64,000 nucleotides of DNA, from IMG/VR virus record IMGVR_UViG_3300027573_000022; one strand, 5' to 3'. This document shows, in pieces, positions 1 to 64,000 of this stretch. The notes beneath the pieces were generated by a model, which ran no database searches, had not been told where the DNA came from, and worked only from the letters and a program-made list of their open reading frames with translations. The position numbers and the translations under genes were made by a program. Position 1 is the stretch's first letter. Each line of letters begins with the position of its first letter. This DNA is from an uncultured virus (IMG/VR IMGVR_UViG_3300027573_000022). Taxonomy: Duplodnaviria; Heunggongvirae; Uroviricota; Caudoviricetes.

Positions 1-250
1 AAGACGCGGACGGCGGCGGCGAGCCGGTCGGCGTCCGCACGCGCCGCGTCACGAGCGGCTTCAATGCCTTCGATCACTCCCGCGAGGTAATGGGCGATCT
101 TGTCGCGCTCAGCCCCACCCTCGTCGCAGAGGCGGCGGGTAGGGCACGGCCACGGCTTGAAGCATTGCGCACAGCCGACAACGTACGGGGTTATGTCGAC
201 GGCTTTCCGTGTTTGCGCCGTGTGCAGCTCGGCGATGCGTTCGAGCGCGC

Positions 251-553
251 TCACGGCAACCTCTCCTTCGCTCGACGCAGCAGGTCGGGTTCAGCCCCCC
301 GCAGTAGTGTGATGAGGCGTGTGTATGGGTACGGCCGCTTGCGGGAGACGATGCGACGACGTTGCCGCTCGGACTGGCCACCCCACGTGCCGTGCTCGAT
401 CTTGTTCGCCAGCGCGTAGGCGAGACACGTCGCCCGTACCGGACACACGTTGCACTTCCGCCGCTGCTCGACGATCGGTGCGTCGAAGAACCCGAGGTCG
501 GAGGCGCACCGCGCCTCCGACCTCCAGGCCTCCCGCTCGAGCAGGGTGCTCAC
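251..553 (-). CDS. whiB: WhiB-family transcriptional regulator
   Basis: W-x5-C ... CxxCPVRxxCLxYAL ... HGTWGG.SERQR; four Cys plus the WhiB turn. Confidence 0.9.
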   Translation of the reverse strand: MSTLLEREAWRSEARCASDLGFFDAPIVEQRRKCNVCPVRATCLAYALANKIEHGTWGGQSERQRRRIVSRKRPYPYTRLITLLRGAEPDLLRRAKERLP

Positions 554-1497
554 TGGGCGTTGAGAAGCAGACGCTTCCCGAAGTCGGAGCGCAGACCCGC
601 GCCGTAGCCGAAGGTCTGGCTGAGGAAGCGACCCTCCTGCGAACGGCTGGTGACCACGTGTTCACCGTACTCGCCGAACGCGTTCAGTGCGCCCCACGCG
701 GTGGGACGAACGTCGTCGGCGAGGGTGGGGGTGAGGCTGCGGTGTGCGAGGATCGACTGGATCGCCTCGGCGCGCTTGGGCCGCTCGGGAAGGACGTCCT
801 CGAGGAGCTTGCGCATCAGGTCGTCCTCGACCTGGCTGGCGAGCAGGATCTCCGCGTTGGCCTTGAACTCCTCCGCGTACTTGAAGGTCAGCTTGAGCGT
901 CTCGCGTGCCTCGGCGACCTTACCCTTGACGGAGTTCGTGTGGCGAATCTGCCACGACGTCTTCGTCGCGCCCCACGCCATGTTCAGCGTGTTCCAGCAG
1001 ACGACCCGGATGGGCGTGACGTCCGCGCGGATGCCGCGTGACCCGTCGTGACTGGTGGAAAGGAGGATGTACAACTCGTGCAGGTCCTCGTCGCCGATGA
1101 GGATCTCCTGCGGGACCTTCATCGTCAGAAACACAACACGGCCCCCACGCAGGGAGCCGGCGGTTTCGTACTTGGCCTCGCCGGTGTCGACGAGTGTGTC
1201 CATGAAGTCGAATGCTTCACCGTTCTGGAAGGGCGTGTATACCTTGCCCACGGTGCCGAGGACCTTGTCGTCCACGTCGCGGGTCACGGCGAACCGGTCG
1301 CTGATCGGGACGTAGGTTCCGTCCGGCTTCTGTGAGAAGATCGGGCGAAGGTCGACTGTCCAGTCGAGCTGGGCGGTGACCAGCGCCTCCTTAGCCGTGA
1401 GGACGTCGGGAACGACGACCCCCAGGCGATGCCAGGCCTCGACGCGGGAGCTGAAGAAGCATCCCACCCCGTTGCGAATCTCAACCGCTGCGGTCAT
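550..1497 (-). CDS. DUF932 family phage/plasmid protein
   Basis: AWHRLG, YTPFQN, ETAGSLRGG, SHDGS, TPIRVVCWNTL motifs; start moved to ATG 1497, which follows an AGGAG RBS. Confidence 0.85.
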   Translation of the reverse strand: MTAAVEIRNGVGCFFSSRVEAWHRLGVVVPDVLTAKEALVTAQLDWTVDLRPIFSQKPDGTYVPISDRFAVTRDVDDKVLGTVGKVYTPFQNGEAFDFMDTLVDTGEAKYETAGSLRGGRVVFLTMKVPQEILIGDEDLHELYILLSTSHDGSRGIRADVTPIRVVCWNTLNMAWGATKTSWQIRHTNSVKGKVAEARETLKLTFKYAEEFKANAEILLASQVEDDLMRKLLEDVLPERPKRAEAIQSILAHRSLTPTLADDVRPTAWGALNAFGEYGEHVVTSRSQEGRFLSQTFGYGAGLRSDFGKRLLLNAQ

Positions 1498-1540
1498 GAT
1501 GTCTCCTGTCTTGGTCTGCGGCACGGGTTGCCGTATGTAC

Positions 1541-1568
1541 ATAATATCACGACATCGAGCGATGTCAA
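1541..1568 (-). promoter_or_regulatory. Sigma70/SigA-like promoter (TTGACA-16-TATTAT, extended TG) overlapped by a palindrome
   Basis: Minus strand reads TTGACA tcgctcgatgtcgtga TATTAT; GACATCG-AG-CGATGTC inverted repeat at 1551-1566. Confidence 0.75.
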
Positions 1569-1611
1569 CTCAGAGCATCAAAAATCATTAGACGATTAGT
1601 GATGCGATGCC

Positions 1612-1830
1612 TCACGGGCCCTCCTCCCCCGTGATCTTGCGCACCCAGCCGTTGGTGTCCTCCACACGGCGAAGTTCACCAACGACGCAAGCTGCGTCGT
1701 GGTTGAGGGCGCGCGGACCGGAGTGACCCTTCACCCACAGCCACTCCGCACCACACCCGGGACACGGGTCTCCACGTTCGATGGCTTCGCTGATGTTGAA
1801 CCAGTCGGCGAGGGCTTCCTCGAGTGTCAT
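1612..1830 (-). CDS. Hypothetical protein with CPGC motif
   Basis: Start overlaps the stop of the upstream gene (ATGA); 72 aa. Confidence 0.6.
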   Translation of the reverse strand: MTLEEALADWFNISEAIERGDPCPGCGAEWLWVKGHSGPRALNHDAACVVGELRRVEDTNGWVRKITGEEGP

Positions 1831-2015
1831 CGCAGGTACCGATCATTCGCGGCGAGATATGCGTTCACCGTATCGGTGCACGGGAAGTTCGCGACGATCT
1901 CACCGGTGTCGAGGAAGACGCGTATGGCCGCAACTTGCGCGTCGGTGTAGTTGCGGAACGCCCACCCATGAAGGAGACGTGTCCGCTCCGAGAAGGTGAG
2001 AAGAGTCTTGGTCAT
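1827..2015 (-). CDS. Hypothetical protein, probably leaderless
   Basis: ATG lies 6 nt downstream of a TATTAT -10 box. Confidence 0.6.
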   Translation of the reverse strand: MTKTLLTFSERTRLLHGWAFRNYTDAQVAAIRVFLDTGEIVANFPCTDTVNAYLAANDRYLR

Positions 2016-2021
2016 AAGTAC

Positions 2022-2050
2022 ATAATATCAAGTAAGATTGGGCGTGTCAA
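2022..2050 (-). promoter_or_regulatory. Near-consensus sigma70/SigA-like promoter TTGACA-17-TATTAT
   Basis: Read directly; shares the 13-mer gtacataatatca (2018-2030) with the promoter at 1537-1549. Confidence 0.8.
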
Positions 2051-2238
2051 CCCCACAGGGCAAGGCTGGCGAACAGCAGGAACACCAGTAGAACGGCGAT
2101 GCAGATCCCGCCCAGGATGAACCCCACCTCGGCGAGGAAGCGGTGCCACTCGGGAAAGCGACGCTTGGCGCCGTGCTCGAACGCCATCGTGAGAAGCCCG
2201 ATGGCGAACCAGCCCAGGGCGAGGTAGAGGAGGCCCAC
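2047..2238 (-). CDS. Small membrane protein (2 TM)
   Basis: Two hydrophobic stretches; abuts the upstream gene. Confidence 0.65.
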   Translation of the reverse strand: MGLLYLALGWFAIGLLTMAFEHGAKRRFPEWHRFLAEVGFILGGICIAVLLVFLLFASLALWG

Positions 2239-2745
2239 CTACGCGGTAAGCCGCCACGCCCTCCAGCCGGACTCGTCGTACATCTGCTTCGCCAGCATCA
2301 CATCCGCGTAGCAGTCGGGTCCGGCGACCTCCGCCCACGTGAAACCCATGCGCCGGGCACGCGCCTCGTGCAGACGAAGATGCTGGAACAGACCCGACGC
2401 ACTCGAGCGCGGGTTCTTGGCATCACACCTAAGACCCGACTCCCGGCGTGCGATCTTGAGAGCACGCTCCTCCTGGCCGGTGCCGTGCCACGCGATGCGG
2501 ATGAGCGTCTCCGCCGGTAGTGCGCGGATGTACGCGAGGATCTGCACGGGTGTAGGTGGGATCGGGATCACAGCCTCCGGGATGGGAACGGGCGCGAGAG
2601 GTTCGGGCACGTCCGCCGCCGGTGGAGCGATCTGAGGTGGGGGAGGAATGAAGGATACGGAGATCCCAAAGTCCTCGGCCGCCGCTGGGGCGACGACTGC
2701 AGTGCTCAAGAGGGCGGCGGCGACCAGCACCGCGCGTAACCTCAC
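2239..2745 (-). CDS. Secreted lytic transglycosylase (SLT/lysozyme-like)
   Basis: Signal-peptide-like N-terminus, Pro-rich linker, IARRESG...NPRSSASGLFQ...GWRAW. Confidence 0.8.
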   Translation of the reverse strand: MRLRAVLVAAALLSTAVVAPAAAEDFGISVSFIPPPPQIAPPAADVPEPLAPVPIPEAVIPIPPTPVQILAYIRALPAETLIRIAWHGTGQEERALKIARRESGLRCDAKNPRSSASGLFQHLRLHEARARRMGFTWAEVAGPDCYADVMLAKQMYDESGWRAWRLTA

Positions 2746-4310
2746 TCGGCCCGATGGGCCGCCTGAAGCACCGGTGGTTGAGTGGCCTGAGCTGCGAACC
2801 CAATGTTCATAGGTTCCTCCTCTGGGTTGTGATCCTGTGACTCTAGCTTGGTCACCTCGGCTATAAGGGCCAGCCCCAGCCTGCGAGCACGCTCGAGGCT
2901 GAGCATGAAGAAGGGTTGCTCATTCTCATTGATCGTGACTCCCTCACTCGTCGTGGAGAACGTGAGTGGCCCGGCGTGCCGAACGCTGAAGGGTGGCGTG
3001 GGAGTGTCGGACACGGGTTCCTCCTCGGGTGCGGGTGTAGGCGTGAAGGTCGGGTACTGCTTGGCGACCTGGATGCAGCGCTTCTCACGTTGGGTAAGGC
3101 GTGCCTTCCCGTACGAGACGTCGATGGCGAACTCCCGCTCACCGAGCGGCACACCCGAGTACTCACGCGGGTTGCCCTCGAGGGCGTCCATCACCTGCTC
3201 ACCCAGCCAGCGGCCGGCGTCGACGGGAATGCCCTTGCCCCAGTAGAACACAGGCTTGCGCCCGAGTGCCTCGAGCGGCGCGATCTTCCAGTCGTCCGGG
3301 AAACCCTGGATGCGTGCACACTCCCGCATCGTCATGAAGCGCGGCTGGTTGGGGTGGATGACCTTGATGCCGGTCGCGCCGTCCACCACGCGGGTGAGGC
3401 GGTCGTAGTCCCAGCGGATCTCGCTGGACGGGCCGGCGATCCAGTTGTGGCGCTCCATCTTCTCCTGCCACTTCTCGGCCCACACGGGCATCTTCCCGTT
3501 GCGGTCGAAGTAGCGCTTGATGGGTTGACCCACCTGCTCGCCGGGCATCCACCCGACGTCCTCGGCGAGCTCAAGCACGCGGGTGAGGCGACCCACCGTC
3601 GATGAGTACGAGAAGTGCCCATCCACGCATCCGGAGGCGGAGCGTCTGGTCGCCGCCCAGTCGCTCAGCGGTGCCCGGTCGTAGGGTTGGGCATGCCAGG
3701 TGTCGCGGAGCGTCTCGAGGTCACCGATGGCCTCCCTGAGTGTCTGCGGCCCGCGGTCAGCCTCCGTCGGAACGGTGACGCCGAACGGAATGCGGCTGAG
3801 GAGGAAGAAGTAGCGCGGACGCCACGCCGGTCCGCCCAGTGCGTTCGCGTTCTGCAGCACGTGGAAGAGTGTCCACTGCTTGCCCGAGTGCTCCTCGACC
3901 CGGGCACGAAGCGCCCGCATCAGGTGTAGGCCCTTGGAGAACGCGGGCTGCACCGACTCGAATGCGATGACGCGGGCGTCGGTGCGGGCGCCGAACTCGG
4001 CCAGTGCCCACATGCACGCATTGATCTTCGAGTCCGCGCCACGGTCGAACGTCTTGCTCATGCCGGTCAGCGCGGAGAACGCACTGCACGGCGGGTTCCC
4101 GAAGACGAAGTCGATGTCGTCGGGGACGGTCCAGCGTTCGGCGGGCCCGTCCTCGTAGTGCAGGTTCGGGTTGATGAGGTCGAGGTTCGCGAGCACACTA
4201 GGTGCACCGAACCCACCCGGGAGTTCACGCTTCGCCACGACCTCGAACCCGGCCTCCACGACGCCGCGGGTGAAGCCACCCGCGAAGCACTCGACGTCAA
4301 CCGCCCTCAA
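2742..4310 (-). CDS. C5 DNA cytosine methyltransferase-like protein with atypical motifs
   Basis: ECFAGGF (motif I), GNPPC (IV), ESV (VI), RPRYF (VIII), RECARIQGFPDDW (IX), GKGIP (X); probable TTG start at 4310 after GGAGGAG. Confidence 0.85.
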   Translation of the reverse strand: MRAVDVECFAGGFTRGVVEAGFEVVAKRELPGGFGAPSVLANLDLINPNLHYEDGPAERWTVPDDIDFVFGNPPCSAFSALTGMSKTFDRGADSKINACMWALAEFGARTDARVIAFESVQPAFSKGLHLMRALRARVEEHSGKQWTLFHVLQNANALGGPAWRPRYFFLLSRIPFGVTVPTEADRGPQTLREAIGDLETLRDTWHAQPYDRAPLSDWAATRRSASGCVDGHFSYSSTVGRLTRVLELAEDVGWMPGEQVGQPIKRYFDRNGKMPVWAEKWQEKMERHNWIAGPSSEIRWDYDRLTRVVDGATGIKVIHPNQPRFMTMRECARIQGFPDDWKIAPLEALGRKPVFYWGKGIPVDAGRWLGEQVMDALEGNPREYSGVPLGEREFAIDVSYGKARLTQREKRCIQVAKQYPTFTPTPAPEEEPVSDTPTPPFSVRHAGPLTFSTTSEGVTINENEQPFFMLSLERARRLGLALIAEVTKLESQDHNPEEEPMNIGFAAQATQPPVLQAAHRAE

Positions 4311-4527
4311 ACTGACTCCTCCGTAGACCCCACGCGGTCCAGCCGTAGCGGGTGTCATTGTCGAAGGTGTCGACACCTACGACGCGAACCTCGGCGAAGA
4401 TGCTGGTGACCTTCGTCCCGTGTGGGAGTGCACCCAACTCATCGGGTGTGAGAAGATACACCGGGTCGGGATCTGAGCCCGACCACGGGTTCTCGGTGTG
4501 GAAGGACGATGGAGCGGGAAGGCTCAC
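4297..4527 (-). CDS. Hypothetical protein
   Basis: Fills the gap between neighbours, overlapping both. Confidence 0.55.
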   Translation of the reverse strand: MSLPAPSSFHTENPWSGSDPDPVYLLTPDELGALPHGTKVTSIFAEVRVVGVDTFDNDTRYGWTAWGLRRSQFEGG

Positions 4528-4898
4528 GTACCCAACCTAGCCGTGTAGCCCTCACGCACCCGGCGAAAGTTCTCGGCCTGCTTGAGACGGTACCTCGTCC
4601 AGAACTCGCTCTCGGTGACGCCGACCGCGACGAGGATGTTGCCGATGAAGTGCGTCACATCCACGAGTTCCTCGGTGAGTGCGTCCTTGTTGACGCGACC
4701 CTGACCCTGTGACCACGGCTTCCAGTCGACCTCGCCCATGGCCTCACCCAGCTCGGCGAAGGCCGCGAGGAAGTTCCACCGTACGAACTCGGCCAGGGCC
4801 ACGTCCTCGAGCGGCATCACGGTGTACCCGTGTTCAGCTTGAAGTTCCTGGGTCGACTGGAGCCACCGCCACTCATCGAGTGTGCGGTCACTCATCAC
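4524..4898 (-). CDS. All-alpha NTP pyrophosphatase (MazG/dimeric dUTPase/T4 gp56 dCTPase-like)
   Basis: AELGEA.GEVDWKPW ... EELVDVTHF ... Y..K..EN..R motifs. Confidence 0.8.
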   Translation of the reverse strand: MMSDRTLDEWRWLQSTQELQAEHGYTVMPLEDVALAEFVRWNFLAAFAELGEAMGEVDWKPWSQGQGRVNKDALTEELVDVTHFIGNILVAVGVTESEFWTRYRLKQAENFRRVREGYTARLGT

Positions 4899-5191
4899 AC
4901 GACCGTTGGCGCGGGAGGTGTGGCGGGAATGTCCGGCTGGACGGGCGCGGCGGGTTCGTCACTCAGTGTGGCGCCGCGCTCGGGAAGCGTCACACCCAGG
5001 ACCCGCTCAAGCGCCTCACGCTCGGACACGGTGGGCGTGCGCTGGATCTCGATGTTCGCGAGCTTCGCGACGGTGAAGCCCTCGATGCCCACCTGCTCCA
5101 CGACCTGGGCGCGGCTCAGGTTGGCCTTCTCTCGCGCGGCACGGATCGCCGAAGAGAGGGTGTTCTTTGCATCAATGGACGTGCGGGGCAT
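4895..5191 (-). CDS. XRE-family HTH protein
   Basis: IRAAREKANLSRAQV...LANIE...LERVLGV; AAAGGA RBS; TACAGT -10 at 5219-5224. Confidence 0.75.
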   Translation of the reverse strand: MPRTSIDAKNTLSSAIRAAREKANLSRAQVVEQVGIEGFTVAKLANIEIQRTPTVSEREALERVLGVTLPERGATLSDEPAAPVQPDIPATPPAPTVV

Positions 5192-5226
5192 GTCTTGGTC
5201 CTTTCGTTGAATGGGACGACTGTACC

Positions 5227-5820
5227 TTACACTACATCGAACCGTGCACGTGGCTCCCGCGAAGGTTCCCGACCCGAACCCATGTTGCGGTACCGAGCGC
5301 CCAGGTCCCCGTCGGGATGACCGGCCGCGAGGTCCATCACGGGTAAGTCATCACCGATCATGCACGCGATCGCCGTCACGTATGCAAGCTGCCCGTGAAG
5401 TGACGCAGATGGGATCGTGCCGTGCACACCACCCTCCCCCGGAATGACGTAGCGACAGACGACGACCTCGGGCGCCATCGGGTTGTGGGCACCTCCGGTA
5501 ATGAGGACGTAGCGGCGCGTAGTCCGCAGAACGGTCAGAATCTCCTCCGTCAACCCCGAGTGCGACAGAGCAAGAATCGCCGGCCTTGGCGATGACCTCA
5601 GGACTGTCAGCCCGCCGTGCAGCAGGTTGGTCGCGTGGATCGGGATGGCGGGCCTCCCAACGGACTGGAGTAGGCTTGCCGCGAGGCGTGCCATGTCGTC
5701 GGACTTTCCGATTCCCGTGCACACGATCACGGATGAGTCGACGAGAAGTTGTTTCGCGTTGAACGCGATCTCATCGGACACGGTTCCAAGTGCGGCGGTT
5801 GCGGCGGTTCGTAGGTTCAC
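5227..5820 (-). CDS. SIS-domain sugar-phosphate isomerase (KdsD/GutQ arabinose-5-phosphate isomerase-like, no CBS pair)
   Basis: TGIGKS...A...S.G..A..H...LHGGL...LSHSG.TEE; GTGA coupling at 5817-5820. Confidence 0.8.
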   Translation of the reverse strand: MNLRTAATAALGTVSDEIAFNAKQLLVDSSVIVCTGIGKSDDMARLAASLLQSVGRPAIPIHATNLLHGGLTVLRSSPRPAILALSHSGLTEEILTVLRTTRRYVLITGGAHNPMAPEVVVCRYVIPGEGGVHGTIPSASLHGQLAYVTAIACMIGDDLPVMDLAAGHPDGDLGARYRNMGSGREPSREPRARFDVV

Positions 5821-7325
5821 CAGATGACCTCCCGTGCTCGGGCTCGGGCTGCGGTTAGCAGCCACTCACGTTGACGTGCGGTGTGAAGGGGAACCGCCGC
5901 AAACAGCATGAGTGCCTCGATGATGTCAAGTTCACGCTTCGTCACCTCCGGGAACGGCGCCATGATCACGTCATCGAGGGCCAGGTCTAGCTCGGGTGAA
6001 ACGGTCGGTCCGATTCCGTGCTGATCGAACTCGTCGAAGTTGATGGCGGCGAAGTTGTCGGCGTACGAGTACCGCAGCTTGGCGAGGTCGTAGCGCACAT
6101 CACCGGTGCCGGCGGGCATGCGTCCCCACGCACCGCGCGGGTCGACCAGCTTCACCGTCTCGGTGCCCAGGCTGAACAGCACGTTGCAGAAGTTCGGGTC
6201 ACCGTGAATGTAGCGTGGAATGACGGTGTCGATGAGTTCTTCCTCGGCGACCTTGAGGAGGGCGATGTTCAGCGGAGTCTCCTCGACGCCGGCCATGACC
6301 ATACGCTCCCGGGTCTTCTCCACGTACATGAGACGGGCTGACTCGGTCGCGCTGCTCTCGGGCGCCTTCACACCCCACGGCCCATCCCACATGAGGTCGA
6401 CGACGGTTCGCATGATGTGTGTCCACGTGACGGTCGGGAGTTCCCAGTACAACAGAAGCTCGGCCAATGTGGGATGATCGATGAAGTCTGTGATGATGCA
6501 GTCGGGCGTGCAGGTATGCACCTGCGGGATCAGCCACGGCCACTTGGTTCGGAACCACTCCCAACCCCGTGCCTCGGAGTGTAGGCCGCCCGGTCGGGCC
6601 GGGGTCTTCGTCATACGCCCGTACTCATCGAGGCTTAGGCGATGATGATCACGACGCACGAACATCTGACGTCGTGCGTCAGCGAGTGCACCCAGGTCAC
6701 CGGCGTCCAGCCAGGTGGAAAGCATCAGCTGCGGAAGTTGCAGGTAGGTAAGTAGGGGAGCCATACCCTCGCCCTGGAAGCGTTGCCCCCGCACGCGAGC
6801 GACCGAGAACTGGTTGAGGAAGTACGCACCGATGCACACGGACTCGACGGTGTCGGTGTGCGGGACGCCGTCCACGTAGGCCCGCGGTGACACGGGGTAG
6901 CACCAGCTGCGGTACAGGTCAAGGGGAGCGCACACACCGCACACAGACTCTTCACGGGAGACGAGGGTGCAGACGTCGACCTCATCGAGCCACGTGTCGG
7001 CCATCATCACCAGCGCCTCATTGCCTGGGGGGACGTTGCGGACCCCGATGCAGAAGGCGTCCGCCGGTCCGCGTGGGTAGGGCTGCTCGGTGAAGACGAT
7101 GGGCATGCGGTAGCCGCGCGTCATGTGGCGCACGGCCGTCTGCAGTGTGATGGAGTTCGGCGGGATGACCATGATCACCTGGTCCGCGTTGACCGCGCGG
7201 GCGCGGGCGAGCTGGTGGGCGATCATCGGCTTCCCACCGACGGTCACCAGCGCCTTGTTGCCCTGGGCGAGCGGACCCAGGCGGGTCGCGAGTCCGCCGG
7301 CCATGATGACGACGCTAAGACCCAC
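5817..7325 (-). CDS. Nucleotidyltransferase fused to an aminoglycoside-phosphotransferase-like kinase
   Basis: N-terminal IMAGGLATRL...NKALV, EQPYPRGPAD, WLDAG; C-terminal IHGDPNFCNV, LVDPRG, YDLAKL. Confidence 0.85.
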   Translation of the reverse strand: MGLSVVIMAGGLATRLGPLAQGNKALVTVGGKPMIAHQLARARAVNADQVIMVIPPNSITLQTAVRHMTRGYRMPIVFTEQPYPRGPADAFCIGVRNVPPGNEALVMMADTWLDEVDVCTLVSREESVCGVCAPLDLYRSWCYPVSPRAYVDGVPHTDTVESVCIGAYFLNQFSVARVRGQRFQGEGMAPLLTYLQLPQLMLSTWLDAGDLGALADARRQMFVRRDHHRLSLDEYGRMTKTPARPGGLHSEARGWEWFRTKWPWLIPQVHTCTPDCIITDFIDHPTLAELLLYWELPTVTWTHIMRTVVDLMWDGPWGVKAPESSATESARLMYVEKTRERMVMAGVEETPLNIALLKVAEEELIDTVIPRYIHGDPNFCNVLFSLGTETVKLVDPRGAWGRMPAGTGDVRYDLAKLRYSYADNFAAINFDEFDQHGIGPTVSPELDLALDDVIMAPFPEVTKRELDIIEALMLFAAVPLHTARQREWLLTAARARAREVIW

Positions 7326-8625
7326 CGATTCCCACCCTCCGCTCGATCTCGCACACGGCCTGCTTCTCGTCGGCGGCCTGCCGGTACCGACGATACTGCT
7401 CGCGCACCAGCCAGGTCCAGTCACTCTGCCCGGCCCGGGTGGAAAGGTGATCGACCCGCTTACGCAGGATCTCGGGCGTCGTCACGCGCAGCCAGTCACT
7501 CAGTGGGTCGTCCCGAAGTGGGATGACGTTGCCCTGGGTGTCATACTGCGGGTGAAAGAAACAGACGACGCCCATCTTGAACGCCTCCCACGGCTTCGTC
7601 GTCGCCCAACCCGACCCCGATGACGGCGTGGTGAAGGTGCAGCGCGTGGAGTTGAGCATGGGCCACTGCTCTTCCCAGTCGATGGGAGTCACCACCCGGC
7701 CCAGGCGCGGCGCCGAAGTCTTCGACCACGTACCATGAACCCAGTCCGGGTCGAGCGGTAGAACCCAGTCGAGCATGGCCTGCAGCCGCGTCCACCGGAT
7801 GCCGTCCTTGCGTGCCTCATTGATGACGATGCCGAACCGTACACGGTCCTCCCACGGACGAGGTTCGGTGTACTCGTCCGGGATGCCGACGATCTCGAGG
7901 CGGGAGTACGTGTAGTGATGCTCGGCCTCCCAGATGGTGTTGTCCTGCAGACTCTTCACACCGGTCGGCGCCGGCGCGGGATCGTAGTAGCGCCAGTGCT
8001 TCTGCCGGCGGCTCCAGTCGAACTGACACATGATGGACCCGGGTGGATGCTTGACGTCGCGCGCCTTGAGGTAGTTGCGCACGTCGGGACACAGCCACAC
8101 CTCCTCGTGATCGTGGTGCGTGTCGCGCCACCGGTTCAGTCCGGCGATGATCGGGCCGGCGTAGTAGAGCGAGTCCTCGTGCGGCGTGGTGGTGACACCC
8201 GGCTCGGCGACCATCGGAATCGCCGAGTTGCTGGTGCCGTGCTGGCCCAGCCATAGGACGAGGCCGTCGAGGTCCTCGTAGGCATCCACCGACGCGTCGG
8301 CAAACACCCGGGCTGCGGCGATCGACCACTGCGCCCGCACCGACTTGTCACTCTCACCCATCTTAGGTGGCGGGCCGAGCGTCTCCTTGATGATTTTCTT
8401 CGACATGACGTCCCACTCGGTCCACGGGTTGGTGACGTTGTCCGGTAGGCCGGCCTCCACCGGTGACTCCCGGGAGTTGCGTCCCACGATCACCCACTCG
8501 ACCTCGGGGTTCCGACGTGCGAGTGTGTCGAGGAGGATCACCGGCTCGTTGTCGCCACCGACCTCACCCCACTTGCGCGGGGTAAGCCCAATCGACCTTC
8601 CCAGCTTCGCGTAACCTATCCTCAC
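7315..8625 (-). CDS. GT-B glycosyltransferase, T4 beta-glucosyltransferase-like (putative DNA glycosyltransferase)
   Basis: C-terminal ATTKPWEA...FHPQYDTQ...V.TPEIL.KRVD.L resembles the T4 BGT C-terminus as recalled; adjacent to NDP-sugar genes. Confidence 0.65.
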   Translation of the reverse strand: MRIGYAKLGRSIGLTPRKWGEVGGDNEPVILLDTLARRNPEVEWVIVGRNSRESPVEAGLPDNVTNPWTEWDVMSKKIIKETLGPPPKMGESDKSVRAQWSIAAARVFADASVDAYEDLDGLVLWLGQHGTSNSAIPMVAEPGVTTTPHEDSLYYAGPIIAGLNRWRDTHHDHEEVWLCPDVRNYLKARDVKHPPGSIMCQFDWSRRQKHWRYYDPAPAPTGVKSLQDNTIWEAEHHYTYSRLEIVGIPDEYTEPRPWEDRVRFGIVINEARKDGIRWTRLQAMLDWVLPLDPDWVHGTWSKTSAPRLGRVVTPIDWEEQWPMLNSTRCTFTTPSSGSGWATTKPWEAFKMGVVCFFHPQYDTQGNVIPLRDDPLSDWLRVTTPEILRKRVDHLSTRAGQSDWTWLVREQYRRYRQAADEKQAVCEIERRVGIGGS

Positions 8626-8628
8626 GGC

Positions 8629-9369
8629 TTAGAACGGAGGCTTGGGCGGCTCGTCGACCGAGCCGGTCTGCGTCGGAGCAGGAGCCTGCTCAGGAGGAGC
8701 GGAGGAAGCCTGGGCCTGCTGTGCGAGAAGCTGCTGCAGCAACGCCTGCTGCTGCTCGGGCGTCATCCCGTCCACGCTCGTAGGCGGTGTAGATGACTGC
8801 GGCTGCGGTTCCGGCGACGGAGCCGACTGCTGCGGCTGCGGCGAGGGTGAGGGCGTAGTGGGCTGCGGCGCGGGCTGCGGTGATGGTGCGACCTCCTGCT
8901 GGGGCTGCGGCTGTGCGGCCGGAGCCGGTTGTGTCATACCCGCCTGGGGGATGACGCCGCTGGCGCGCATAAACTTCTTCACGCGGGTGCGGGTCTGTCC
9001 CTCGTACATCTCCTGCTCGGTCTCGATCTTCGCGTCACGGCCGGTCAATGCACCGGCGACCTGCTCGATGGCCGGTCCGTTGGCGAAGAACTCGGGTCCC
9101 AGGCCCAGCGCGGTCATGTGTTGGAAGAAGAACCTCATCGCGTTCGGGCTGTCGGGAGTCAGGGTGAAGTTGTGCCACACCATGCGCCCGTCGGCGGGAC
9201 CACCGAACACCTTGAACTGGGTGACGATCATGTCCTTGTCGCCGGCCTTCGTACGCTGCACCTTCGCGCTGATGCACTTCACGTCGTAGGTGCTGGGTGG
9301 GAGTGCCTCGAAGCCGCCGGCCTCGTTGGCCTCGTCCAGCAACTTCTTCCAGTCGTAACCTTGCGTCAC
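8629..9369 (-). CDS. DUF669-like single-stranded DNA-binding protein
   Basis: FEALPPSTYDV...GRMVWHNF; long Q/P-rich linker; tail DEPPKPPF. Confidence 0.75.
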   Translation of the reverse strand: MTQGYDWKKLLDEANEAGGFEALPPSTYDVKCISAKVQRTKAGDKDMIVTQFKVFGGPADGRMVWHNFTLTPDSPNAMRFFFQHMTALGLGPEFFANGPAIEQVAGALTGRDAKIETEQEMYEGQTRTRVKKFMRASGVIPQAGMTQPAPAAQPQPQQEVAPSPQPAPQPTTPSPSPQPQQSAPSPEPQPQSSTPPTSVDGMTPEQQQALLQQLLAQQAQASSAPPEQAPAPTQTGSVDEPPKPPF

Positions 9370-10070
9370 CTGCTGACCTCCGTGTTGAAGATGAGTTGGA
9401 ACAGCTTGGGAATGTCGGGGTTGTCTACCACCTCACCGAGGCGACCGGTTCGGTCACCCGCCTCGAATGTGGGCTGAGGCGCCGTAAGCAGCCGGTGGTA
9501 CGGCTGGCCGGTGGTGACGTCGTTCTCACGGTAGAGGTATCCGACGACGTCGATGTAGTACGGGAGTGTCGTGTACAGCTGACCCTGCACGTGGGGTGCG
9601 TATCGCCCATCCACCGCGCGGGTCATCGCCACGATGATGACACACTCGATCGGATGGGTGGGGTGGAAGGTCAGGTCACGGAAGTTCCGGACGAGTGATG
9701 CCATCTTACGCAGCAGCTCGCCCCAGTCCTGCTGCCGCATCTGGTTGCCGCCCGAGATGGCGTCGATACACCGCTGCTGGATCTCACTGATGCTGTCGAG
9801 GATCACCGATCGGAACGGATGTGCACCGTCCTGCAGCCACTGGTACACAAGCTCGAGGGTCTGGTAGTTCCGCACGTAGACGATGCAGTTCTCCCAGGTT
9901 CCATCGGGTACCGGCGGTGCGTACTGACTGGGGTCCCACTCGATGCGGTTGGGCAGGAAGCGTGTTCCACCCTCGGCGTCGAGGAAGAGCTTTGGCGCGG
10001 GGGCCGTCTCGGCCAGGCGTGTCTTACCCACCTTGGCGAGCCCGTGCACCAGCAGGGCCAGCGTGTCCAT
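9366..10070 (-). CDS. AAA_24/Sak4-like ATPase (recombinase)
   Basis: Walker A GLAKVGKT, LDAEGG, Walker B ILDSISE, QQDWG. Confidence 0.85.
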   Translation of the reverse strand: MDTLALLVHGLAKVGKTRLAETAPAPKLFLDAEGGTRFLPNRIEWDPSQYAPPVPDGTWENCIVYVRNYQTLELVYQWLQDGAHPFRSVILDSISEIQQRCIDAISGGNQMRQQDWGELLRKMASLVRNFRDLTFHPTHPIECVIIVAMTRAVDGRYAPHVQGQLYTTLPYYIDVVGYLYRENDVTTGQPYHRLLTAPQPTFEAGDRTGRLGEVVDNPDIPKLFQLIFNTEVSR

Positions 10071-11061
10071 CGTCTAGGTCTCCAGTTCTTCCGGGAATCG
10101 AAACACTATCACGGTACGTGTGCCGCGCGTCTACCCGAACGTGGGTACGCTGCACCAGGTCGCGCCAGCGAGAGCCGTCGTCCATCATGTGACACATGTC
10201 GAAGAAGTCACACTGCCACGTGCACGTGTCGTTCACGTTCGGCGGCGTCACGGTACGATGATCCCACCCACGGGTTAGGTCATCCTCCGCGCGGAAGATC
10301 TGCCGCAATGTGCCGTCCACCGCGTACCAGTATGAGCGAAGGTCGTCCGGGTTGAAGCGAACCTCCTCACGCCCGTAGAACGGTGGCTTCGCGGAGGCGG
10401 TACGCTTCACCTTTCGGAGCATGTTGAACAGCGCACCCACGGTCACCCCGCCGCGCAGCCGGTCGAGCATCGTGTAGTGCTTGAGCTGGGTGTTCATGTG
10501 CAACGTCTCTTGCTTGAGTGACTGCACCGTCTTGTGGTCGAACAGCAGGTGCACACCCGACGACACCCGGCGGATCAGCAGGTCGAGCGTGCCGCTGAGG
10601 TACACGGTACGCCCGCCGATGCCGGCGGACACAGTCACCCGCTCCTCCGCCGAGATGGGTTCGATGTCCTCGTCGGCACCGGTCTCGGCCAGCCACTCGT
10701 TGTAACCCTCCATCATTCGCCGCTCGAGGTCGAACTCGTTCTTGAGTTCCTTCACATCCTCGTCGGTGTAGGCGAGAAGGTGCACGTCACCCTCGACCTG
10801 ACCGATGCGCTGGGTCATCGTCTGCATGTCCACTGCCTGGGCGTCATCCAGCGCCTTCAGCCCGGCCTGGGCGCGCCACTCGTACGGGAGCTCGGGCGTG
10901 TAGTGCGCGGCGAGTGCCAGGTGGATGCGCGTGCCGATGCGACGGATGCCGGTCACCTGCTCGACGGGCAGACGCAGGCCCTCCCAGTATGTGAGATACC
11001 ACTTGCGGTTGCACCGTCGCCACGTTGCCAGCTCGGAGTGGGAGACGTACCGGTCAGACAC
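10024..11061 (-). CDS. PD-(D/E)XK (RecB/Cas4-like) exonuclease
   Basis: SHSEL..W.RC.RKW, GTRIH, GTLDL...DHKT, QLKHY, C-terminal C..QC.F..MC. Confidence 0.85.
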   Translation of the reverse strand: MSDRYVSHSELATWRRCNRKWYLTYWEGLRLPVEQVTGIRRIGTRIHLALAAHYTPELPYEWRAQAGLKALDDAQAVDMQTMTQRIGQVEGDVHLLAYTDEDVKELKNEFDLERRMMEGYNEWLAETGADEDIEPISAEERVTVSAGIGGRTVYLSGTLDLLIRRVSSGVHLLFDHKTVQSLKQETLHMNTQLKHYTMLDRLRGGVTVGALFNMLRKVKRTASAKPPFYGREEVRFNPDDLRSYWYAVDGTLRQIFRAEDDLTRGWDHRTVTPPNVNDTCTWQCDFFDMCHMMDDGSRWRDLVQRTHVRVDARHTYRDSVSIPGRTGDLDDGHAGPAGARARQGG

Positions 11062-11248
11062 GGTCCTTGGCCTCCTTGGCTACCTGCTTGAGTGTATCCA
11101 CGTGCACCAAGAGCTTACTCATCGCGGCCATGATGCTCATCAAGCGATCGCACAGGTCGAACAGCTGCAGGATCTGCTGACGCTGCAGCACCACCTTCGC
11201 CTCGAGTACCTCAAGTCGTTCCTCGGTCGTATTCACGGTAGGATCCAC
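11054..11248 (-). CDS. Hypothetical coiled-coil protein
   Basis: Overlaps the start of the downstream nuclease; heptad-like pattern. Confidence 0.55.
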   Translation of the reverse strand: MDPTVNTTEERLEVLEAKVVLQRQQILQLFDLCDRLMSIMAAMSKLLVHVDTLKQVAKEAKDRV

Positions 11249-11250
11249 TC

Positions 11251-11526
11251 ATGCGCAGAATCATCATCACACTCACCCTCATGCTCGCTAGTGCGCTCGG
11301 CTTCACGGCACTCACGGCGGGTGCGCAGACGTCGCCTCCGCCTCGCGTGTCGGTCGGCATCTCCATCGATCAGCGATCTGGTGCGCCGACCGAGACGACC
11401 ATCGACTGCGGCAAGGATGGCAGGTTCTCGACCGTGAACGGTGACGGCACCCTGTTCATGGAGAACCGTGAACCGCACAAGATGCTGTGTCAGATCACGA
11501 TTCGGCGTGTAGGAACGCTTACGTAA
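11251..11526 (+). CDS. Small secreted protein (isolated plus-strand gene)
   Basis: MRR plus hydrophobic core plus AGA signal peptide; two Cys; TAGGAT 6 nt before ATG; fits between minus-strand genes without overlap. Confidence 0.7.
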   Translation: MRRIIITLTLMLASALGFTALTAGAQTSPPPRVSVGISIDQRSGAPTETTIDCGKDGRFSTVNGDGTLFMENREPHKMLCQITIRRVGTLT

Positions 11527-11528
11527 CC

Positions 11529-13301
11529 TCACGCCGATAGCACCGCCTTCAGCCACGTGCGATCACGAACGATCTCCTCGAGCATGCGGGCCTTGTCATC
11601 CAGCCGGTCGATCTGCTTCTCGTCCTCCACCGTGTCGCGGGCGATGACGTCGATGATGAGGACGTTCTCGTGACCCTCACTTCCGATGCGGTGCACACGG
11701 TCCTCGACCTGCTTGTTATCGAGGTTGCTCCACGACCGTTGAAGGCGAACGAGAATGCGTGACCGGGTAAGGCTGATCCCGACGCCCCCGGCCTGAATGG
11801 TCATCAGCATCACCCGCAGCCGACCGGCCTGAAACTCCTCGATGTACTGATCACGCTCGGCCGTCGTGTCCGAACCGGTGATACGCCCGTATGAGATCTT
11901 CGCCCTGTCGAGACGTGCGGCGCAGAGGTCAATGAGCTGCCGTGACACCGCACACACGACGATGGGCTCGTCCTCGGGAAGTTCCTCGAGGATGTCCATC
12001 AGCTCGTCGACCTTCGGTGACGGCTCACTGAGGATGATCTTGTCCCTGTCGTTCTCTTGCGGCTCAAGCGCACACGTGGCTGAGGCGAACTGCATCAGTC
12101 GTAGACCCTGGGTGAGCGGTGACGTGGCGTAGATGAGGTCACCGTTCTCCATCTCGGTGAGCATCTTGTCCTTGAACTCGTTGTATGCCTTGCGGTGCTT
12201 AGGCGGTAGGTCGATCATCCGCACCTGCGGGACCTTGGGCGGCATGTTCTTGAGCACCTGGTCCTTGGGCATGCGGCGGAAGCGCGGGTCGAAGATGCGA
12301 AAGAACTCGTCACGGTTGCGCGGGTCAAGCCCGAGGATCTCCAACCCACCGAACCGGTTGAAGCTCTTCATCGTGTAGCGCTCGATGTAGGCGGTCTTAC
12401 GTGGAAACTCCTCGGGCGCGACGAAGTGCATGATCGACCACAGGTCATCGGGTGCGTCGGCGATCGGTGTTCCCGTGAGGGCGATGCGGTACTCGACGGT
12501 GGGTTGCCGTCCCACCGCCCACAGGGCGCGGGTCTGCGCCGTGCGTGGACTCTTCGCCTTGTGTGCCTCATCTGCGATGACTGCCTTCAACTGCAGGGCG
12601 TTCAGCTCCTTGGACACCTTCTCCGAGTCCTTGAGGCTGATGGACCCGTACGGCGCAAGGCGTGTGTGCAGCCTCATCGCTTCCCAGTTAATGACGTACA
12701 CATCGGCGGGTTCCTGCAGCTGCTTGCGCCGCTTCGTCGCCCCACCCTCGATGATGGAGACGACGCGGTGCGGCGCCATGCGGGCGTACTCCCGCCGCCA
12801 CGCTCGTTTCACCGAGTTCGGCGTCACCACGAGTGCAGGGTAAGCGTTGGCTGCCTCGAGCGCGGCGATGGTGGTGGCCGTCTTACCGGTGCCCATGTCG
12901 TCGGCGAGCAGGGCGCCGTGTGCGACGTACAGGAACACGGCACCCGGCCGCTGATGGGCGAAGAGTCGCTGCTCGGCATCCTCGAGGTCCGCTTCGAGGG
13001 CAAGCAACGGCGTCGTCCACTCGGGGTAACCCGCGAGCGTCGTCTTACCCCGCAACCACATGCACGGGTCGACGCGGTGCTGCCGTTCGTAGGCGGCCCA
13101 CCCACCGAGCCTCTCACTTACCTCGAGGCGATGGTCGAAGACGCCGCGCAGCGCGAGGCACGAACCCCACGACAGCGGGAGCTTCCACTCACCGGGTGTG
13201 GCAAGTACCGCGCCCGGCACGTTGCGGATCAGCGGCGCCTCGGTGTAGTTGACGAAGACGGTGATCGCATCGTCACCCTCGAGGTAGTCGGCCCTCGCCA
13301 C
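11529..13301 (-). CDS. SNF2/SF2 DNA helicase
   Basis: LADDMGTGKT, IADEAH, LTGTP, GGVGISLT, QVEDRVHRIG. Confidence 0.93.
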   Translation of the reverse strand: MARADYLEGDDAITVFVNYTEAPLIRNVPGAVLATPGEWKLPLSWGSCLALRGVFDHRLEVSERLGGWAAYERQHRVDPCMWLRGKTTLAGYPEWTTPLLALEADLEDAEQRLFAHQRPGAVFLYVAHGALLADDMGTGKTATTIAALEAANAYPALVVTPNSVKRAWRREYARMAPHRVVSIIEGGATKRRKQLQEPADVYVINWEAMRLHTRLAPYGSISLKDSEKVSKELNALQLKAVIADEAHKAKSPRTAQTRALWAVGRQPTVEYRIALTGTPIADAPDDLWSIMHFVAPEEFPRKTAYIERYTMKSFNRFGGLEILGLDPRNRDEFFRIFDPRFRRMPKDQVLKNMPPKVPQVRMIDLPPKHRKAYNEFKDKMLTEMENGDLIYATSPLTQGLRLMQFASATCALEPQENDRDKIILSEPSPKVDELMDILEELPEDEPIVVCAVSRQLIDLCAARLDRAKISYGRITGSDTTAERDQYIEEFQAGRLRVMLMTIQAGGVGISLTRSRILVRLQRSWSNLDNKQVEDRVHRIGSEGHENVLIIDVIARDTVEDEKQIDRLDDKARMLEEIVRDRTWLKAVLSA

Positions 13302-13595
13302 TTAGGCGTTCACCGCGACGTCCACGCCGCGCGCCCACGTCGCGCGCCACCAGGACATCGAGTGCCGCTGCGCGTCGCGGTACCCATCGGGGTGCACGTA
13401 CTGCGGGCTGCTGATCCGCTCGCCCGTGGTGCGTGAGAACTTGTCGTACCGAAGAGTCCCACACCGCGTGCACCGCAGACACACCAGCGTTCCGAAGTCC
13501 GGCCGCCGGTCACCGGCGCCGATCGGGTCCCAGGCGTGGCGCAGCGCGCGGCACGTGACGAATGCATCATTCCTACCTCGACGTGTCTGAGTCAT
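13302..13595 (-). CDS. Hypothetical Zn-binding protein
   Basis: CRALRHAW...CTRCG; TAAAGT 7 nt upstream of ATG. Confidence 0.65.
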   Translation of the reverse strand: MTQTRRGRNDAFVTCRALRHAWDPIGAGDRRPDFGTLVCLRCTRCGTLRYDKFSRTTGERISSPQYVHPDGYRDAQRHSMSWWRATWARGVDVAVNA

Positions 13596-13600
13596 ACCCT

Positions 13601-14068
13601 TTACTTTATCATCTCGAGAACGCGCCGATCTCCCTGATTCACGAGGAACAGGAGCAGATGTCGGAGTGCGTCGCGGGCGTGCTCATTCTTGTCGTACAGC
13701 TTCACCTGGCGAAGACGATCGTTGGTGACGAACCGCTTGGCGTCACCGGGCGCCTGCAGCGGTGCGAGCAGGCACCTGTACTTGCCGGCCAGGTACCGTA
13801 ACGCCCCGATGATCTCCATGCTCGAGGGCTGCTGGGAAAGCTGCGCGGTCTTCTCGGTGACGGTGAATCGCTCGACGACGATGATCGCCTTGTGCTGTCG
13901 CCACCGCATCCAGTCCTCCGCCCGTCCGACGAACCGCTGCTGGTCGTCGTCCATGCCCGACTTGATCTCGAGCTTGGGCAGGTAGCAGTCGGCCCAACCT
14001 GTGTGCTCACCCGGGTCGACGGCGAGGATGTAGTCGAAGTCAGATAGGCGAATCGGGTTGCTCGTCAT
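13601..14068 (-). CDS. RuvC-like Holliday junction resolvase
   Basis: LAVDPGEHTGWA, VVERF, HARDA. Confidence 0.7.
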   Translation of the reverse strand: MTSNPIRLSDFDYILAVDPGEHTGWADCYLPKLEIKSGMDDDQQRFVGRAEDWMRWRQHKAIIVVERFTVTEKTAQLSQQPSSMEIIGALRYLAGKYRCLLAPLQAPGDAKRFVTNDRLRQVKLYDKNEHARDALRHLLLFLVNQGDRRVLEMIK

Positions 14069-15875
14069 CGGTGTAGAACGCGGAGTTCACCTCCTGCACG
14101 AGGTCGGCGGGAACACCTAGGACGTCGCCCCACCGGGTGAGCGGTTCAGAGCACTCGACCTCGATGGGGATGTGAAAGTTGGTGCGATCCTCCATGATCA
14201 CCCGCGCGCGGTTCGCGAGTTCTGCTCGTCGCTCGGGATCCTCGGCCGACACCTCGAGCAGGATCTCGTCGTGCACGGTCAGCAGCAGTCCCCGCTCGAG
14301 GTCCGGGTCGGCGGCCAGGTCGACGAGCTGACGCTTCATCACCTCGGCCGCGGTACCCTGGATGAGGTAGTTCACCAGGGCGTACTCCTTGCCCGGGTCC
14401 GCACGCTGCACGCGACCCAACGGCGTCTGCACGTAGGCGTACCCAAGCTCGGCCTTGCGGCTCATTCCGACCTGGGTGACGCGACTGATGAAGCCACGCA
14501 CGCCCGGGAACAGGTCGTCGTACCGGTGCTGGAACTCACGGGCGACGTCCAGTGGCACACCGGCCGTGAGTGAAAGCTTTGCGGTGCCGGCGCCGTAGAT
14601 GCGGGCGAACCCGGTGTGCTTCGCGATCTGACGCTGACCCTTCGTCGGCACGTCCACACCGTACGCGAGCTGCGCGGTGAAGGTGTGAAGGTCCTTGCCC
14701 TCCCGGATCGCACGAATCATCGACGGCTCACCGGCGAAGTGTGCCAGCAGCCGCATCTCGATCGCCTGACAGTCGAGGCTGTACAGCAGGTGCCCCTCAC
14801 GGGGAATGAACGCGTCCCGCACCGTGCGACTGGTCTTGGGCAGGGTCTGCAGCGCGGGTCGCTGGATGGACATGCGTCCGGTGCGTGCACCCATCTGATT
14901 GATGGACGGGTGCACCACACCCTGAACCGCATACTCGAGCAGGTTCTGGAAGTAGGACGACGCAAGCTTTTGACTCTTCCGGAAGCGATGGATGGCGCGG
15001 GAGAGTGGGTGATCGATGCCCAGCAGCACATCCTCATCGAGGGCGTACTGCTTGCCGGACTTCGTTCGCTTCTCGAGGACGATACCCTCCAGCTCCAGTG
15101 CACGGATGCACGCCGCGTTCGAGCCTAGGTTTCGGCACGAGTACCGATCGGCCGCCCACGCCTGCAGCTCCTCACCGTAGGCCAGCAGCTTGGTGTTCAT
15201 CTGATCGCAGTACGGGAGGTCGACCCGCATGCCGGTTCGCTGCATCGAGGCGATCACGCGTGCACACGCCACCTCGAGCTGGTATGCGTTCATCGCGTTG
15301 GCCTCGAGGAGCTTGGGCAGCAGGTCCTCACGCAGGTAGTAGGTAAGGACCGGGTCCACGCCCGCGTAGGCCCAATACTCGGGCAACTTCACCGGCACGG
15401 TGGCGAACGTCCACTTGCCCACGCCCATGGCGTTCTTCAGCAGCATCTCGCCGGCGCTCGCACGCGGATCGATGAGTCGTGAACCTACCATCTTCAGTGC
15501 GGTGGATCGCGTCGAGTCGAGCACGTGGATCATCGCCCGCGTGTCGTCCACCATGCTCCAGTCGAACCGGTAGTCACACTCGTTCTCGATGAAGCTGATG
15601 TCGAACGGGCTGTTGTGAAATGCCATTCGCCGGCCGTGCCAGCGCTCGAGCACCTCGACGGCAAGGCCACCCCACTGGAACCACGGGATGACCCACCCGG
15701 CGGTCGCATCACCGAACTGCACGAGGCGCAGCTTGTCACCGGTGTGTGGGTTCAGCCCGGTCGTCTCGGTGTCGCACGCAAGCACGGGTCTCGGCCGCTC
15801 GAGCCAGTCCAGCAGCCGGTTGCAGTCGGCTGTGGATTCCACCAGTTCGATGCGGGTGTCAAGCGGGATCGGCAT
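14040..15875 (-). CDS. polA: Family A DNA polymerase with 3'-5' exonuclease
   Basis: DTETTG (ExoI), RTGRMS, D.QAIEMR (A), R..AK..GF..IYG (B), VHDE (C). Confidence 0.95.
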   Translation of the reverse strand: MPIPLDTRIELVESTADCNRLLDWLERPRPVLACDTETTGLNPHTGDKLRLVQFGDATAGWVIPWFQWGGLAVEVLERWHGRRMAFHNSPFDISFIENECDYRFDWSMVDDTRAMIHVLDSTRSTALKMVGSRLIDPRASAGEMLLKNAMGVGKWTFATVPVKLPEYWAYAGVDPVLTYYLREDLLPKLLEANAMNAYQLEVACARVIASMQRTGMRVDLPYCDQMNTKLLAYGEELQAWAADRYSCRNLGSNAACIRALELEGIVLEKRTKSGKQYALDEDVLLGIDHPLSRAIHRFRKSQKLASSYFQNLLEYAVQGVVHPSINQMGARTGRMSIQRPALQTLPKTSRTVRDAFIPREGHLLYSLDCQAIEMRLLAHFAGEPSMIRAIREGKDLHTFTAQLAYGVDVPTKGQRQIAKHTGFARIYGAGTAKLSLTAGVPLDVAREFQHRYDDLFPGVRGFISRVTQVGMSRKAELGYAYVQTPLGRVQRADPGKEYALVNYLIQGTAAEVMKRQLVDLAADPDLERGLLLTVHDEILLEVSAEDPERRAELANRARVIMEDRTNFHIPIEVECSEPLTRWGDVLGVPADLVQEVNSAFYTDDEQPDSPI

Positions 15876-16401
15876 CCACCCACTCCTGCGGGCGAATGCC
15901 CGCCTTCATGAACGCCTCTCGGAACTCGGTGAGTGCACGGTACACGACGACCCGCAGCCCAGACTTCTCCATGTAGAGGATCGACTTCTCGGGTTCACGG
16001 TCACGGTCGTGTGCACCGACCGAGCAGACGACACCGAAGAGCCCGGAGTTCGCGAGCATCTGCGAGCAGGTGTAACACGGACAAGTGTTGCAGTACGCAA
16101 GTCCGCCCTTGCGTGCCGAGGCGTCGGAGTACAGCAGTGCGTTGGCCTCGGCGTGAATGGCGACGCAGTCGGCGTACGAGCGCGGGTCCTCGGGCGGTGC
16201 CATTCCGCGCGGGCACCACGCACTGCAGTCATCGTCCTGATGCAGGTTGCGAAACCCCGCAGCCGGTCCGTTGTACCCGGTTCCGATGACGCGGTTGTCG
16301 TTGACGATGACACATCCGGCCTGCCGGCGACAACACGCCGATCGCAGTGCGATGAGGTCCACGACCGTAAGCCACGTCTCACTCCACGATGGGCGGATCA
16401 T
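15859..16401 (-). CDS. dCMP deaminase
   Basis: GTGYNG, HAEANAL, PCYTC Zn-binding motifs. Confidence 0.9.
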   Translation of the reverse strand: MIRPSWSETWLTVVDLIALRSACCRRQAGCVIVNDNRVIGTGYNGPAAGFRNLHQDDDCSAWCPRGMAPPEDPRSYADCVAIHAEANALLYSDASARKGGLAYCNTCPCYTCSQMLANSGLFGVVCSVGAHDRDREPEKSILYMEKSGLRVVVYRALTEFREAFMKAGIRPQEWVDADPA

Positions 16402-16607
16402 CCGACGATCGTCCGGATCTGCAGCAGTGCGTCACGGTGCCGCTGCACCGTCATCGACGTGAACGCCGTGGTGAACGCCATGGCCTCATCCACGGCCTTA
16501 CGGATCTTCTCAAGGTCACGATGATGACGCGCAAGCTCGGCACGCGCCTCACCAAGCTCGTACATCAGCTGGTCGCGGGTCATCTCACCGAGAGCGTCCT
16601 CGTCCAC
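16398..16607 (-). CDS. Hypothetical protein
   Basis: Overlap-coupled in the operon. Confidence 0.55.
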   Translation of the reverse strand: MDEDALGEMTRDQLMYELGEARAELARHHRDLEKIRKAVDEAMAFTTAFTSMTVQRHRDALLQIRTIVG

Positions 16608-17380
16608 CAGTCCTCCTTCTCACACTTGCCTTCTAGGTAAGAACGGGCGATCTGCACAACGATGTCCCACGACATGCCCGGGTCACCGATACCCGCGGGC
16701 AGGTTGTACTGCATCTCTTGCGGGTGAAGCTTGGTGGTGGCCTCGAGGTCACGGTCGTACAGGTGCAGGCTGCGGGCGTGGTGCGTGTACGTTCCCACGG
16801 GTACGTCGAGGACGTTGGCGACCGTGTGCAGTAGGTGTCCGAAGATGAAGAAGTCGTAGGGAACTCCGAGCCAGATATCGTTCGAGCGCATCGTCACGTC
16901 GAGGTCGAGCCGTCCGTCACGAATAAAGAACTGCAGGCTGCTGGTGCATGGGAGGTCCCTTGCCGCCGGGGTATGCAGGTCGCGGAAGTTGTCCCACAAC
17001 GACACCTGCGCCTGCCTCGTGTACGGGTCGCGTCGCAGCAGGTCGACGACGAGTGGCAGTGCCTCCCGGGTTCGCTGCCCGTAGCCGCCGTGGAACGCCT
17101 CGCCGTCGAGGATCTCCCTGAAGAAGGGACTCAGCTTCACCATCAGCTCGGGCATCTGCACACCGGCGACGAGCTGTAGAAACTCAGCGGCGGCGATCGC
17201 CGTGGAGACGTTGCGTCCCTGGGCGAGTGGCAACGCATCCCACGGGCGTTCGGTAATCGCGATCATCACGTTTCGTTGCTCGTAGGTGAGGTGTCCCCGC
17301 ACGTTGACGACGAACCCACCGGAGACATACTTCACGAGTTCGGCGTAGCCGTCCCGCATCGACGGAAACTCGAACGTCAT
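16580..17380 (-). CDS. Thymidylate-synthase-family enzyme, dCMP-modifying type (hydroxymethylase-like)
   Basis: TRQA, DLPCT, MRSNDIWLGVPYD, SLHLY; Asp at the base-specificity position; TGATG coupling at 17378-17382. Confidence 0.85.
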   Translation of the reverse strand: MTFEFPSMRDGYAELVKYVSGGFVVNVRGHLTYEQRNVMIAITERPWDALPLAQGRNVSTAIAAAEFLQLVAGVQMPELMVKLSPFFREILDGEAFHGGYGQRTREALPLVVDLLRRDPYTRQAQVSLWDNFRDLHTPAARDLPCTSSLQFFIRDGRLDLDVTMRSNDIWLGVPYDFFIFGHLLHTVANVLDVPVGTYTHHARSLHLYDRDLEATTKLHPQEMQYNLPAGIGDPGMSWDIVVQIARSYLEGKCEKEDWWTRTLSVR

Positions 17381-18297
17381 CACCGGGGCCATCCTCCTAG
17401 GTCGATCTCGGCCCGCCGCTGGGCCAACGCCTGAATCAGTTCGCCGTACCTGCGTTTCATCTTGTGGTGGAAGCGTCGCACGTACTGCGGGTGAGGCACC
17501 GTCGAATGCGGTACGTTGTTCAGCTTGGCGACCCGCTGCGCGTTGCGCCCGAGGCAAACGACGGGTGGACACTCAAGGATCTTCCACAGCTGCTCGACGT
17601 TCTCTTCACACGCGTTGGCGATGCCGATCCGCTGTCCGAAGGACGGTGTCAGCGCCTCGAGGAGGAAGTGACCGGACGTCGCGTTGAACGGAACGAACGC
17701 CGACTCGTACTCAGCTGGACTGTTGCGGGTGTCACCCAGAAGAAGTGCACTAGGACGGAACCCACCGACGTAGGTCGGGAAGTCCACCAGCGGTGCGCAC
17801 ATCTTGTCACGGTACCGGGCGAAGTCATACACGTCGGCCAGATCGAGAGGTGTTGACTGATGATCACTCCATCCGGTGAGGGCGAGAAGACGGTAGTCCG
17901 CGATGATGTCGGCCAGGTTCTTCTGCTTGATGAGGTCATCGCCGCGGGTCTCAAGTCGAAACCTGATGACGTCGAGCCGTTCACGCATGATGATCACCAC
18001 TGCACCACGTGACTGGAGGAAGAGGTGGATGTGTAGGAGGCGTGCGTCATCAAGCTTGCTCTCACCGCGCAGCAGTGGGCCGTACACCCGCTCACCCAGG
18101 TGCAGTCGGTCGCAGATTACGTGCTGTCGCGTCCCGGGTCGATACCACTGCAGGGCAAGCTCGTACTCCTCGAGCGGGTCCTTCTCGATCGGACCGAAGT
18201 GAAGCACGGTGGCACCACGTAGTGCACCACGCTGGGTGAGCTTCCGAACGGCGGTCGTCTTACCGCTTCCATCAGGACCTTCCAACACGATCAGCAT
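17380..18297 (-). CDS. dNMP (thymidylate-like) kinase fused to a UDG-fold-like domain
   Basis: IVLEGPDGSGKTT, ICDR.HLGE.VYG; C-terminal LLLGD...F...SG.FL...VCLG..A...VPHPQY. Confidence 0.8.
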   Translation of the reverse strand: MLIVLEGPDGSGKTTAVRKLTQRGALRGATVLHFGPIEKDPLEEYELALQWYRPGTRQHVICDRLHLGERVYGPLLRGESKLDDARLLHIHLFLQSRGAVVIIMRERLDVIRFRLETRGDDLIKQKNLADIIADYRLLALTGWSDHQSTPLDLADVYDFARYRDKMCAPLVDFPTYVGGFRPSALLLGDTRNSPAEYESAFVPFNATSGHFLLEALTPSFGQRIGIANACEENVEQLWKILECPPVVCLGRNAQRVAKLNNVPHSTVPHPQYVRRFHHKMKRRYGELIQALAQRRAEIDLGGWPR

Positions 18298-18788
18298 GAC
18301 TTAGGCCACCGTCCACGCGCACTTGCTGTTGCATGTTTAGCCTTCTTCTCAGGGTCAGCCCAATGTGCACGCATCGCGATACGACGTTTCTCGTTCGCTT
18401 CGGGTGTATGAGCAGCTGCATCCATCTTGGTACGGAATGTGCCGTCATCGTCAGCCCAACGCTTACCTGTTGCTGCACCTATTGCAGCACGGGCGTTAGG
18501 TCGCGCCATAGCGTCTTGCCCACCGCGCTTACTGTTGCAGTAGAAGTGTAAGACGCGAAGATTCGATGGATGATCGGTACCACCGTCACTGATGTTGATG
18601 ATGTGATCTATCGAGAGGGCGAGCGGGTTGCGTGCTCCCTGCTCAAATGCCCGTGACTCAAATAGGCAGTCTTCCCACATACACTCGAGCTTCGGCACAT
18701 ACCCAAGTTGGTGAAGGGCGAGCACCAGCATTCGTACCCATACCCTTTTGGGTCCACCTGCCACACGGGCAAGCTCTTCCTCGAACAT
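18291..18788 (-). CDS. HNH homing endonuclease-like protein
   Basis: SIDHIINISDGGTD.PSNLRVLH.YCN; basic C-terminal DNA-binding-like segment; visibly lower GC than its flanks. Confidence 0.8.
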   Translation of the reverse strand: MFEEELARVAGGPKRVWVRMLVLALHQLGYVPKLECMWEDCLFESRAFEQGARNPLALSIDHIINISDGGTDHPSNLRVLHFYCNSKRGGQDAMARPNARAAIGAATGKRWADDDGTFRTKMDAAAHTPEANEKRRIAMRAHWADPEKKAKHATASARGRWPKSC

Positions 18789-18812
18789 TGGTTCTCCGGT
18801 CTAGGTCTGGTG

Positions 18813-19154
18813 TTACGCGACTAGCGTGACCGCGAAGCCCCTGTCCTTACGGGCCGCGAGGTCGAGTGCCTGCTGGGCGGTCGTCGTTAGACGAAGCACG
18901 CCGGTGTTGTCCACGCGGTACAGGCCGCGCACGACGTCCTCGGGTGTGTCGCACAGCTTCACCCAGGAAAGGTCAACCTCGCCCGGGCGACTCGAGCGCC
19001 CAACACCCTCGACGATGTACCGACCGGCCTCGGTGCGGAAGATGCGAAGATCGAACCACCGGTCCGACTCGGGACGACGGCTTGATGCCTCACCGAGCAG
19101 ATCACCACGGAAGGCGATCTGCCGTGATCCGTCCTTCACCCGGTATCCCTTCAC
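18813..19154 (-). CDS. Hypothetical protein
   Basis: Clean ORF; TGATACAGT 7 nt upstream of GTG. Confidence 0.65.
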   Translation of the reverse strand: MKGYRVKDGSRQIAFRGDLLGEASSRRPESDRWFDLRIFRTEAGRYIVEGVGRSSRPGEVDLSWVKLCDTPEDVVRGLYRVDNTGVLRLTTTAQQALDLAARKDRGFAVTLVA

Positions 19155-19159
19155 AGTCC

Positions 19160-19963
19160 CTACTGTATCACGCTCCGTAGGGATAGGTCATGCCCGCGCG
19201 AGGCGAGTGGGCCGATGGAGCGGGGGAAGTGTTCCCCCACCAGGTCGTGCAGCACAACGGTGTGAAACCCATAGGTCTCCCGGGCATCACGCTGATAGGC
19301 GGGATCGTCGGTGAGGCCGTCGTCCAGGTCCCAATACCACCTCAGCCTGCGAAAGAGCACGCGGTGCACCAGCAGAAAGCCGGCGGTGTTCCAGTGCACC
19401 TGGGCGTCGGATGATGGGATTGCATCATCGGGTACGAACTCCCACGGGAGTCTTGGGTTTGCGATGAACGGGAACTCCCGCCCATGCTGCAGCACGATCT
19501 GATGGTACGTCTTCACCCGAGGTCCGGTGAGCCCGTAGGTGGGAACGTGTCCGCCTACGATGGGCCACGTCACGTTCAGCATGCGCACCACCGACTCGGG
19601 AGGGGCCATCGTGTCGGAGTCCAGGAAGAGGATCGCGTCATACCGGCCGATGAGACCTTGCTCGGTGACGAGGTTTCGTCCCATGCAGATGCGATTGATG
19701 CGGTCCTCGTTGGTGAGGTAGTCCGCACCGTTGTCGTACCGGAACTCGACGCGCCACCCTCCCACCGCGGCGAGGCGTCGCAGGAGGGCATCTTGTAGAC
19801 CGTTCCCACGGGCATCGACCTCAAGCGCGACGAAGAACTCGACCTCGTGCCCGTACTCCCGGGAGAACTCTTGCATGGCCGCGGCGTGGATGAGCCACGC
19901 CGTGACATACTCATCGTGATCCGCCTTGTACGGCGGCACGGTGCATCCCACGAGAACCCTCAC
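19160..19963 (-). CDS. GT-A (GT2-like) glycosyltransferase
   Basis: GRNL...ILFLDSD (DxD), TAGFLLVHR, DDPAY..D; GTGA-coupled start at 19963. Confidence 0.75.
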   Translation of the reverse strand: MRVLVGCTVPPYKADHDEYVTAWLIHAAAMQEFSREYGHEVEFFVALEVDARGNGLQDALLRRLAAVGGWRVEFRYDNGADYLTNEDRINRICMGRNLVTEQGLIGRYDAILFLDSDTMAPPESVVRMLNVTWPIVGGHVPTYGLTGPRVKTYHQIVLQHGREFPFIANPRLPWEFVPDDAIPSSDAQVHWNTAGFLLVHRVLFRRLRWYWDLDDGLTDDPAYQRDARETYGFHTVVLHDLVGEHFPRSIGPLASRGHDLSLRSVIQ

Positions 19964-20175
19964 GTGTACGGCCACCTCCCCCATTCCTTCACCGAACGCA
20001 CCGTTCCCTGAATGAAGCCAACAATCACCCAGATGAGAAGCAACGTCATCCACCCGTACCACGCGCCAAACTTCAGGCCGATCATCACGGCGAGAAAGAT
20101 GCGCTCCGACCAGTTGACGATCGACCGCGTCCACACCTGCAGACGACGATCATGCTCCTCAGCTGATGACGGCAC
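19960..20175 (-). CDS. Small membrane protein
   Basis: Two hydrophobic segments; start uncertain. Confidence 0.55.
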   Translation of the reverse strand: MPSSAEEHDRRLQVWTRSIVNWSERIFLAVMIGLKFGAWYGWMTLLLIWVIVGFIQGTVRSVKEWGRWPYT

Positions 20176-20521
20176 GGGCGAATGCATCCTGTGCACGCCG
20201 CGCGCCCTGCCGCGCGAGTGCCTCGGAGTTGTAGCCGCCCCTACCGATGACGTTCCTGCCGGTGCTACCCACCAGTTCCCACGCCCAGTCCCTGGGGCCT
20301 ACCTGCTCGAACAGGACGCGTGGGACCTTGGGAGCACGAACGGCGGGTGCCTTCTTCTTGGCCGCCTTCTTCGTCTTGGTCTTCTGCATGGTGATGACTT
20401 CTCCCTCTCGCTCAATGATGAGTACGCGGCGACGCCGATCCGGCGAACCGTCCTTCTTCAGTGGTGTGACGACGATCTTGTGAAGCTCAAGTTGAAGTTG
20501 CGTGCTTCGTCTTCGCGTCAC
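20159..20521 (-). CDS. Basic protein with a DUF1508/YegP-like C-terminus
   Basis: WAWELVGSTGRNV..RGGYNS.A.A; Lys-rich linker; TACAGT 6 nt before GTG. Confidence 0.55.
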   Translation of the reverse strand: MTRRRSTQLQLELHKIVVTPLKKDGSPDRRRRVLIIEREGEVITMQKTKTKKAAKKKAPAVRAPKVPRVLFEQVGPRDWAWELVGSTGRNVIGRGGYNSEALARQGARRAQDAFARAVIS

Positions 20522-20539
20522 GGCCGCACTGTATCACGG

Positions 20540-20617
20540 CTAGCGAAGGATGATCTTGGCGAGAACGATGATCGCGAGGATGACGAGAATGATGATGAGG
20601 ATACCCATGACCCTCAT
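20540..20617 (-). CDS. 25-aa single-TM micropeptide (absent from the ORF track)
   Basis: MRVMGILIIILVILAIIVLAKIILR; ATGA overlap with the upstream stop. Confidence 0.6.
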   Translation of the reverse strand: MRVMGILIIILVILAIIVLAKIILR

Positions 20618-21351
20618 ATTACGCCCGCGAGTGCGTGGATCGCATCACGAACGAATCGGTCACGCATGTCGAAGTAACCCGACCCGAACTGGAGTGCTTG
20701 CCCGTGCTGGTCGAGTTCACGCCAGCACTCGTCGCCCTCCATGGGAATGCAGAAGGTCGAGTCGGGGTTCACGAGACCCATGATGATGTCGTCACCCTCG
20801 TGTGGCCAACGAATCTGGCCATCGTCGCGAACGTTGAGCCGCACGAACTCCTCGGCCGCCACGAGCCGGGCCAGCGCGCGCCAGCCACACCACACGACGC
20901 GACCGTGCAGGCCGTCCACGTGTACACGCTGACCCTTGCTGAGTAGGTGGGGCTGCACGATGCGACCGTGGTGGAAGGAGTTGTCACGCAGCTGCACGCC
21001 CCAGAAGCCCGTCACGAAGTCGGGCCGGAAGGACTCCTCGAGAAGTCGCTCGACCGTTCGACGCCCGGGCGCGGTGTCGTCATCACTAAGGTAGTACCAG
21101 TCGGCCGGGTCCAACATGGCGGTGATGAACTTGGCCCGGGTGTGGAAGTTCTCACTTCGCACGAGGGTGATGCGCTTGTCGAGGATCTCGATTCGCTCGA
21201 ACGACTCCTCCCAGCGTGCCGGGCCCTGGGCGTGGATGATGATGCGGTCGGGTACACGGGTGCCGGCCAGCAGACCCTCGACGATCGGCAGGACGTTGGG
21301 AATGCGTGCCGGCCAGTAGGACAGCACGACCGCGACGACCCGCTCAGTCAC
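20614..21351 (-). CDS. GT-A fold glycosyltransferase
   Basis: VAVVLSYW.AR, YLSDDD, EGDDI. Confidence 0.65.
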   Translation of the reverse strand: MTERVVAVVLSYWPARIPNVLPIVEGLLAGTRVPDRIIIHAQGPARWEESFERIEILDKRITLVRSENFHTRAKFITAMLDPADWYYLSDDDTAPGRRTVERLLEESFRPDFVTGFWGVQLRDNSFHHGRIVQPHLLSKGQRVHVDGLHGRVVWCGWRALARLVAAEEFVRLNVRDDGQIRWPHEGDDIIMGLVNPDSTFCIPMEGDECWRELDQHGQALQFGSGYFDMRDRFVRDAIHALAGVI

Positions 21352-21896
21352 GCACCCTCCAGGTTGCGTACGACGTCGAGGTCGCGGATCTGGTCGTAGT
21401 ACACGTTGCCCAGTGCGACCATTCGCCTCTGTGACTGAAGCGAGTACGAGTCCGCGGCATCACATGTGTCAAGGACACCCGAGTGCTTACGCACCGCGAG
21501 GCTGACGAGGCGTGAGTGACCGAAGGAGTCGACCCGCTCATCGAGCTGCCCGGCCCGCGCGAGGAAGCGGTCGATGGCGACCATGTAGCAGCTCGGGTTG
21601 ACCGGCTCCCACCACACCCGGTCATCAAGGCGCGGACTGGCGACGACGGTCTTCGCGTTGTCCCTGAACATCAGGTGGCCCGCGAGCTCGTGCACAGCCG
21701 CATCTTCGAGGGTGGCACCGTCGATGATGAGCGCAAACGTCGTAGGCGTGGCCTTCAGCGTCTCATTGATCTGGTGCACCACCTTCGGCGGGTGAAGGAT
21801 GACGACGGTTCCGCAGCTGTCACGCAGCTTGGGAAGGATGATCTCCACCTCGTCCGCCCAGTTGACGATGACCGCCGTGATGGACTCAGGTCCCAC
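21348..21896 (-). CDS. Degenerate glycosyltransferase-like protein
   Basis: ITAVIVNW, ALIIDG, LDER, GT2-like remnants; start uncertain. Confidence 0.4.
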   Translation of the reverse strand: MGPESITAVIVNWADEVEIILPKLRDSCGTVVILHPPKVVHQINETLKATPTTFALIIDGATLEDAAVHELAGHLMFRDNAKTVVASPRLDDRVWWEPVNPSCYMVAIDRFLARAGQLDERVDSFGHSRLVSLAVRKHSGVLDTCDAADSYSLQSQRRMVALGNVYYDQIRDLDVVRNLEGA

Positions 21897-22815
21897 GGTC
21901 AAGCTCGTCGGTGAGGCGGTCGGCGAAGACTCGATATCGGTCGAGAAGATTCGTTCGAGAGTTGAGGTAGTCACGCTGTGTGTAGAACGTCCAGTGGGCG
22001 CACTGTGCACCTCCGTACACATAGTTCGACCGACGGACGATGGTCGGTATGTGCATCGTCAACCAATGCTCTTCCTCGTCCCAGTTGAGCACCCCACCGC
22101 AGTCGGCGTACTCCTTCCCGTCGATGGCGAAGCAGGATACGCTGAACTGCTGCCGCCAACCTAGCTCAACCCACTTGTTCGGTTCGATGCACGCATCCTC
22201 GTGATCGTGCTCGAGGTGGTGCAGCAGAAGGTTATGTACAGCCTCCGCGAAGTACGGGTCACCCCAGCCGACCGGGTCCACTGCGTTCATCGCCACGCGC
22301 GGCCACTGCCACGGCTGGTGACCCCACCGCTGCATGATGCTGCTCGACACGGCGTTGTTCCAGATGATCGGGAACACACCCAGTGACTGGGGGAAGTCAA
22401 GTTTGAAGTCCACCAGCGCGCGGATGCAGTTGTCGTGAAGCCAGATGACGTCGTCGTCGAAGCGAATGAAGATGGTGTCGCGCGCGTCGGGCGCGTTGCC
22501 CATGTACCAGAAGAAGCGCATGGTGTTGAGCTGCTTCGGCTGGCGATACCCGTCCATCCAGTGCTTGGGAACCTGGCCCGCGAGGTTCGGCGTGCGTGGA
22601 CCCGGGCACTGGAACGACTTGATCCACGGGTAGGTCTCGGTCAGCTTGCGGGCGTACGCCTCATCCTGGATCTGGTGTGGGTCCATGTTGAGGCAGAGCA
22701 TCCACTCGTCGAGAACGCCGCGGGCGTGCTCACGCCGGAGGTACGGAAGCAACAGGGAGACGGTTGCCTCACGCCCGTAGGGTGTGAACGCGACGATCTT
22801 CCTACCGCGGTACAT
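21886..22815 (-). CDS. Glycosyltransferase-like protein
   Basis: IVAFTPYGRE, IFIRFDDDVIWL, DEEEHWLT, H.TFYTQ. Confidence 0.65.
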   Translation of the reverse strand: MYRGRKIVAFTPYGREATVSLLLPYLRREHARGVLDEWMLCLNMDPHQIQDEAYARKLTETYPWIKSFQCPGPRTPNLAGQVPKHWMDGYRQPKQLNTMRFFWYMGNAPDARDTIFIRFDDDVIWLHDNCIRALVDFKLDFPQSLGVFPIIWNNAVSSSIMQRWGHQPWQWPRVAMNAVDPVGWGDPYFAEAVHNLLLHHLEHDHEDACIEPNKWVELGWRQQFSVSCFAIDGKEYADCGGVLNWDEEEHWLTMHIPTIVRRSNYVYGGAQCAHWTFYTQRDYLNSRTNLLDRYRVFADRLTDELDRGT

Positions 22816-23845
22816 GCCAGGTGACCCCCTCGTTGGCGCGGAACCACTCCACCGTCTCGCGCAGGCCGACCTCGAGCGGTGTGAAGTCATCCGCCCACAT
22901 CCCGATCTCGGTCAGGGTGCTTGTGTCGGCGTATACATCGACGTCGAGCTGGCGCAGTAGGTCCATCACCTTCTTGTAGGTGCGGACGTCCCCGCGCGGT
23001 ACCGACCCGAGAACGGCGTCCCGCAGCTTGGGAAGCAGCCCGGGATCGACGTCGGGTCGCGCCTTCTCACCCGGGCGCATGTCCAGATGCACCACCTCGT
23101 CCTCGACGCCGACGATGTCGCAGACCAGTTCGGCGATCTCGAGCGTCGTTCGATGCTCGCGGGGACCGACCTCGAGGGGGAACGGGGGAACGTTTCCCAT
23201 CTTCAGGTTCTCGAGGCACGTGACGAAGACGCGGGCGACGTCCTTCACGTACACCATGTCGCTGATGCGGGAGCCGTCACCGTAGACCTCGACCGGGTAG
23301 TCCGGATGCTGGGCGAGTGCACGACACACGAAGCTGGGCGTGATCTTGCGCACCTGGGAGCTGGCGAACGGGGGTGCGGGAACCTGCCCGGGTCCGTACG
23401 CGTTCATGGGTCGCACCGTCGCGAACGGAAGATGGAACTCGTTGCGGAACTGGTTGAGCAGTCGCTCCACCGAGGTCTTGGTGGTGGAGTAGGTGTTCTC
23501 GTGCCAGTGGTTGCCGACACCCGCGTACACGAGTGGAATCGAGTAGTGCTTGCACGCACCGAGGACGTTCACACCGCCGAGGATGTTGACCTCCGCGGCC
23601 GGCCCGGGGTCACCGATCGTCTCTTGCGTGCCGAGCACGGCGGCGAGGTGAATCACACCGTCCACGTGTGCGGCGAGTTCCTTCACGGCGGATGAGTCCC
23701 GAACGTCGGCCAGCATCACCGGGTCACCGGCGCCGTTGCAACGGCCCTTGTGATCGAGGACGAGGACCTCGTGACCGCGACTTCGCAGCTCGTTGCAGAT
23801 GTGTGTGCCGATGAACCCGTTGCCACCGGTCACTCCGACCTTCAC
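22802..23845 (-). CDS. NAD-dependent sugar epimerase/dehydratase
   Basis: VTGGNGFIG, HLAAV, YSTTK, NAYGPGQ, YGDG.RISD.VYV.DVA. Confidence 0.9.
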   Translation of the reverse strand: MKVGVTGGNGFIGTHICNELRSRGHEVLVLDHKGRCNGAGDPVMLADVRDSSAVKELAAHVDGVIHLAAVLGTQETIGDPGPAAEVNILGGVNVLGACKHYSIPLVYAGVGNHWHENTYSTTKTSVERLLNQFRNEFHLPFATVRPMNAYGPGQVPAPPFASSQVRKITPSFVCRALAQHPDYPVEVYGDGSRISDMVYVKDVARVFVTCLENLKMGNVPPFPLEVGPREHRTTLEIAELVCDIVGVEDEVVHLDMRPGEKARPDVDPGLLPKLRDAVLGSVPRGDVRTYKKVMDLLRQLDVDVYADTSTLTEIGMWADDFTPLEVGLRETVEWFRANEGVTWHVPR

Positions 23846-24891
23846 AGCAGCCACTCCCTTCGCTTCATCGTCCACCTTACGGTGCGCTCGAGTGACTCCT
23901 CGAACGGCACGGGTGCCATCCATCCAGCCATTCGCAACTTGCTGCCGTCGAGTGAGTATCGTAGGTCGTGACCCGGGCGTGAGGAGTGATGATCAACGAG
24001 GTCACACCCCCACGACTCCAGACCCATCGCCCGGGCGATGAAGCCAATCATCTCGATGCCGTCCACCTCCCGATCACCGGCGACGTTCCACCGGTCGGGC
24101 CACAGGTTGGTGCGATCGTACCGCGTCACGGGTTGCTGCAGCAGGAAGCACAGCGCGTCGGCGTGGTTGCGCGCGTGCAGCCACACCCGGGATGATGCGA
24201 CCCAGTCATCCACGGCTTCATCCGTTCCCTTCACCGTGCGCACGATCTTCTTCCCGACGATCGCGCCGTGTACGGTCATCTTCTCACCGGCAAGGAACGT
24301 CTTGATCGTCTTGGGTATGAACTTCTCCGGTCCCTGACGCTCACCGAAGTTGTTCATCGTGTTGGTGATGACGACCGGCACGTTGAAGGAGCGCCACCAC
24401 GCGATGGCCGCGGCCTCCTGTGCGGACTTGCTCCCGCTGTAGGGGTTCGACGGAAGCTGTGGGTCCCACTCTCGCGAGGGACGTCCCAGGGGCACCGGCC
24501 CATACACCTCATCGGTGGAGACCTGAATGAAGTGGGTGAGGAAGCGGGTGCGCGCCCACTCGAGCATGTTCACGGTGATGGCGGCGTTGGCGAGGAAGAA
24601 GTCCGCCGGCCGGGCAAGGCTGTTGTCCACGTGCGACTCGGCCGCCGCGTGGATGACGGCGTCCACGTATCCGATGCGGTCATCCAGTCCCGACCCGATC
24701 GGCGAGCGTAGGTCGTGCCACAGCACCTTCACCCGCGTCGGATCGTACCCATCGATGTCGGTAAGGCGGGCGACGTCGCCGGCGTAAGTCAGGCCGTCGA
24801 GAACGACGAGGTTCCAGTCGGTGGTCTCGAGGATGTGCTCGACGGTGTGATGCCCGATGAAGCCGGCACCGCCGGTCAGGAGGATGCGCAC
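23842..24891 (-). CDS. rmlB: dTDP-glucose 4,6-dehydratase-like protein
   Basis: LTGGAGFIG, LTYAG, AAESHVD, STDEVYG, PYSGSK, RPGHDLRYSLD. Confidence 0.88.
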   Translation of the reverse strand: MRILLTGGAGFIGHHTVEHILETTDWNLVVLDGLTYAGDVARLTDIDGYDPTRVKVLWHDLRSPIGSGLDDRIGYVDAVIHAAAESHVDNSLARPADFFLANAAITVNMLEWARTRFLTHFIQVSTDEVYGPVPLGRPSREWDPQLPSNPYSGSKSAQEAAAIAWWRSFNVPVVITNTMNNFGERQGPEKFIPKTIKTFLAGEKMTVHGAIVGKKIVRTVKGTDEAVDDWVASSRVWLHARNHADALCFLLQQPVTRYDRTNLWPDRWNVAGDREVDGIEMIGFIARAMGLESWGCDLVDHHSSRPGHDLRYSLDGSKLRMAGWMAPVPFEESLERTVRWTMKRREWLL

Positions 24892-25970
24892 TGCACCTTC
24901 GCCCTTCGGTCGAGGGCACACCGCCACGCGGTGAGCCACTCCTCGAGGTGATCCTGCGCGAACCAGTCCTGCGCGGCGGCCTGGGCCTTCATGCCGTACT
25001 CGATCCGTTCATCATCGTTGGTCATCCAGCGGTTCAACCTGAACCACCACTCCGACGCCGTCGTCGCCGTCTCACACAGGCCGATCTTGCGCGCCAGGCG
25101 GTATTCACTGGTGGGACTTGCGATCGAGGGCGTGCCTACCGCCGCGTACTCGAGACCCTTGAGGAAGGACTTCGCGGTGTTGAACGGCACCAGGCGCAGC
25201 GGTGTGAGGCCGATGCCGAAGCCGGCGAGGGTCGGGAAGTAGCGGTCGAACGAGATGTTGGGCGACACCTCACCTTGGCCCATCGGTACCTGCAGTTCGT
25301 TCAACCCCTCCGCATCATCCGACACGAGGAGTGCGTGCCACTCCCTGTTCGCGGCCAGGGCCTCGAGAAGGCCGGTCCCCACCGACGTCAGGTCCTTGGG
25401 ATGTGAGCGTGGGTTACCGGCCCAACCGACCGATCGCGTACGCTCGATGCCATCTAGGGCCTTCCCGAACATCTGACGGTCGAGGCGGTTGCGCACGACG
25501 GAGACGCGCCCGTGGCCGCCGTAGCGCCGGGCGAGGCTGGGCGTGGAGGCGATCACCCAGTCCGCCTTCGTGCACGCCTCCATCAGGTGATCACGGTTCG
25601 CGACCGGGTTCAAGCGTGGGTGAACGAAGGTGTAGGCAACGTGATTCTTTTCCACGGCGTGGAAGTCGTCATCGATCTCGACCGCCACCGCGACCCCGTG
25701 CTGCTGGATGAACGGGATAATCGCCTTGACGTGCCAGTGCAGCGGGCGCTGGAAGACGATCAGCTCGCAGTCGGGTCGCGCGACCCCGACGATTGCATCA
25801 TCCTTGGAGGGAGTTCCGGGCAGGCGCTGCTGGTAGTACACCTCAAGCCTGGGTGACTGATCCTCCTCGACCGAGACCTCGTGCCCCTCGGCTGATGCGA
25901 GTCGGGCTGGGAGGCGCATGCGGTAGAACCCACACGCGCCGTAGTCGGCGGGATACACCTGGACGCGCAC
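24876..25970 (-). CDS. GT-B (GT4-like) glycosyltransferase
   Basis: ACGFYR, EIDDD, STP.LA, VGWAG...H..DL, KS.LK.LEYAA.G.PSIAS. Confidence 0.8.
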   Translation of the reverse strand: MRVQVYPADYGACGFYRMRLPARLASAEGHEVSVEEDQSPRLEVYYQQRLPGTPSKDDAIVGVARPDCELIVFQRPLHWHVKAIIPFIQQHGVAVAVEIDDDFHAVEKNHVAYTFVHPRLNPVANRDHLMEACTKADWVIASTPSLARRYGGHGRVSVVRNRLDRQMFGKALDGIERTRSVGWAGNPRSHPKDLTSVGTGLLEALAANREWHALLVSDDAEGLNELQVPMGQGEVSPNISFDRYFPTLAGFGIGLTPLRLVPFNTAKSFLKGLEYAAVGTPSIASPTSEYRLARKIGLCETATTASEWWFRLNRWMTNDDERIEYGMKAQAAAQDWFAQDHLEEWLTAWRCALDRRAKVQCASS

Positions 25971-25979
25971 GAGGCGCGC

Positions 25980-26210
25980 CTAGAACGGAGGTTCGGCCGG
26001 CGGGTCCTCGGGTGCAGGAGCCTCCGCTTCGGGTTCGGGCTCGGGAGTGGGTTCGGACTCCTCGGGCTCGGCGGTCTCCTGGCCCTGGTCCTCGGTGGGT
26101 CCGGTGCCGATCCAGTTCCCATCCTCATCGAGGTACTGGGTAGGTGGCTCAGCCTCGGGTCCCGTGCCGACCCAGTTGCCGTATTCATCGAGGTTGGAAT
26201 CGTAGGGCAT
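25980..26210 (-). CDS. Small acidic repeat protein ending in EPPF
   Basis: Two LDE(Y/D)GNW(V/I)GTGP repeats; no Lys or Arg; TAAGGT 6 nt before ATG. Confidence 0.65.
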   Translation of the reverse strand: MPYDSNLDEYGNWVGTGPEAEPPTQYLDEDGNWIGTGPTEDQGQETAEPEESEPTPEPEPEAEAPAPEDPPAEPPF

Positions 26211-26219
26211 GTGCGAACC

Positions 26220-27302
26220 TTATCCCACCCGGCGTGTGAGACGTGGGAGGTCGGGACTCCACACCATCGTCGGACGTGAGACGCGATATGGGTTGTACGC
26301 GTCGAGGAACGCGTCCACGGGTGGAAGCCCAATGCGTCCCTCGGGCAGACTGCGAAAGTCCACGAGCTGCATGTTCATGCCGAGGCGACTGATGGAGGTC
26401 GTCTGGATGGGAATGGAGCATGCACCCGTGCCACACGCACCCAGGAACGTCTTCCCAAGTTCCATCGCGGCGTGTCGACCCATGGGCGTCGGGACCCTGC
26501 CGAACGCGACCGTCACCGACCAGGTGTCCTGCATCGTGTCGGGCAGGTCCATCCGCTGGCAGCACGGCCAGTACCGAGGCAGGCCCTGGGAGTCCGGGAG
26601 ACGCACCAGCCATCGCTGCTCATCGACGCGGTAGTCCGCGTTTGGTGTGAGGACGACGCCGTCCACCTTCACCTCGGTGACGGCCGTAAGCGGCCAGTAC
26701 CCGAGGTCGAGCGCCTGCAGGGTGTCACACCCGCAACCCCACAGCCACGCGCCGGTCGTTCCCCACGCCCATCCATACCAGCCGTACCCGGTCACCCACG
26801 GATAGAAGCCCGAGCAGTCCTGTCCGTAGGGTCGGGAGGTCTCGATGCACTCACCCGGAAACTGCATTGCACTCTTGAGGTACAGCCACTCGGTCGCCTG
26901 GTCGAGTGCGAACTGGATCTGCAACGGTGACACCTCGTTCGGGTCCACACCGCAGTAGTCCACGAACTCGTCCCACTCGACCCACGGGCTGCACAGACCC
27001 GCGAGGGTGACCTGGCTGGTGGGAGGTGTGATGTCCACGGTCGTGGACTCGACCTCGAAGCGTTCGGTCGCGGTGATGGTCTGCGCACCGGTGCCGACCC
27101 AGTACACCTCATACTTCCCGGCCTGGGGCAGCGGGATCAGAACGGTGTACACGCCGAGGCTGACGTGGATGACGCTCGCCGAGCCGTCCACCTCGGTGAA
27201 GTCGGGAAGACGCCACATCACGGTGACGGTGGCCGGGTCGACGAGTGCGCCGTTAATGCGGAACTCGACCCGGCAGATGCGATCCGAACCTACGACCGGC
27301 AT
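26220..27302 (-). CDS. Head-to-tail adaptor-like protein with an N-terminal beta-rich extension
   Basis: ATEWLY..S..QFPG.C...RP, VTEVKVDG, W..CQ, SISRLG, GLPPVDAFL..YNP, as in actinophage adaptors. Confidence 0.7.
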   Translation of the reverse strand: MPVVGSDRICRVEFRINGALVDPATVTVMWRLPDFTEVDGSASVIHVSLGVYTVLIPLPQAGKYEVYWVGTGAQTITATERFEVESTTVDITPPTSQVTLAGLCSPWVEWDEFVDYCGVDPNEVSPLQIQFALDQATEWLYLKSAMQFPGECIETSRPYGQDCSGFYPWVTGYGWYGWAWGTTGAWLWGCGCDTLQALDLGYWPLTAVTEVKVDGVVLTPNADYRVDEQRWLVRLPDSQGLPRYWPCCQRMDLPDTMQDTWSVTVAFGRVPTPMGRHAAMELGKTFLGACGTGACSIPIQTTSISRLGMNMQLVDFRSLPEGRIGLPPVDAFLDAYNPYRVSRPTMVWSPDLPRLTRRVG

Positions 27303-27311
27303 GTTCCCATC

Positions 27312-29141
27312 CTAGTCCTCGCAGCCTTCCTCGAATGTGATCGTGGCCGTTCCCTCACTGCACGACGTCGTCGCGGTCCCATCCTCCCACGTGACGGTCG
27401 CCTCACCGTCTTCGAAGGTGACCTCGATGCAGTTCACGGCGTCCAGCAGAGGCATCGCCTCGAAGTGGAAGACGGCCGGTACGAGGTTGACCGTGCCCGG
27501 GGGTGGGGCGAGTGACGGGGTGACCTCCGCGATGCGGATGTGCGCACGTCGCTGCTGAATCCACCTGCGTCCGCGAACCACCTCGGGAACCGGCGACACC
27601 TGGGGTGCAAGTTCCTGCGCCGTGAAGGTGAAGACCGCGGGAACGAGGTCGACGACGGTCGCTTGCGGACGCGGCGGTGTGTAGGCGACGCGAACCCGGG
27701 AGCGAAGCGGCGGACGCAGCCGACGGCGAACGTCGATGATTGGTGTGTCCTGCGCCTCGAGCGGCGGAGGCATGATGATCTGCCGACGACGCGGGAGGAT
27801 CTGCTGCTTGCGGCGCTGGCTGGGCGCGGGTTCGGTGACGGTCGGAACGAGGACGCTCGCCGTGAAGGTGAACGTGACCGGGACCAGGTCACTGGGCAGG
27901 ACGTCGCGGCCGACGAAGTTGACCGCGTGTATGCCACGATCGCGCGGTGGCACACGCCGGCGGTACTGCGGTGACGTAGGTGGTAGCGGTGCCTCAAGGA
28001 GTGACGGAGGCGCGTCCCAGACCTGCGCCCGACGCACACGCTGCACGGTACGCGGATTGCGTCCGGTAACCTCGGTGAGCTCGATGACGACCGGCGTCGG
28101 CGCGGTTGTGATGCGGCGTTCACGCGGGAACGGAGGTGTGATGCGCCTGCGCGGAATCGCCTGCGTGGCGATCGTCGTTACCTGCGGCGCCAGCGGTGAT
28201 GCTGTGAAGGTGAACGTGGCCGGGACTAGGTCGACGGTGACGCGCGGGACGGGGATGTTCCCGCCGGCGCGACGCTTGGGCCGCGGCGGAATGAGGTTGC
28301 GTCGGATCGCCTGCGGCGGGGCGACGGGTTGGTCGGGTGTTGGCGCGAGCCAGACCTTCGTGTGACGTGGGAACGGAGGCTGCACACGCTTGCGCGGTGT
28401 GACCTCCGTTCCGATCGCGACCACCTGCGGCACGAGGACGGATGCGGTGAAGGTGAACGTCGCGGGAACGAGGTTGGACTCCGCGGGTGGCACCGCCGGG
28501 TAGAAGGGTGCACCCTGGGCGCGCCGCTGCCGGCGCGGCGGCATGACCGGCTTACGGGTCGCCTCCGGGAGGGTGAACGCCTCAGTGCTCGCGGGTGGTG
28601 CCCAAATCTTCGTGTGACGCGGTCGCGGCTGGATGCTGTTGCGCCGTGGAATGACCTCGGTCGCAACGGTCGTGACCTGCGGGCTGAGCGGCTGCGCGGT
28701 GAACGTGAACGTCGCGGGAACGAGCGAGACGTACGTCGGGAACTGGGAGAAGGTGACGCCGCCGCGCGCGGGTCGCGGGGGAACCCGCCGGGGCTGACGT
28801 ACCAGCGGCGGAGGAACGGGCGTCGTCTGCGGAAGCGGCGCGTCATACACCCGCGCCTTCCGACGGTTCGCCGGCTGCTTCTTACGATGCTCCCGGTACG
28901 GGTCGGGAACGAAGACGGACTCGGGCGGAGGTGTGACGACCTCCCACGGCGGTTCCCACACCCTGCCGCGTCGGGCCATGCCACGCTGCGCACCACGTGA
29001 TGCACGACTCTGAACGATGGGGGTGAAGAGAGGAGGTGACTCGACCTCGAGGATGTGAATCGAGGCGGGTGTCCAGACGGGCAGAAGCTGGATGGCCTCG
29101 CGGTACTCGCCTGGGAGGAGGACGACGTTGGTGCCTAGCAC
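27312..29141 (-). CDS. Pro/Arg/Thr-rich repeat protein (probable virion protein)
   Basis: Six LVPA(T/V)FTFTA-type repeats; acidic C-terminal repeats (VTFEDG, VTWEDG, ITFEEG). Confidence 0.7.
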   Translation of the reverse strand: MLGTNVVLLPGEYREAIQLLPVWTPASIHILEVESPPLFTPIVQSRASRGAQRGMARRGRVWEPPWEVVTPPPESVFVPDPYREHRKKQPANRRKARVYDAPLPQTTPVPPPLVRQPRRVPPRPARGGVTFSQFPTYVSLVPATFTFTAQPLSPQVTTVATEVIPRRNSIQPRPRHTKIWAPPASTEAFTLPEATRKPVMPPRRQRRAQGAPFYPAVPPAESNLVPATFTFTASVLVPQVVAIGTEVTPRKRVQPPFPRHTKVWLAPTPDQPVAPPQAIRRNLIPPRPKRRAGGNIPVPRVTVDLVPATFTFTASPLAPQVTTIATQAIPRRRITPPFPRERRITTAPTPVVIELTEVTGRNPRTVQRVRRAQVWDAPPSLLEAPLPPTSPQYRRRVPPRDRGIHAVNFVGRDVLPSDLVPVTFTFTASVLVPTVTEPAPSQRRKQQILPRRRQIIMPPPLEAQDTPIIDVRRRLRPPLRSRVRVAYTPPRPQATVVDLVPAVFTFTAQELAPQVSPVPEVVRGRRWIQQRRAHIRIAEVTPSLAPPPGTVNLVPAVFHFEAMPLLDAVNCIEVTFEDGEATVTWEDGTATTSCSEGTATITFEEGCED

Positions 29142-29359
29142 GCCGTCACCTCACTTGGTGGGGGGTCTGCTCCCTGCCTCGTCCGGGTGTGCCGCGTGAT
29201 CGCCCGACGACGTGTGCGTCGCGCGCCGTACCACCTGCGCCGAAGTGGCAGAGCCAGGTAGTACCGGCAGGGGACGTTCGGCCGCGGCGGAACGTGCGTC
29301 ATCGCCGCGGGCCTCGGGTGCTGAGGCACGAAGCCTCCGCGCGTGGGTCGCGGAATCAC
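29135..29359 (-). CDS. Hypothetical Arg/Pro-rich protein
   Basis: ATGA coupling to the upstream gene; composition similar to the downstream gene. Confidence 0.4.
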   Translation of the reverse strand: MIPRPTRGGFVPQHPRPAAMTHVPPRPNVPCRYYLALPLRRRWYGARRTRRRAITRHTRTRQGADPPPSEVTAC

Positions 29360-31461
29360 AGCCCACCCCTACGAATGAGTGCCTGCACGACCCCGTCTAG
29401 GTTGCGGGACAGCACGGAGATCGTCTGCCCCTCCGCGGGTGGAGAACAAGGTGTGAGAGTCACGGGTGCGGTGCCCGTCAACGTCGTACCTGTGTTGGTC
29501 AGTGTAAGCGATGGCCCAACATCGGGGTAGGAGTCGAGGTCTGCACCCTCGAGCCCGAAAAAGAATGTCGGCGTGCCGCCGTCGGTGAGTGGACACAGAT
29601 CGCCTGTGCGGAGCTCGTTCATTTCCGCTTCGGTCAACTGCCACGGAACGACGAACGGGGCGAAGATCGAGCCGGGGAACGAACCGGTTGTGTTGCCCGT
29701 CCATTCCGTGAACGGGCCGGGGTCGGCTTCGTTGTGATTGCCAACACAGACGGCGGTGCCGCCGGTCATGCGGGAGCCGCCGCCTGTGCCAAGCGCGTTA
29801 TGGGTCTGTTCGACTACCGCGCTGCCGACGGTGCCTATCCAAATTTTGTAGTTCGCCTCGACCGTGCCACCATCGCCGACGCCACAAACGAACGTCCACG
29901 TGCTGTTAGAGAAAGCGAACTGGTCGCTGATCGTCCCGCAATGCCCGCCGCCCGTGTAGCCCTGACCAAAGTAGATACCGTTTGTGCCGCCACGCGTGCC
30001 GAGCATCTGAATTGAGTTAGTGCCGTCGGCGATTTCGATGATCCCCTGAAACGCTGACGTGTCCCCGGTCGTCTTGATCCAACAGCCCATCGAGAATCCG
30101 CCGCTGTTTATGGCGGTGACGGTGGCGCCGTCGAGCCGGTCGGAGTCGCCGCCGGTGAATGTGCGAGTGCGGGTGTCGCCGCCAAACCACTTGTCGAGCA
30201 GGTACGACTCGACCAGGTCGATGTCGTCCGAGTCGAGCGCCGTGTCATAGATGATGACTTCGCCGACGTAGGAGCCGGGCATGTTGCCGAGGCCGTTCTC
30301 GGACCCGGCACGACGACCGAGGTTCGTTGGCGCTGTCATACCTTCGGACCCGACGTCTACGCCGGTGAACGCGGCCGCACCGTTCAGCCGAGTGTGGGAC
30401 GACGCGCCGTCAAACACGACCGTTGTGTAGTACGGGATGTCTGCGTCTACCTCGTAGGCAGCACCGGGAAACGGCGGAGAGGCGGTGCCGAGGACGAAGA
30501 TCGACCCGCCGTTGACTGGGTGATAAACGATCCCACGGTCGTTTGCGCCGCGCATGATGTCCTCGACGCCAGCGGACATCGACGCGAAGTAGATGATCAT
30601 AAACAGGGTGTACGGCTGAGAGATGGCGAACGTCAGGCTACGCAACCCGAGGCCCGGACCAGGCCATATCGCCACACCACGACCGTTCAGCGTTGCTGGC
30701 GCGTAGTCAGGCCCGGCGCCGCCGCCGAGCACGGTCTGGTTGAAGCCACTACCCGACTTGTCCACGGCACCTGTGATCTCGTCGCTGACGATCGTGAGGG
30801 AAGCCACGTCATCGAAGTCGAGCCACAACTTGCAACCGTCGATCGCCCCGGTCGGGTCGACCGTAGGAGCGAAGCCGATCATCCCACCGGCAGCGTCGAT
30901 GCCCGGCGACCATGTGACGGACGCCGAGCCGGTCGCCCCGACCCCGAAGGTCTTAGAGGAGACAAGGATGCGATCGCCACCCCCAAGGCTCTCCTCGGTC
31001 CATCCTGAGATTGACGGCGGGGTGGACGGTGAGCCGACCGCGTCGGACACGTGGAAGCCGACGAGGCAGAGTGTGTCAGCTACGGCGACCGTGACACCGC
31101 CGACCGCCAGCGAGGTCGGCTCGGCGGTGTCGACGGCGGGGGTGCCTTCGAGCGGGGTCTGACCGACGTTAGCCCCACGGACGATGAACGACGTCCACCG
31201 GATACCGCCGACATCACCGGTCGGCGTCCACGTAGAGGGTTCCGTGCCGTCGCGGACCTTGAAGAACCAGCCGAACCAGCTGAGCGTGAAGCCGCCCTGC
31301 ATGATCGTGGTGAAGCCGTCGTCCTCGAAGTCCCACGTGGGGGCACCGGAACCGGACAGGTTCACACAGTGGATGACGTAGATGTCGCCGGCCACGCCGC
31401 CGGTCGGCCGGTCGACGGCGCCGGCTTCGCCGTAGGTGAGACTTTCGACGACGGCCGGCAT
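29356..31461 (-). CDS. Multi-domain tail fibre/receptor-binding protein with LamG/ConA-like domains
   Basis: KLWLDFDD...DKSGSG, GEVIIYD.AL...VESYL..KW, FSMGCWIKT, W.FVCG; Gly/Thr-rich. Confidence 0.7.
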   Translation of the reverse strand: MPAVVESLTYGEAGAVDRPTGGVAGDIYVIHCVNLSGSGAPTWDFEDDGFTTIMQGGFTLSWFGWFFKVRDGTEPSTWTPTGDVGGIRWTSFIVRGANVGQTPLEGTPAVDTAEPTSLAVGGVTVAVADTLCLVGFHVSDAVGSPSTPPSISGWTEESLGGGDRILVSSKTFGVGATGSASVTWSPGIDAAGGMIGFAPTVDPTGAIDGCKLWLDFDDVASLTIVSDEITGAVDKSGSGFNQTVLGGGAGPDYAPATLNGRGVAIWPGPGLGLRSLTFAISQPYTLFMIIYFASMSAGVEDIMRGANDRGIVYHPVNGGSIFVLGTASPPFPGAAYEVDADIPYYTTVVFDGASSHTRLNGAAAFTGVDVGSEGMTAPTNLGRRAGSENGLGNMPGSYVGEVIIYDTALDSDDIDLVESYLLDKWFGGDTRTRTFTGGDSDRLDGATVTAINSGGFSMGCWIKTTGDTSAFQGIIEIADGTNSIQMLGTRGGTNGIYFGQGYTGGGHCGTISDQFAFSNSTWTFVCGVGDGGTVEANYKIWIGTVGSAVVEQTHNALGTGGGSRMTGGTAVCVGNHNEADPGPFTEWTGNTTGSFPGSIFAPFVVPWQLTEAEMNELRTGDLCPLTDGGTPTFFFGLEGADLDSYPDVGPSLTLTNTGTTLTGTAPVTLTPCSPPAEGQTISVLSRNLDGVVQALIRRGGL

Positions 31462-31465
31462 AAGC

Positions 31466-31969
31466 CTAGTCCAGGAGGGAGGTGAGTCCCACCGTGAGAT
31501 CACCGTTGGTGTAGGTTACGGATGAACGTGCGACGAGGAGCCCGAAGATCGACGTCGAGGACGTTCCACACACGTAGTCGGCGCTCTGAAACACAACGGA
31601 TGCAACGGAGTTCGCCGAACCCGGGAAGGCCGCCCAGTCGGTGGTGAGGATCGGCACCCATCCCACATATGAGTCCATGTCGAAGTTCGCGTCGGCGACG
31701 TTAACCTGCTGCGAGTCGGTGCTCGTAACCGTAGGTGACGTCACACTCCACACGTGCAGCTCGAGCGCGGCCGTCTGCGCACTGCGGTCGAGGATGCGAA
31801 GCAGCGAGAGACGCCCACCCGCGCCGGCGAGTCGCGCGGCTCCCGTGAACGTCATGAGCCCACCGACCTGGTCGCCGGTGACGTACGCGGCTGCGCCGAT
31901 CGTGGGCGTGACGTCCGGAAGCACCGCCGAACGAATGCCCCGTACGAACCCTCCGATGCCCTCTCCCAC
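31466..31969 (-). CDS. Hypothetical virion protein
   Basis: Beta-rich; AYVTGDQVGG; structural-operon context. Confidence 0.55.
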   Translation of the reverse strand: MGEGIGGFVRGIRSAVLPDVTPTIGAAAYVTGDQVGGLMTFTGAARLAGAGGRLSLLRILDRSAQTAALELHVWSVTSPTVTSTDSQQVNVADANFDMDSYVGWVPILTTDWAAFPGSANSVASVVFQSADYVCGTSSTSIFGLLVARSSVTYTNGDLTVGLTSLLD

Positions 31970-31972
31970 TTC

Positions 31973-32524
31973 TTACTCACCTCCCAAGCGGTACCTGTTG
32001 AAACGCCAACCGTCGGTTACGATAATGCAACCCGCGTTGGCCGTGCCCATCGTGACGGTCGCTCGGAACGTGACCGCACTGGCGAATGAGGTCGTAAACG
32101 GAGTGCTGTTGCCGCCTACACGTATCTCTCCAGCGGTTGAGAGCGCTTGCCACTCTGTCTCCGCGGCCTGAGCCTCGAGTGTTTGGTACAGTTCCCACCG
32201 AGACTGGGTTTCGGCGATGGTCTTGAGAAAGCCCGACCACCGCAAGACGTAGGGTCGGTTCGCCGATGACGGAAGAGTGTCGGACGCCCCGCTGTCGGCG
32301 ATCAGCGATCCACCGATGTAGAGGCGATAGCGAAGAGTGACTCCCGCTCCGCTGTTGTTCCAGTTTCGTCCGGGGATAAGGATCTCCCAGAAGTCACCGA
32401 CTCGAATCACACCCGCCGGGAGAGTGTAGTTCATAATGTCGAACTCTGCCGTGCTGTTGCCTTGTTGGGCGTTGTCCGTGCTATAAGCGACGATGGTTCC
32501 CACGTTGATGGTACGCATCGGCAT
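31973..32524 (-). CDS. Hypothetical virion protein
   Basis: TAATG coupling; beta-rich. Confidence 0.55.
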   Translation of the reverse strand: MPMRTINVGTIVAYSTDNAQQGNSTAEFDIMNYTLPAGVIRVGDFWEILIPGRNWNNSGAGVTLRYRLYIGGSLIADSGASDTLPSSANRPYVLRWSGFLKTIAETQSRWELYQTLEAQAAETEWQALSTAGEIRVGGNSTPFTTSFASAVTFRATVTMGTANAGCIIVTDGWRFNRYRLGGE

Positions 32525-32844
32525 TAGCGCTCATCTCCGAACGCGTTAAAGCTGACCGTGCTCGAGTTCGCGCGCACCGTGATGACGTCGGACGCGTCAC
32601 CCGTGATGCCGGCGATGAGGACACCCGCCCACAGGCCGTCGAGCGGAACGTCGAAGAGGACGTAGTGCTGCGCGGCGATGCCGGCGCCGTTCGGCCTGAT
32701 CGCAACCCGCACGAGGGCCGAGGTGGATACCTGATTGCACACCCACAGCGATGAACACACGAAGCTCATGTTCGCCGGGCACGTGTAGAGGTCGGTGTCG
32801 GTGTTGAGCGTCGGGTTTGCCTGCCCCAGGACCTTGTACGCCAT
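32524..32844 (-). CDS. Small virion protein (paralog A)
   Basis: KVLGQ...LYTCP...HYVLFDVP...SFNAFG. Confidence 0.6.
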   Translation of the reverse strand: MAYKVLGQANPTLNTDTDLYTCPANMSFVCSSLWVCNQVSTSALVRVAIRPNGAGIAAQHYVLFDVPLDGLWAGVLIAGITGDASDVITVRANSSTVSFNAFGDER

Positions 32845-33347
32845 CAGCTCGCCGCCGGGAGTTCGACGCCGAACACCGAGAACGAGCAGTGACCCTTGAT
32901 GCGAATCGTCGCGCCCGCGTCGAGCGGAAGGGTGACGGTGCGAACCTCCTCGCTGTCGAAGGGAATGTCGTACCAGATGTAGTGGCGAGGCTGGGTGAGG
33001 TTGTTCGAGTCGGGGTTGACGACCGACATGCGAAGGGAAAGCTCGGCGGTCGGGAAGAACCCAAGCACGGCCGTCGTGATGACGACGGTCACGTACGCGC
33101 TGTAGCCGTCGGGCACGGTGTACGCGACGACCTCCGTCTGGGATCGTCCCTGATTCTGCCCGAGAAGGCGCGTGGCGACCGGCGCCGCCTGCTGGTTCGA
33201 CCGCACGGTGCCGTACGCGAAGAGTTCCCAGTTCTCTCGGTTCCAGAACGGGTACATGTAGCGCGTGGACTGGGGTGGACGAAAGCGTCGCAGCCCGTGA
33301 CGGCGCGCCGCCTGCACACTTCCGGTTCCCGCTCCGCTCTGCGCCAT
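32844..33347 (-). CDS. Small virion protein (paralog B)
   Basis: RLLGQ...AYTVP...HYIWYDIP...SFSVFG; TGATG coupling. Confidence 0.6.
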   Translation of the reverse strand: MAQSGAGTGSVQAARRHGLRRFRPPQSTRYMYPFWNRENWELFAYGTVRSNQQAAPVATRLLGQNQGRSQTEVVAYTVPDGYSAYVTVVITTAVLGFFPTAELSLRMSVVNPDSNNLTQPRHYIWYDIPFDSEEVRTVTLPLDAGATIRIKGHCSFSVFGVELPAAS

Positions 33348-34171
33348 CAGCCGTACACCACCGTGATGCGGCCCCACACCGTGACGGCGGTCGTGACCGA
33401 GGCGAGGATCATGAGCCCAAGTGACGCACCGTCGAACACGCGCTGCATGGGCGGGAAGTCATACATCAGGGAGACCTTGTTCTCGATGTTCGCGATCAGG
33501 CCCAGTGAGCAGAGCTTCTTCTGCAGCACAACGGTCGCGACACCCGCCGACGCGGCCGTTGCCACGTTGATGGTGGAGATGGCCTGCACACCCTTCTCGC
33601 CCGCGACCTCGGGGAGCTGAAGTGCGGTGTGCGCGTCCGTCGCCGCTGCCGGAAACGTCAGTGAACCACCGGCGAGGCCCGATGAACCGTCACCCGAGGT
33701 GTACGAGTTCATCGAGAGGATCGGTGCGGTCGTCGTCGTGGCCGTGGTGACCTCGAGCCAAGCCTCCACATCGGCGGAGGGACCGTTGCCCGCGTAGCGC
33801 GGAAGAGCCACGGAGGACACGGTCTTGTTGCCCGTGCTGCTGAGGGCGATACCCGACACACCGACGAGGCGGTCGTACAGCAGCAGCGTGCAGTTCTGGG
33901 TTGCACGTGCCTCGAAGAGGATCGCGAACTTGAAGTCAGATGACTGGTCGGTGAAGAACATCGACCCGACGGCGTCGTCGTACGCGGTGCCCGGTGTAGT
34001 GGCTGGGTCCGCGCCCGCACCGGGGCGACCCGTCGCCTTCCACAGCGTCTGATGCTGACCCGCGGCCTCGGCGGCCGCGGGCGCGATCTTCATGAACTGG
34101 TACTCGTAGACCTTGCCGAACTGGGTCGTTTCGGCGATGACGTCGTCGTACCCGGTGAAGCCTGGCATCAC
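33347..34171 (-). CDS. Hypothetical virion protein
   Basis: LLLYDRL, ALPRY, YTSGDG; Ala/Gly/Thr-rich; GGAGG RBS. Confidence 0.6.
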   Translation of the reverse strand: MMPGFTGYDDVIAETTQFGKVYEYQFMKIAPAAAEAAGQHQTLWKATGRPGAGADPATTPGTAYDDAVGSMFFTDQSSDFKFAILFEARATQNCTLLLYDRLVGVSGIALSSTGNKTVSSVALPRYAGNGPSADVEAWLEVTTATTTTAPILSMNSYTSGDGSSGLAGGSLTFPAAATDAHTALQLPEVAGEKGVQAISTINVATAASAGVATVVLQKKLCSLGLIANIENKVSLMYDFPPMQRVFDGASLGLMILASVTTAVTVWGRITVVYG

Positions 34172-34199
34172 CCCTCCTTAGGAGCGTAGGGGGTGAGGC

Positions 34200-34670
34200 T
34201 TACTCCTCCCACTCGAACGACAGCACGTACAGGTGCGAGGCGGGAAGAGCGTTGCCGACGTTCTGCACCGCGATGCCGTTCGCCGTGCCCTGGTCACAGA
34301 TGAGCTCTTCCTGGAACTCCCACGGAACGTCCATCGCCGACTGCGTGTTGATGGTGGGCTTCGCGAGGAAGTTCGCCGACACCGTCGGGTTGCCCGACCA
34401 CGTGAAGTCGAGGCCCGTGATGACGGATGCACCGGAGCGCGGATCCATCGGGATACCGGCGGAGTTGCCGGTCTGGGTGCCACGCGCCGTGGCGCGGGCG
34501 ATGCCCACCGTCACCTGCTGTGACGTTGGGACGGATGCACCGGCGCGAACGCCGATGATGATGCGACGCAGCTTGTAGTTGGCCGACGCGCCCGCGACGA
34601 GGTTGCCGAACGTCGTGGGCGCAGCGGCGAGGGCGGCCGCAGATTCGGTCGTCACCTTGAAGCGGGCCAT
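34200..34670 (-). CDS. Hypothetical virion protein
   Basis: Ends in FEWEE; GGAG RBS. Confidence 0.6.
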   Translation of the reverse strand: MARFKVTTESAAALAAAPTTFGNLVAGASANYKLRRIIIGVRAGASVPTSQQVTVGIARATARGTQTGNSAGIPMDPRSGASVITGLDFTWSGNPTVSANFLAKPTINTQSAMDVPWEFQEELICDQGTANGIAVQNVGNALPASHLYVLSFEWEE

Positions 34671-34673
34671 TGC

Positions 34674-34901
34674 TTACTCCTTCTCGCTTGGGTTGGGCCA
34701 GACCTGCGCCCGGATGGTTACCTCGAGGACCTGCTCGTCCGCGTAGACGAAGATGCTTGCCCGTCCTCGATCCATACCCGCGGCCCCGTTCACGTAGCCT
34801 TCGAGGATCGCGAGCACATTCTCATCGGCGACTCCCGCTCCGGTCGCGGCGGACCGCGCATCCTCGAGGGTCGCGAACTCGAACTCCTTGATGTCTGCCA
34901 C
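34674..34901 (-). CDS. Hypothetical protein
   Basis: AGGAG RBS; in the operon. Confidence 0.55.
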   Translation of the reverse strand: MADIKEFEFATLEDARSAATGAGVADENVLAILEGYVNGAAGMDRGRASIFVYADEQVLEVTIRAQVWPNPSEKE

Positions 34902-34912
34902 AGGTCGTTCTC

Positions 34913-35359
34913 CTACGTGGCTCGAATGACGTCGTTGGGTGTGTTCACCGTGAAGTCACCACCGTTGGTGACCTGCGGGAAGTTGCTGTCGTGGAAGCTG
35001 ATCAGGTTGCGGGTCGCATCCGTACCGCCACCCTCCTCGTAGAACACGACGGCCCGCGCGGTCCAGCCGCTGGCGCCGTTCCACGTGATGGAGTCGCTGT
35101 CGAGGTTGGCGCGGTTGTTCACATCATCCTGCGTGACGGTTCGTGATGTGACGAGCTTGCGGGCGTAGCCCGTGCCGCTGGCCTCGAGGATACCGGTCAG
35201 CGCTAGCAGTGCGGCGACCGTGAGAAGGTCGGGATCGAACATCTGCGACGGGGTGGTCGCGTTCGTACCGATCACCAGTGCACGGATGTCGGTGGTATCC
35301 CAGTCGAGAAGACCCGACGTGAAGCGCACCTTCGCGACGTTGTAGACCGTCTCACTCAT
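34913..35359 (-). CDS. Minor tail/fibre-associated protein
   Basis: DIRALV...GTGYARK...D..TW...ARAVVFY...TNGGDFTV, a pattern common in phage tail proteins. Confidence 0.6.
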   Translation of the reverse strand: MSETVYNVAKVRFTSGLLDWDTTDIRALVIGTNATTPSQMFDPDLLTVAALLALTGILEASGTGYARKLVTSRTVTQDDVNNRANLDSDSITWNGASGWTARAVVFYEEGGGTDATRNLISFHDSNFPQVTNGGDFTVNTPNDVIRAT

Positions 35360-35549
35360 CGGTGATCACGTCCCCTCGACTTGGGACAACATCGGTGAGT
35401 GCACCCGTCTCGACGTCGAGGACCGTGAACACGATGTCCGTCTCGTCGGCACGAAAGCTGATCGCATCCACGACGCCTTGCCCTTCGATGGGTTCATCTC
35501 CATCGACCAGGACAAGCTTGTAGGTGACGTTGCCTCCGAGGTCGGGCAC
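35352..35549 (-). CDS. Hypothetical protein
   Basis: TACAGT 6 nt before GTG; overlaps the next start. Confidence 0.5.
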   Translation of the reverse strand: MPDLGGNVTYKLVLVDGDEPIEGQGVVDAISFRADETDIVFTVLDVETGALTDVVPSRGDVITDE

Positions 35550-35596
35550 GGGCTAACTGTACCTTCACTTGGTGTCGAGGGGCGAGTCGCTTCCAC

Positions 35597-36298
35597 CTAC
35601 ACCTGCGGCTTGGGAATGCCGAGGTGGGCGAGGACGGCGTCCATGCTTGCCTCGAGTTGAAGAACGCGACCGGCGACGAGGTCGTCGTGATCGTCACCGT
35701 AGAGCCCGATGTAGTTCGCGTCGATCTTGGCGCGAATGTCCTTTGCACCCTGCGGTCCGATGCCGAAGTAGTCGTCGAGCGTCTTCAGCACCTTGTCCAG
35801 CTTCGCTTCCTGTGTAGGGGTCATGTCCTGGGCTCCTGGTCTGAAGGCGGCCTCGATCTGCGCCGAGGTGAGCGTACGTGATGACGAACGGTTGAGCTCG
35901 ATGTGAATGTGATTCTGATGCAGCTTTCCCAGCGAGACGGACACACCGCGCCAGCCGGTGTCGCATCGCCACTCATCACTCTTGTAGAGAACGCGTTGCA
36001 CACCGAGTGCCACGTGATTCTGCACGATGAGTTGACGCCACATACGAATGATGGTGTCCGCCGGTGAGCCGGGTGGAATAGGCGCCGGGTTCGGTGCACC
36101 CGATGGGAGCGCGGCATTGATGTCCATCGCGCGTCCCTCCGCGTGCACCGACCAACCCATCACCTGCAGGCGGGGCGGTCGGCAGGCGTAGATGCCGTTA
36201 CCCGCGAGGTTGGGTGATCGCTTGAGGATGTAGTCGTACAACGCTCTTGCACCCCGCATCTCACGGGTGCAGGAGGTTGCCTTCTCGTAGCAACTCAC
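35597..36298 (-). CDS. Endolysin, M15-like Zn peptidase
   Basis: R...SVHAEGRAMD (SxHxxGxAxD), HQNHIHIE; follows a holin-like gene. Confidence 0.7.
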   Translation of the reverse strand: MSCYEKATSCTREMRGARALYDYILKRSPNLAGNGIYACRPPRLQVMGWSVHAEGRAMDINAALPSGAPNPAPIPPGSPADTIIRMWRQLIVQNHVALGVQRVLYKSDEWRCDTGWRGVSVSLGKLHQNHIHIELNRSSSRTLTSAQIEAAFRPGAQDMTPTQEAKLDKVLKTLDDYFGIGPQGAKDIRAKIDANYIGLYGDDHDDLVAGRVLQLEASMDAVLAHLGIPKPQV

Positions 36299-36636
36299 TT
36301 GATGAGCGGCGGCTTGCTGGCGTCGTCGTTGTTATCGCGGGCCTGCTTGAAGTCCACGATGACGGATGCAACCGAACCGAGCACGAGGCCGAGCAGCAGC
36401 TTGGTGGGCGCGTCCATGTTCTCCAGATTGATCTCAGCGACGGTGACCGTGTCACCGAACTGAGACTCTCCGTAGAGGAACACGGCGGCGATCATCCCAA
36501 CCCACGACACCAGCTGCGTGACGATGGCCGACTTCTGCGTGCTGAAGTTCGACAACTGCCGTAGGAAGTCGACGAACTTGATGCCAAGGGTGGATAGACC
36601 CACCAGTCCTGCGATGAGGACGAGGGGTTCTGTCAT
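36295..36636 (-). CDS. Holin-like membrane protein
   Basis: Three hydrophobic segments and a charged C-terminus; GTGA-coupled to the lysin. Confidence 0.6.
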   Translation of the reverse strand: MTEPLVLIAGLVGLSTLGIKFVDFLRQLSNFSTQKSAIVTQLVSWVGMIAAVFLYGESQFGDTVTVAEINLENMDAPTKLLLGLVLGSVASVIVDFKQARDNNDDASKPPLIK

Positions 36637-36645
36637 GTAAGGCTC

Positions 36646-37191
36646 CTATGCTGTAATCGGACCAAGATTGGTCGCTTGGATGAGACTGCGAATCGTGTTG
36701 GCAGCAGCGGATAATGTGCACGACGCAACCGGGTTGCGGTAGAGACCGCGGAACGTCACCTGATCCGCCGCAACGTCGGCGGGTTGCACAAGGTAACGAC
36801 GCCCGATGTGAGCGCCGTACAACGCTTGACCCGAACCCTGCACCTGGAACGACTCGACGCAGCCCAAGTCTGCGTCACCCGTGCTACCGCTGATACGGTT
36901 CACGACCGTAGCACTCACCACGGTGCCGATGTCGAGACACACCTGCGCGTTTGCGGCGAACGCGTTCGGGTAGGTGGCAAGCATCAGGTCAACGACGTCA
37001 CCGGCCTCGGCGTCGACCGCAACCTCATAGCCGGTCATCGTCGCCCAGGTTGCACTGTTCGCGGCAACGTCGGCAGTGACGACGGTCTGCGCGTGGTCCT
37101 TGACGCCGACACCACCCGATGGGGTGACGCCTCCACACCCAGTGTCACACGAACTTGTCGGCGCCCCGGGCGAGTAGTTGGTTCGGCTCAT
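36646..37191 (-). CDS. Hypothetical virion protein
   Basis: AAGGA RBS; beta-rich; follows the capsid genes. Confidence 0.55.
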   Translation of the reverse strand: MSRTNYSPGAPTSSCDTGCGGVTPSGGVGVKDHAQTVVTADVAANSATWATMTGYEVAVDAEAGDVVDLMLATYPNAFAANAQVCLDIGTVVSATVVNRISGSTGDADLGCVESFQVQGSGQALYGAHIGRRYLVQPADVAADQVTFRGLYRNPVASCTLSAAANTIRSLIQATNLGPITA

Positions 37192-37199
37192 AAGAGTCC

Positions 37200-38093
37200 T
37201 TAGTAGAGCGACCGGTCGATCTGGATGCCGACGTGCATGTACTGCTCCCAGGCGACGACGACCTCACGCTCGGCGTACACCACTGTGTGGTTGCGCAGTG
37301 CGTCCGTGACGGCCGACCACGCACCTTCATCCTCGGGATCATCGGGAATGTTCGGGATGGTCAACACCGGACCCAACCGGATCTGCGGCACGGGGGTCGC
37401 ATACGCCCACACGACGTCGGGTGTAGCGGGTTGCCCACCCGGACCTTGACCCGTGTAGCCGCGCCCGGGCACGATGAGGTTGCCCATGGGGCTGACGAAT
37501 CGTTGTCCGCCGCGTAGGCCCGGTTCCTTCGTGACGGAGCAGGTCTCCATCCACGGGACGATCTCGAACGGGCGAACGTGGAAGACGGCCTGCTGCCCGA
37601 CGGAGACGTCGGCGACGATGTCCTCGAGCGCGGCGAGTGCGCTGCGCGGTGAGAGTGGACCGCCCGCCGGGGTCGCGTCCACGAAGTTCGGGTTGCCGCC
37701 CGAGAGGGCGATAGCCTGCGTGCAGATGCCGAGGCTGTTTGTGTAGATCTCGTGCTCGATCAGCTTCGCCTGCGCGGCCTCGAGCTTGCGGGTCACGCGA
37801 CCCATCCAGTCGCGGGCCTCGAAGGCGAAGGTGCTGCTGCGATCCGCGGCCCAGACGATGAACGAGCAGAAGCACTCGGTGCCGCACTCGTAGGAGGTGT
37901 CCTTCGTTACCTCACCGTCGGTGCAGACGCCCTCCATGACGCCCGTGTTCTCGTTGCCCGAACCCTCGGGCAGCCAGCAGAAGCCGTTGGCCCAGTGAAG
38001 GTCGGGATCGAAGGTCTCGGGAACCGTGGTGAGCAGGCTGACGCTGGGCGGCAGCATGGGAGGTGCGTTGCGGGCCTCCACAGGGTTGGGCAT
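37200..38093 (-). CDS. Second capsid protein (major capsid pentamer-like)
   Basis: SLL...HWANGFCWLP, IEHEIY, ALAALE, VFHV.P, SPMGN.IVPG.GY, VYAERE; directly after the main capsid gene. Confidence 0.65.
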   Translation of the reverse strand: MPNPVEARNAPPMLPPSVSLLTTVPETFDPDLHWANGFCWLPEGSGNENTGVMEGVCTDGEVTKDTSYECGTECFCSFIVWAADRSSTFAFEARDWMGRVTRKLEAAQAKLIEHEIYTNSLGICTQAIALSGGNPNFVDATPAGGPLSPRSALAALEDIVADVSVGQQAVFHVRPFEIVPWMETCSVTKEPGLRGGQRFVSPMGNLIVPGRGYTGQGPGGQPATPDVVWAYATPVPQIRLGPVLTIPNIPDDPEDEGAWSAVTDALRNHTVVYAEREVVVAWEQYMHVGIQIDRSLY

Positions 38094-38119
38094 GACACCA
38101 TCCTCGCTCGTGGGTGGGA

Positions 38120-38141
38120 GGGAGGGGCCGTAGCCCCTCCC
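38120..38141 (-). terminator. GC-rich hairpin after the major capsid gene
   Basis: GGGAGGGGC-TACG-GCCCCTCCC, a perfect 9-bp stem with a UNCG loop; no U-tract. Confidence 0.6.
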
Positions 38142-38157
38142 CTAGGACCACCTTGAA

Positions 38158-39798
38158 CTAGCAGGTGATGACCGTCGCGCCGGTCGGGCCCGCACCGGAC
38201 GGGCAGACCGTGGAGGTCACCTGGTAGGACTCGATCCCGACGAACGCCAGGTTCTCGAACGTCTCGGCGAAGACCGAGTAGTCGTTCGTCTGGTTGAGCG
38301 TCGAGTCCCGCACGAGGCCGAGGTCCAGCGTTCCACCGTCGAGGAAGAGGAACGAACCCTCCGGGTAGAGGTACCAGACCACCGTGGTTGGGAAGCCGAG
38401 CATCGCGCCCGCGCTCTGCGCACCGAACTGCATACCCGCACCCGTCGGGGTGTCGAGGTAGAAGGTCGGCGTCACACCGCGTGAACGGAACCAGCTCGTG
38501 ATCATCTCATCGGTGATATAGCCCGCCTCGGGGAAGCCCGGGAACTGCTGACGAGCGATGTCCGCCCGCATCAGTTCCTTCGTCCACGACGGACCCGCCC
38601 ACCGGAACTGGCGGCTCTCGGTGATGCGGTGCCGGCTCTTGAAGCTGGCGAGCGCCTGGTCGATCTGCGGCAGCAGGGTGCGGGACGCACCGTACGTCGC
38701 CGCCGCCGTGATGGCCGTGGACGACGCGGCCAGCCGGTCCAGGAGCGCGGTCTCCGCGACCCGGGCGTGCTGCGCAAGCGACAGGGCCAGCCAGGTCTCG
38801 ACCTGCTCGGGGAACGTACGCGCCCCGAAGTTGCCGAAGATCAGATGGCGGTAGATCGCCTGGATGGTGACGGTCTGCTGCACGCCACACGTGACGCGGA
38901 GCGGAGCCTTCAGCGCCGTTGGCGGGTAGCCCGACGCATCCTGGGCGGCGGTGCGAATGCCGATGGCGTTCGCCAGGTCCGTGAGCCGCGGAGGTGTGAT
39001 GAACGTGATCGCACCGCGATCCGCACCGAACACTGGGAACATGTCCCGCACGGGACGATCAGCCCCGGACAGGTTCTGCAGCCCGTAGTACGGCTCGGCC
39101 GGGGCGCAGATGCCACCGGACGCGACCAGCGCCTGGGGATCCGCACCCTGCTCGAGTGCGGCGACCAGTGCGTCGACCTTCTCCTGGTTACCGGACGCCT
39201 CACCCTTCTTGAGCCAGCGCTCCTCGGGGAAGTCGGCCTTCACGGAGGCAACGATGACGCGGTCACCGTCGCCGGCCCGATCCACGCCACGGAAGTTGCC
39301 GCGCCGTGCGATGAACGCCTCGGCGACCGCGGTCATGTTCGGAAGCTCGGCGCCCGCCGGCGTGGCCGGGATGTCCGCGCCCGCCGTGATGACGTAGGGC
39401 TGGGCCGTCTTGGGAGTGGGCTCGGAACCCTCGGGAGCGTCGAGTCCGTTCGGACTCAGGCTCGCCGTGACCTCCTCGGGTGCGGGTTCCTCGGCCTCAG
39501 CCTCAGTGGCCTCAGCCTCGGGGGTCTCCTCGGCCGCGAGGGTCGTGCCCTTGACCTTGTCCTCGCTGGCGGCGACCTCGGAGTCGATCTCCTCGATCTG
39601 GGCCTTCAGCTCGGCACGGCGGGCGATCTCGTCGCGGACCTCGGTGAGCTCGGTGCGGAGTGCACCCAGCTCTTGGACGGACTCACTGGTGAGTTCGAGT
39701 TGGCGCTTCTCGTTGTAGCGAGTGGCCAGGTCGACCTCGAGGGTCGAGAGCTCTTCATCTGAGAACTCTGTGATGGGCTTGGGCACGGGCGTAGGCAT
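38158..39798 (-). CDS. Major capsid (hexamer-type) protein with an N-terminal scaffold-like region
   Basis: LVASGGICAP.EPYY, RTFPEQV, LDLGLVRDSTLN.TNDY.VF.E.FE; AAAGGAG RBS before ATG 39798. Confidence 0.85.
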   Translation of the reverse strand: MPTPVPKPITEFSDEELSTLEVDLATRYNEKRQLELTSESVQELGALRTELTEVRDEIARRAELKAQIEEIDSEVAASEDKVKGTTLAAEETPEAEATEAEAEEPAPEEVTASLSPNGLDAPEGSEPTPKTAQPYVITAGADIPATPAGAELPNMTAVAEAFIARRGNFRGVDRAGDGDRVIVASVKADFPEERWLKKGEASGNQEKVDALVAALEQGADPQALVASGGICAPAEPYYGLQNLSGADRPVRDMFPVFGADRGAITFITPPRLTDLANAIGIRTAAQDASGYPPTALKAPLRVTCGVQQTVTIQAIYRHLIFGNFGARTFPEQVETWLALSLAQHARVAETALLDRLAASSTAITAAATYGASRTLLPQIDQALASFKSRHRITESRQFRWAGPSWTKELMRADIARQQFPGFPEAGYITDEMITSWFRSRGVTPTFYLDTPTGAGMQFGAQSAGAMLGFPTTVVWYLYPEGSFLFLDGGTLDLGLVRDSTLNQTNDYSVFAETFENLAFVGIESYQVTSTVCPSGAGPTGATVITC

Positions 39799-39908
39799 GG
39801 TGCTCCTTTGGCACACGTTGACGCAGCGGATTCTTGAGTGGGTTACTCACCGCCGGCGGCTATGCCTCCCGTTGGTTCCTTACCCAGTGATCACCGTATC
39901 ACCCGTCG

Positions 39909-40343
39909 CTACCCGGTGAGGTGAAAGAACGGTTCCTGCTGGAACTGGGTACGCAACTCTTCAGTGTACTGATCGGGTGTCGGGATGAGAAAGGGTTGCC
40001 CGGGTGTGCCCGGGTGGTTTACCTCGTGGAACCGGTAGATGCCCGGACCGTACGGGCCGTCCGCCCAGTAGAAGACGAGGAGCGGCGCGTTGGACGCGGC
40101 GATGGTGTGTGGCTGAGTCGGGTACTCCACGTGTTCGGCGTAGTCAGCCTCGGCCGCGATGCGTACGACGACGCGGGTCTCCGACTCATCGACGACGGTC
40201 GGGTCCACGATGGAGTCACGCAGGAAGCCCGTTCGCACGGGTGCGTTCAGGCGTGCCTCATCCGTGAAGTACTGCGCGGTTCGAATCAATGTCTCCCGAC
40301 ACCCGAAGCGAAGCCGTTCACGAAGTGCGTCTGCGTTAGCCAC
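39909..40343 (-). CDS. HK97 gp10-like protein
   Basis: APVRTGFLRDSI, YAEHVEY.T.PH.I, VNHPGT.GQPFL. Confidence 0.75.
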   Translation of the reverse strand: MANADALRERLRFGCRETLIRTAQYFTDEARLNAPVRTGFLRDSIVDPTVVDESETRVVVRIAAEADYAEHVEYPTQPHTIAASNAPLLVFYWADGPYGPGIYRFHEVNHPGTPGQPFLIPTPDQYTEELRTQFQQEPFFHLTG

Positions 40344-42606
40344 CGCTGTCGTACTTGTCCATCATCTTGAAGATCTTGTCGGGATCGCCCGTGAAGGTAG
40401 CGGTGGAATGTCCCGACGGGCCGGCCTCACTGGTCATCCGCCCACCCACTCCGGCCTCCTTCGCCATCGCGGCGGCGCCCTGCTTTCCACCTACGACGTC
40501 GACATCATTCACCGTGGCACGACCGCCGTCCACCTGGATGCCGTACGTTTCCTTCAGCTCATCGGCACGGTCTGCACCCAGGCCGAACCCGGTCTTCGCG
40601 TCGACCTCAGCCTTGAGGGCGTCCATGCGGTCGCCCTGCATCGACCCACGTTCACCCGAGAACTTCTGTGACGTGCCGTCCGTCATCTTCACGGTGTAGG
40701 TACGCACCGATGGGTTGTCCGCCGTCGCCTTCGTCGCGGTGAACTTGACGGACTTCACGTCATCGAGTGACTTACCCTCACCGAGTTGCTTGAGTGCGGC
40801 GGCCGTGTCGGGGTGGGAACCGCTAGATTCTTTTCCCCCGTCAGACGACCCACCACCTCCCTCCGACGCGAAGCGGCCGTCGTCGTCACGGGCCTGCTCG
40901 AACTCCTCCACATCCTCGTCCTCGAAGACACCGATCGTCGAGCCGACGCGCCCGATCCGTGCAACGCGACGGGCACGTTGGGTTCGCATCACCTGCCCTA
41001 CCTTCGCCGGATCCTTCTCACGGGCAAACTCGACGGTCGGAAACACCTCGGCGGCGAGGGTCAACATCGTCGCCTCCATCGCCTCGAAGCGTGCGATGAA
41101 CTCGTCGTCGGTGCCGGGCACGTCATCCTCTGTGAACTCGAGGGTGGCAACGGGTGGGTTCAGCAACGCATCCTCGAGGCGGGCAAGCCGCTCGGCCAGG
41201 TTCTCCTCGGGTACGAGGACACCCGCCGCCACCAGGGCGACCGGAACGTCGGCCACGAGTTCGGCGCGGGCGCGCGGGACCGGGAAGCCCGGGGCGTTGA
41301 CGGCCAACGCCGCCAGCAGCTCGAGACTTCCGCCGATCTTGCGCCAGTCACCCGAGGGTGCGGACGCTCGAAGTGTGCGAAGCGTCGCCTCACTCACGTC
41401 GGGTCGAACGGCACCCGCGACCCAGATACCGATCGCGTCCTCACCGCAGGCGAGGTCGGCGACGGCGGTACCGGTGTTGTCGTAGTGTCGCGTCACGTCG
41501 TGTGGACTGAGGCGGGTCGATGTGGACGCGTGACCCGTGCCCAGGGTTAGCGGACCGGTCGCGACCTGCTTGCCCTCGCGGGTCAGCACCGCACCGGTGC
41601 GGAAGTACGCGTAGTCACTCTTGCTTGGCGGCGGGGTGAGGCACTGGCCCAGGTGGCCGGTGTGGCACGTTCCCCAGGTTGCCAGGTGCCCGTACACCCG
41701 ACCCTCATCCGTGATCGTCAGCGCGGTCGGGGCGGTCAGGTTCGGGTTCTCGAACCACGTCTCGGGTGGGCGACACGGAATGCAGTCGCCGTCGGCGGAC
41801 GCAACCAGGTTGACCATGAACTCGGCGGATGCGGCGACCGCCTCCTCGTTCGCGATGCGGGTGTTTCCGAACGCGGGAAAGGGAAGCACGGTGGTGCCGA
41901 TGATGACGCCCGACTTGATCAGCTGACTCATGCGGTCGCTGCCGTCCTCGGCGAGGGTGACCTCCGTGTCCGCATCGGCGATGTCCGCCGAGTTGCCCGT
42001 GAGGTACCCGCCGTCCACGAGAAGGTCGAGCTTCTCTCCCTCCGCGAGGGGGACGTAGTCACCGCGACCCCAGATCTGCGACGACTTGGGATCCTCGGTG
42101 CCGTCCTCGTTGCCGCGCCATGCCTCACGGATCGTTCCACCCAACTCCGAACCCTCGTGACCGGGCGTGTTCACGGTCTTGAACATGACCGGGAAGGGCG
42201 GGTCGCGCCACGTCAGCCCACCCTGGGCGAACGAACGCCCGTCGTTGGTGACCTTCGACTCATCGACGATGAGGATCTTGAACGTCTGCTTGCCCTCCTC
42301 GGGTGCGCGCTCATCCTCATCCTCGTCATCCTCAGTGTCGTCGGACGCCGCCTCCTCCTCCTCCTCCTCCTCGCCCTCTTCCTCGTCCTCGTCACTCGAG
42401 GCAACGAGTGCGGCGAGCTCGGCGGGTCCCTCGAACGCGGGCTCCCACGACGCGATGTCGAGGATCAGCTCGTCGGTGATGGGGGTGGAGAGTTCGGAAC
42501 GTGACAGGGTAGCGACCCGCGCGTTCGTCTCATCGTCGCGCAGGACGAGCCACCGGTCACCGTCCTCAGCTCGACCAATGACCTGGAACGTGTGCATGAT
42601 GGTCAT
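40336..42606 (-). CDS. Capsid maturation protease with a C-terminal extension
   Basis: T.DGR.F, PAF.NTRI, GRVYGHLATWGTCH, HYDNTG..VAD, GED.IGIWVAG, SGDWR, VN.PGFP; GAGGAG RBS. Confidence 0.8.
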   Translation of the reverse strand: MTIMHTFQVIGRAEDGDRWLVLRDDETNARVATLSRSELSTPITDELILDIASWEPAFEGPAELAALVASSDEDEEEGEEEEEEEAASDDTEDDEDEDERAPEEGKQTFKILIVDESKVTNDGRSFAQGGLTWRDPPFPVMFKTVNTPGHEGSELGGTIREAWRGNEDGTEDPKSSQIWGRGDYVPLAEGEKLDLLVDGGYLTGNSADIADADTEVTLAEDGSDRMSQLIKSGVIIGTTVLPFPAFGNTRIANEEAVAASAEFMVNLVASADGDCIPCRPPETWFENPNLTAPTALTITDEGRVYGHLATWGTCHTGHLGQCLTPPPSKSDYAYFRTGAVLTREGKQVATGPLTLGTGHASTSTRLSPHDVTRHYDNTGTAVADLACGEDAIGIWVAGAVRPDVSEATLRTLRASAPSGDWRKIGGSLELLAALAVNAPGFPVPRARAELVADVPVALVAAGVLVPEENLAERLARLEDALLNPPVATLEFTEDDVPGTDDEFIARFEAMEATMLTLAAEVFPTVEFAREKDPAKVGQVMRTQRARRVARIGRVGSTIGVFEDEDVEEFEQARDDDGRFASEGGGGSSDGGKESSGSHPDTAAALKQLGEGKSLDDVKSVKFTATKATADNPSVRTYTVKMTDGTSQKFSGERGSMQGDRMDALKAEVDAKTGFGLGADRADELKETYGIQVDGGRATVNDVDVVGGKQGAAAMAKEAGVGGRMTSEAGPSGHSTATFTGDPDKIFKMMDKYDSGG

Positions 42607-42607
42607 C

Positions 42608-45070
42608 TTACTCCTCCTCACCTGAAGTGAGCGTGAAGGACTGCACAACGGCGCACAGGCAGCCGTTGTGATCACCCGGGTGGTAGTACTCGGTACCGAG
42701 CCAGGCGTCGTCGGGGTTCACCTCGAGTGCCGGGTCACTCCACGATGTGAACGAGAGCCCGTCGAGGTCGAGGTGCGGGTCGAAGCTGTTGCGCACGGCG
42801 GGTCCGTAGTCCCACTGCATACCCATCGTCTGCACACCCTGGTCCTCGAGGATGGTCTCGGTGAGGGTGCCGGTGCCGACGCCACCCGTCGGCACCGACG
42901 GGTCCTCGCCACCACCTCCACCCGCGATGCGAAGCACGTCCCGCACCAAACCCGCGGGCACACGCACGTCATCGAACTCACCGACGGTCGCCGCGCCCGC
43001 ACCCGAGTCGAACAGACGACGACGGGAGAAGGCTAGCAGCCCAGCCATGAGTGCACCGGTGGCGACGACACCCGCCTCATCGAAGTGATCGGCGTAGCGG
43101 TTCTCGATGTCGTCGTACAGGTCGGCGAACTCGATGCCGCGTTCCTCCGCGACGGATTGGGCGATGTCCCGCATGGCCGCGACCTGCGCGTCGGCGATCC
43201 ATCTCTGGGCCTTGGACCGGAAGGGAATCAGCGCGGGGGCGAGCAGGTCGTTGTCGCCCAGATCCTCGAGCCCGTCCTCGGGTAGGTCAAGCTCATCGTC
43301 TACGGCGAAGCCGAGTGCACGCACCTTCTCCCGGCCCATGTGACACGCTAGATCCTCGTTGGCTATCCCGTCACTCAGGTGCATGCCGAACTGATCGTGT
43401 CGTGCCTTGGTGCGGATCTTCGCGCCGGCACGCTCGAGTGCACGCTGCACGGCGGCGTCGCCCGCGATCCGCAACCGCTGCATGAGGTCTTGGTCGAGGC
43501 GGGCGAGGCGCGTGCCCAATCGTGCAAGGCGACGACCCGGTGCGGCGGAGGCCAGCATCGTCGGAGGTCCGGGGGTCGTCGTCGTCGCGGCCGGGTTGGG
43601 ACGATCGGCCGTGGCGGGAATCGCCTTGGCCGCATCGGACGGCTTGTCGGGATCCTCCATACCGCGCTCCTCAGCGGTCTTATCCTCGAACGGTAGTGCC
43701 GGTGGCCCACCCTCGGCCTCAGGCGCGGCAGGCTCGGGCACCTCGCCCGTGACGGCCATCTTGGCGTCCGCGAGCTTGAGCCCGACCCGCATCGCGTACT
43801 CCTTGCCGTCCGGCTTGTCCGTCTCGGGAAAGTCGGACTCCCTGCGGAGTGCCGCGTCGCTGATAACGATGCGGTCGTGCAGGTCCTTGGCGTCACCCGA
43901 GCGATCGGGCTTCACCACCAAACCGGCCGGGTCGTACCAGATGATGTACTTCTCGGGGTCCTTGACACCCGCGCGCTTAGCCGCCGGCTGCAGGTAGCCG
44001 ATCGTCAGCGCGTCACACACCAGCTCAATGAAGGGCTGCAGGTGTGCCTTGAACGTCTGCTCCTCGATCTGCCACGCACCCCAGTGACTGACCTGGCTGG
44101 TGCCCAGGAGAACCTCAGGTGGGAGGTCGATGCCGACGGCCATGTTCTGCAGCGCCGTCTCACGCTTCTCCTTGAAGCGGGCGTCCTGCTTGCGGTCGAG
44201 CGTCATGTGCTGAAGCTGATCGAGGGCGTCGCCCTCGCCGGTCACGATGATCGGCACGACCTCCGAGGCGTGGCCAAACTGCTCGAGCGGTGTGGTGAGT
44301 GCACCCTGGAAGGCCTCCATCGTTGGGGTTGCATCCACACCGTGCACGAGTTGTCCCTGTCCACGCCGCACGTCGTCCGCACCTCGGGCGGGGAGTAGCA
44401 GGGAGTTCGGGAACTTGAGGATGCCGGCGCCGGCGATGCGGCTTCGGGAGAGCGCCTTCTCAGCCTGGGTCATCAGGATCAGAAGTTCGGCGTCATCGAG
44501 CACGGTCATCACCGACGAGTCGGCGAGACCCGAGTACTGCGGGCTCTCGTTCCAGATGCGGGTGACGTACGCGGCCTCGGGAAGCGGCACCTCCACCAGA
44601 CCCGGGCCTACCCGACGGCCGAAGGAGCGGTCACCGATGCGGGCGACGAGCTCGTCGATGGAAAGGACGATCCAGTTCTGGGTCTTGTCCGGTTCCTCCC
44701 ACCCGACGAGGTTCGCCTCGCCGCAGATGAAGAGGTTCGCACCGAAGTTGCGCAGCAGGGACGCCTGCCCGCCGCGCTTCGACTTCAGGTTCTTCACCGC
44801 CTGCTTGATGGCCTCGTTCGACGTGGGCTGCGGCTCGGTGCCCGGGTCGTCGTCATCCTCCTCGGCCGCGATGAGCTTGATCTTGGAGAGGGCGTTCCCG
44901 ACGAACCGACCCGCGAAGTGAAGTGGACCCGAGACGCGGTAGTACGCCCACGCACGCTGCTGCCACGGCTGACGCAGAAGCTGACGCTCGATGAGCTGAG
45001 TCGTCGACTTGATGTTCAGCTCGGCGGCTGATGCAACCAGGGAACTGGGAAGCCGCGGACGAAGTGCCAC
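42608..45070 (-). CDS. Portal protein fused to a MuF-like C-terminal domain
   Basis: WQQRAWAYY...LHFA.....NALS, SR.AGAG.L, D.PPEVLLG...HWGAWQIEE; C-terminal W.YG...H..LDG...PGDHNGCLC. Confidence 0.8.
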   Translation of the reverse strand: MALRPRLPSSLVASAAELNIKSTTQLIERQLLRQPWQQRAWAYYRVSGPLHFAGRFVGNALSKIKLIAAEEDDDDPGTEPQPTSNEAIKQAVKNLKSKRGGQASLLRNFGANLFICGEANLVGWEEPDKTQNWIVLSIDELVARIGDRSFGRRVGPGLVEVPLPEAAYVTRIWNESPQYSGLADSSVMTVLDDAELLILMTQAEKALSRSRIAGAGILKFPNSLLLPARGADDVRRGQGQLVHGVDATPTMEAFQGALTTPLEQFGHASEVVPIIVTGEGDALDQLQHMTLDRKQDARFKEKRETALQNMAVGIDLPPEVLLGTSQVSHWGAWQIEEQTFKAHLQPFIELVCDALTIGYLQPAAKRAGVKDPEKYIIWYDPAGLVVKPDRSGDAKDLHDRIVISDAALRRESDFPETDKPDGKEYAMRVGLKLADAKMAVTGEVPEPAAPEAEGGPPALPFEDKTAEERGMEDPDKPSDAAKAIPATADRPNPAATTTTPGPPTMLASAAPGRRLARLGTRLARLDQDLMQRLRIAGDAAVQRALERAGAKIRTKARHDQFGMHLSDGIANEDLACHMGREKVRALGFAVDDELDLPEDGLEDLGDNDLLAPALIPFRSKAQRWIADAQVAAMRDIAQSVAEERGIEFADLYDDIENRYADHFDEAGVVATGALMAGLLAFSRRRLFDSGAGAATVGEFDDVRVPAGLVRDVLRIAGGGGGEDPSVPTGGVGTGTLTETILEDQGVQTMGMQWDYGPAVRNSFDPHLDLDGLSFTSWSDPALEVNPDDAWLGTEYYHPGDHNGCLCAVVQSFTLTSGEEE

Positions 45071-45092
45071 GGGCGTATCCTACACTGAGGTC

Positions 45093-45377
45093 CTAGCGAT
45101 CGAGGCGATCGAGCAACCCGATCACGGCCGAGAAGGCGAAGGGACTGGCGATGATGGCGACACCTACGGGCCAGTGACGTACGAGAATGACTGCAACGAG
45201 TGACACCCAAAAGCCAATGCACCAGGAACAGTGAAGGAGCTCGTCAAGGTAACCGCCAGGCTTGAGACGCTCGGTGACCCACATGCGAGGTTTGTCCAGG
45301 ATCGAGTCCCGGGTGACCAGTCGGGTAACCCGGTACGAGGCGAGAGCGACCGCGAGGTAGATGTACCAGAAGGGCAA
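45093..45377 (-). CDS. DUF1360-like membrane protein
   Basis: LASYRVTRLVTRDSI...R...LLHCSWCIGFWVS; start uncertain. Confidence 0.75.
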   Translation of the reverse strand: MPFWYIYLAVALASYRVTRLVTRDSILDKPRMWVTERLKPGGYLDELLHCSWCIGFWVSLVAVILVRHWPVGVAIIASPFAFSAVIGLLDRLDR

Positions 45378-45637
45378 AGTAAGAACACCTTTCGTTGGCG
45401 CTGCACCGCACGTCGTTCGGTGAGGTTGAGCCCACCCCACAGGCCGTGCTGCTCGTGGTTCTCCAGGGCGTACTCTAGACACTCCTCACGTACCGGACAT
45501 CGGTTGCACACCGCACGCCCGTTCGCGAATGGGTCCTTGAGGCGACGATCCGGCTTGAAGAACAGGTCGGGATGCATCCCGACGCACGCACCTTCGTTCC
45601 ACCACGACGCCTGATCGAGGACTAGGTCAAGGAACAC
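45164..45637 (-). CDS. whiB: Second WhiB-family regulator
   Basis: W...GAC...PDLFF...CNRCPVREECLEYAL...GLWGG; the frame runs on over the next gene. Confidence 0.85.
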   Translation of the reverse strand: MFLDLVLDQASWWNEGACVGMHPDLFFKPDRRLKDPFANGRAVCNRCPVREECLEYALENHEQHGLWGGLNLTERRAVQRQRKVFLLCPSGTSTSRSLSPRTGLPDWSPGTRSWTNLACGSPSVSSLAVTLTSSFTVPGALAFGCHSLQSFSYVTGP

Positions 45638-45993
45638 TCGGACTCCAAGGCCCAGGCCAGGTCTGCATTCTCGGTGTCTCCCAGCAACTCTTGCACCCGG
45701 TCACGGACCTGCTCAAGTGATGCGATCCGTGAACGATGTTCCTCAGCCTCACCCGTGAGCTGGATGATCAGGTCGCGGGCGTCGTCGACCTCCTGCACCA
45801 GGGCCGGAAGGAGGATCTTCGCCTGCGCGATCAGTCGACCGCGGGCCGCCTCGAACAGTTGCTCGGGCCCGATGCAGACCAGTGAACCGTCCTCGCACTC
45901 CACCCGCCACCCGGGACTGGATCGCTCCGTGACCACCCACACACCGGGTCCCGCGTCATCCACAAGGCGTCGAATGAGGTCAAGTTCGAGCAT
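45622..45993 (-). CDS. Hypothetical protein
   Basis: PGVW...LIAQA..LLPALV.EV coiled-coil pattern. Confidence 0.6.
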   Translation of the reverse strand: MLELDLIRRLVDDAGPGVWVVTERSSPGWRVECEDGSLVCIGPEQLFEAARGRLIAQAKILLPALVQEVDDARDLIIQLTGEAEEHRSRIASLEQVRDRVQELLGDTENADLAWALESECSLT

Positions 45994-46017
45994 CCTGTGT
46001 ACACTATATCGAGGTTG

Positions 46018-47949
46018 TCAACGCACGGGGCAGGAGCCTCCACCGCAGTCGGCGTCGAAGGGAACCGGATCCTCGCCCATGCGGTTGCCCAGCGGGACGC
46101 TGAGGTCAAGTCCGGCGGTCAGCTGCTCGTACCGGTGTTCGGTGATCGCCTCGTAGGGCATCAGTGGCCAGTTCCCCTCATCGTAGAGGTTGAACGACAC
46201 ACTCTTCACCTGGGTGTCGAAGTTGGACTCGAGCCACGTGCGGATCTCGTGCAGCTCTTCACGGCGGTACGACACGGTAACCGACACCGCATTGTCGGCC
46301 CACTCCCGCTGCAGCCGCGCCATGACCTCGAGCTGCTCGAGTGCGGACTGCTTGCTGATGAGCGGCACACCGTCCGGCGTCCAACACGGGAACTCGACGA
46401 CGAGCTTGCTCCGATTCTCCCGCCCGTCGAGGCCGACGTCGTAGCAGACGTGGTACCCCCGCCGACGACACACATCAACGAGATCGTCGTTCACACCGAA
46501 GCGAACGCGGCGAATGTAGAACTCGGCGTGTGCGGCGTGTGCACCGGCCGTGACACCCGGCATCAGCGACCAGGAGCCGGACGGCTGGATGGCCGAAAGC
46601 TTAATGGACTCGGGCAGGCCGCGCTTGGCACTCCACCGCCGGTCGAGGTCACGCAGGTACTCGTACCCGTGAGAAAGCCACTCACGCTGCTCGTCGGTGG
46701 CCTGCAGGTAGCCCGTGACCGACATGCCCAGGCGCATGTTCCTGTGGATGATCTCCTGGGATGACTTGTCCGGGTATGGGAGACATGCGGTGGCCTTCTG
46801 CAACTTGTACAGCACCGTGATCGCCGTCTCGAACTCCTCGTAGGTGCGCAGACGCGGCAGACACAGGGTCGCGAGGTTGCACGCCTCCCGTGGTGCCAGC
46901 GGAACCTCGCCGCATGGGTTGGTCACCAGCACCGACGGGTCGGGCTTGGGTTCACCGACGCGGCCCTCTCGTTGACTTAGGCGCCTGTTGAACAGCCCGT
47001 AGGCCTCACCCTTGCCGGTCTCGTACGGGATCCAGAACTCGCCCGGGATGTGATCGTACGAGTCGACGACGAGTGTGTTGTTCGAGTGCTCCCGCCACGC
47101 GGGAATCGTCTCGCGGTCCCACCGCTTGGCCCGCAGGAACAGCACGTCGTCGGGGTCACCCATCGCGATCTGCGCACTGCGACGGGCCGAGCCCGCGACG
47201 ACGAGGCGTCCCACGATGTTGAGGACGTCGAGGCAGTCGACGCTGCGGAACTTCTTACCCACCCGCGCCTCGAACACCTCGACGATGTCATCGATGCCGT
47301 CGATGAGTGCGGCCGGCCCGGAGGCCGTTCCGCCGAACGTCTTGAGCGGCGTGCCCTCGGGTCGGATCAGCATGGTGGACCACGTGAAGCCGCGACCCGT
47401 GTACAGGTACGCCTTGATGACCATGCGTAGGACGTTCGACCAACCCTGTCGCTTATCCGGCACGATGTGATCGGCATCGTCGGTGCGCTCGTGTGTGATG
47501 GCCTTGTCGAGGTCCCGCACCCGAGGCAGGTCGTGAATGAGGCTGCGCTCGAGTGAGTACCCAACACCTCCTCCCACCATAAGGCGGTCCATCGCCCAGA
47601 CGAAGTCATCCACGGTGCTTACGCCCGTGGCCCAGCAGTTCACCAAGCTGTCACCACCGAACAGGTCGACCATCGGTGTACCGAGCTGCCACAGGGCACG
47701 CCCCGAGGGACTAGCCCGCAGCTCGGACAGGAGACGGTGTGCATCCGCCGTCTCCTGGTCCGTCCAACCTGGGTCGATCATCAGACCGCCGCCGATGACT
47801 CGGTCGACGGTCTCGGGCCAGTTCTCCCGACGCCCTACGCCCGGCACCTGCCGGGCGTATGTGCGGGCGTAGACGATCTCTCCCATGCCGTTCCAACCCC
47901 ACTCGGGAGTGGACGCGGGCACGGGCACAGCCAGGGTCTGTGTCTGCAT
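46018..47949 (-). CDS. nrdJ: Class II (B12-dependent) ribonucleotide reductase, monomeric type
   Basis: VYARTYAR, PSGRALW, LVNC, G.GVG, RRSA, TNPCGE, IQPSGS.S, C-terminal C.GGSCPVR. Confidence 0.9.
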   Translation of the reverse strand: MQTQTLAVPVPASTPEWGWNGMGEIVYARTYARQVPGVGRRENWPETVDRVIGGGLMIDPGWTDQETADAHRLLSELRASPSGRALWQLGTPMVDLFGGDSLVNCWATGVSTVDDFVWAMDRLMVGGGVGYSLERSLIHDLPRVRDLDKAITHERTDDADHIVPDKRQGWSNVLRMVIKAYLYTGRGFTWSTMLIRPEGTPLKTFGGTASGPAALIDGIDDIVEVFEARVGKKFRSVDCLDVLNIVGRLVVAGSARRSAQIAMGDPDDVLFLRAKRWDRETIPAWREHSNNTLVVDSYDHIPGEFWIPYETGKGEAYGLFNRRLSQREGRVGEPKPDPSVLVTNPCGEVPLAPREACNLATLCLPRLRTYEEFETAITVLYKLQKATACLPYPDKSSQEIIHRNMRLGMSVTGYLQATDEQREWLSHGYEYLRDLDRRWSAKRGLPESIKLSAIQPSGSWSLMPGVTAGAHAAHAEFYIRRVRFGVNDDLVDVCRRRGYHVCYDVGLDGRENRSKLVVEFPCWTPDGVPLISKQSALEQLEVMARLQREWADNAVSVTVSYRREELHEIRTWLESNFDTQVKSVSFNLYDEGNWPLMPYEAITEHRYEQLTAGLDLSVPLGNRMGEDPVPFDADCGGGSCPVR

Positions 47950-47999
47950 GGGTTGACTTCCTAGGGGTGAGGGTGGCTTGCTTGGACCTACGGGGTGGG

Positions 48000-48437
48000 C
48001 TAGACCGGAGGCTCGACGACGGGCGGCGTGTTCGCGATCACGGCATCCTTGAGGGTGCCACTCGAACCGCGAAGTGCGGCGGCTGCCTCGTTGAGCGCGG
48101 CCTGGACGGCCGGCTCCTGGGCAACCTGCGCGGCGAGCTCGTCGATCTTGTCGGCGAGACCCTCGATGAGGGTGACGGCCGACTGGTCGACCGTGGTGTT
48201 CTCCTCGACGGCGGCGGTCAGTTCGGTGAAGTCGATTGCCATTTGGTCCTCCAGGACGTTGACGGAATGTGCAAGTGAGAATGTTCCGAGGGTTAGTGCC
48301 GCGAGCTGCGCACGGAACGCCTGCAGCTCGGCAACCACGTCGGCACCGGGTGCCGCGTGGAAGTGGTAGTTGTAGTTCACGGTGAGGTTGGGACTGGGCA
48401 TGGGGGGCCAGACCTCCTCGGGCTGTATGTCGCTCAC
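48000..48437 (-). CDS. Hypothetical helical protein
   Basis: GGAGG RBS, GTGA coupling; Ala-rich helical composition. Confidence 0.6.
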   Translation of the reverse strand: MSDIQPEEVWPPMPSPNLTVNYNYHFHAAPGADVVAELQAFRAQLAALTLGTFSLAHSVNVLEDQMAIDFTELTAAVEENTTVDQSAVTLIEGLADKIDELAAQVAQEPAVQAALNEAAAALRGSSGTLKDAVIANTPPVVEPPV

Positions 48438-49126
48438 GGTGTACCTCCGTACCCGGTCTTGGGACCGGTGTACCCGGCCTCGTCGGGGAAGGCAAGCTCG
48501 GCGACCGCGGTGCGCAGCTGATCGGCGCGGGTGCGGGTCGTCTTGGCATCCTCACGCGCGGAGTGGGCGACCTGGTTGTCGGGGGTCTCCTCGGCGAACT
48601 GCCCGCCGGACCGCCGGGTGCGCGCCATCTCTAGCCTCTCTGACATACTCAATGACTGCTCCCTGTTCGCGTGATCCACGAGCGCCGCGATGGCATCAGC
48701 CTTCGAGTTGATGCCGCCGAACTTCGGACGAACCTCTGCAGGGTCCGGTCTGCTCGGGTACTGGGGGATCTTCATTCGATCGTTCGACGCCGTGTCTGCC
48801 TTCCAGTACTTGGTATAGCCCTTACCGATCGCGTAGTTCTTACCGGGTGCCATCTTCTGGTACTCACGCTCGGCTTGGTACACACGACCTAGACGCTCAC
48901 CGTCCTTGGACTTCACCTCGTAGACGGGCATCTCCCTGCCCTTGTGATCCGTGAGTGTGCTACGTGTGTAGTCGTTCAGCTCGGACGGGTCAAGAGCCTT
49001 GGCCTTGACATCGGAGACGGTAAGTGGCGCCTTCGTCTCTTCGCCGCCACTTCCACCTCCGCCCTCGGATGCAAACCGCCCGTTGTCGTCTCGCTCCTGG
49101 TCTTCGGCGGCGAGGGCGGTTACCAC
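48434..49126 (-). CDS. Putative head-packaged protein with an RDDNGRF tag
   Basis: GTG 49126 overlaps the terminase end, 7 nt after TAGGAT; QERDDNGRFASEGGGGS. Confidence 0.65.
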   Translation of the reverse strand: MVTALAAEDQERDDNGRFASEGGGGSGGEETKAPLTVSDVKAKALDPSELNDYTRSTLTDHKGREMPVYEVKSKDGERLGRVYQAEREYQKMAPGKNYAIGKGYTKYWKADTASNDRMKIPQYPSRPDPAEVRPKFGGINSKADAIAALVDHANREQSLSMSERLEMARTRRSGGQFAEETPDNQVAHSAREDAKTTRTRADQLRTAVAELAFPDEAGYTGPKTGYGGTP

Positions 49127-50481
49127 TTGTCGTATCCTAGCCCAGCGGGCAGGCTGCCGACGGGGACCGCGAGGCCGCCTCCGTGGTAGGTATCGGTGAT
49201 GAAGGTACACGCCCACACCAGAGCGTCGAGACGGTCGGGGCTGAAGTAGCCGTTCCCACGCTCACCCGGGACCCAGGTGCACATCTGATCCTCAAGTTCG
49301 GGGAAACTGCCTACGTGGGTAACGTGGCCCGGGCGCTCATAGAGGTAGGCAATGGGCTGCGCCCGCGCCTCCTTACCCTTGCTGGCCCAGACCGGATGCA
49401 CCGGCATCCAGCGGTAGGCGCGCTTGAGCGTCTCCTCGACGAGGTCACCGCCGTTGTTCCGCTCGGCCACGACCGCGTCGGCGCGGTAGCGCTTGTAGGC
49501 GCGAAGTACCTGCTTCGCCCACTGGGCGGGGGTACCCTTCATCGACAGGTCATCGATCACGTACAGCTTGTTCTCGTAGTCGAGACCGACGACGACGATT
49601 CCCGTCTCGTCCGCATCCTCACCCGATGTCACGGCCGGGTCGACGCCGACCACGACGCGACGCATGTCGGGCAACTCGGACACCGTCACACCGTCCTCGG
49701 AGAGGGACACGATGCGCTGGGTACGGTCACGGTCGATCCAGTCACGCAGCCACAGCGCACCCTCGACGTCCTCGAGGATCAGACCCTCGAGCTCTTGACG
49801 TCCAAGCTGGGTGTTTGCGTAGCGACGCAGCAGGTAGCGCAGGGTGGACTCGGGCAGGTTCGCCGCGTTGTCCGTGGTGCGTCCGCGTGTGACGATGGTG
49901 CGTGGGTCGGCGATGAGGTTCTTGAGCACGGGTAGCGGACGTGGCGTGGTGGTGACCGCGGCCTGCGGGTGGTCACCGAGGCGTAGACCCATGACGAGCA
50001 TGTCCCACGTCTCCTGTGGGTACCGGTGTGCGGCGAACTCCTCCACCCAGGCGAAGTGATGCTCAGGACCGCGCAGGCGATCGGGTTCGGTGGATGAGTA
50101 CGGGAAGTATGCACTCCCGTTTCGCAGCCACACCTGACCCGTGGAGCGGTTGTATCGCTTGATCTCGCGCGGGGGCGTCACGGCCAGGATGCCCGACGGC
50201 CCCTCGATGCAGACGTCGCGGACCACACCGTGCGTCGGGCCGACGACGGCGATGCGGGTGTTGGGAACCTTCGCCCGCTTCTTCGCCTCCTCCGACGCGC
50301 TTCGCGTCTTGCCCGTGCCGCGACCGGCCAGGTACACCCACACGTCGCAGTCCTCGGTGGGAAAGCGCTGCTCCTCGCGTGACCACACGTTCCAGTCGTA
50401 CCTGAGTCGATGCAGAAGCTGCGCCTTACGTTCACCGTCCCAGGAGCGCCAGTCAACCTCATCGAGGATTAGGTTACTCAC
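49120..50481 (-). CDS. terL: Terminase large subunit
   Basis: LAGRGTGKTR, LRGPE...WVEE, TTTPR, VGVDPA, DETGI, ERNNGG, SPDRLDALVW. Confidence 0.93.
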   Translation of the reverse strand: MSNLILDEVDWRSWDGERKAQLLHRLRYDWNVWSREEQRFPTEDCDVWVYLAGRGTGKTRSASEEAKKRAKVPNTRIAVVGPTHGVVRDVCIEGPSGILAVTPPREIKRYNRSTGQVWLRNGSAYFPYSSTEPDRLRGPEHHFAWVEEFAAHRYPQETWDMLVMGLRLGDHPQAAVTTTPRPLPVLKNLIADPRTIVTRGRTTDNAANLPESTLRYLLRRYANTQLGRQELEGLILEDVEGALWLRDWIDRDRTQRIVSLSEDGVTVSELPDMRRVVVGVDPAVTSGEDADETGIVVVGLDYENKLYVIDDLSMKGTPAQWAKQVLRAYKRYRADAVVAERNNGGDLVEETLKRAYRWMPVHPVWASKGKEARAQPIAYLYERPGHVTHVGSFPELEDQMCTWVPGERGNGYFSPDRLDALVWACTFITDTYHGGGLAVPVGSLPAGLGYDKW

Positions 50482-50773
50482 TCGACACCTCGGCCGGGTT
50501 GGGTGGTGGATTCAGTGGCTGCGGGATCGCGTCACGTGCGGCGGTTCGCGCATCCACCCACTTCTGAAGTTCGACCGGATCGTAGATCTCGAACTCGGGA
50601 TTGTCCACACGGTGTTCGCGAATGCCCTGCGCGTTCTCACCGAACGTGGTGGGCTCGGTCCCGGGTACGACCTCGTCCTCAGTGAGGAAGGTCTCGAACG
50701 GGCTCGTGAAGAACTCGTCCTCGACCTCCTCGATCGTCTTCTCTTGCTTCTTGCGCTTCTTCCTAGGCGGCAC
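50474..50773 (-). CDS. Hypothetical protein upstream of terL
   Basis: Basic N-terminus followed by an acidic region; overlaps the terL start; start uncertain. Confidence 0.5.
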   Translation of the reverse strand: MPPRKKRKKQEKTIEEVEDEFFTSPFETFLTEDEVVPGTEPTTFGENAQGIREHRVDNPEFEIYDPVELQKWVDARTAARDAIPQPLNPPPNPAEVSSE

Positions 50774-53700
50774 GAACTTCCTCCAGCAGTCTCCGCAGCA
50801 TAGCCGCCGCGCCGACGACGGTGCCACCCTGCAATCCTAGTGCTTCCTGCACATCAAGCACGTCGGCCTGAATGGCAACGAGCTTCATCGGGGCGACCCA
50901 CTGTCCATTCTCCTGGAACACCTCACCGGTCTTCACGAGGATCGTGCCACGGGGGAGCAGAAGTTCCTGCTCACCCGGGTGGGCGTTGCCCGGCTTCCAC
51001 GCGGCGGGCGTACCCGCGGGAACCTCGATGCGCATCTGCAACCCGTGTGAGCCCCATCCACCACCGATGCTGGTGGACTGGTAGCCCTGGTCCCGCATGA
51101 TGCTGCCCACGGGCATCTCACGGATCTTCTGCTCGTAGGAGCCCAGGCCACCACGGTACGTGACGACGGCCTCGGGCGTGCGCTGCCGCATCAGTGCGGA
51201 GTCCAGCGACTGGATCATCGAGTTGCCGGTGGTGACCTTCGATAGGTCGCCCTTGGCGCTTCGCAGCGCGCCGTTCACGGTGCTGTAGTGACCGTCACCG
51301 TACTTGTACAGCGCGCTCCACTCACTCGCGGTGTACCGCGGCTTGCCACCAGCGGTGCCGAACGCCTTGTTACCCCACGCCTCGACCGCGCTGTGACCCT
51401 GCGCGCGTGGCACGGTCGCGTTGTTCGTAGGCTGGTCACCGAGGAACACACCACCCTGCGGAATCGGCGTGATCTGCGGAGCGATGGTCTTACCGGTCGC
51501 CGTCGTCTGCTGGGCGAGCGCGACCTTCTGCTCATCGCTGACGACGACCTTCGACCATCCGCTGGTCTGGTAGTTCTTCTCACCGAAGGTGTACACGACC
51601 CGAGTCGTCTCTTGCCCGTGTGGGTTGATGCCCTTGAGGATCGTAAGCACACCATCGTGCATCACGTAGCGAGAGTAGCCGGACACCGCGATGTCGGGAG
51701 CCTTGGACGTCCCGTACTTGGCACTCTCGATCGCCTTGCGGTCCGCATCGGTGAGCGGGCCGTTCACGTGCTTCACGAACTTGGCGTTCCCGATGTTCTG
51801 GTTCAGCAGGGCGAGGCGCTTGTACTCACGGGACCCGGCCTTCAGACTCTTACCGAACGCGTCCTTCGTCTGGTACGACCCGGGCTTAGGCATCACGCCC
51901 GCGCCCTCCTTCGATACCTGCTGCCCGACGACCGGTACCGGAGACGGTGCGGGCTGCGGCGCGGGCGTAGGCGGGGGCGTGAACTTGAGAAAATCCTCAG
52001 ATGACATCATTTTCGTGTTGCCGAGCGCCTGGTAGTCCACGTTCATCTGCATGGGAGGTGGCGCCTGCCAGATCTTCGTCGCGCCGTTACGGTCCAGCTC
52101 GCTCAACTTCTCGACCACGGCACCCGCGGCGTTGAGGGTAAGCACGGTATTTCCAACCTGGAACTTCGAGGTCGGAAAGCCGTTCGCATCCTTCCCGTGC
52201 CACTCTGTTGTCGCCGCGCCCTTCTTTACCTGGGCGATGAGCTGGCGCGCTTCACTTGTGGGCTTCACCGCGTAGGTTGGAAACTTGCCCACACCCGTCT
52301 TCGGGTTCCAGTCCTCAACGATGCCACTCTTGGGATCGCCGTACACCTTGCCCCCGAGTGCGTTGGTGGTGAAGGACTGAGATGCTGTGGCCTGCATCAG
52401 GTTCAGCTTGTCGAGGTTGTCGAGTGGGTTGGGATCATTCGGATCAAGGCCGGCGTTGGCCCATACCTGGCCCGAGGCGACGCCGTACTGCAGGGCGGTC
52501 AAGGCAATGACATCCTGCGTGTGCAACTCACTGGAGTGGATGAGTGTATCCATCGTCTTGATGAACTGCTCGTCATTCATCGTACCGCCGGTCGCGAGTG
52601 TTGCTGCGCCGCTGTGATGCGTACCCAGCGTCTCTAGTGCAGATGCTACATCGGGTGCGTAGAGATCTAGGCTCGCCGCCTGGGTCTCGACCGCATTCTT
52701 GTAGTTCGTCCACGGTGAAACGTCGTGCGCATCAAGCTTCGCCTGCAGGTCACCGGCTGCGTTTGAGGTGGTGTTGAGTGCGGCCTGCGCCTGGGAGACA
52801 CCCGCCTGCATCGGGGGAAGGACTGCGCCCATCGGGTAGATGCTGTGCTGCAGGTCGAAGAGAACGGACTGCACGTCGAGGTTGGGCACGATCGTCGCAC
52901 CGCCGAGCTGGTGGTGCACGATGTCGTTCGCCTGGCCGCTGGTGATCTTGCCGTCCACCAGGGCGTTGTGTACGGCGGCCCAGCCCTGCGTGGTGAGCGC
53001 CCCACCCTTCAGCGCCTCGACGACGCTCTTGTCGGTGGTGTACTCGGTCGCGACCGTGGTGTACGCGGCGGACGCGGCCTTTGCGAGTGGGCCCGGGACC
53101 TTGTCGTCACCGACGCCCGGAGGCTTGGCGCCGAAGGTAGGAGGCATGTTACCCGCGTCGGTGGCGATCTCGGCGGCCTTGGCGAGTGCCTCGTTGAAGC
53201 TACCTACCTTGTCGTAGTCGTCGAATCCGGCGGCGAGGATCTCGTAGACGGCGACGCGCTCCGACGCGGTCAACTTGTGCTGATCGCTGATGACGGCCGC
53301 GAGGGTCTGCGGGGTAAGCTTTCCCTGTTCGTACGCGGTGAGCATCTTCAACGTCGCATTGCCGTTGAACTTCGACTCACCCAACACCGCAGCGGCGATG
53401 ACGACGGGTGGAATGCCCGAGGAGGGGTCGAGCAACGCGGCGTACCCGTCCTGCAGGAAGCCGTACTTACCCGAGACCGCAACACTCAGCTTCGTGATGT
53501 CACTGGCGAGTTCCTGCGCCTCGGCCGAGGGTGGGGCGAAGGTCACACCCGTGGAGGGGAAGTTCTGTCCCGCATCCTGCGCGGGCTCGGATGCGAAGGC
53601 GAGTTGCTCGAGCGTCTGCTCGACGCTTGTGTAGGTATCCTCGTAGCCCTGCACGTTCTGGTGGTTGAGGATCGATGCCACCTGGTCGTAGTCAATGAGG

Positions 53701-56700
53701 TCGGACTGCAGGGCACCGTGCAGCATGCTCCACGCGACCGGGCTGATCATCGCACCATGCTTGGCACTCTCGAGCGCGTCGGTCAAGATCTTGTTGCCGG
53801 CGGAGTTGGCGATCAGATGATCGTAGGTCAACGCCGTCAAGCCGCCCGCGGCTTTCGTGGGGCCCGCGTAGAAGTCCTTGGGAGCGGGAGGGGTGAAGTC
53901 GATGGGGCCGACGGATTGCAGCTCGAGGGGGGTCTGCCCGGGAAGACCCGCGCCCGCGTCGAACTCGGGTGGGATCGGGGTCTCGGCGTTCGCCTGCGCC
54001 TCGAGGACGATGCTCGACGGTGTCAAGCCGGCCTCAAGCTGCTCGACGAAGGCGTCGGCGTTACTGGCGATGTAACCCTCGGGTGCCTCCTGCCCGCCGG
54101 CCAGCTGGTACGCGAGTAGGCCCGCGACCTCATCATCGGTGAGGATGCCGCCCATGCGCATCTCATCGATGGTGTCCCACTGCTCAAGGTTGAACATTGC
54201 CTCGCCCGTCCACGCCGCCGCGACCGCAAGCGGCTCGGGTGCGGGGGCGTCGGGGTCGTTGGCGAGGTCCCACAACTTCTGGAACCCACCCGCGGTACCC
54301 ACGGGAATCGCGCCGAAGGTCATCGCCTCCTGCACCTGTTCGAAGAAGGCCATGTTGCCCGGGTCGTCGGTGACGTAGAAGCTCGCGTTGGGATACCCGC
54401 CCGCAGCACCCGGGCCCAGCTCGTTGTGTGTGGCCTGGGCGAACTCCTCCAGCTCAGTCCACGTGTTCAGCCCGGATGCGGCCATGTCGATGAGGACGGT
54501 CGGATCGGTAGGCGGGTACCGGTCCGCGAGGATGGACATGCCCTCGACGACGGTAAGGGAGCCGTTGACGTACATCTCCTTGATCGTCGCCCACTCCTTG
54601 GGCGTGAACTCACGCTCACCCAGCAACACCTGCGCGATCGGCACGGTGCCTAGGTTGGTCGAGAGAACGGAGTACGCGTCATTGACGCTCGAGCCCGCGC
54701 CGAACTTATCGTCGAGGTAGCCCGTGAACGCCGTGAAGGATCCGAGCGCGGCGGCCTCGGGTGACGTACCCGTGGGCATGATGCTCGGCTCGGGCGTGCC
54801 GGGGAACTCGGCGGGCACGCTGGGATCCCAGGGCGCGGGAGGGAAGTGTCCCATGTCGCCGTTCATGACGCTCTCGGCCGCGTCGGGGAGCGCCTGCACA
54901 AGTGTGCCGCCAAAGTTGGCGAGCCACTCACCCGCCTCGAGGGTACTGCCGCCGAAGTACTGGTCGGCGAACATCGCGATCACGCGGTTCTCGCTGATCT
55001 CGCCGTCGGCGAGCATCACGGCGACCTGGTTCCACTGGTCTTGGTTGAACGTCGCCTCGTCGTTGACGACCGCCGCGATCGCGAGGGGTGTGAAGAGGGC
55101 GTCGGCGTCCTCGCTAACGAGCTGCCCGTACCCACCGCCGGCGGCCGTGCTGATCGTCCCGTTGTCCTCGGACACGATCAGCAGGGAGTACACACTCTCC
55201 CCGGCCATCGCGTAGGTGTGCGCGCTTAGGGTGGGCGTCTGCGCCTCGGACGGAACGACCGTCGCGGTGATGATGCCGGAGGCCGGGCCGTTGAGCACGC
55301 CCGTCGCGTAGGGTGGAGCGTCGGGCGTGAGGGACGCAAGAACGTTGGAGAGGTTGGTGGAGAAGTACTGCGCGGAGGTAATCGCACCGAGGTCGACACC
55401 GGCGAGCTTGAACTGCTCACCCACGAGAGTGGATGCGGCCTCGAGGGAGAGAGTGCCGTCCGCTACCTGGGCCGCGACGAACTCCCACGTGTTGGCCGAG
55501 AAAGACGCCTGCCCGGTCGCGACGGCGGCAAGCTCACCCTGCGGCGCCCCGTACGCCAGCAGGGTCATCAGTCCCGCGGCGGCCGCGGGTGGAATGAGGC
55601 CCGCCTTCGAGTCAGCGAGTACACCCTGGATGAACGCGGTCTTGTCCGTCGCGTAGGAGAGGGTCTTCTCACTCGCGTCGGGAACCGAGGGCGTGGGAGA
55701 CGCCGCCAGTGCCGCTGCCTCGGCGGCCGCCGCGTACGACGCGTCCGCAACCTTGCCCGCGAGTGTGTCGGCCATCTGCTCGGTGGACGTCGCCTCCTGC
55801 ACCGCGGCGTGAGGCTCGAGGGTGGTGGAGAGCTTGCCGTGCGGCACAAGCTCGTACAGGTGGCCCTTCCCGTCCGGGTTGGGCGTGACGACGAGCTCCT
55901 TGAACTTGCTGCCCGGGTACGCGTACACCGTCTGCTTGCCGTAGTTGACCGCGGAGGCGACGGACTTCGCACCCTCGGGTGTGTTCTTCAACTTGTTGAG
56001 GGCGTACGCGACGGCCTGACTCTTGGTGGGGCCACTGTTGAGCAGGCTCTTGATCGGGCCCGCGCCCGGGTTGGCCGCAGCTTGCTGGGCGGCTGCATCC
56101 GCGTCCGCCGTCTGGATCGCGGGGGTCTGGCCGGACTCGTCGACCGCGCCGGGTGTGTCACAGGGCACGAACTGCCCACCGTCCGGGGTGCCCGCGGGCA
56201 TGTGACACGCCGCCGCGACGAGGGCGATGATGCGCTGGGCACGCGCGGGCGAGGTGCGAAGCGCGAAGGGTTCCTCGAGGAGCTTGGTAACGAGGGATGG
56301 GATCTGCTCCTGGCGCTCACGCAGGGTGTCCGCCCACTTCTGAGATGTAAGGTCGCTGATGCCCGCGTCACGCCAGCTCGCCCGCACGTCATCGAGGTCA
56401 ATGAGTGCGGCGCGCATAAGTGAGGCCGCCGCGGCCTTGTCCGTCATCTGACCGTACATGGCCTTGCCCTGCTCGGACGTTCGCATACTCTGGGGTTCAA
56501 CCCACGGCTTGCCCGGTGCGAAGGAGTCCTTGGGATCGCCCATGGCGCGGTAGGCCATCGCACCCCCGGACTCGATGCGAACGGGGATGCCGTCGGGTGT
56601 GACGAGCGTGTTGTCGGCGTTGAGTCCGTGCACGTCCCAGTGGGAGAGCAGCGCGTCCACCCCGAAGTTCTTCGCGGCCTCAGCCTGCACCTCGGGATGT

Positions 56701-57620
56701 TGGTTCCACCACGAGGCCGACCGTTGCTCGAGGCCCTCGATCTTCTCGGACAGGGTGAACGACTTCGTGCCCGCCTCGTCGAGGAGCACGAAGGTGTTGG
56801 GGAAGGGAACGCCCGCCGCTCTGTAGACGGAGCCGGAGGCGATTTCGTTCTGTGCGTGGTCGAGGCTCTTGGTCGGCTTGAGCAGGTACGTCTTACCGGT
56901 CTCCGGATCCCTGTGCCAGGTGCCACCCTGGGAGCCGAGCGGCCCCGGAACCTTGGGCCAGGACCGCACCTCATCCGCGGAGCGGGCGGGTGCACCCGTG
57001 GCCTCCTGCGTCGCCTGATCCCCGTCGTCGTCACCCGAGGTGAACTTGCCGTCCGACCCGCGCGGGTGATCCTCCTCGTTGAAGAGTTCCTGGATCTCAC
57101 GGGCGCGTGCACGCTGGGCGGACAGGGGGACGGGAACACCCTCATCCATGAGGAGGGGAACGGCGATCGTCACGGCCCGCGTGGAGGGAGGGATCTGCTC
57201 GAGGGAACGGCGCATCGCCGTGGGGCGTGGGTACTCGCCCAGGGTGACGTGGGGCTCGTACGTGGGGAAGCGGTCGGGAGGGAGGGTCACGCCGCGTCGG
57301 GTGAGACGCGCGAGGAAGTCGTCACGCACACTTGTAAGAAGGGTTCGCTCGGGCTCCGGGATCAGGCTGACGACGCAGGCATCGGGATCCTCGGGAGGGC
57401 CGAACACCCGGGTCGTCGGGGCGACCTCCGTGTGGATGAACGAGCCGTCCTGGCTGGGGAAGACGGTGCGGGACGCCTCCTCCGCGATGATCTTGGCGTC
57501 CGCGGGTGTGGCGTCGTCCCCCACGTAGAGGAGTGTAACGTGAGGTGGGTAGTCGAGGGTATCCCCGTCGTAGGCGTCGGTGATGGGCCCGGACACGGGC
57601 ATGACGACGCACAGGGCCAT
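50763..57620 (-). CDS. Giant multi-domain protein: 2H phosphoesterase, PI3/4K- or HipA-like kinase, helical repeats, VIP2-like ADP-ribosyltransferase
   Basis: HVTL twice; YLLK...NE...DALL.HWD..G...DN...RIESGG; YRG...STS...EQE.LLPRG. Confidence 0.85.
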   Translation of the reverse strand: MALCVVMPVSGPITDAYDGDTLDYPPHVTLLYVGDDATPADAKIIAEEASRTVFPSQDGSFIHTEVAPTTRVFGPPEDPDACVVSLIPEPERTLLTSVRDDFLARLTRRGVTLPPDRFPTYEPHVTLGEYPRPTAMRRSLEQIPPSTRAVTIAVPLLMDEGVPVPLSAQRARAREIQELFNEEDHPRGSDGKFTSGDDDGDQATQEATGAPARSADEVRSWPKVPGPLGSQGGTWHRDPETGKTYLLKPTKSLDHAQNEIASGSVYRAAGVPFPNTFVLLDEAGTKSFTLSEKIEGLEQRSASWWNQHPEVQAEAAKNFGVDALLSHWDVHGLNADNTLVTPDGIPVRIESGGAMAYRAMGDPKDSFAPGKPWVEPQSMRTSEQGKAMYGQMTDKAAAASLMRAALIDLDDVRASWRDAGISDLTSQKWADTLRERQEQIPSLVTKLLEEPFALRTSPARAQRIIALVAAACHMPAGTPDGGQFVPCDTPGAVDESGQTPAIQTADADAAAQQAAANPGAGPIKSLLNSGPTKSQAVAYALNKLKNTPEGAKSVASAVNYGKQTVYAYPGSKFKELVVTPNPDGKGHLYELVPHGKLSTTLEPHAAVQEATSTEQMADTLAGKVADASYAAAAEAAALAASPTPSVPDASEKTLSYATDKTAFIQGVLADSKAGLIPPAAAAGLMTLLAYGAPQGELAAVATGQASFSANTWEFVAAQVADGTLSLEAASTLVGEQFKLAGVDLGAITSAQYFSTNLSNVLASLTPDAPPYATGVLNGPASGIITATVVPSEAQTPTLSAHTYAMAGESVYSLLIVSEDNGTISTAAGGGYGQLVSEDADALFTPLAIAAVVNDEATFNQDQWNQVAVMLADGEISENRVIAMFADQYFGGSTLEAGEWLANFGGTLVQALPDAAESVMNGDMGHFPPAPWDPSVPAEFPGTPEPSIMPTGTSPEAAALGSFTAFTGYLDDKFGAGSSVNDAYSVLSTNLGTVPIAQVLLGEREFTPKEWATIKEMYVNGSLTVVEGMSILADRYPPTDPTVLIDMAASGLNTWTELEEFAQATHNELGPGAAGGYPNASFYVTDDPGNMAFFEQVQEAMTFGAIPVGTAGGFQKLWDLANDPDAPAPEPLAVAAAWTGEAMFNLEQWDTIDEMRMGGILTDDEVAGLLAYQLAGGQEAPEGYIASNADAFVEQLEAGLTPSSIVLEAQANAETPIPPEFDAGAGLPGQTPLELQSVGPIDFTPPAPKDFYAGPTKAAGGLTALTYDHLIANSAGNKILTDALESAKHGAMISPVAWSMLHGALQSDLIDYDQVASILNHQNVQGYEDTYTSVEQTLEQLAFASEPAQDAGQNFPSTGVTFAPPSAEAQELASDITKLSVAVSGKYGFLQDGYAALLDPSSGIPPVVIAAAVLGESKFNGNATLKMLTAYEQGKLTPQTLAAVISDQHKLTASERVAVYEILAAGFDDYDKVGSFNEALAKAAEIATDAGNMPPTFGAKPPGVGDDKVPGPLAKAASAAYTTVATEYTTDKSVVEALKGGALTTQGWAAVHNALVDGKITSGQANDIVHHQLGGATIVPNLDVQSVLFDLQHSIYPMGAVLPPMQAGVSQAQAALNTTSNAAGDLQAKLDAHDVSPWTNYKNAVETQAASLDLYAPDVASALETLGTHHSGAATLATGGTMNDEQFIKTMDTLIHSSELHTQDVIALTALQYGVASGQVWANAGLDPNDPNPLDNLDKLNLMQATASQSFTTNALGGKVYGDPKSGIVEDWNPKTGVGKFPTYAVKPTSEARQLIAQVKKGAATTEWHGKDANGFPTSKFQVGNTVLTLNAAGAVVEKLSELDRNGATKIWQAPPPMQMNVDYQALGNTKMMSSEDFLKFTPPPTPAPQPAPSPVPVVGQQVSKEGAGVMPKPGSYQTKDAFGKSLKAGSREYKRLALLNQNIGNAKFVKHVNGPLTDADRKAIESAKYGTSKAPDIAVSGYSRYVMHDGVLTILKGINPHGQETTRVVYTFGEKNYQTSGWSKVVVSDEQKVALAQQTTATGKTIAPQITPIPQGGVFLGDQPTNNATVPRAQGHSAVEAWGNKAFGTAGGKPRYTASEWSALYKYGDGHYSTVNGALRSAKGDLSKVTTGNSMIQSLDSALMRQRTPEAVVTYRGGLGSYEQKIREMPVGSIMRDQGYQSTSIGGGWGSHGLQMRIEVPAGTPAAWKPGNAHPGEQELLLPRGTILVKTGEVFQENGQWVAPMKLVAIQADVLDVQEALGLQGGTVVGAAAMLRRLLEEVRAA

Positions 57621-57629
57621 GGGACGATC

Positions 57630-58643
57630 CTAATCGTCGGTGATGATCCTGAAGACGTCCGGGTGGTAGCGCTCGAGGGTCATCAGGTCGGCCTCGTAAC
57701 GGTCCGGGTCTGGGCGGGGAGGGTCGGTGGCCCGGGTGTACTTGGCGAGTGCTGTGTTCAGGGAGAAGTAGTCCTCGGCCTCGGGAGGTTGGGCGACGCG
57801 GGGGAAGAAGACGTGTGTGATGTAGCGAATCGCACGCTCGTAGGGCCAGCTTGAGTTGCGCAGGTTCACCGCGCAGCTAAAGGCCGCCTCGTCGCGGCGC
57901 CCGGGTGGAACGTGATCGGGTGGGTCGTGCACCGGGAAGTTCGTGAGGTCACCGTGGGACGTCGCGTCGTCGGGTGCGAGGTCGGTGAGGGTGGAGCGAA
58001 GGTAGAGGAGGGTGTCGAGGGTAAAGGGAGCGGAGGAGGCGTCGTACGACACCTCCGTGTACGTGCCCTCACCGTCTGGGGGACGGATGACGGAGGGTGG
58101 GGTGACGACGTACGCGCCCCGCAGCTGAAGGTCCGCGCCCGGGATCCGTAGGGTTCGGAGGTGCTCACTGGATGTATCACTTGCGAGCGTAAGTGATACG
58201 TAAACGTGTAGGCCACCCGAGGGAGTCGTCACCGCGCGGCGAATGAAGTTGGATGCACGGAGGCGGTCAACGATCTCCATCACGCGCGGGTAGGTGGAGA
58301 TGGGAGAGCCGATGGGCGGGGGGTCAACGTCGAGGACGGCGAGTCGGGAGACGGGACCGGTCTCCACGCCAACGTTCGCGTTGAGGTGGGTGAGTGAGTC
58401 GGCGGCGTCGCTCACGGCCATGAGTTGGGCAACGTCACCCCGGGTGAAGAGTGTCTGAAAGGTCCGGGTGCCGGGTGGGGGGAGGGGACCCGCGAAGCTG
58501 GCACCCGCGAGGAGGAGCTCTTGGCGCGCCTCGGGAGGGAGGCGGGTACTGGCCGCGCCCGGGAGTAGGGGGCGCTTGCCACCCGGGCGCAGGGCGACGG
58601 TGTGCCAGCGCTCCGCGACGTGGAGGAGGAGCTCGGACTTCAC
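57630..58643 (-). CDS. Bifunctional DNA primase/polymerase (Prim-Pol)
   Basis: PGGKRP, NVGV.TG...VLDVD, TPSGGLHVY, YVVTPPS. Confidence 0.85.
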   Translation of the reverse strand: MKSELLLHVAERWHTVALRPGGKRPLLPGAASTRLPPEARQELLLAGASFAGPLPPPGTRTFQTLFTRGDVAQLMAVSDAADSLTHLNANVGVETGPVSRLAVLDVDPPPIGSPISTYPRVMEIVDRLRASNFIRRAVTTPSGGLHVYVSLTLASDTSSEHLRTLRIPGADLQLRGAYVVTPPSVIRPPDGEGTYTEVSYDASSAPFTLDTLLYLRSTLTDLAPDDATSHGDLTNFPVHDPPDHVPPGRRDEAAFSCAVNLRNSSWPYERAIRYITHVFFPRVAQPPEAEDYFSLNTALAKYTRATDPPRPDPDRYEADLMTLERYHPDVFRIITDD

Positions 58644-58885
58644 ATTAGGTACCCCGCGTCAATGAGGATCGTGCGAAGCGCCGTGAACGCCTCAGCTTCC
58701 GTCTCGTAGCGTTCACCGATGTACTCGTGGTTGGGCCCCTCCTGGGTGTCGTAGGATGCGTGAAGAGAGCAGACGCAGAGAAAGTAACTCGTCTTACGAG
58801 GCGGCGCGGGAACGTATGACGAAACGCTGAAGTGAAGGCCGTTGGGTGTGATGTACCCCTTGGTCGTACGAATGGGATTGGGCAT
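58640..58885 (-). CDS. Hypothetical protein
   Basis: GAGGAG RBS before ATG 58885; coupled to Prim-Pol. Confidence 0.55.
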   Translation of the reverse strand: MPNPIRTTKGYITPNGLHFSVSSYVPAPPRKTSYFLCVCSLHASYDTQEGPNHEYIGERYETEAEAFTALRTILIDAGYLM

Positions 58886-58886
58886 C

Positions 58887-60731
58887 TTACTCCTCGGGGT
58901 TGAAGTGATCGTGAACGGTGGGAACGCGACCGGTCTGGGTGAAGTGCTGCACGGCACGGGTCCAGAGCTCGCGTTCCTCCTCGCGCCGCGCAGCCTCCTG
59001 GGTGTCGAGGTCGGTGTAGTAGAGCTCGGCGAGCTCGTCCCACTTGAGGAGTGCGAGGTTGATGTACTCTTGAACACCCCGACGCTGCTCATCGGTGAAG
59101 ACGTCCTCGGGGATCGGACTAATCGCGTCGGGGTGAATGACCGCGCAGCGTCGGGTGGAAAGCCTAACGGCCTCGTTGGTGTCCGTAGAGCGTATGACGG
59201 GGCGTCGTCCCACCGGAAAGCGATCCTTGGGAATGTGACGAAGCATGGCTTCCTGCGTGAAGGTGGGCAAGCCAGCCTCATCCTCACCGCCGTGAGGCAC
59301 GCGCCAGGCAAGGTACGCCTCGTAGATCTGGGTGACCGGGGTCTCGGTGGACGACTCGGTGAGGCAGTCGCGAATGAAGAAGCCGAGTGGGATCTCCCGC
59401 AGAAGGTGTGCCTCCGTCTGACGTTGCACAGTCTTAGGTGCGATGAGGACCCGGGTTCCTCGCTGGGTTGCCTTGAGGTAGCGGATGGCTTGCTCCTCGT
59501 GCCAGCGGCAGATGTCTGCGGCGTGGAGGCGAAGAAGGCGGTTCTTGAAGTCGGGATCGGTCTCGTGGTCTTGGAGTGTGTTCGGCATCTCGATCACGTA
59601 GAGGCGACGTTGAGCGGCGCGGGTGTCGCCCTGCCCCTTGAAGCCGATGGGATGGTTGGTGGCGACCCAGGGAGTCACGTTGGAGTAGATGCGTTCTTCG
59701 TTTCCGTACATACGGCGAAAGGTGACTTGCTCACCCTCGGTTACCGCCTTCATGACCTCCTCGTTGAGGAGTGCGTTGGCGGGAAGTTCCTCCGCGTTCG
59801 TCGCGGCACGCTTTCCTACGACGGCGGGCATGTAGGTGCGGTGCTCAGACTCGTTTCGCCCGGGTGCACTGGCGAAGAACCGCGCATCGACCTCGGCGCC
59901 GTACTCACCGATCGCCTGAATGGAGACCTTCGTGAGGGTGGACTTGCCGTTGGCGCCGTGGCCGTACAGCTGGATGAGCTGGGAATCCTTGGTGTCACGA
60001 CCGAGAAGGTTGGTCCCGAGCTTGAGGCTGATGAAGTCACGTACCTCGGGGTCGGGAATGAAACGCTCGAGGAGGTCGGTGGTGAACATCGGAATGGGAC
60101 GTTGAGGGTCGGTGGAGGATCGAAGGTGGCCCGTGGTGGCGCGAAGGTAGTGGTGGGGTTGGGGAGGGCCGAGGTCTGTGGGGCCGTCCGGGGAGAGAGC
60201 AACGAGGGCATCGAGGTAGGCGACCTGGGTGGGATCGTCGTGAACGGAGAAGTACTCATCGGCCGAGCCGGTGACGTAGATCTGCTGGTGATGCGCGGCG
60301 AGTTGGGTGACGAGAAAGGGTTCGGCGAAGTTCTTGATGATCTGACTTATGGAGGAAACGAACCGCGTTCGGCCCGAGGCGGTGCGGGCTACATCGATAA
60401 GGCTGGTGGCCGTTCCACCGTCGCCTCGGGCCAAATGCTCACGTGCTTCACGTAGGAGAAGCTCGGGAAGGTGCTGGGTAATCGTCGTCTGGAGGGCCTC
60501 GGGATCGAGGCGCCAAATGCCGTCGTCGTGGCAGTGCCAGACCTGCACCGTGTTCTTGGAGTCAACGAAGCGGCGGAGTCGATGGCCGTAGGCGTAGGCA
60601 ACGCGGGTGGCGTGTGCGCGCTCTGTGAGGAGGTCGGGGTTGGTGTAGGCGTCGAACCACCAGGTGCCTTGGAGGGCAAGTGGAGAGGGAAAGGCATCGA
60701 GGGTGGTAGGTCGGAAGTTGGACGAGGGCAT
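58887..60731 (-). CDS. D5/P4-like SF3 primase-associated helicase
   Basis: LYGHGANGKST, EE...MKAVTEGE...RRMY, ATNH, RRL.VI; ATG 60731 follows a promoter. Confidence 0.88.
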   Translation of the reverse strand: MPSSNFRPTTLDAFPSPLALQGTWWFDAYTNPDLLTERAHATRVAYAYGHRLRRFVDSKNTVQVWHCHDDGIWRLDPEALQTTITQHLPELLLREAREHLARGDGGTATSLIDVARTASGRTRFVSSISQIIKNFAEPFLVTQLAAHHQQIYVTGSADEYFSVHDDPTQVAYLDALVALSPDGPTDLGPPQPHHYLRATTGHLRSSTDPQRPIPMFTTDLLERFIPDPEVRDFISLKLGTNLLGRDTKDSQLIQLYGHGANGKSTLTKVSIQAIGEYGAEVDARFFASAPGRNESEHRTYMPAVVGKRAATNAEELPANALLNEEVMKAVTEGEQVTFRRMYGNEERIYSNVTPWVATNHPIGFKGQGDTRAAQRRLYVIEMPNTLQDHETDPDFKNRLLRLHAADICRWHEEQAIRYLKATQRGTRVLIAPKTVQRQTEAHLLREIPLGFFIRDCLTESSTETPVTQIYEAYLAWRVPHGGEDEAGLPTFTQEAMLRHIPKDRFPVGRRPVIRSTDTNEAVRLSTRRCAVIHPDAISPIPEDVFTDEQRRGVQEYINLALLKWDELAELYYTDLDTQEAARREEERELWTRAVQHFTQTGRVPTVHDHFNPEE

Positions 60732-60737
60732 GGAGTG

Positions 60738-60767
60738 ATCGTAGCCCGTGGTAGGATGATGTGTCAA
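60738..60767 (-). promoter_or_regulatory. Promoter TTGACA-18-TACGAT for a leaderless helicase mRNA
   Basis: Read directly; -10 box 6 nt from ATG 60731. Confidence 0.7.
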
Positions 60768-61429
60768 GGACTGAGGGTGTTGAATCTTTATGTACGGTGA
60801 AGAGGAGGGTAAGATACAAATGGGGGTGACACGGGAGGGGCGTGGAAGCGATGGACACGTGGTCTAACTCTGTCGTTACAACGCTGTAACCTCTCTCGCG
60901 TAGCTCCTGTAGAGCCTGAGTATAGAAAGTCGTGTCACTCGCTTCCACGTGGTTGAGTCTAGGGAGTTTGAGGGATATGATATAGTCTGTGCATGGAGAG
61001 TGAGCGGAGAATCTGGGTGCCACGTTCGCGTGACTTGGAAAGTGAGGCGCTGCGTGAGGTACTGGGTAGGGCGAAGATGGAAGGAGAGGGTGTTTGGGTG
61101 GAGGTTGGGCGAACCTCGTCGGACACGGGGAGCTTCCAAAGGGCCAGAAAGTATAATGGGAGCTTCGTCTGCGGAGGGAGAGCGGAGTATGAGTTTGGGG
61201 CCTCGCGGGAGGAGAATGGGGGAGGAGGAAGTGTGCTGTGGGTGAGGTGGCTGGGCCCGGGAGGAGGAGGGGTGAGGTCGGAAGACCTCGTCTCGTTGGG
61301 CGGACGAGGGAGCGATTCGTAGGGGGAGATGTGACCGCGGGCCGGTCCGATGTGTGTGCCGGACTTTGGCTTTACCTTCCGGGCCTGGGGGTGATCGAGG
61401 GAAAGACGTTGGTGTGGGGGCGTGTCTGC

Positions 61430-61454
61430 GACGGCGACACTTCGTGTCGCCGTC
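61430..61454. repeat. Perfect 11-bp inverted repeat
   Basis: GACGGCGACAC-TTC-GTGTCGCCGTC. Confidence 0.85.
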
Positions 61455-61901
61455 ACGCCGCCGTGGGGTGTGACACGTGCTGGCGTCACAGTGGGCGCCG
61501 TGGGAATGGGCGTGGGTTCATCGAGCACGACACGAAGGTGGACCGGGGGCGAATGTATGTGGGGTTGGCTCTGCTTCCGCGCGCGGTGGAGGTCCTAGGT
61601 GCATGTGAGGCACCTCCCGAGGCGGTGTGGAGTGTTCACGCACTCCTGGATGTGTGGGAGGCGATGGGCAGGTGTACCTCGCGCACCTCATCAGGTGCGG
61701 AGAGGGGCCTGGTGCGTGTGAGAAGGCTTCAACCCCAGCTGGAGCAGATGAACTTCCCGGGCCAGGTGGTGAGGAGGGGGATTCGCCGGGGCGAACCCTC
61801 CAGTCGGGAGGTGGTGAGGGCGGTGCACGCCACGCTCCTGGCGGCGCGCCTCCTCGGCGGGGTGTCGGAGGACGCGGAAGGCGTGTGATACAGTCACTCC
61901 C

Positions 61902-62282
61902 ATGAGTGACGGTGACGACGGATTCTGCGTGACGTGCCACCAGCCCTCCACACTGTGCGAGGGGCATCGCCTGCAGCACGAGGCTGAGGGTGTGCCGGAT
62001 GAAGCTGAGCAACGCGCCCTCTTTGAGGCGAACAGGGCGCGCCTTGCGGCGCTGTCCGCGCGGGGCTTTACGTTCAACATGCAGAGTGAGCTGATGGAAG
62101 AACTCGTATGTGCATTGTTTGGTGCAGTTGGAACTGCACCACGCGTCGTGTGGCAGCTGCAGTGGGAGCGAAAGGTAGCCGCTCGTCTGGACACCGCCGA
62201 GCAGACGGCCGCGCAGATCGAGGCGCAGCGTATGCAGCAGGCGATGCAGCAGAGGTTGCAGCTGCCCGGGCAGGGGAGGTGA
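61902..62282 (+). CDS. Hypothetical protein
   Basis: TGATACAGT 7 nt before ATG; CxxC N-terminus; Gln-rich C-terminus. Confidence 0.65.
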   Translation: MSDGDDGFCVTCHQPSTLCEGHRLQHEAEGVPDEAEQRALFEANRARLAALSARGFTFNMQSELMEELVCALFGAVGTAPRVVWQLQWERKVAARLDTAEQTAAQIEAQRMQQAMQQRLQLPGQGR

Positions 62283-62347
62283 GGGTGTGAAGAGACTGTG
62301 GAGAAGGCTGTTCCCAAGCTGGTGGGTGAGGTGGCTGGACGAGGTGT

Positions 62348-62653
62348 ATGGACCTCAGTGACTGCATCGGAAGGCTGGGGTACGGGGCGACGAGGTGGGA
62401 GCGTGAAGACCTGTGCACACGTGAGGTGTGTCCCTTCTTCACGGAGTGCAGCGATCGCCTGTACGACTTCCTCGTGCAGCATCCCAAGGTGAAGACACTC
62501 GAGGTGAGTGCGAAGTTGGGAGGTGTGTGCTGTGACTTCCACGCGCACATGCACGCGATGGAGCAGATGAGTGCACGCGTCATCGCCGCCAACGCCCTGG
62601 CCGGGGTGCGGGACCGGAGGCGCGTCGCAGAAACACACCCCTCCGATGGGTGA
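62348..62653 (+). CDS. Hypothetical Cys-rich protein
   Basis: GAGGTG RBS before ATG. Confidence 0.55.
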   Translation: MDLSDCIGRLGYGATRWEREDLCTREVCPFFTECSDRLYDFLVQHPKVKTLEVSAKLGGVCCDFHAHMHAMEQMSARVIAANALAGVRDRRRVAETHPSDG

Positions 62654-62725
62654 GGCTTCCGGGGGGTTGCGCTGCCCTCCCATTTTCCGGGAGCTGCTTC
62701 GGCATCACTTTATAACACGCACATC

Positions 62726-63292
62726 ATGAAGCACCGTCGCGTTCCCGGTCCCAACGATCCCGCTCCCCTCGTTCCCCCGTCACACCCCGCACTCACCCGC
62801 ACCGCCCGCCGCATCTTCACATCCGAGCTTCCCGACCCCGTCACGGGCACCCCCGACTACATGATCAGCCGCATGCGCGCACTCCTCGCCCTTCTCAACT
62901 CCCCCACACCCAGGCTCCGCGACCCCCGCTTTCCCGCGGGTGCCTACGCGCTGGCCGCCCCGCAGTGCGGCTGGGACTGGGCAGTCATCGTTCTCGCCGA
63001 CGGGGATGTGTGGCTGGACCCAACCCTCACACACGTCTCATCCACACTCTCCGAACCCACCCCAGAGCAGTGTCTCTCCTACCCCGGCCGCACCTTCACG
63101 ACGCGCTCCCCCGCCTCCGTCTCCCTCACCGCCTACGACGAGGCCCACAACCTTCTCGAGTTTGACCTCGGCGGTCTGCACGCCCGCATCGCACTCCACG
63201 AGCTCGCCCACCTTCAAGGCCTCACCCTCGCCAACCCCGGCAACCCCCGCCTCTGGCCTCCGCCCCTCCCTTCTCCCTCCTCCCCCCTATGA
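62726..63292 (+). CDS. def: Peptide deformylase-like protein
   Basis: ALAAPQCG, EQCLS, HELAHL, the three PDF motifs in divergent form. Confidence 0.8.
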   Translation: MKHRRVPGPNDPAPLVPPSHPALTRTARRIFTSELPDPVTGTPDYMISRMRALLALLNSPTPRLRDPRFPAGAYALAAPQCGWDWAVIVLADGDVWLDPTLTHVSSTLSEPTPEQCLSYPGRTFTTRSPASVSLTAYDEAHNLLEFDLGGLHARIALHELAHLQGLTLANPGNPRLWPPPLPSPSSPL

Positions 63293-63585
63293 CGAACAGT
63301 GACAAGCGCTTCCCCGGTCAGTCCCCTCCCCCTCCCTCCCCCGCCGAACAGTGCGCAGACTTCAACACCGAACCTCCACCCCTCGTCACGCCCTATCCCA
63401 TCCCATCACACCTCGCCCTTCCCCCGACCCGCCTCACCCAACCCTGTCTCGTCACGTACCCGTGCGGGCTGCAGCTCTTCTTTCCCAACACCCCCACTCG
63501 CACGGAGATAACCCAGTCCCCCGAGCACACACTTCACCACCACCCGCCCTCCCCTGCCCCTGCCCCTGCCCCTGCTCCAGACTAA
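63289..63585 (+). CDS. Hypothetical Pro-rich protein
   Basis: ATGA coupling to def; low complexity. Confidence 0.35.
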   Translation: MTNSDKRFPGQSPPPPSPAEQCADFNTEPPPLVTPYPIPSHLALPPTRLTQPCLVTYPCGLQLFFPNTPTRTEITQSPEHTLHHHPPSPAPAPAPAPD

Positions 63586-63603
63586 GATGACCCCATCACC
63601 CAC

Positions 63604-64000
63604 ATGCACCCCGCCCACGCCGCACGGATCGTGCACGCCCGAACCCGGGGGTGGCATCTTCGCAGTGATCTCACCGAGGAGGACCTCACCCAGATCCTGC
63701 TGCTGCACTCCGTGAAGGCCCACCTTCGCTACCCACCCCCCACCTTCTCCGATTCATTCCGGGAGCGCCGCGCGTGGTGGGACACCCTTCACGAGTACCG
63801 CACCCTCACCCACTACCGCTCCGCCCACTTCACATTCCCTCTCCCTCTCCCCGACGACGACCCTCCGATCCCGGACGACGTCGAGGACGTCGTCGCCAAC
63901 GCGGACCTCGTTCGCCGTCTTCTCCGCCGTGCCTCACCGCGGGAGCGTCGCCTGCTCGCCCTCCTCGCGGACGGTCACACCCAGCGGCACGCCGCCCACA
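63604..64000 (+). CDS. Sigma70/ECF-like or LuxR-type HTH protein, truncated by the window end
   Basis: Manual translation MHPAHAARIV...EEDLTQ...SPRERRLLALLADGHTQRHAAH, resembling sigma regions 2 and 4. Confidence 0.6.
   Translation, partial: MHPAHAARIVHARTRGWHLRSDLTEEDLTQILLLHSVKAHLRYPPPTFSDSFRERRAWWDTLHEYRTLTHYRSAHFTFPLPLPDDDPPIPDDVEDVVANADLVRRLLRRASPRERRLLALLADGHTQRHAAH

Follow-up and report, generated by a model that had tools for sequence, protein, structure and literature searches.

The DNA analysed, hereafter the window, is a stretch of 64,000 nucleotides from an uncultured virus whose genome measures at least 99 kb. Its minus strand carries a giant gene, P0001, for which the placement and the length of 2285 aa given by an earlier reading made from the sequence alone (the sequence-only reading) agreed exactly with the ORF list and the translation. 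The genes and features referred to below are as follows.

50763..57620, minus strand: whole giant gene P0001, 2285 aa with an ATG start (ORF list and translation)
57630..58643, minus strand: PrimPol gene, directly upstream (Pfam Prim-Pol, E 3.4e-14)
50474..50827, minus strand: 117-aa ORF between the giant gene and terL (ORF list)
49120..50481, minus strand: large terminase, terL (Pfam Terminase_6N, E 6.2e-21; Terminase_6C, E 1.7e-17)
42608..45070, minus strand: portal protein (PHROG 776, E 2.5e-107)
38158..39816, minus strand: major head protein (PHROG 777, E 1.2e-72)
57192..57575, minus strand: probable 2H phosphoesterase domain, residues 16-143 (Pfam PF13563, E 2.9e-5)
57042..57068, minus strand: linker motif HPRGSDGKF, residues 185-193, just N-terminal of the kinase module
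56271..56975, minus strand: atypical kinase-fold module, residues 216-450 (AF2 model and structure search)
56160..56207, minus strand: conserved CHMPAGTPDGGQFVPC stretch, residues 472-487, C-terminal border of the kinase module
52245..55622, minus strand: eight degenerate acidic repeats of ~145 aa each, residues 667-1792 (dot-plot)
51396..52244, minus strand: basic pre-ART region, residues 1793-2075, conserved with P0002 and P0003
50943..51383, minus strand: VIP2/C3-type ADP-ribosyltransferase (ART), residues 2080-2226 (Pfam PF03496, E 2.6e-21)

The giant gene and terL lie on the same strand, and the position upstream of terL that had been claimed for the giant gene was borne out, with the 117-aa ORF as the only one intervening. 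This ORF, called from a GTG at 50827, overlaps the 3′ end of the giant gene by 65 nt, has no Pfam, PHROG or NCBIfam match, and by its position is a possible small terminase. On the other side, the ATG of the giant gene follows the PrimPol stop codon after a gap of 9 nt and a primase-helicase gene also lies upstream, and this close spacing after the replication genes makes a middle rather than a late operon possible. A promoter/terminator scan found no signal separating the giant gene from the upstream genes and was uninformative. Because RNR and WhiB genes come between terL and the portal, the head module is not compact here. The capsid proteins of Actinomycetia phage DSL-LC01 and of Arthrobacter phages Mimi and Racecar are 44-46% identical to the major head protein across ~76-78% of the query, and the giant protein falls in a sequence cluster whose 5 members come from 8 contigs of up to 99,326 bp; the source is an uncultivated actinobacterial phage with a genome of at least 99 kb. 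Scanning viral contigs with the first 600 aa of the giant protein returned 100% identical copies on three other contigs and, besides these, one kinase-only relative at 55% identity, and the gene was absent from the nearest virus record compared (G001, a 42,951-bp fragment). A non-exhaustive scan of window ORFs recognised no integrase and no lysogeny gene, no tape-measure-sized gene was recognised within the 64-kb window, and a 779-aa ORF of the window had no NCBIfam match.

From its N-terminus, the giant protein consists of the 2H phosphoesterase, the kinase-fold module, the eight acidic repeats, the basic pre-ART region and the C-terminal ART. NCBIfam gave no match on the whole protein, and no MuF (Phage_Mu_F, PF04233), portal or head-targeting domain was found in it by Pfam at E ≤ 1 or by NCBIfam. 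Only two full-length relatives, P0002 and P0003, were found; the overall identity among the three proteins is only 29-35%, with a diverged middle, and the catalytic residues of all three enzymes are invariant (3/3), as is each residue of the CHMPAGTPDGGQFVPC stretch (residues 472-487). For the linker ahead of the kinase module, the loose pattern [HQEA][PA]R-x(2-4)-G-x-[FWY], which covers [HQ]PRxxxGxF-type motifs, was found in 22 of 151 kinase-module proteins, with 26 occurrences vs 10 in one shuffle; ten of the 26 sit 10-70 aa upstream of a kinase module. A profile built from the three full-length relatives retrieved only ART chains from the PDB.

The C-terminal domain was matched by Pfam ADPrib_exo_Tox (PF03496) at 76.3 bits against a cut-off of 23.4 and by PHROG 3895 at E 1.9e-16. 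Supportively, searches of the PDB returned 1ojq by sequence (E 8.9e-16) and Vip2 by profile (E 1.8e-12). The R-STS-ExE signature proposed from the sequence was located at R2156 (51153-51155), STS 2182-2184 (51069-51077) and EQE 2217-2219 (50964-50972); all three elements aligned with the motifs of 1ojq, in which the tripeptide is QQE, and were invariant in 3/3 relatives. An ExE motif marks arginine-directed ARTs, and judged from these residues the domain is probably an arginine-directed ART of the VIP2/Alt type. A word-based homologue search with the C-terminal 536 aa, against targets of 294-938 aa, gave nothing at E ≤ 0.001.

At the N-terminus, the predicted pair of HVTL motifs was present at residues 27-30 (57531-57542) and 124-127 (57240-57251), so that the protein carries both H-x-T/S-x motifs of the 2H superfamily, and H27-V-T29 and H124-V-T126 were invariant in 3/3 full-length relatives. 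Pfam 2_5_RNA_ligase2 (PF13563) scored 24.6 bits on the giant protein, under the cut-off of 27, and rose above it on the homologous region of P0002 (31.1 bits); on protein P0012 it reached 42.6 bits. Alignment of the three-relative profile with E. coli ThpR by hhalign covered the first HxT motif only, at a non-significant E of 0.13, and a PDB sequence search with residues 1-477 returned nothing at E ≤ 10. The word-based search with the 2H region (targets of 96-307 aa) likewise gave nothing at E ≤ 0.001; since the word-based searches were limited by target length, they do not show an absence of homologues. Its motifs and the Pfam scores make the N-terminal domain a probable 2H phosphoesterase.

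The segment for which a PI3/4K- or HipA-like kinase had been proposed is real and spans residues 216-450 (56271-56975). Its AlphaFold (AF2) model (pLDDT 85.7, pTM 0.79) has a protein-kinase-like fold, and structure prediction, which the sequence-only reading had proposed as a check, gave a kinase fold with H. pylori CtkA as the closest structure: Foldseek matched CtkA at E 1.9e-5 with a probability of 1.00, and VIA-align gave Z values of 15.9 for CtkA (over 210 aa at 3.4 A), 14.3 for CotH, 14.3 for MavQ, 12.4 for HipA and 11.5 for PI4KIIα. Pfam on residues 175-480, including HipA_C and PI3_PI4_kinase, gave nothing at E ≤ 1, NCBIfam had no match on the segment, and the kinase alignment profile found nothing among PDB sequences at E ≤ 1; the multi-copy relative P0004 showed whole-protein matches to HipA_C, HipA_2 and APH, in which no single stretch passes alone.

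The module contains the G-loop GPLGSQGG, K248, E259, D322, W328-D329, D336-N337 and R348-I-E350-S-G-G (56562-56579). With the catalytic roles assigned by motif order, the ATP-binding Lys (K248), the helix-C Glu (E259) and the catalytic-loop Asp (D329) and Asn (N337) are all present, and they are kept in 172, 173, 173 and 176 of 181 aligned kinase-domain copies, respectively. The metal-binding Asp (DFG equivalent) is missing and Glu350 takes its place, a substitution correctly picked out earlier in RIESGG (residues 348-353); at this position the 181 copies have Asp in 154, Glu in 20, Asn in 4, Ser in 1 and a gap in 2. Glu, recurring in 20 of the 181 copies, is a clade trait and not decay, and Glu350 may bring changed or weaker kinase chemistry. 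The three domain calls of the sequence-only reading therefore stand, firmly for the ART and the kinase fold and as probable for the 2H domain; at these strengths, what was demonstrated for the giant protein is which domains it has and that their catalytic residues are conserved.

The eight acidic repeats, which make up half of the protein, were absent from the sequence-only reading. Their dot-plot maximum was 67, against a mean of 35.8 and a maximum of 49 in shuffles, and their composition is strongly biased (pI 4.1; 131 D/E vs 39 K/R; net charge ~-92). The model of a repeat unit showed a four-helix core with a pLDDT of ~80 and a disordered tail. Foldseek of this model against the PDB gave no match at E ≤ 0.001 (best E 1.3), and ESM Atlas returned only RsaA_NTD and DUF4214 for the repeats, at a score of 0.86 that is below the usable level. 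For the single repeat units, for residues 481-666 and for the pre-ART region, Pfam at E ≤ 10 yielded only two chance-level rows, and a repeat profile had no match at E < 1e-3 in P0002, in P0003 or in any of the other 148 proteins. The pre-ART region has a pI of 9.6 and no usable match in ESM Atlas, and BLASTP aligned the giant protein with P0002 and P0003 at ~31% identity across residues 1752-2279. A tape-measure reading was tried and rejected on the gene position and the lack of conservation of the repeats.

Since half of the protein consists of regular helical beads and linkers and the window yielded no recognisable tape-measure-sized gene, the giant protein might be mainly structural, as an inner-capsid body, ejection conduit or length ruler, with the repeats as its core and the enzymes as accessories. 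We regard this as most unlikely, because the repeats are unmatched in P0002 and P0003 at E < 1e-3, whereas conservation is seen in the enzyme domains, catalytic residues included; the giant gene stands outside any tail module, and, with at least 99 kb in the whole genome, the 64-kb window may leave tail genes outside. The position of a toxin-type ART C-terminal to long repeats is, in turn, reminiscent of the order in polymorphic toxins, and the available text of PMC5576092 describes MuF polymorphic toxins whose C-terminal toxin part varies; the protein could then act, like the MuF polymorphic toxins of temperate phages, against other bacteria or in exclusion rather than aid its own infection. 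This too is very improbable, given that the giant protein has no recognisable MuF domain and that its enzyme domains are spread along its length instead of being confined to the C-terminus. Moreover, the Pfam scans of the window ORFs contained no Macro or ADP-ribosylglycohydrolase family, no immunity-type family adjoins the giant gene, and the non-exhaustive scan of ORFs recognised no integrase or lysogeny gene.

The kinase module extends well beyond this phage, with at least 3445 cluster representatives, and was found in phages of both actinobacteria and enterobacteria. Its fusions were counted in 60 other carriers, scanned out of 150 listed: ART occurred in 15, NUDIX in 6, Zeta toxin in 6 and 2H in 2, and head-protein domains were represented by Phage_Mu_F in 5 and prohead protease S78 in 3, the order MuF, kinase, ART being found in three. 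No Pfam domain at all was detected in 28 of the 60, so the fusion counts reflect a minority. The best viral structural match of the module is a 1201-aa protein named HK97 portal. In two of five annotated phages the carrier gene immediately follows the portal gene, in one it lies between portal and protease/capsid and in one upstream of the terminase, and the stretch examined in the fifth contains no packaging gene; in DSL-LC01, Sixama and Phendrix it stands between the portal and capsid genes, and in Mecenats66 upstream of the terminase, like the gene studied here. The MuF and protease fusions, the portal-named match and these gene positions count indirectly in favour of packaging. A literature search for this kinase group in phages found no work on it. 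In our view the module merits a family description of its own, being abundant in phage giant proteins and having a confident CtkA/CotH-like model and no match to a Pfam or NCBIfam model or to the sequence of a solved structure; a substrate, once assigned, would provide annotation for thousands of phage genes.

With 2H, kinase fold and ART in one ORF, two or more effector domains are joined in a single phage polypeptide, and the same genome also encodes terL, portal and major capsid proteins. According to the available text of Iyer et al. 2017 (PMC5512222), polyvalent proteins of phages and conjugative elements have ART, kinase and 2H as recurrent modules, are encoded beside packaging genes and are predicted to be injected with the DNA. 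The build of the giant protein matches these proteins, so the idea of a packaged multi-effector, also put forward in the sequence-only reading, is a published hypothesis, which appears again in the available text of Iyer et al. 2022 (PMC9503650). Analysis of the protein and its setting leads us to favour, with moderate confidence, a phage polyvalent effector that would be packaged and injected with the DNA and whose enzymes would act on the host.

The start of the gene 9 nt past the PrimPol stop codon, the primase-helicase gene upstream, the lack of a promoter or terminator signal setting the giant gene apart and the absence of a MuF or portal domain from the protein would also suit an enzyme that is not packaged, namely an intracellular host-takeover enzyme comparable to T4 ModA/ModB or the T7 gp0.7 kinase, made once infection has taken place, co-transcribed with the upstream replication genes and acting only in the producing cell. 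We consider this unlikely, as elsewhere the kinase module is fused to MuF, to prohead protease and to a portal-named protein, related phages have the carrier gene between portal and capsid genes, and a size of 2285 aa with a multi-effector build is typical of the injected class as described in PMC5512222.

As a packaged and injected effector, the giant protein would be expressed along with the packaging genes, taken up into the capsid and delivered to the host cell with the DNA. The ART and the kinase could then covalently modify host proteins, comparable to T4 Alt on RNA polymerase and the T7 kinase on host factors, and the 2H module would hydrolyse 2′,3′-cyclic or 2′-5′ phosphodiester substrates, the candidates being RNA ends, immune signals of the oligoadenylate or cyclic-nucleotide type, and derivatives of cyclic ADP-ribose. 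The repeat array, with its helical beads and disordered linkers, might act as a flexible spacer or packing element. In a speculative variant that we hold to be quite doubtful, the kinase-fold module would be a nucleotide- or ADP-ribose-directed transferase and not a protein kinase; together with the 2H and ART modules it would make up a self-contained cassette that is injected and, on entry, reroutes or breaks down immune signals of the NAD+-derived and cyclic-nucleotide kinds, and the acidic repeats would be a DNA-like leader or decoy. This transferase reading points to the fusions with ART (15/60), NUDIX (6/60) and 2H (2/60), to the clade-specific Glu and to a family of at least 3445 cluster representatives that matched neither a curated model nor the sequence of a solved structure. 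To our knowledge, polyvalent proteins are computational predictions with almost no bench work. The giant protein is a convenient test case for their packaging, their cutting into modules and the targets of these modules, because it combines three enzymes with conserved catalytic residues and clear module borders.

Compared with known systems, the kinase-fold module shares its fold with H. pylori CtkA, B. cereus CotH, L. pneumophila MavQ, HipA, actin-fragmin kinase and PI4KIIα (Z 11.5-15.9 over 200-239 residues), and has the Lys, Glu, Asp and Asn catalytic set of this group. It differs from these atypical kinases by Glu in place of the metal-site Asp and by an identity of only 9-14% in the structural alignments with CtkA/CotH/MavQ/HipA-type structures, and neither the single sequence nor the profile matched any PDB chain at the sequence level. 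For the N-terminal domain, the link that the sequence-only reading had drawn to Acb1 and CBASS is one of assigned fold class only, Acb1 being a phage anti-CBASS phosphodiesterase also placed in the 2H class in the available text of PMC9117128; sequence and profile searches of a PDB copy that may lack Acb1 gave no 2H chain. T4 Alt is, like the domain at the C-terminus, a phage ART of the R-S-ExE type, and the giant protein matched the Alt-like PHROG 26651 weakly (E 9e-4). Alt, however, is a single enzyme whose virion packaging is experimentally known, as stated in the available texts of PMC9503650 and PMC9206674, whereas the giant protein is a multi-enzyme protein whose packaging we infer.

With the polyvalent proteins of Iyer et al. 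2017, the giant protein has in common that it is a large phage protein combining several conflict-type enzymes and that injection with the DNA is its predicted mode of action, its gene lying one small ORF from terL; unlike those described in the available text of PMC5512222, it has no MuF, portal or metallopeptidase domain, and its eight acidic repeats are not among the polyvalent-protein features described there. The kinase group in that text lacks the whole C-terminal subdomain and belongs mainly to (pro)phages of Verrucomicrobia-Chlamydia and Bacteroidetes, whereas the module studied here keeps a helical C-terminal part, a distinction drawn from the published description only. The MuF-VIP2 fusions of actinophages and Pamexvirus (the Microbacterium 'ADP-ribosyltransferase domain and MuF-like fusion protein'; AXL1 gp16, in the available text of PMC9206674) have an ART homologous to that of the giant protein, at 30-42% identity by tblastn, and likewise carry it at the C-terminus; they are head-region proteins, as the giant protein may be too. 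They are much shorter and begin with an N-terminal MuF domain, whereas the giant protein has the 2H domain, the kinase module and the repeats where MuF would be.

All motifs that the sequence-only reading had named in the giant protein (P0001) were found at their places when residue positions were checked, with the HVTL pair at residues 27 and 124, RIESGG at residues 348–353, and the R-STS-ExE signature of an ADP-ribosyltransferase (ART) as YRG at 2155, STS at 2182 and EQE at 2217. These observations were confirmed, and the interpretation placed on them was partly supported. The ART assignment is virtually certain: Pfam ADPrib_exo_Tox matched residues 2080–2226 (E 2.6e-21, 76.3 bits), and among PHROGs an ART-toxin family matched (E 1.9e-16), as did, weakly, an Alt-like one (E 9e-4). 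The PDB sequence search indicated the S. aureus C3-type ART 1ojq as the best match (E 8.9e-16), then C3 and Vip2 chains, and with a profile built from the three full-length relatives the top match was Vip2 (E 1.8e-12), ahead of CdtA, iota Ia and C3. The 1ojq alignment placed the catalytic motifs at R2156, S2182-T-S and E2217-Q-E, whereas C3 carries Q at the position of E2217. ExE is typical of arginine-directed ARTs such as VIP2, iota and Alt.

The N-terminal module is likely, from its sequence, to be a 2H domain. Pfam 2_5_RNA_ligase2 matched residues 16–143 at 24.6 bits (E 2.9e-5), below the cut-off of 27; the homologous region of the full-length relative P0002 scored 31.1 bits, above that cut-off, and another 2H plus kinase protein (P0012) scored 42.6 bits. 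The HVTL motifs, 97 residues apart, are invariant across the three full-length relatives, of which P0003 is named 2′-5′ RNA ligase by one source. Sequence and profile searches of the PDB returned no match to this region, and hhalign against E. coli ThpR aligned the first HxT motif alone (E 0.13). Acb1 has a 2H fold according to PMC9117128. Since those PDB searches found no homology to Acb1, anti-CBASS activity is just one of several roles that the domain may have.

The segment that holds the next module, residues 175–480, had no match in Pfam, NCBIfam or PDB sequences, and exhaustive phmmer against 1.84 billion cluster representatives returned 3445 matches at E ≤ 0.001, 1630 of them at E ≤ 1e-10. 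A model computed from the window segment aligned with 25 shorter matches (A1) reached a mean pLDDT of 85.7 and a pTM of 0.79. Foldseek against the PDB ranked H. pylori CtkA top (E 1.9e-5, TM ~0.5), then PI4KIIα, actin-fragmin kinase and PI3Ks. A structure search independent of Foldseek matched CtkA (Z 15.9 over 210 aa, 3.4 Å), followed by CotH and MavQ (both 14.3), HipA (12.4), actin-fragmin kinase (11.9), Fam20 (11.7) and PI4KIIα (11.5). The predicted structure thus very probably has a kinase fold, and the proposed PI3/4K- or HipA-like kinase holds at the fold level. Its best viral structural neighbour was a 1201-aa protein named HK97 portal, with Gordonia phage proteins and proteins named as ARTs next. 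A residue census over 181 domain copies from 151 proteins gave these counts of the consensus residue.

Gly229 (G-loop) position: 171/181
Lys248 position: 172/181
Glu259 position: 173/181
Asp322 position: 176/181
Asp329 position: 173/181
Asn337 position: 176/181
Arg348 position: 172/181
Glu350 position: Asp 154, Glu 20, Asn 4, Ser 1, gap 2 (n = 181)

The metal-binding Asp said to appear as Glu was borne out by the last position, and because the closest relatives (P0002, P0003 and P0005–P0016) are among the 20 copies with Glu, Glu350 is a conserved subclade trait rather than decay. The domain occurs at any position within carriers of up to 7004 aa (P0051), sometimes in multiple copies; in the 3416-aa P0004 it matched five stretches, alongside an ART. 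Literature searches turned up no work on this kinase group from phages. The module thus directs attention to a large family of kinase-fold domains in phages, one that no curated model or sequence of a solved structure matched.

Between the kinase-fold and ART modules, a dot plot and seed profile revealed eight degenerate repeats of ~145 aa each across residues 667–1792. The best 35-residue window scored 67 (30 shuffles: mean 35.8, SD 4.7, maximum 49), and nine diagonals reached 40, compared with at most two in shuffles. The region is acidic (pI 4.1, 131 D/E vs 39 K/R). A repeat-unit model, with the eight units as alignment, gave a four-helix core (residues 10–74, pLDDT ~80; overall 61.4) and a terminal tail of ~40 residues at pLDDT < 50, a picture of helical beads on disordered linkers. 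The model had no PDB match at E ≤ 0.001 and the region no convincing Pfam match; the repeat profile matched nothing in P0002 or P0003, which argues that the region evolves fast. Conserved in both relatives are CHMPAGTPDGGQFVPC at residues 472–487, right behind the kinase module, a small domain at about residues 520–600 and the basic pre-ART region (pI 9.6). The pattern at residues 472–487, H-x-P-x-G-x-x-x-G-G-Q-F, resembles an [HQ]PR-x3-G-[KR]-F motif seen as HPRGSDGKF at residues 185–193 (window 57042–57068). With a looser pattern, this type of motif was found in 22 of 151 kinase-module proteins, also among P0002–P0147, and in 10 of 26 occurrences lay 10–70 aa upstream of the module; module border, processing site and docking site are candidate roles for it.

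Among 5.8 billion clustered proteins, the full architecture was found in just two others, P0002 (2707 aa) and P0003 (2786 aa), which share 42–46% identity with the giant protein over the first ~600 residues and ~31% over the last 530, with the catalytic residues of all three enzymes invariant. Sixty other carriers of the kinase module, drawn from 150 listed (18 carriers plus 42 of the 68 not yet scanned 600–1700-aa proteins, in id order up to a residue limit), were scanned with Pfam at E ≤ 1e-5:

ART: 15/60
NUDIX: 6/60
Zeta toxin: 6/60
Phage_Mu_F: 5/60
Prohead protease S78: 3/60
2H: 2/60
No Pfam match: 28/60

Three carriers have the order MuF-kinase-ART. Two carriers (P0022 and P0024) start with prohead protease S78 and have a ferritin-like domain next, a pairing unusual in head proteins. 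It is very improbable that the giant protein is a competition or exclusion toxin, and about equally so that its role is chiefly structural.

The window has a G+C content of 61–68%, and almost every gene is on the minus strand. In transcription order, the genes are:

58887–60767, minus strand: primase-helicase
57630–58643, minus strand: PrimPol
50763–57620, minus strand: giant gene, 2285 aa, ATG start
50474–50827, GTG start at 50827: 117-aa ORF
49120–50481, minus strand: terL
then a 260-aa ORF
then class II ribonucleotide reductase
then WhiB
42608–45070, minus strand: portal
then a 779-aa head protein with PHROG matches to portal and head-maturation protease
38158–39816, minus strand: major head protein
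then adaptor, sugar-modifying genes and replication block

The giant gene begins 9 nt past the TAG stop of PrimPol, with AGGA ~10 nt 5′ of its ATG, and lies upstream of terL as had been described, with the 117-aa ORF between. That ORF shares 65 nt with the 3′ end of the giant gene, had no family match, and by position could encode the small terminase. The reductase and WhiB genes (45164–48555) split the usual terminase-portal pair. The capsid protein shares 44–46% identity (~76–78% coverage) with its counterparts in Actinomycetia phage DSL-LC01 and Arthrobacter phages Mimi and Racecar, and 36–43% with the capsid proteins from Gordonia phages GMA2, Sixama and Phendrix, so the source is an uncultivated large actinophage; the giant protein's sequence cluster was found on contigs up to 99,326 bp.

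Elsewhere, gene orientation switches at ~62.7 kb, with the minus-strand genes stopping at 62683 and a peptide deformylase gene on the plus strand beginning at 62726. GC skew (58001–64000) rises to +0.33 at 60–62 kb and drops to −0.22 at 62–64 kb; a divergent promoter region or a replication origin may lie here. A glycosyltransferase and two nucleotide-sugar epimerase genes adjoin the head-tail adaptor gene (22802–25970), with a nucleotidyltransferase gene further along (5817–7424); the sugar genes suggest sugar modification of virion proteins or DNA. C5 cytosine methylase, dUTPase, dCMP deaminase and thymidylate synthase (2742–4376, 4524–4898, 15859–17572) suggest heavy nucleotide-pool or DNA-modification activity. 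A DUF932 gene lies at 550–1542.

Carrier-gene neighbourhoods were compared in five annotated phages. In Sixama and Phendrix the carrier gene comes directly after the portal gene, DSL-LC01 has it between the portal and the protease/capsid genes, and in Mecenats66 it lies, as in the window, upstream of the terminase by a few genes; the stretch carrying it in Pseudomonas phage Jeremy shows no packaging gene. We lean modestly towards a giant protein that would be packaged in the virion and injected into the host; an intracellular host-takeover enzyme produced after infection seems rather unlikely.

Packaging of a multi-effector is not new as an idea. Polyvalent proteins, as Iyer et al. 2017 (PMC5512222) describe them, combine several domains, belong to phages or conjugative elements, and are predicted to enter the recipient together with the DNA; ART is their commonest protein-modifying domain, and sections are devoted to kinases and 2H phosphoesterases. 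Iyer et al. 2022 (PMC9503650) again regard ARTs and 2H domains of this kind as probably packaged in the head and injected. The delivery proposed from the sequence is therefore a published hypothesis, since both papers already state it. Noteworthy in the giant protein is the lack of a MuF or portal domain, and its acidic repeat array is not among the features described for the class. The 2017 kinase group is said there to be without a C-terminal subdomain and centred on other phyla, and judged by that description the present kinase module may be different. Membership of the giant protein in the polyvalent class is highly likely, and it offers a clean test case for that class.
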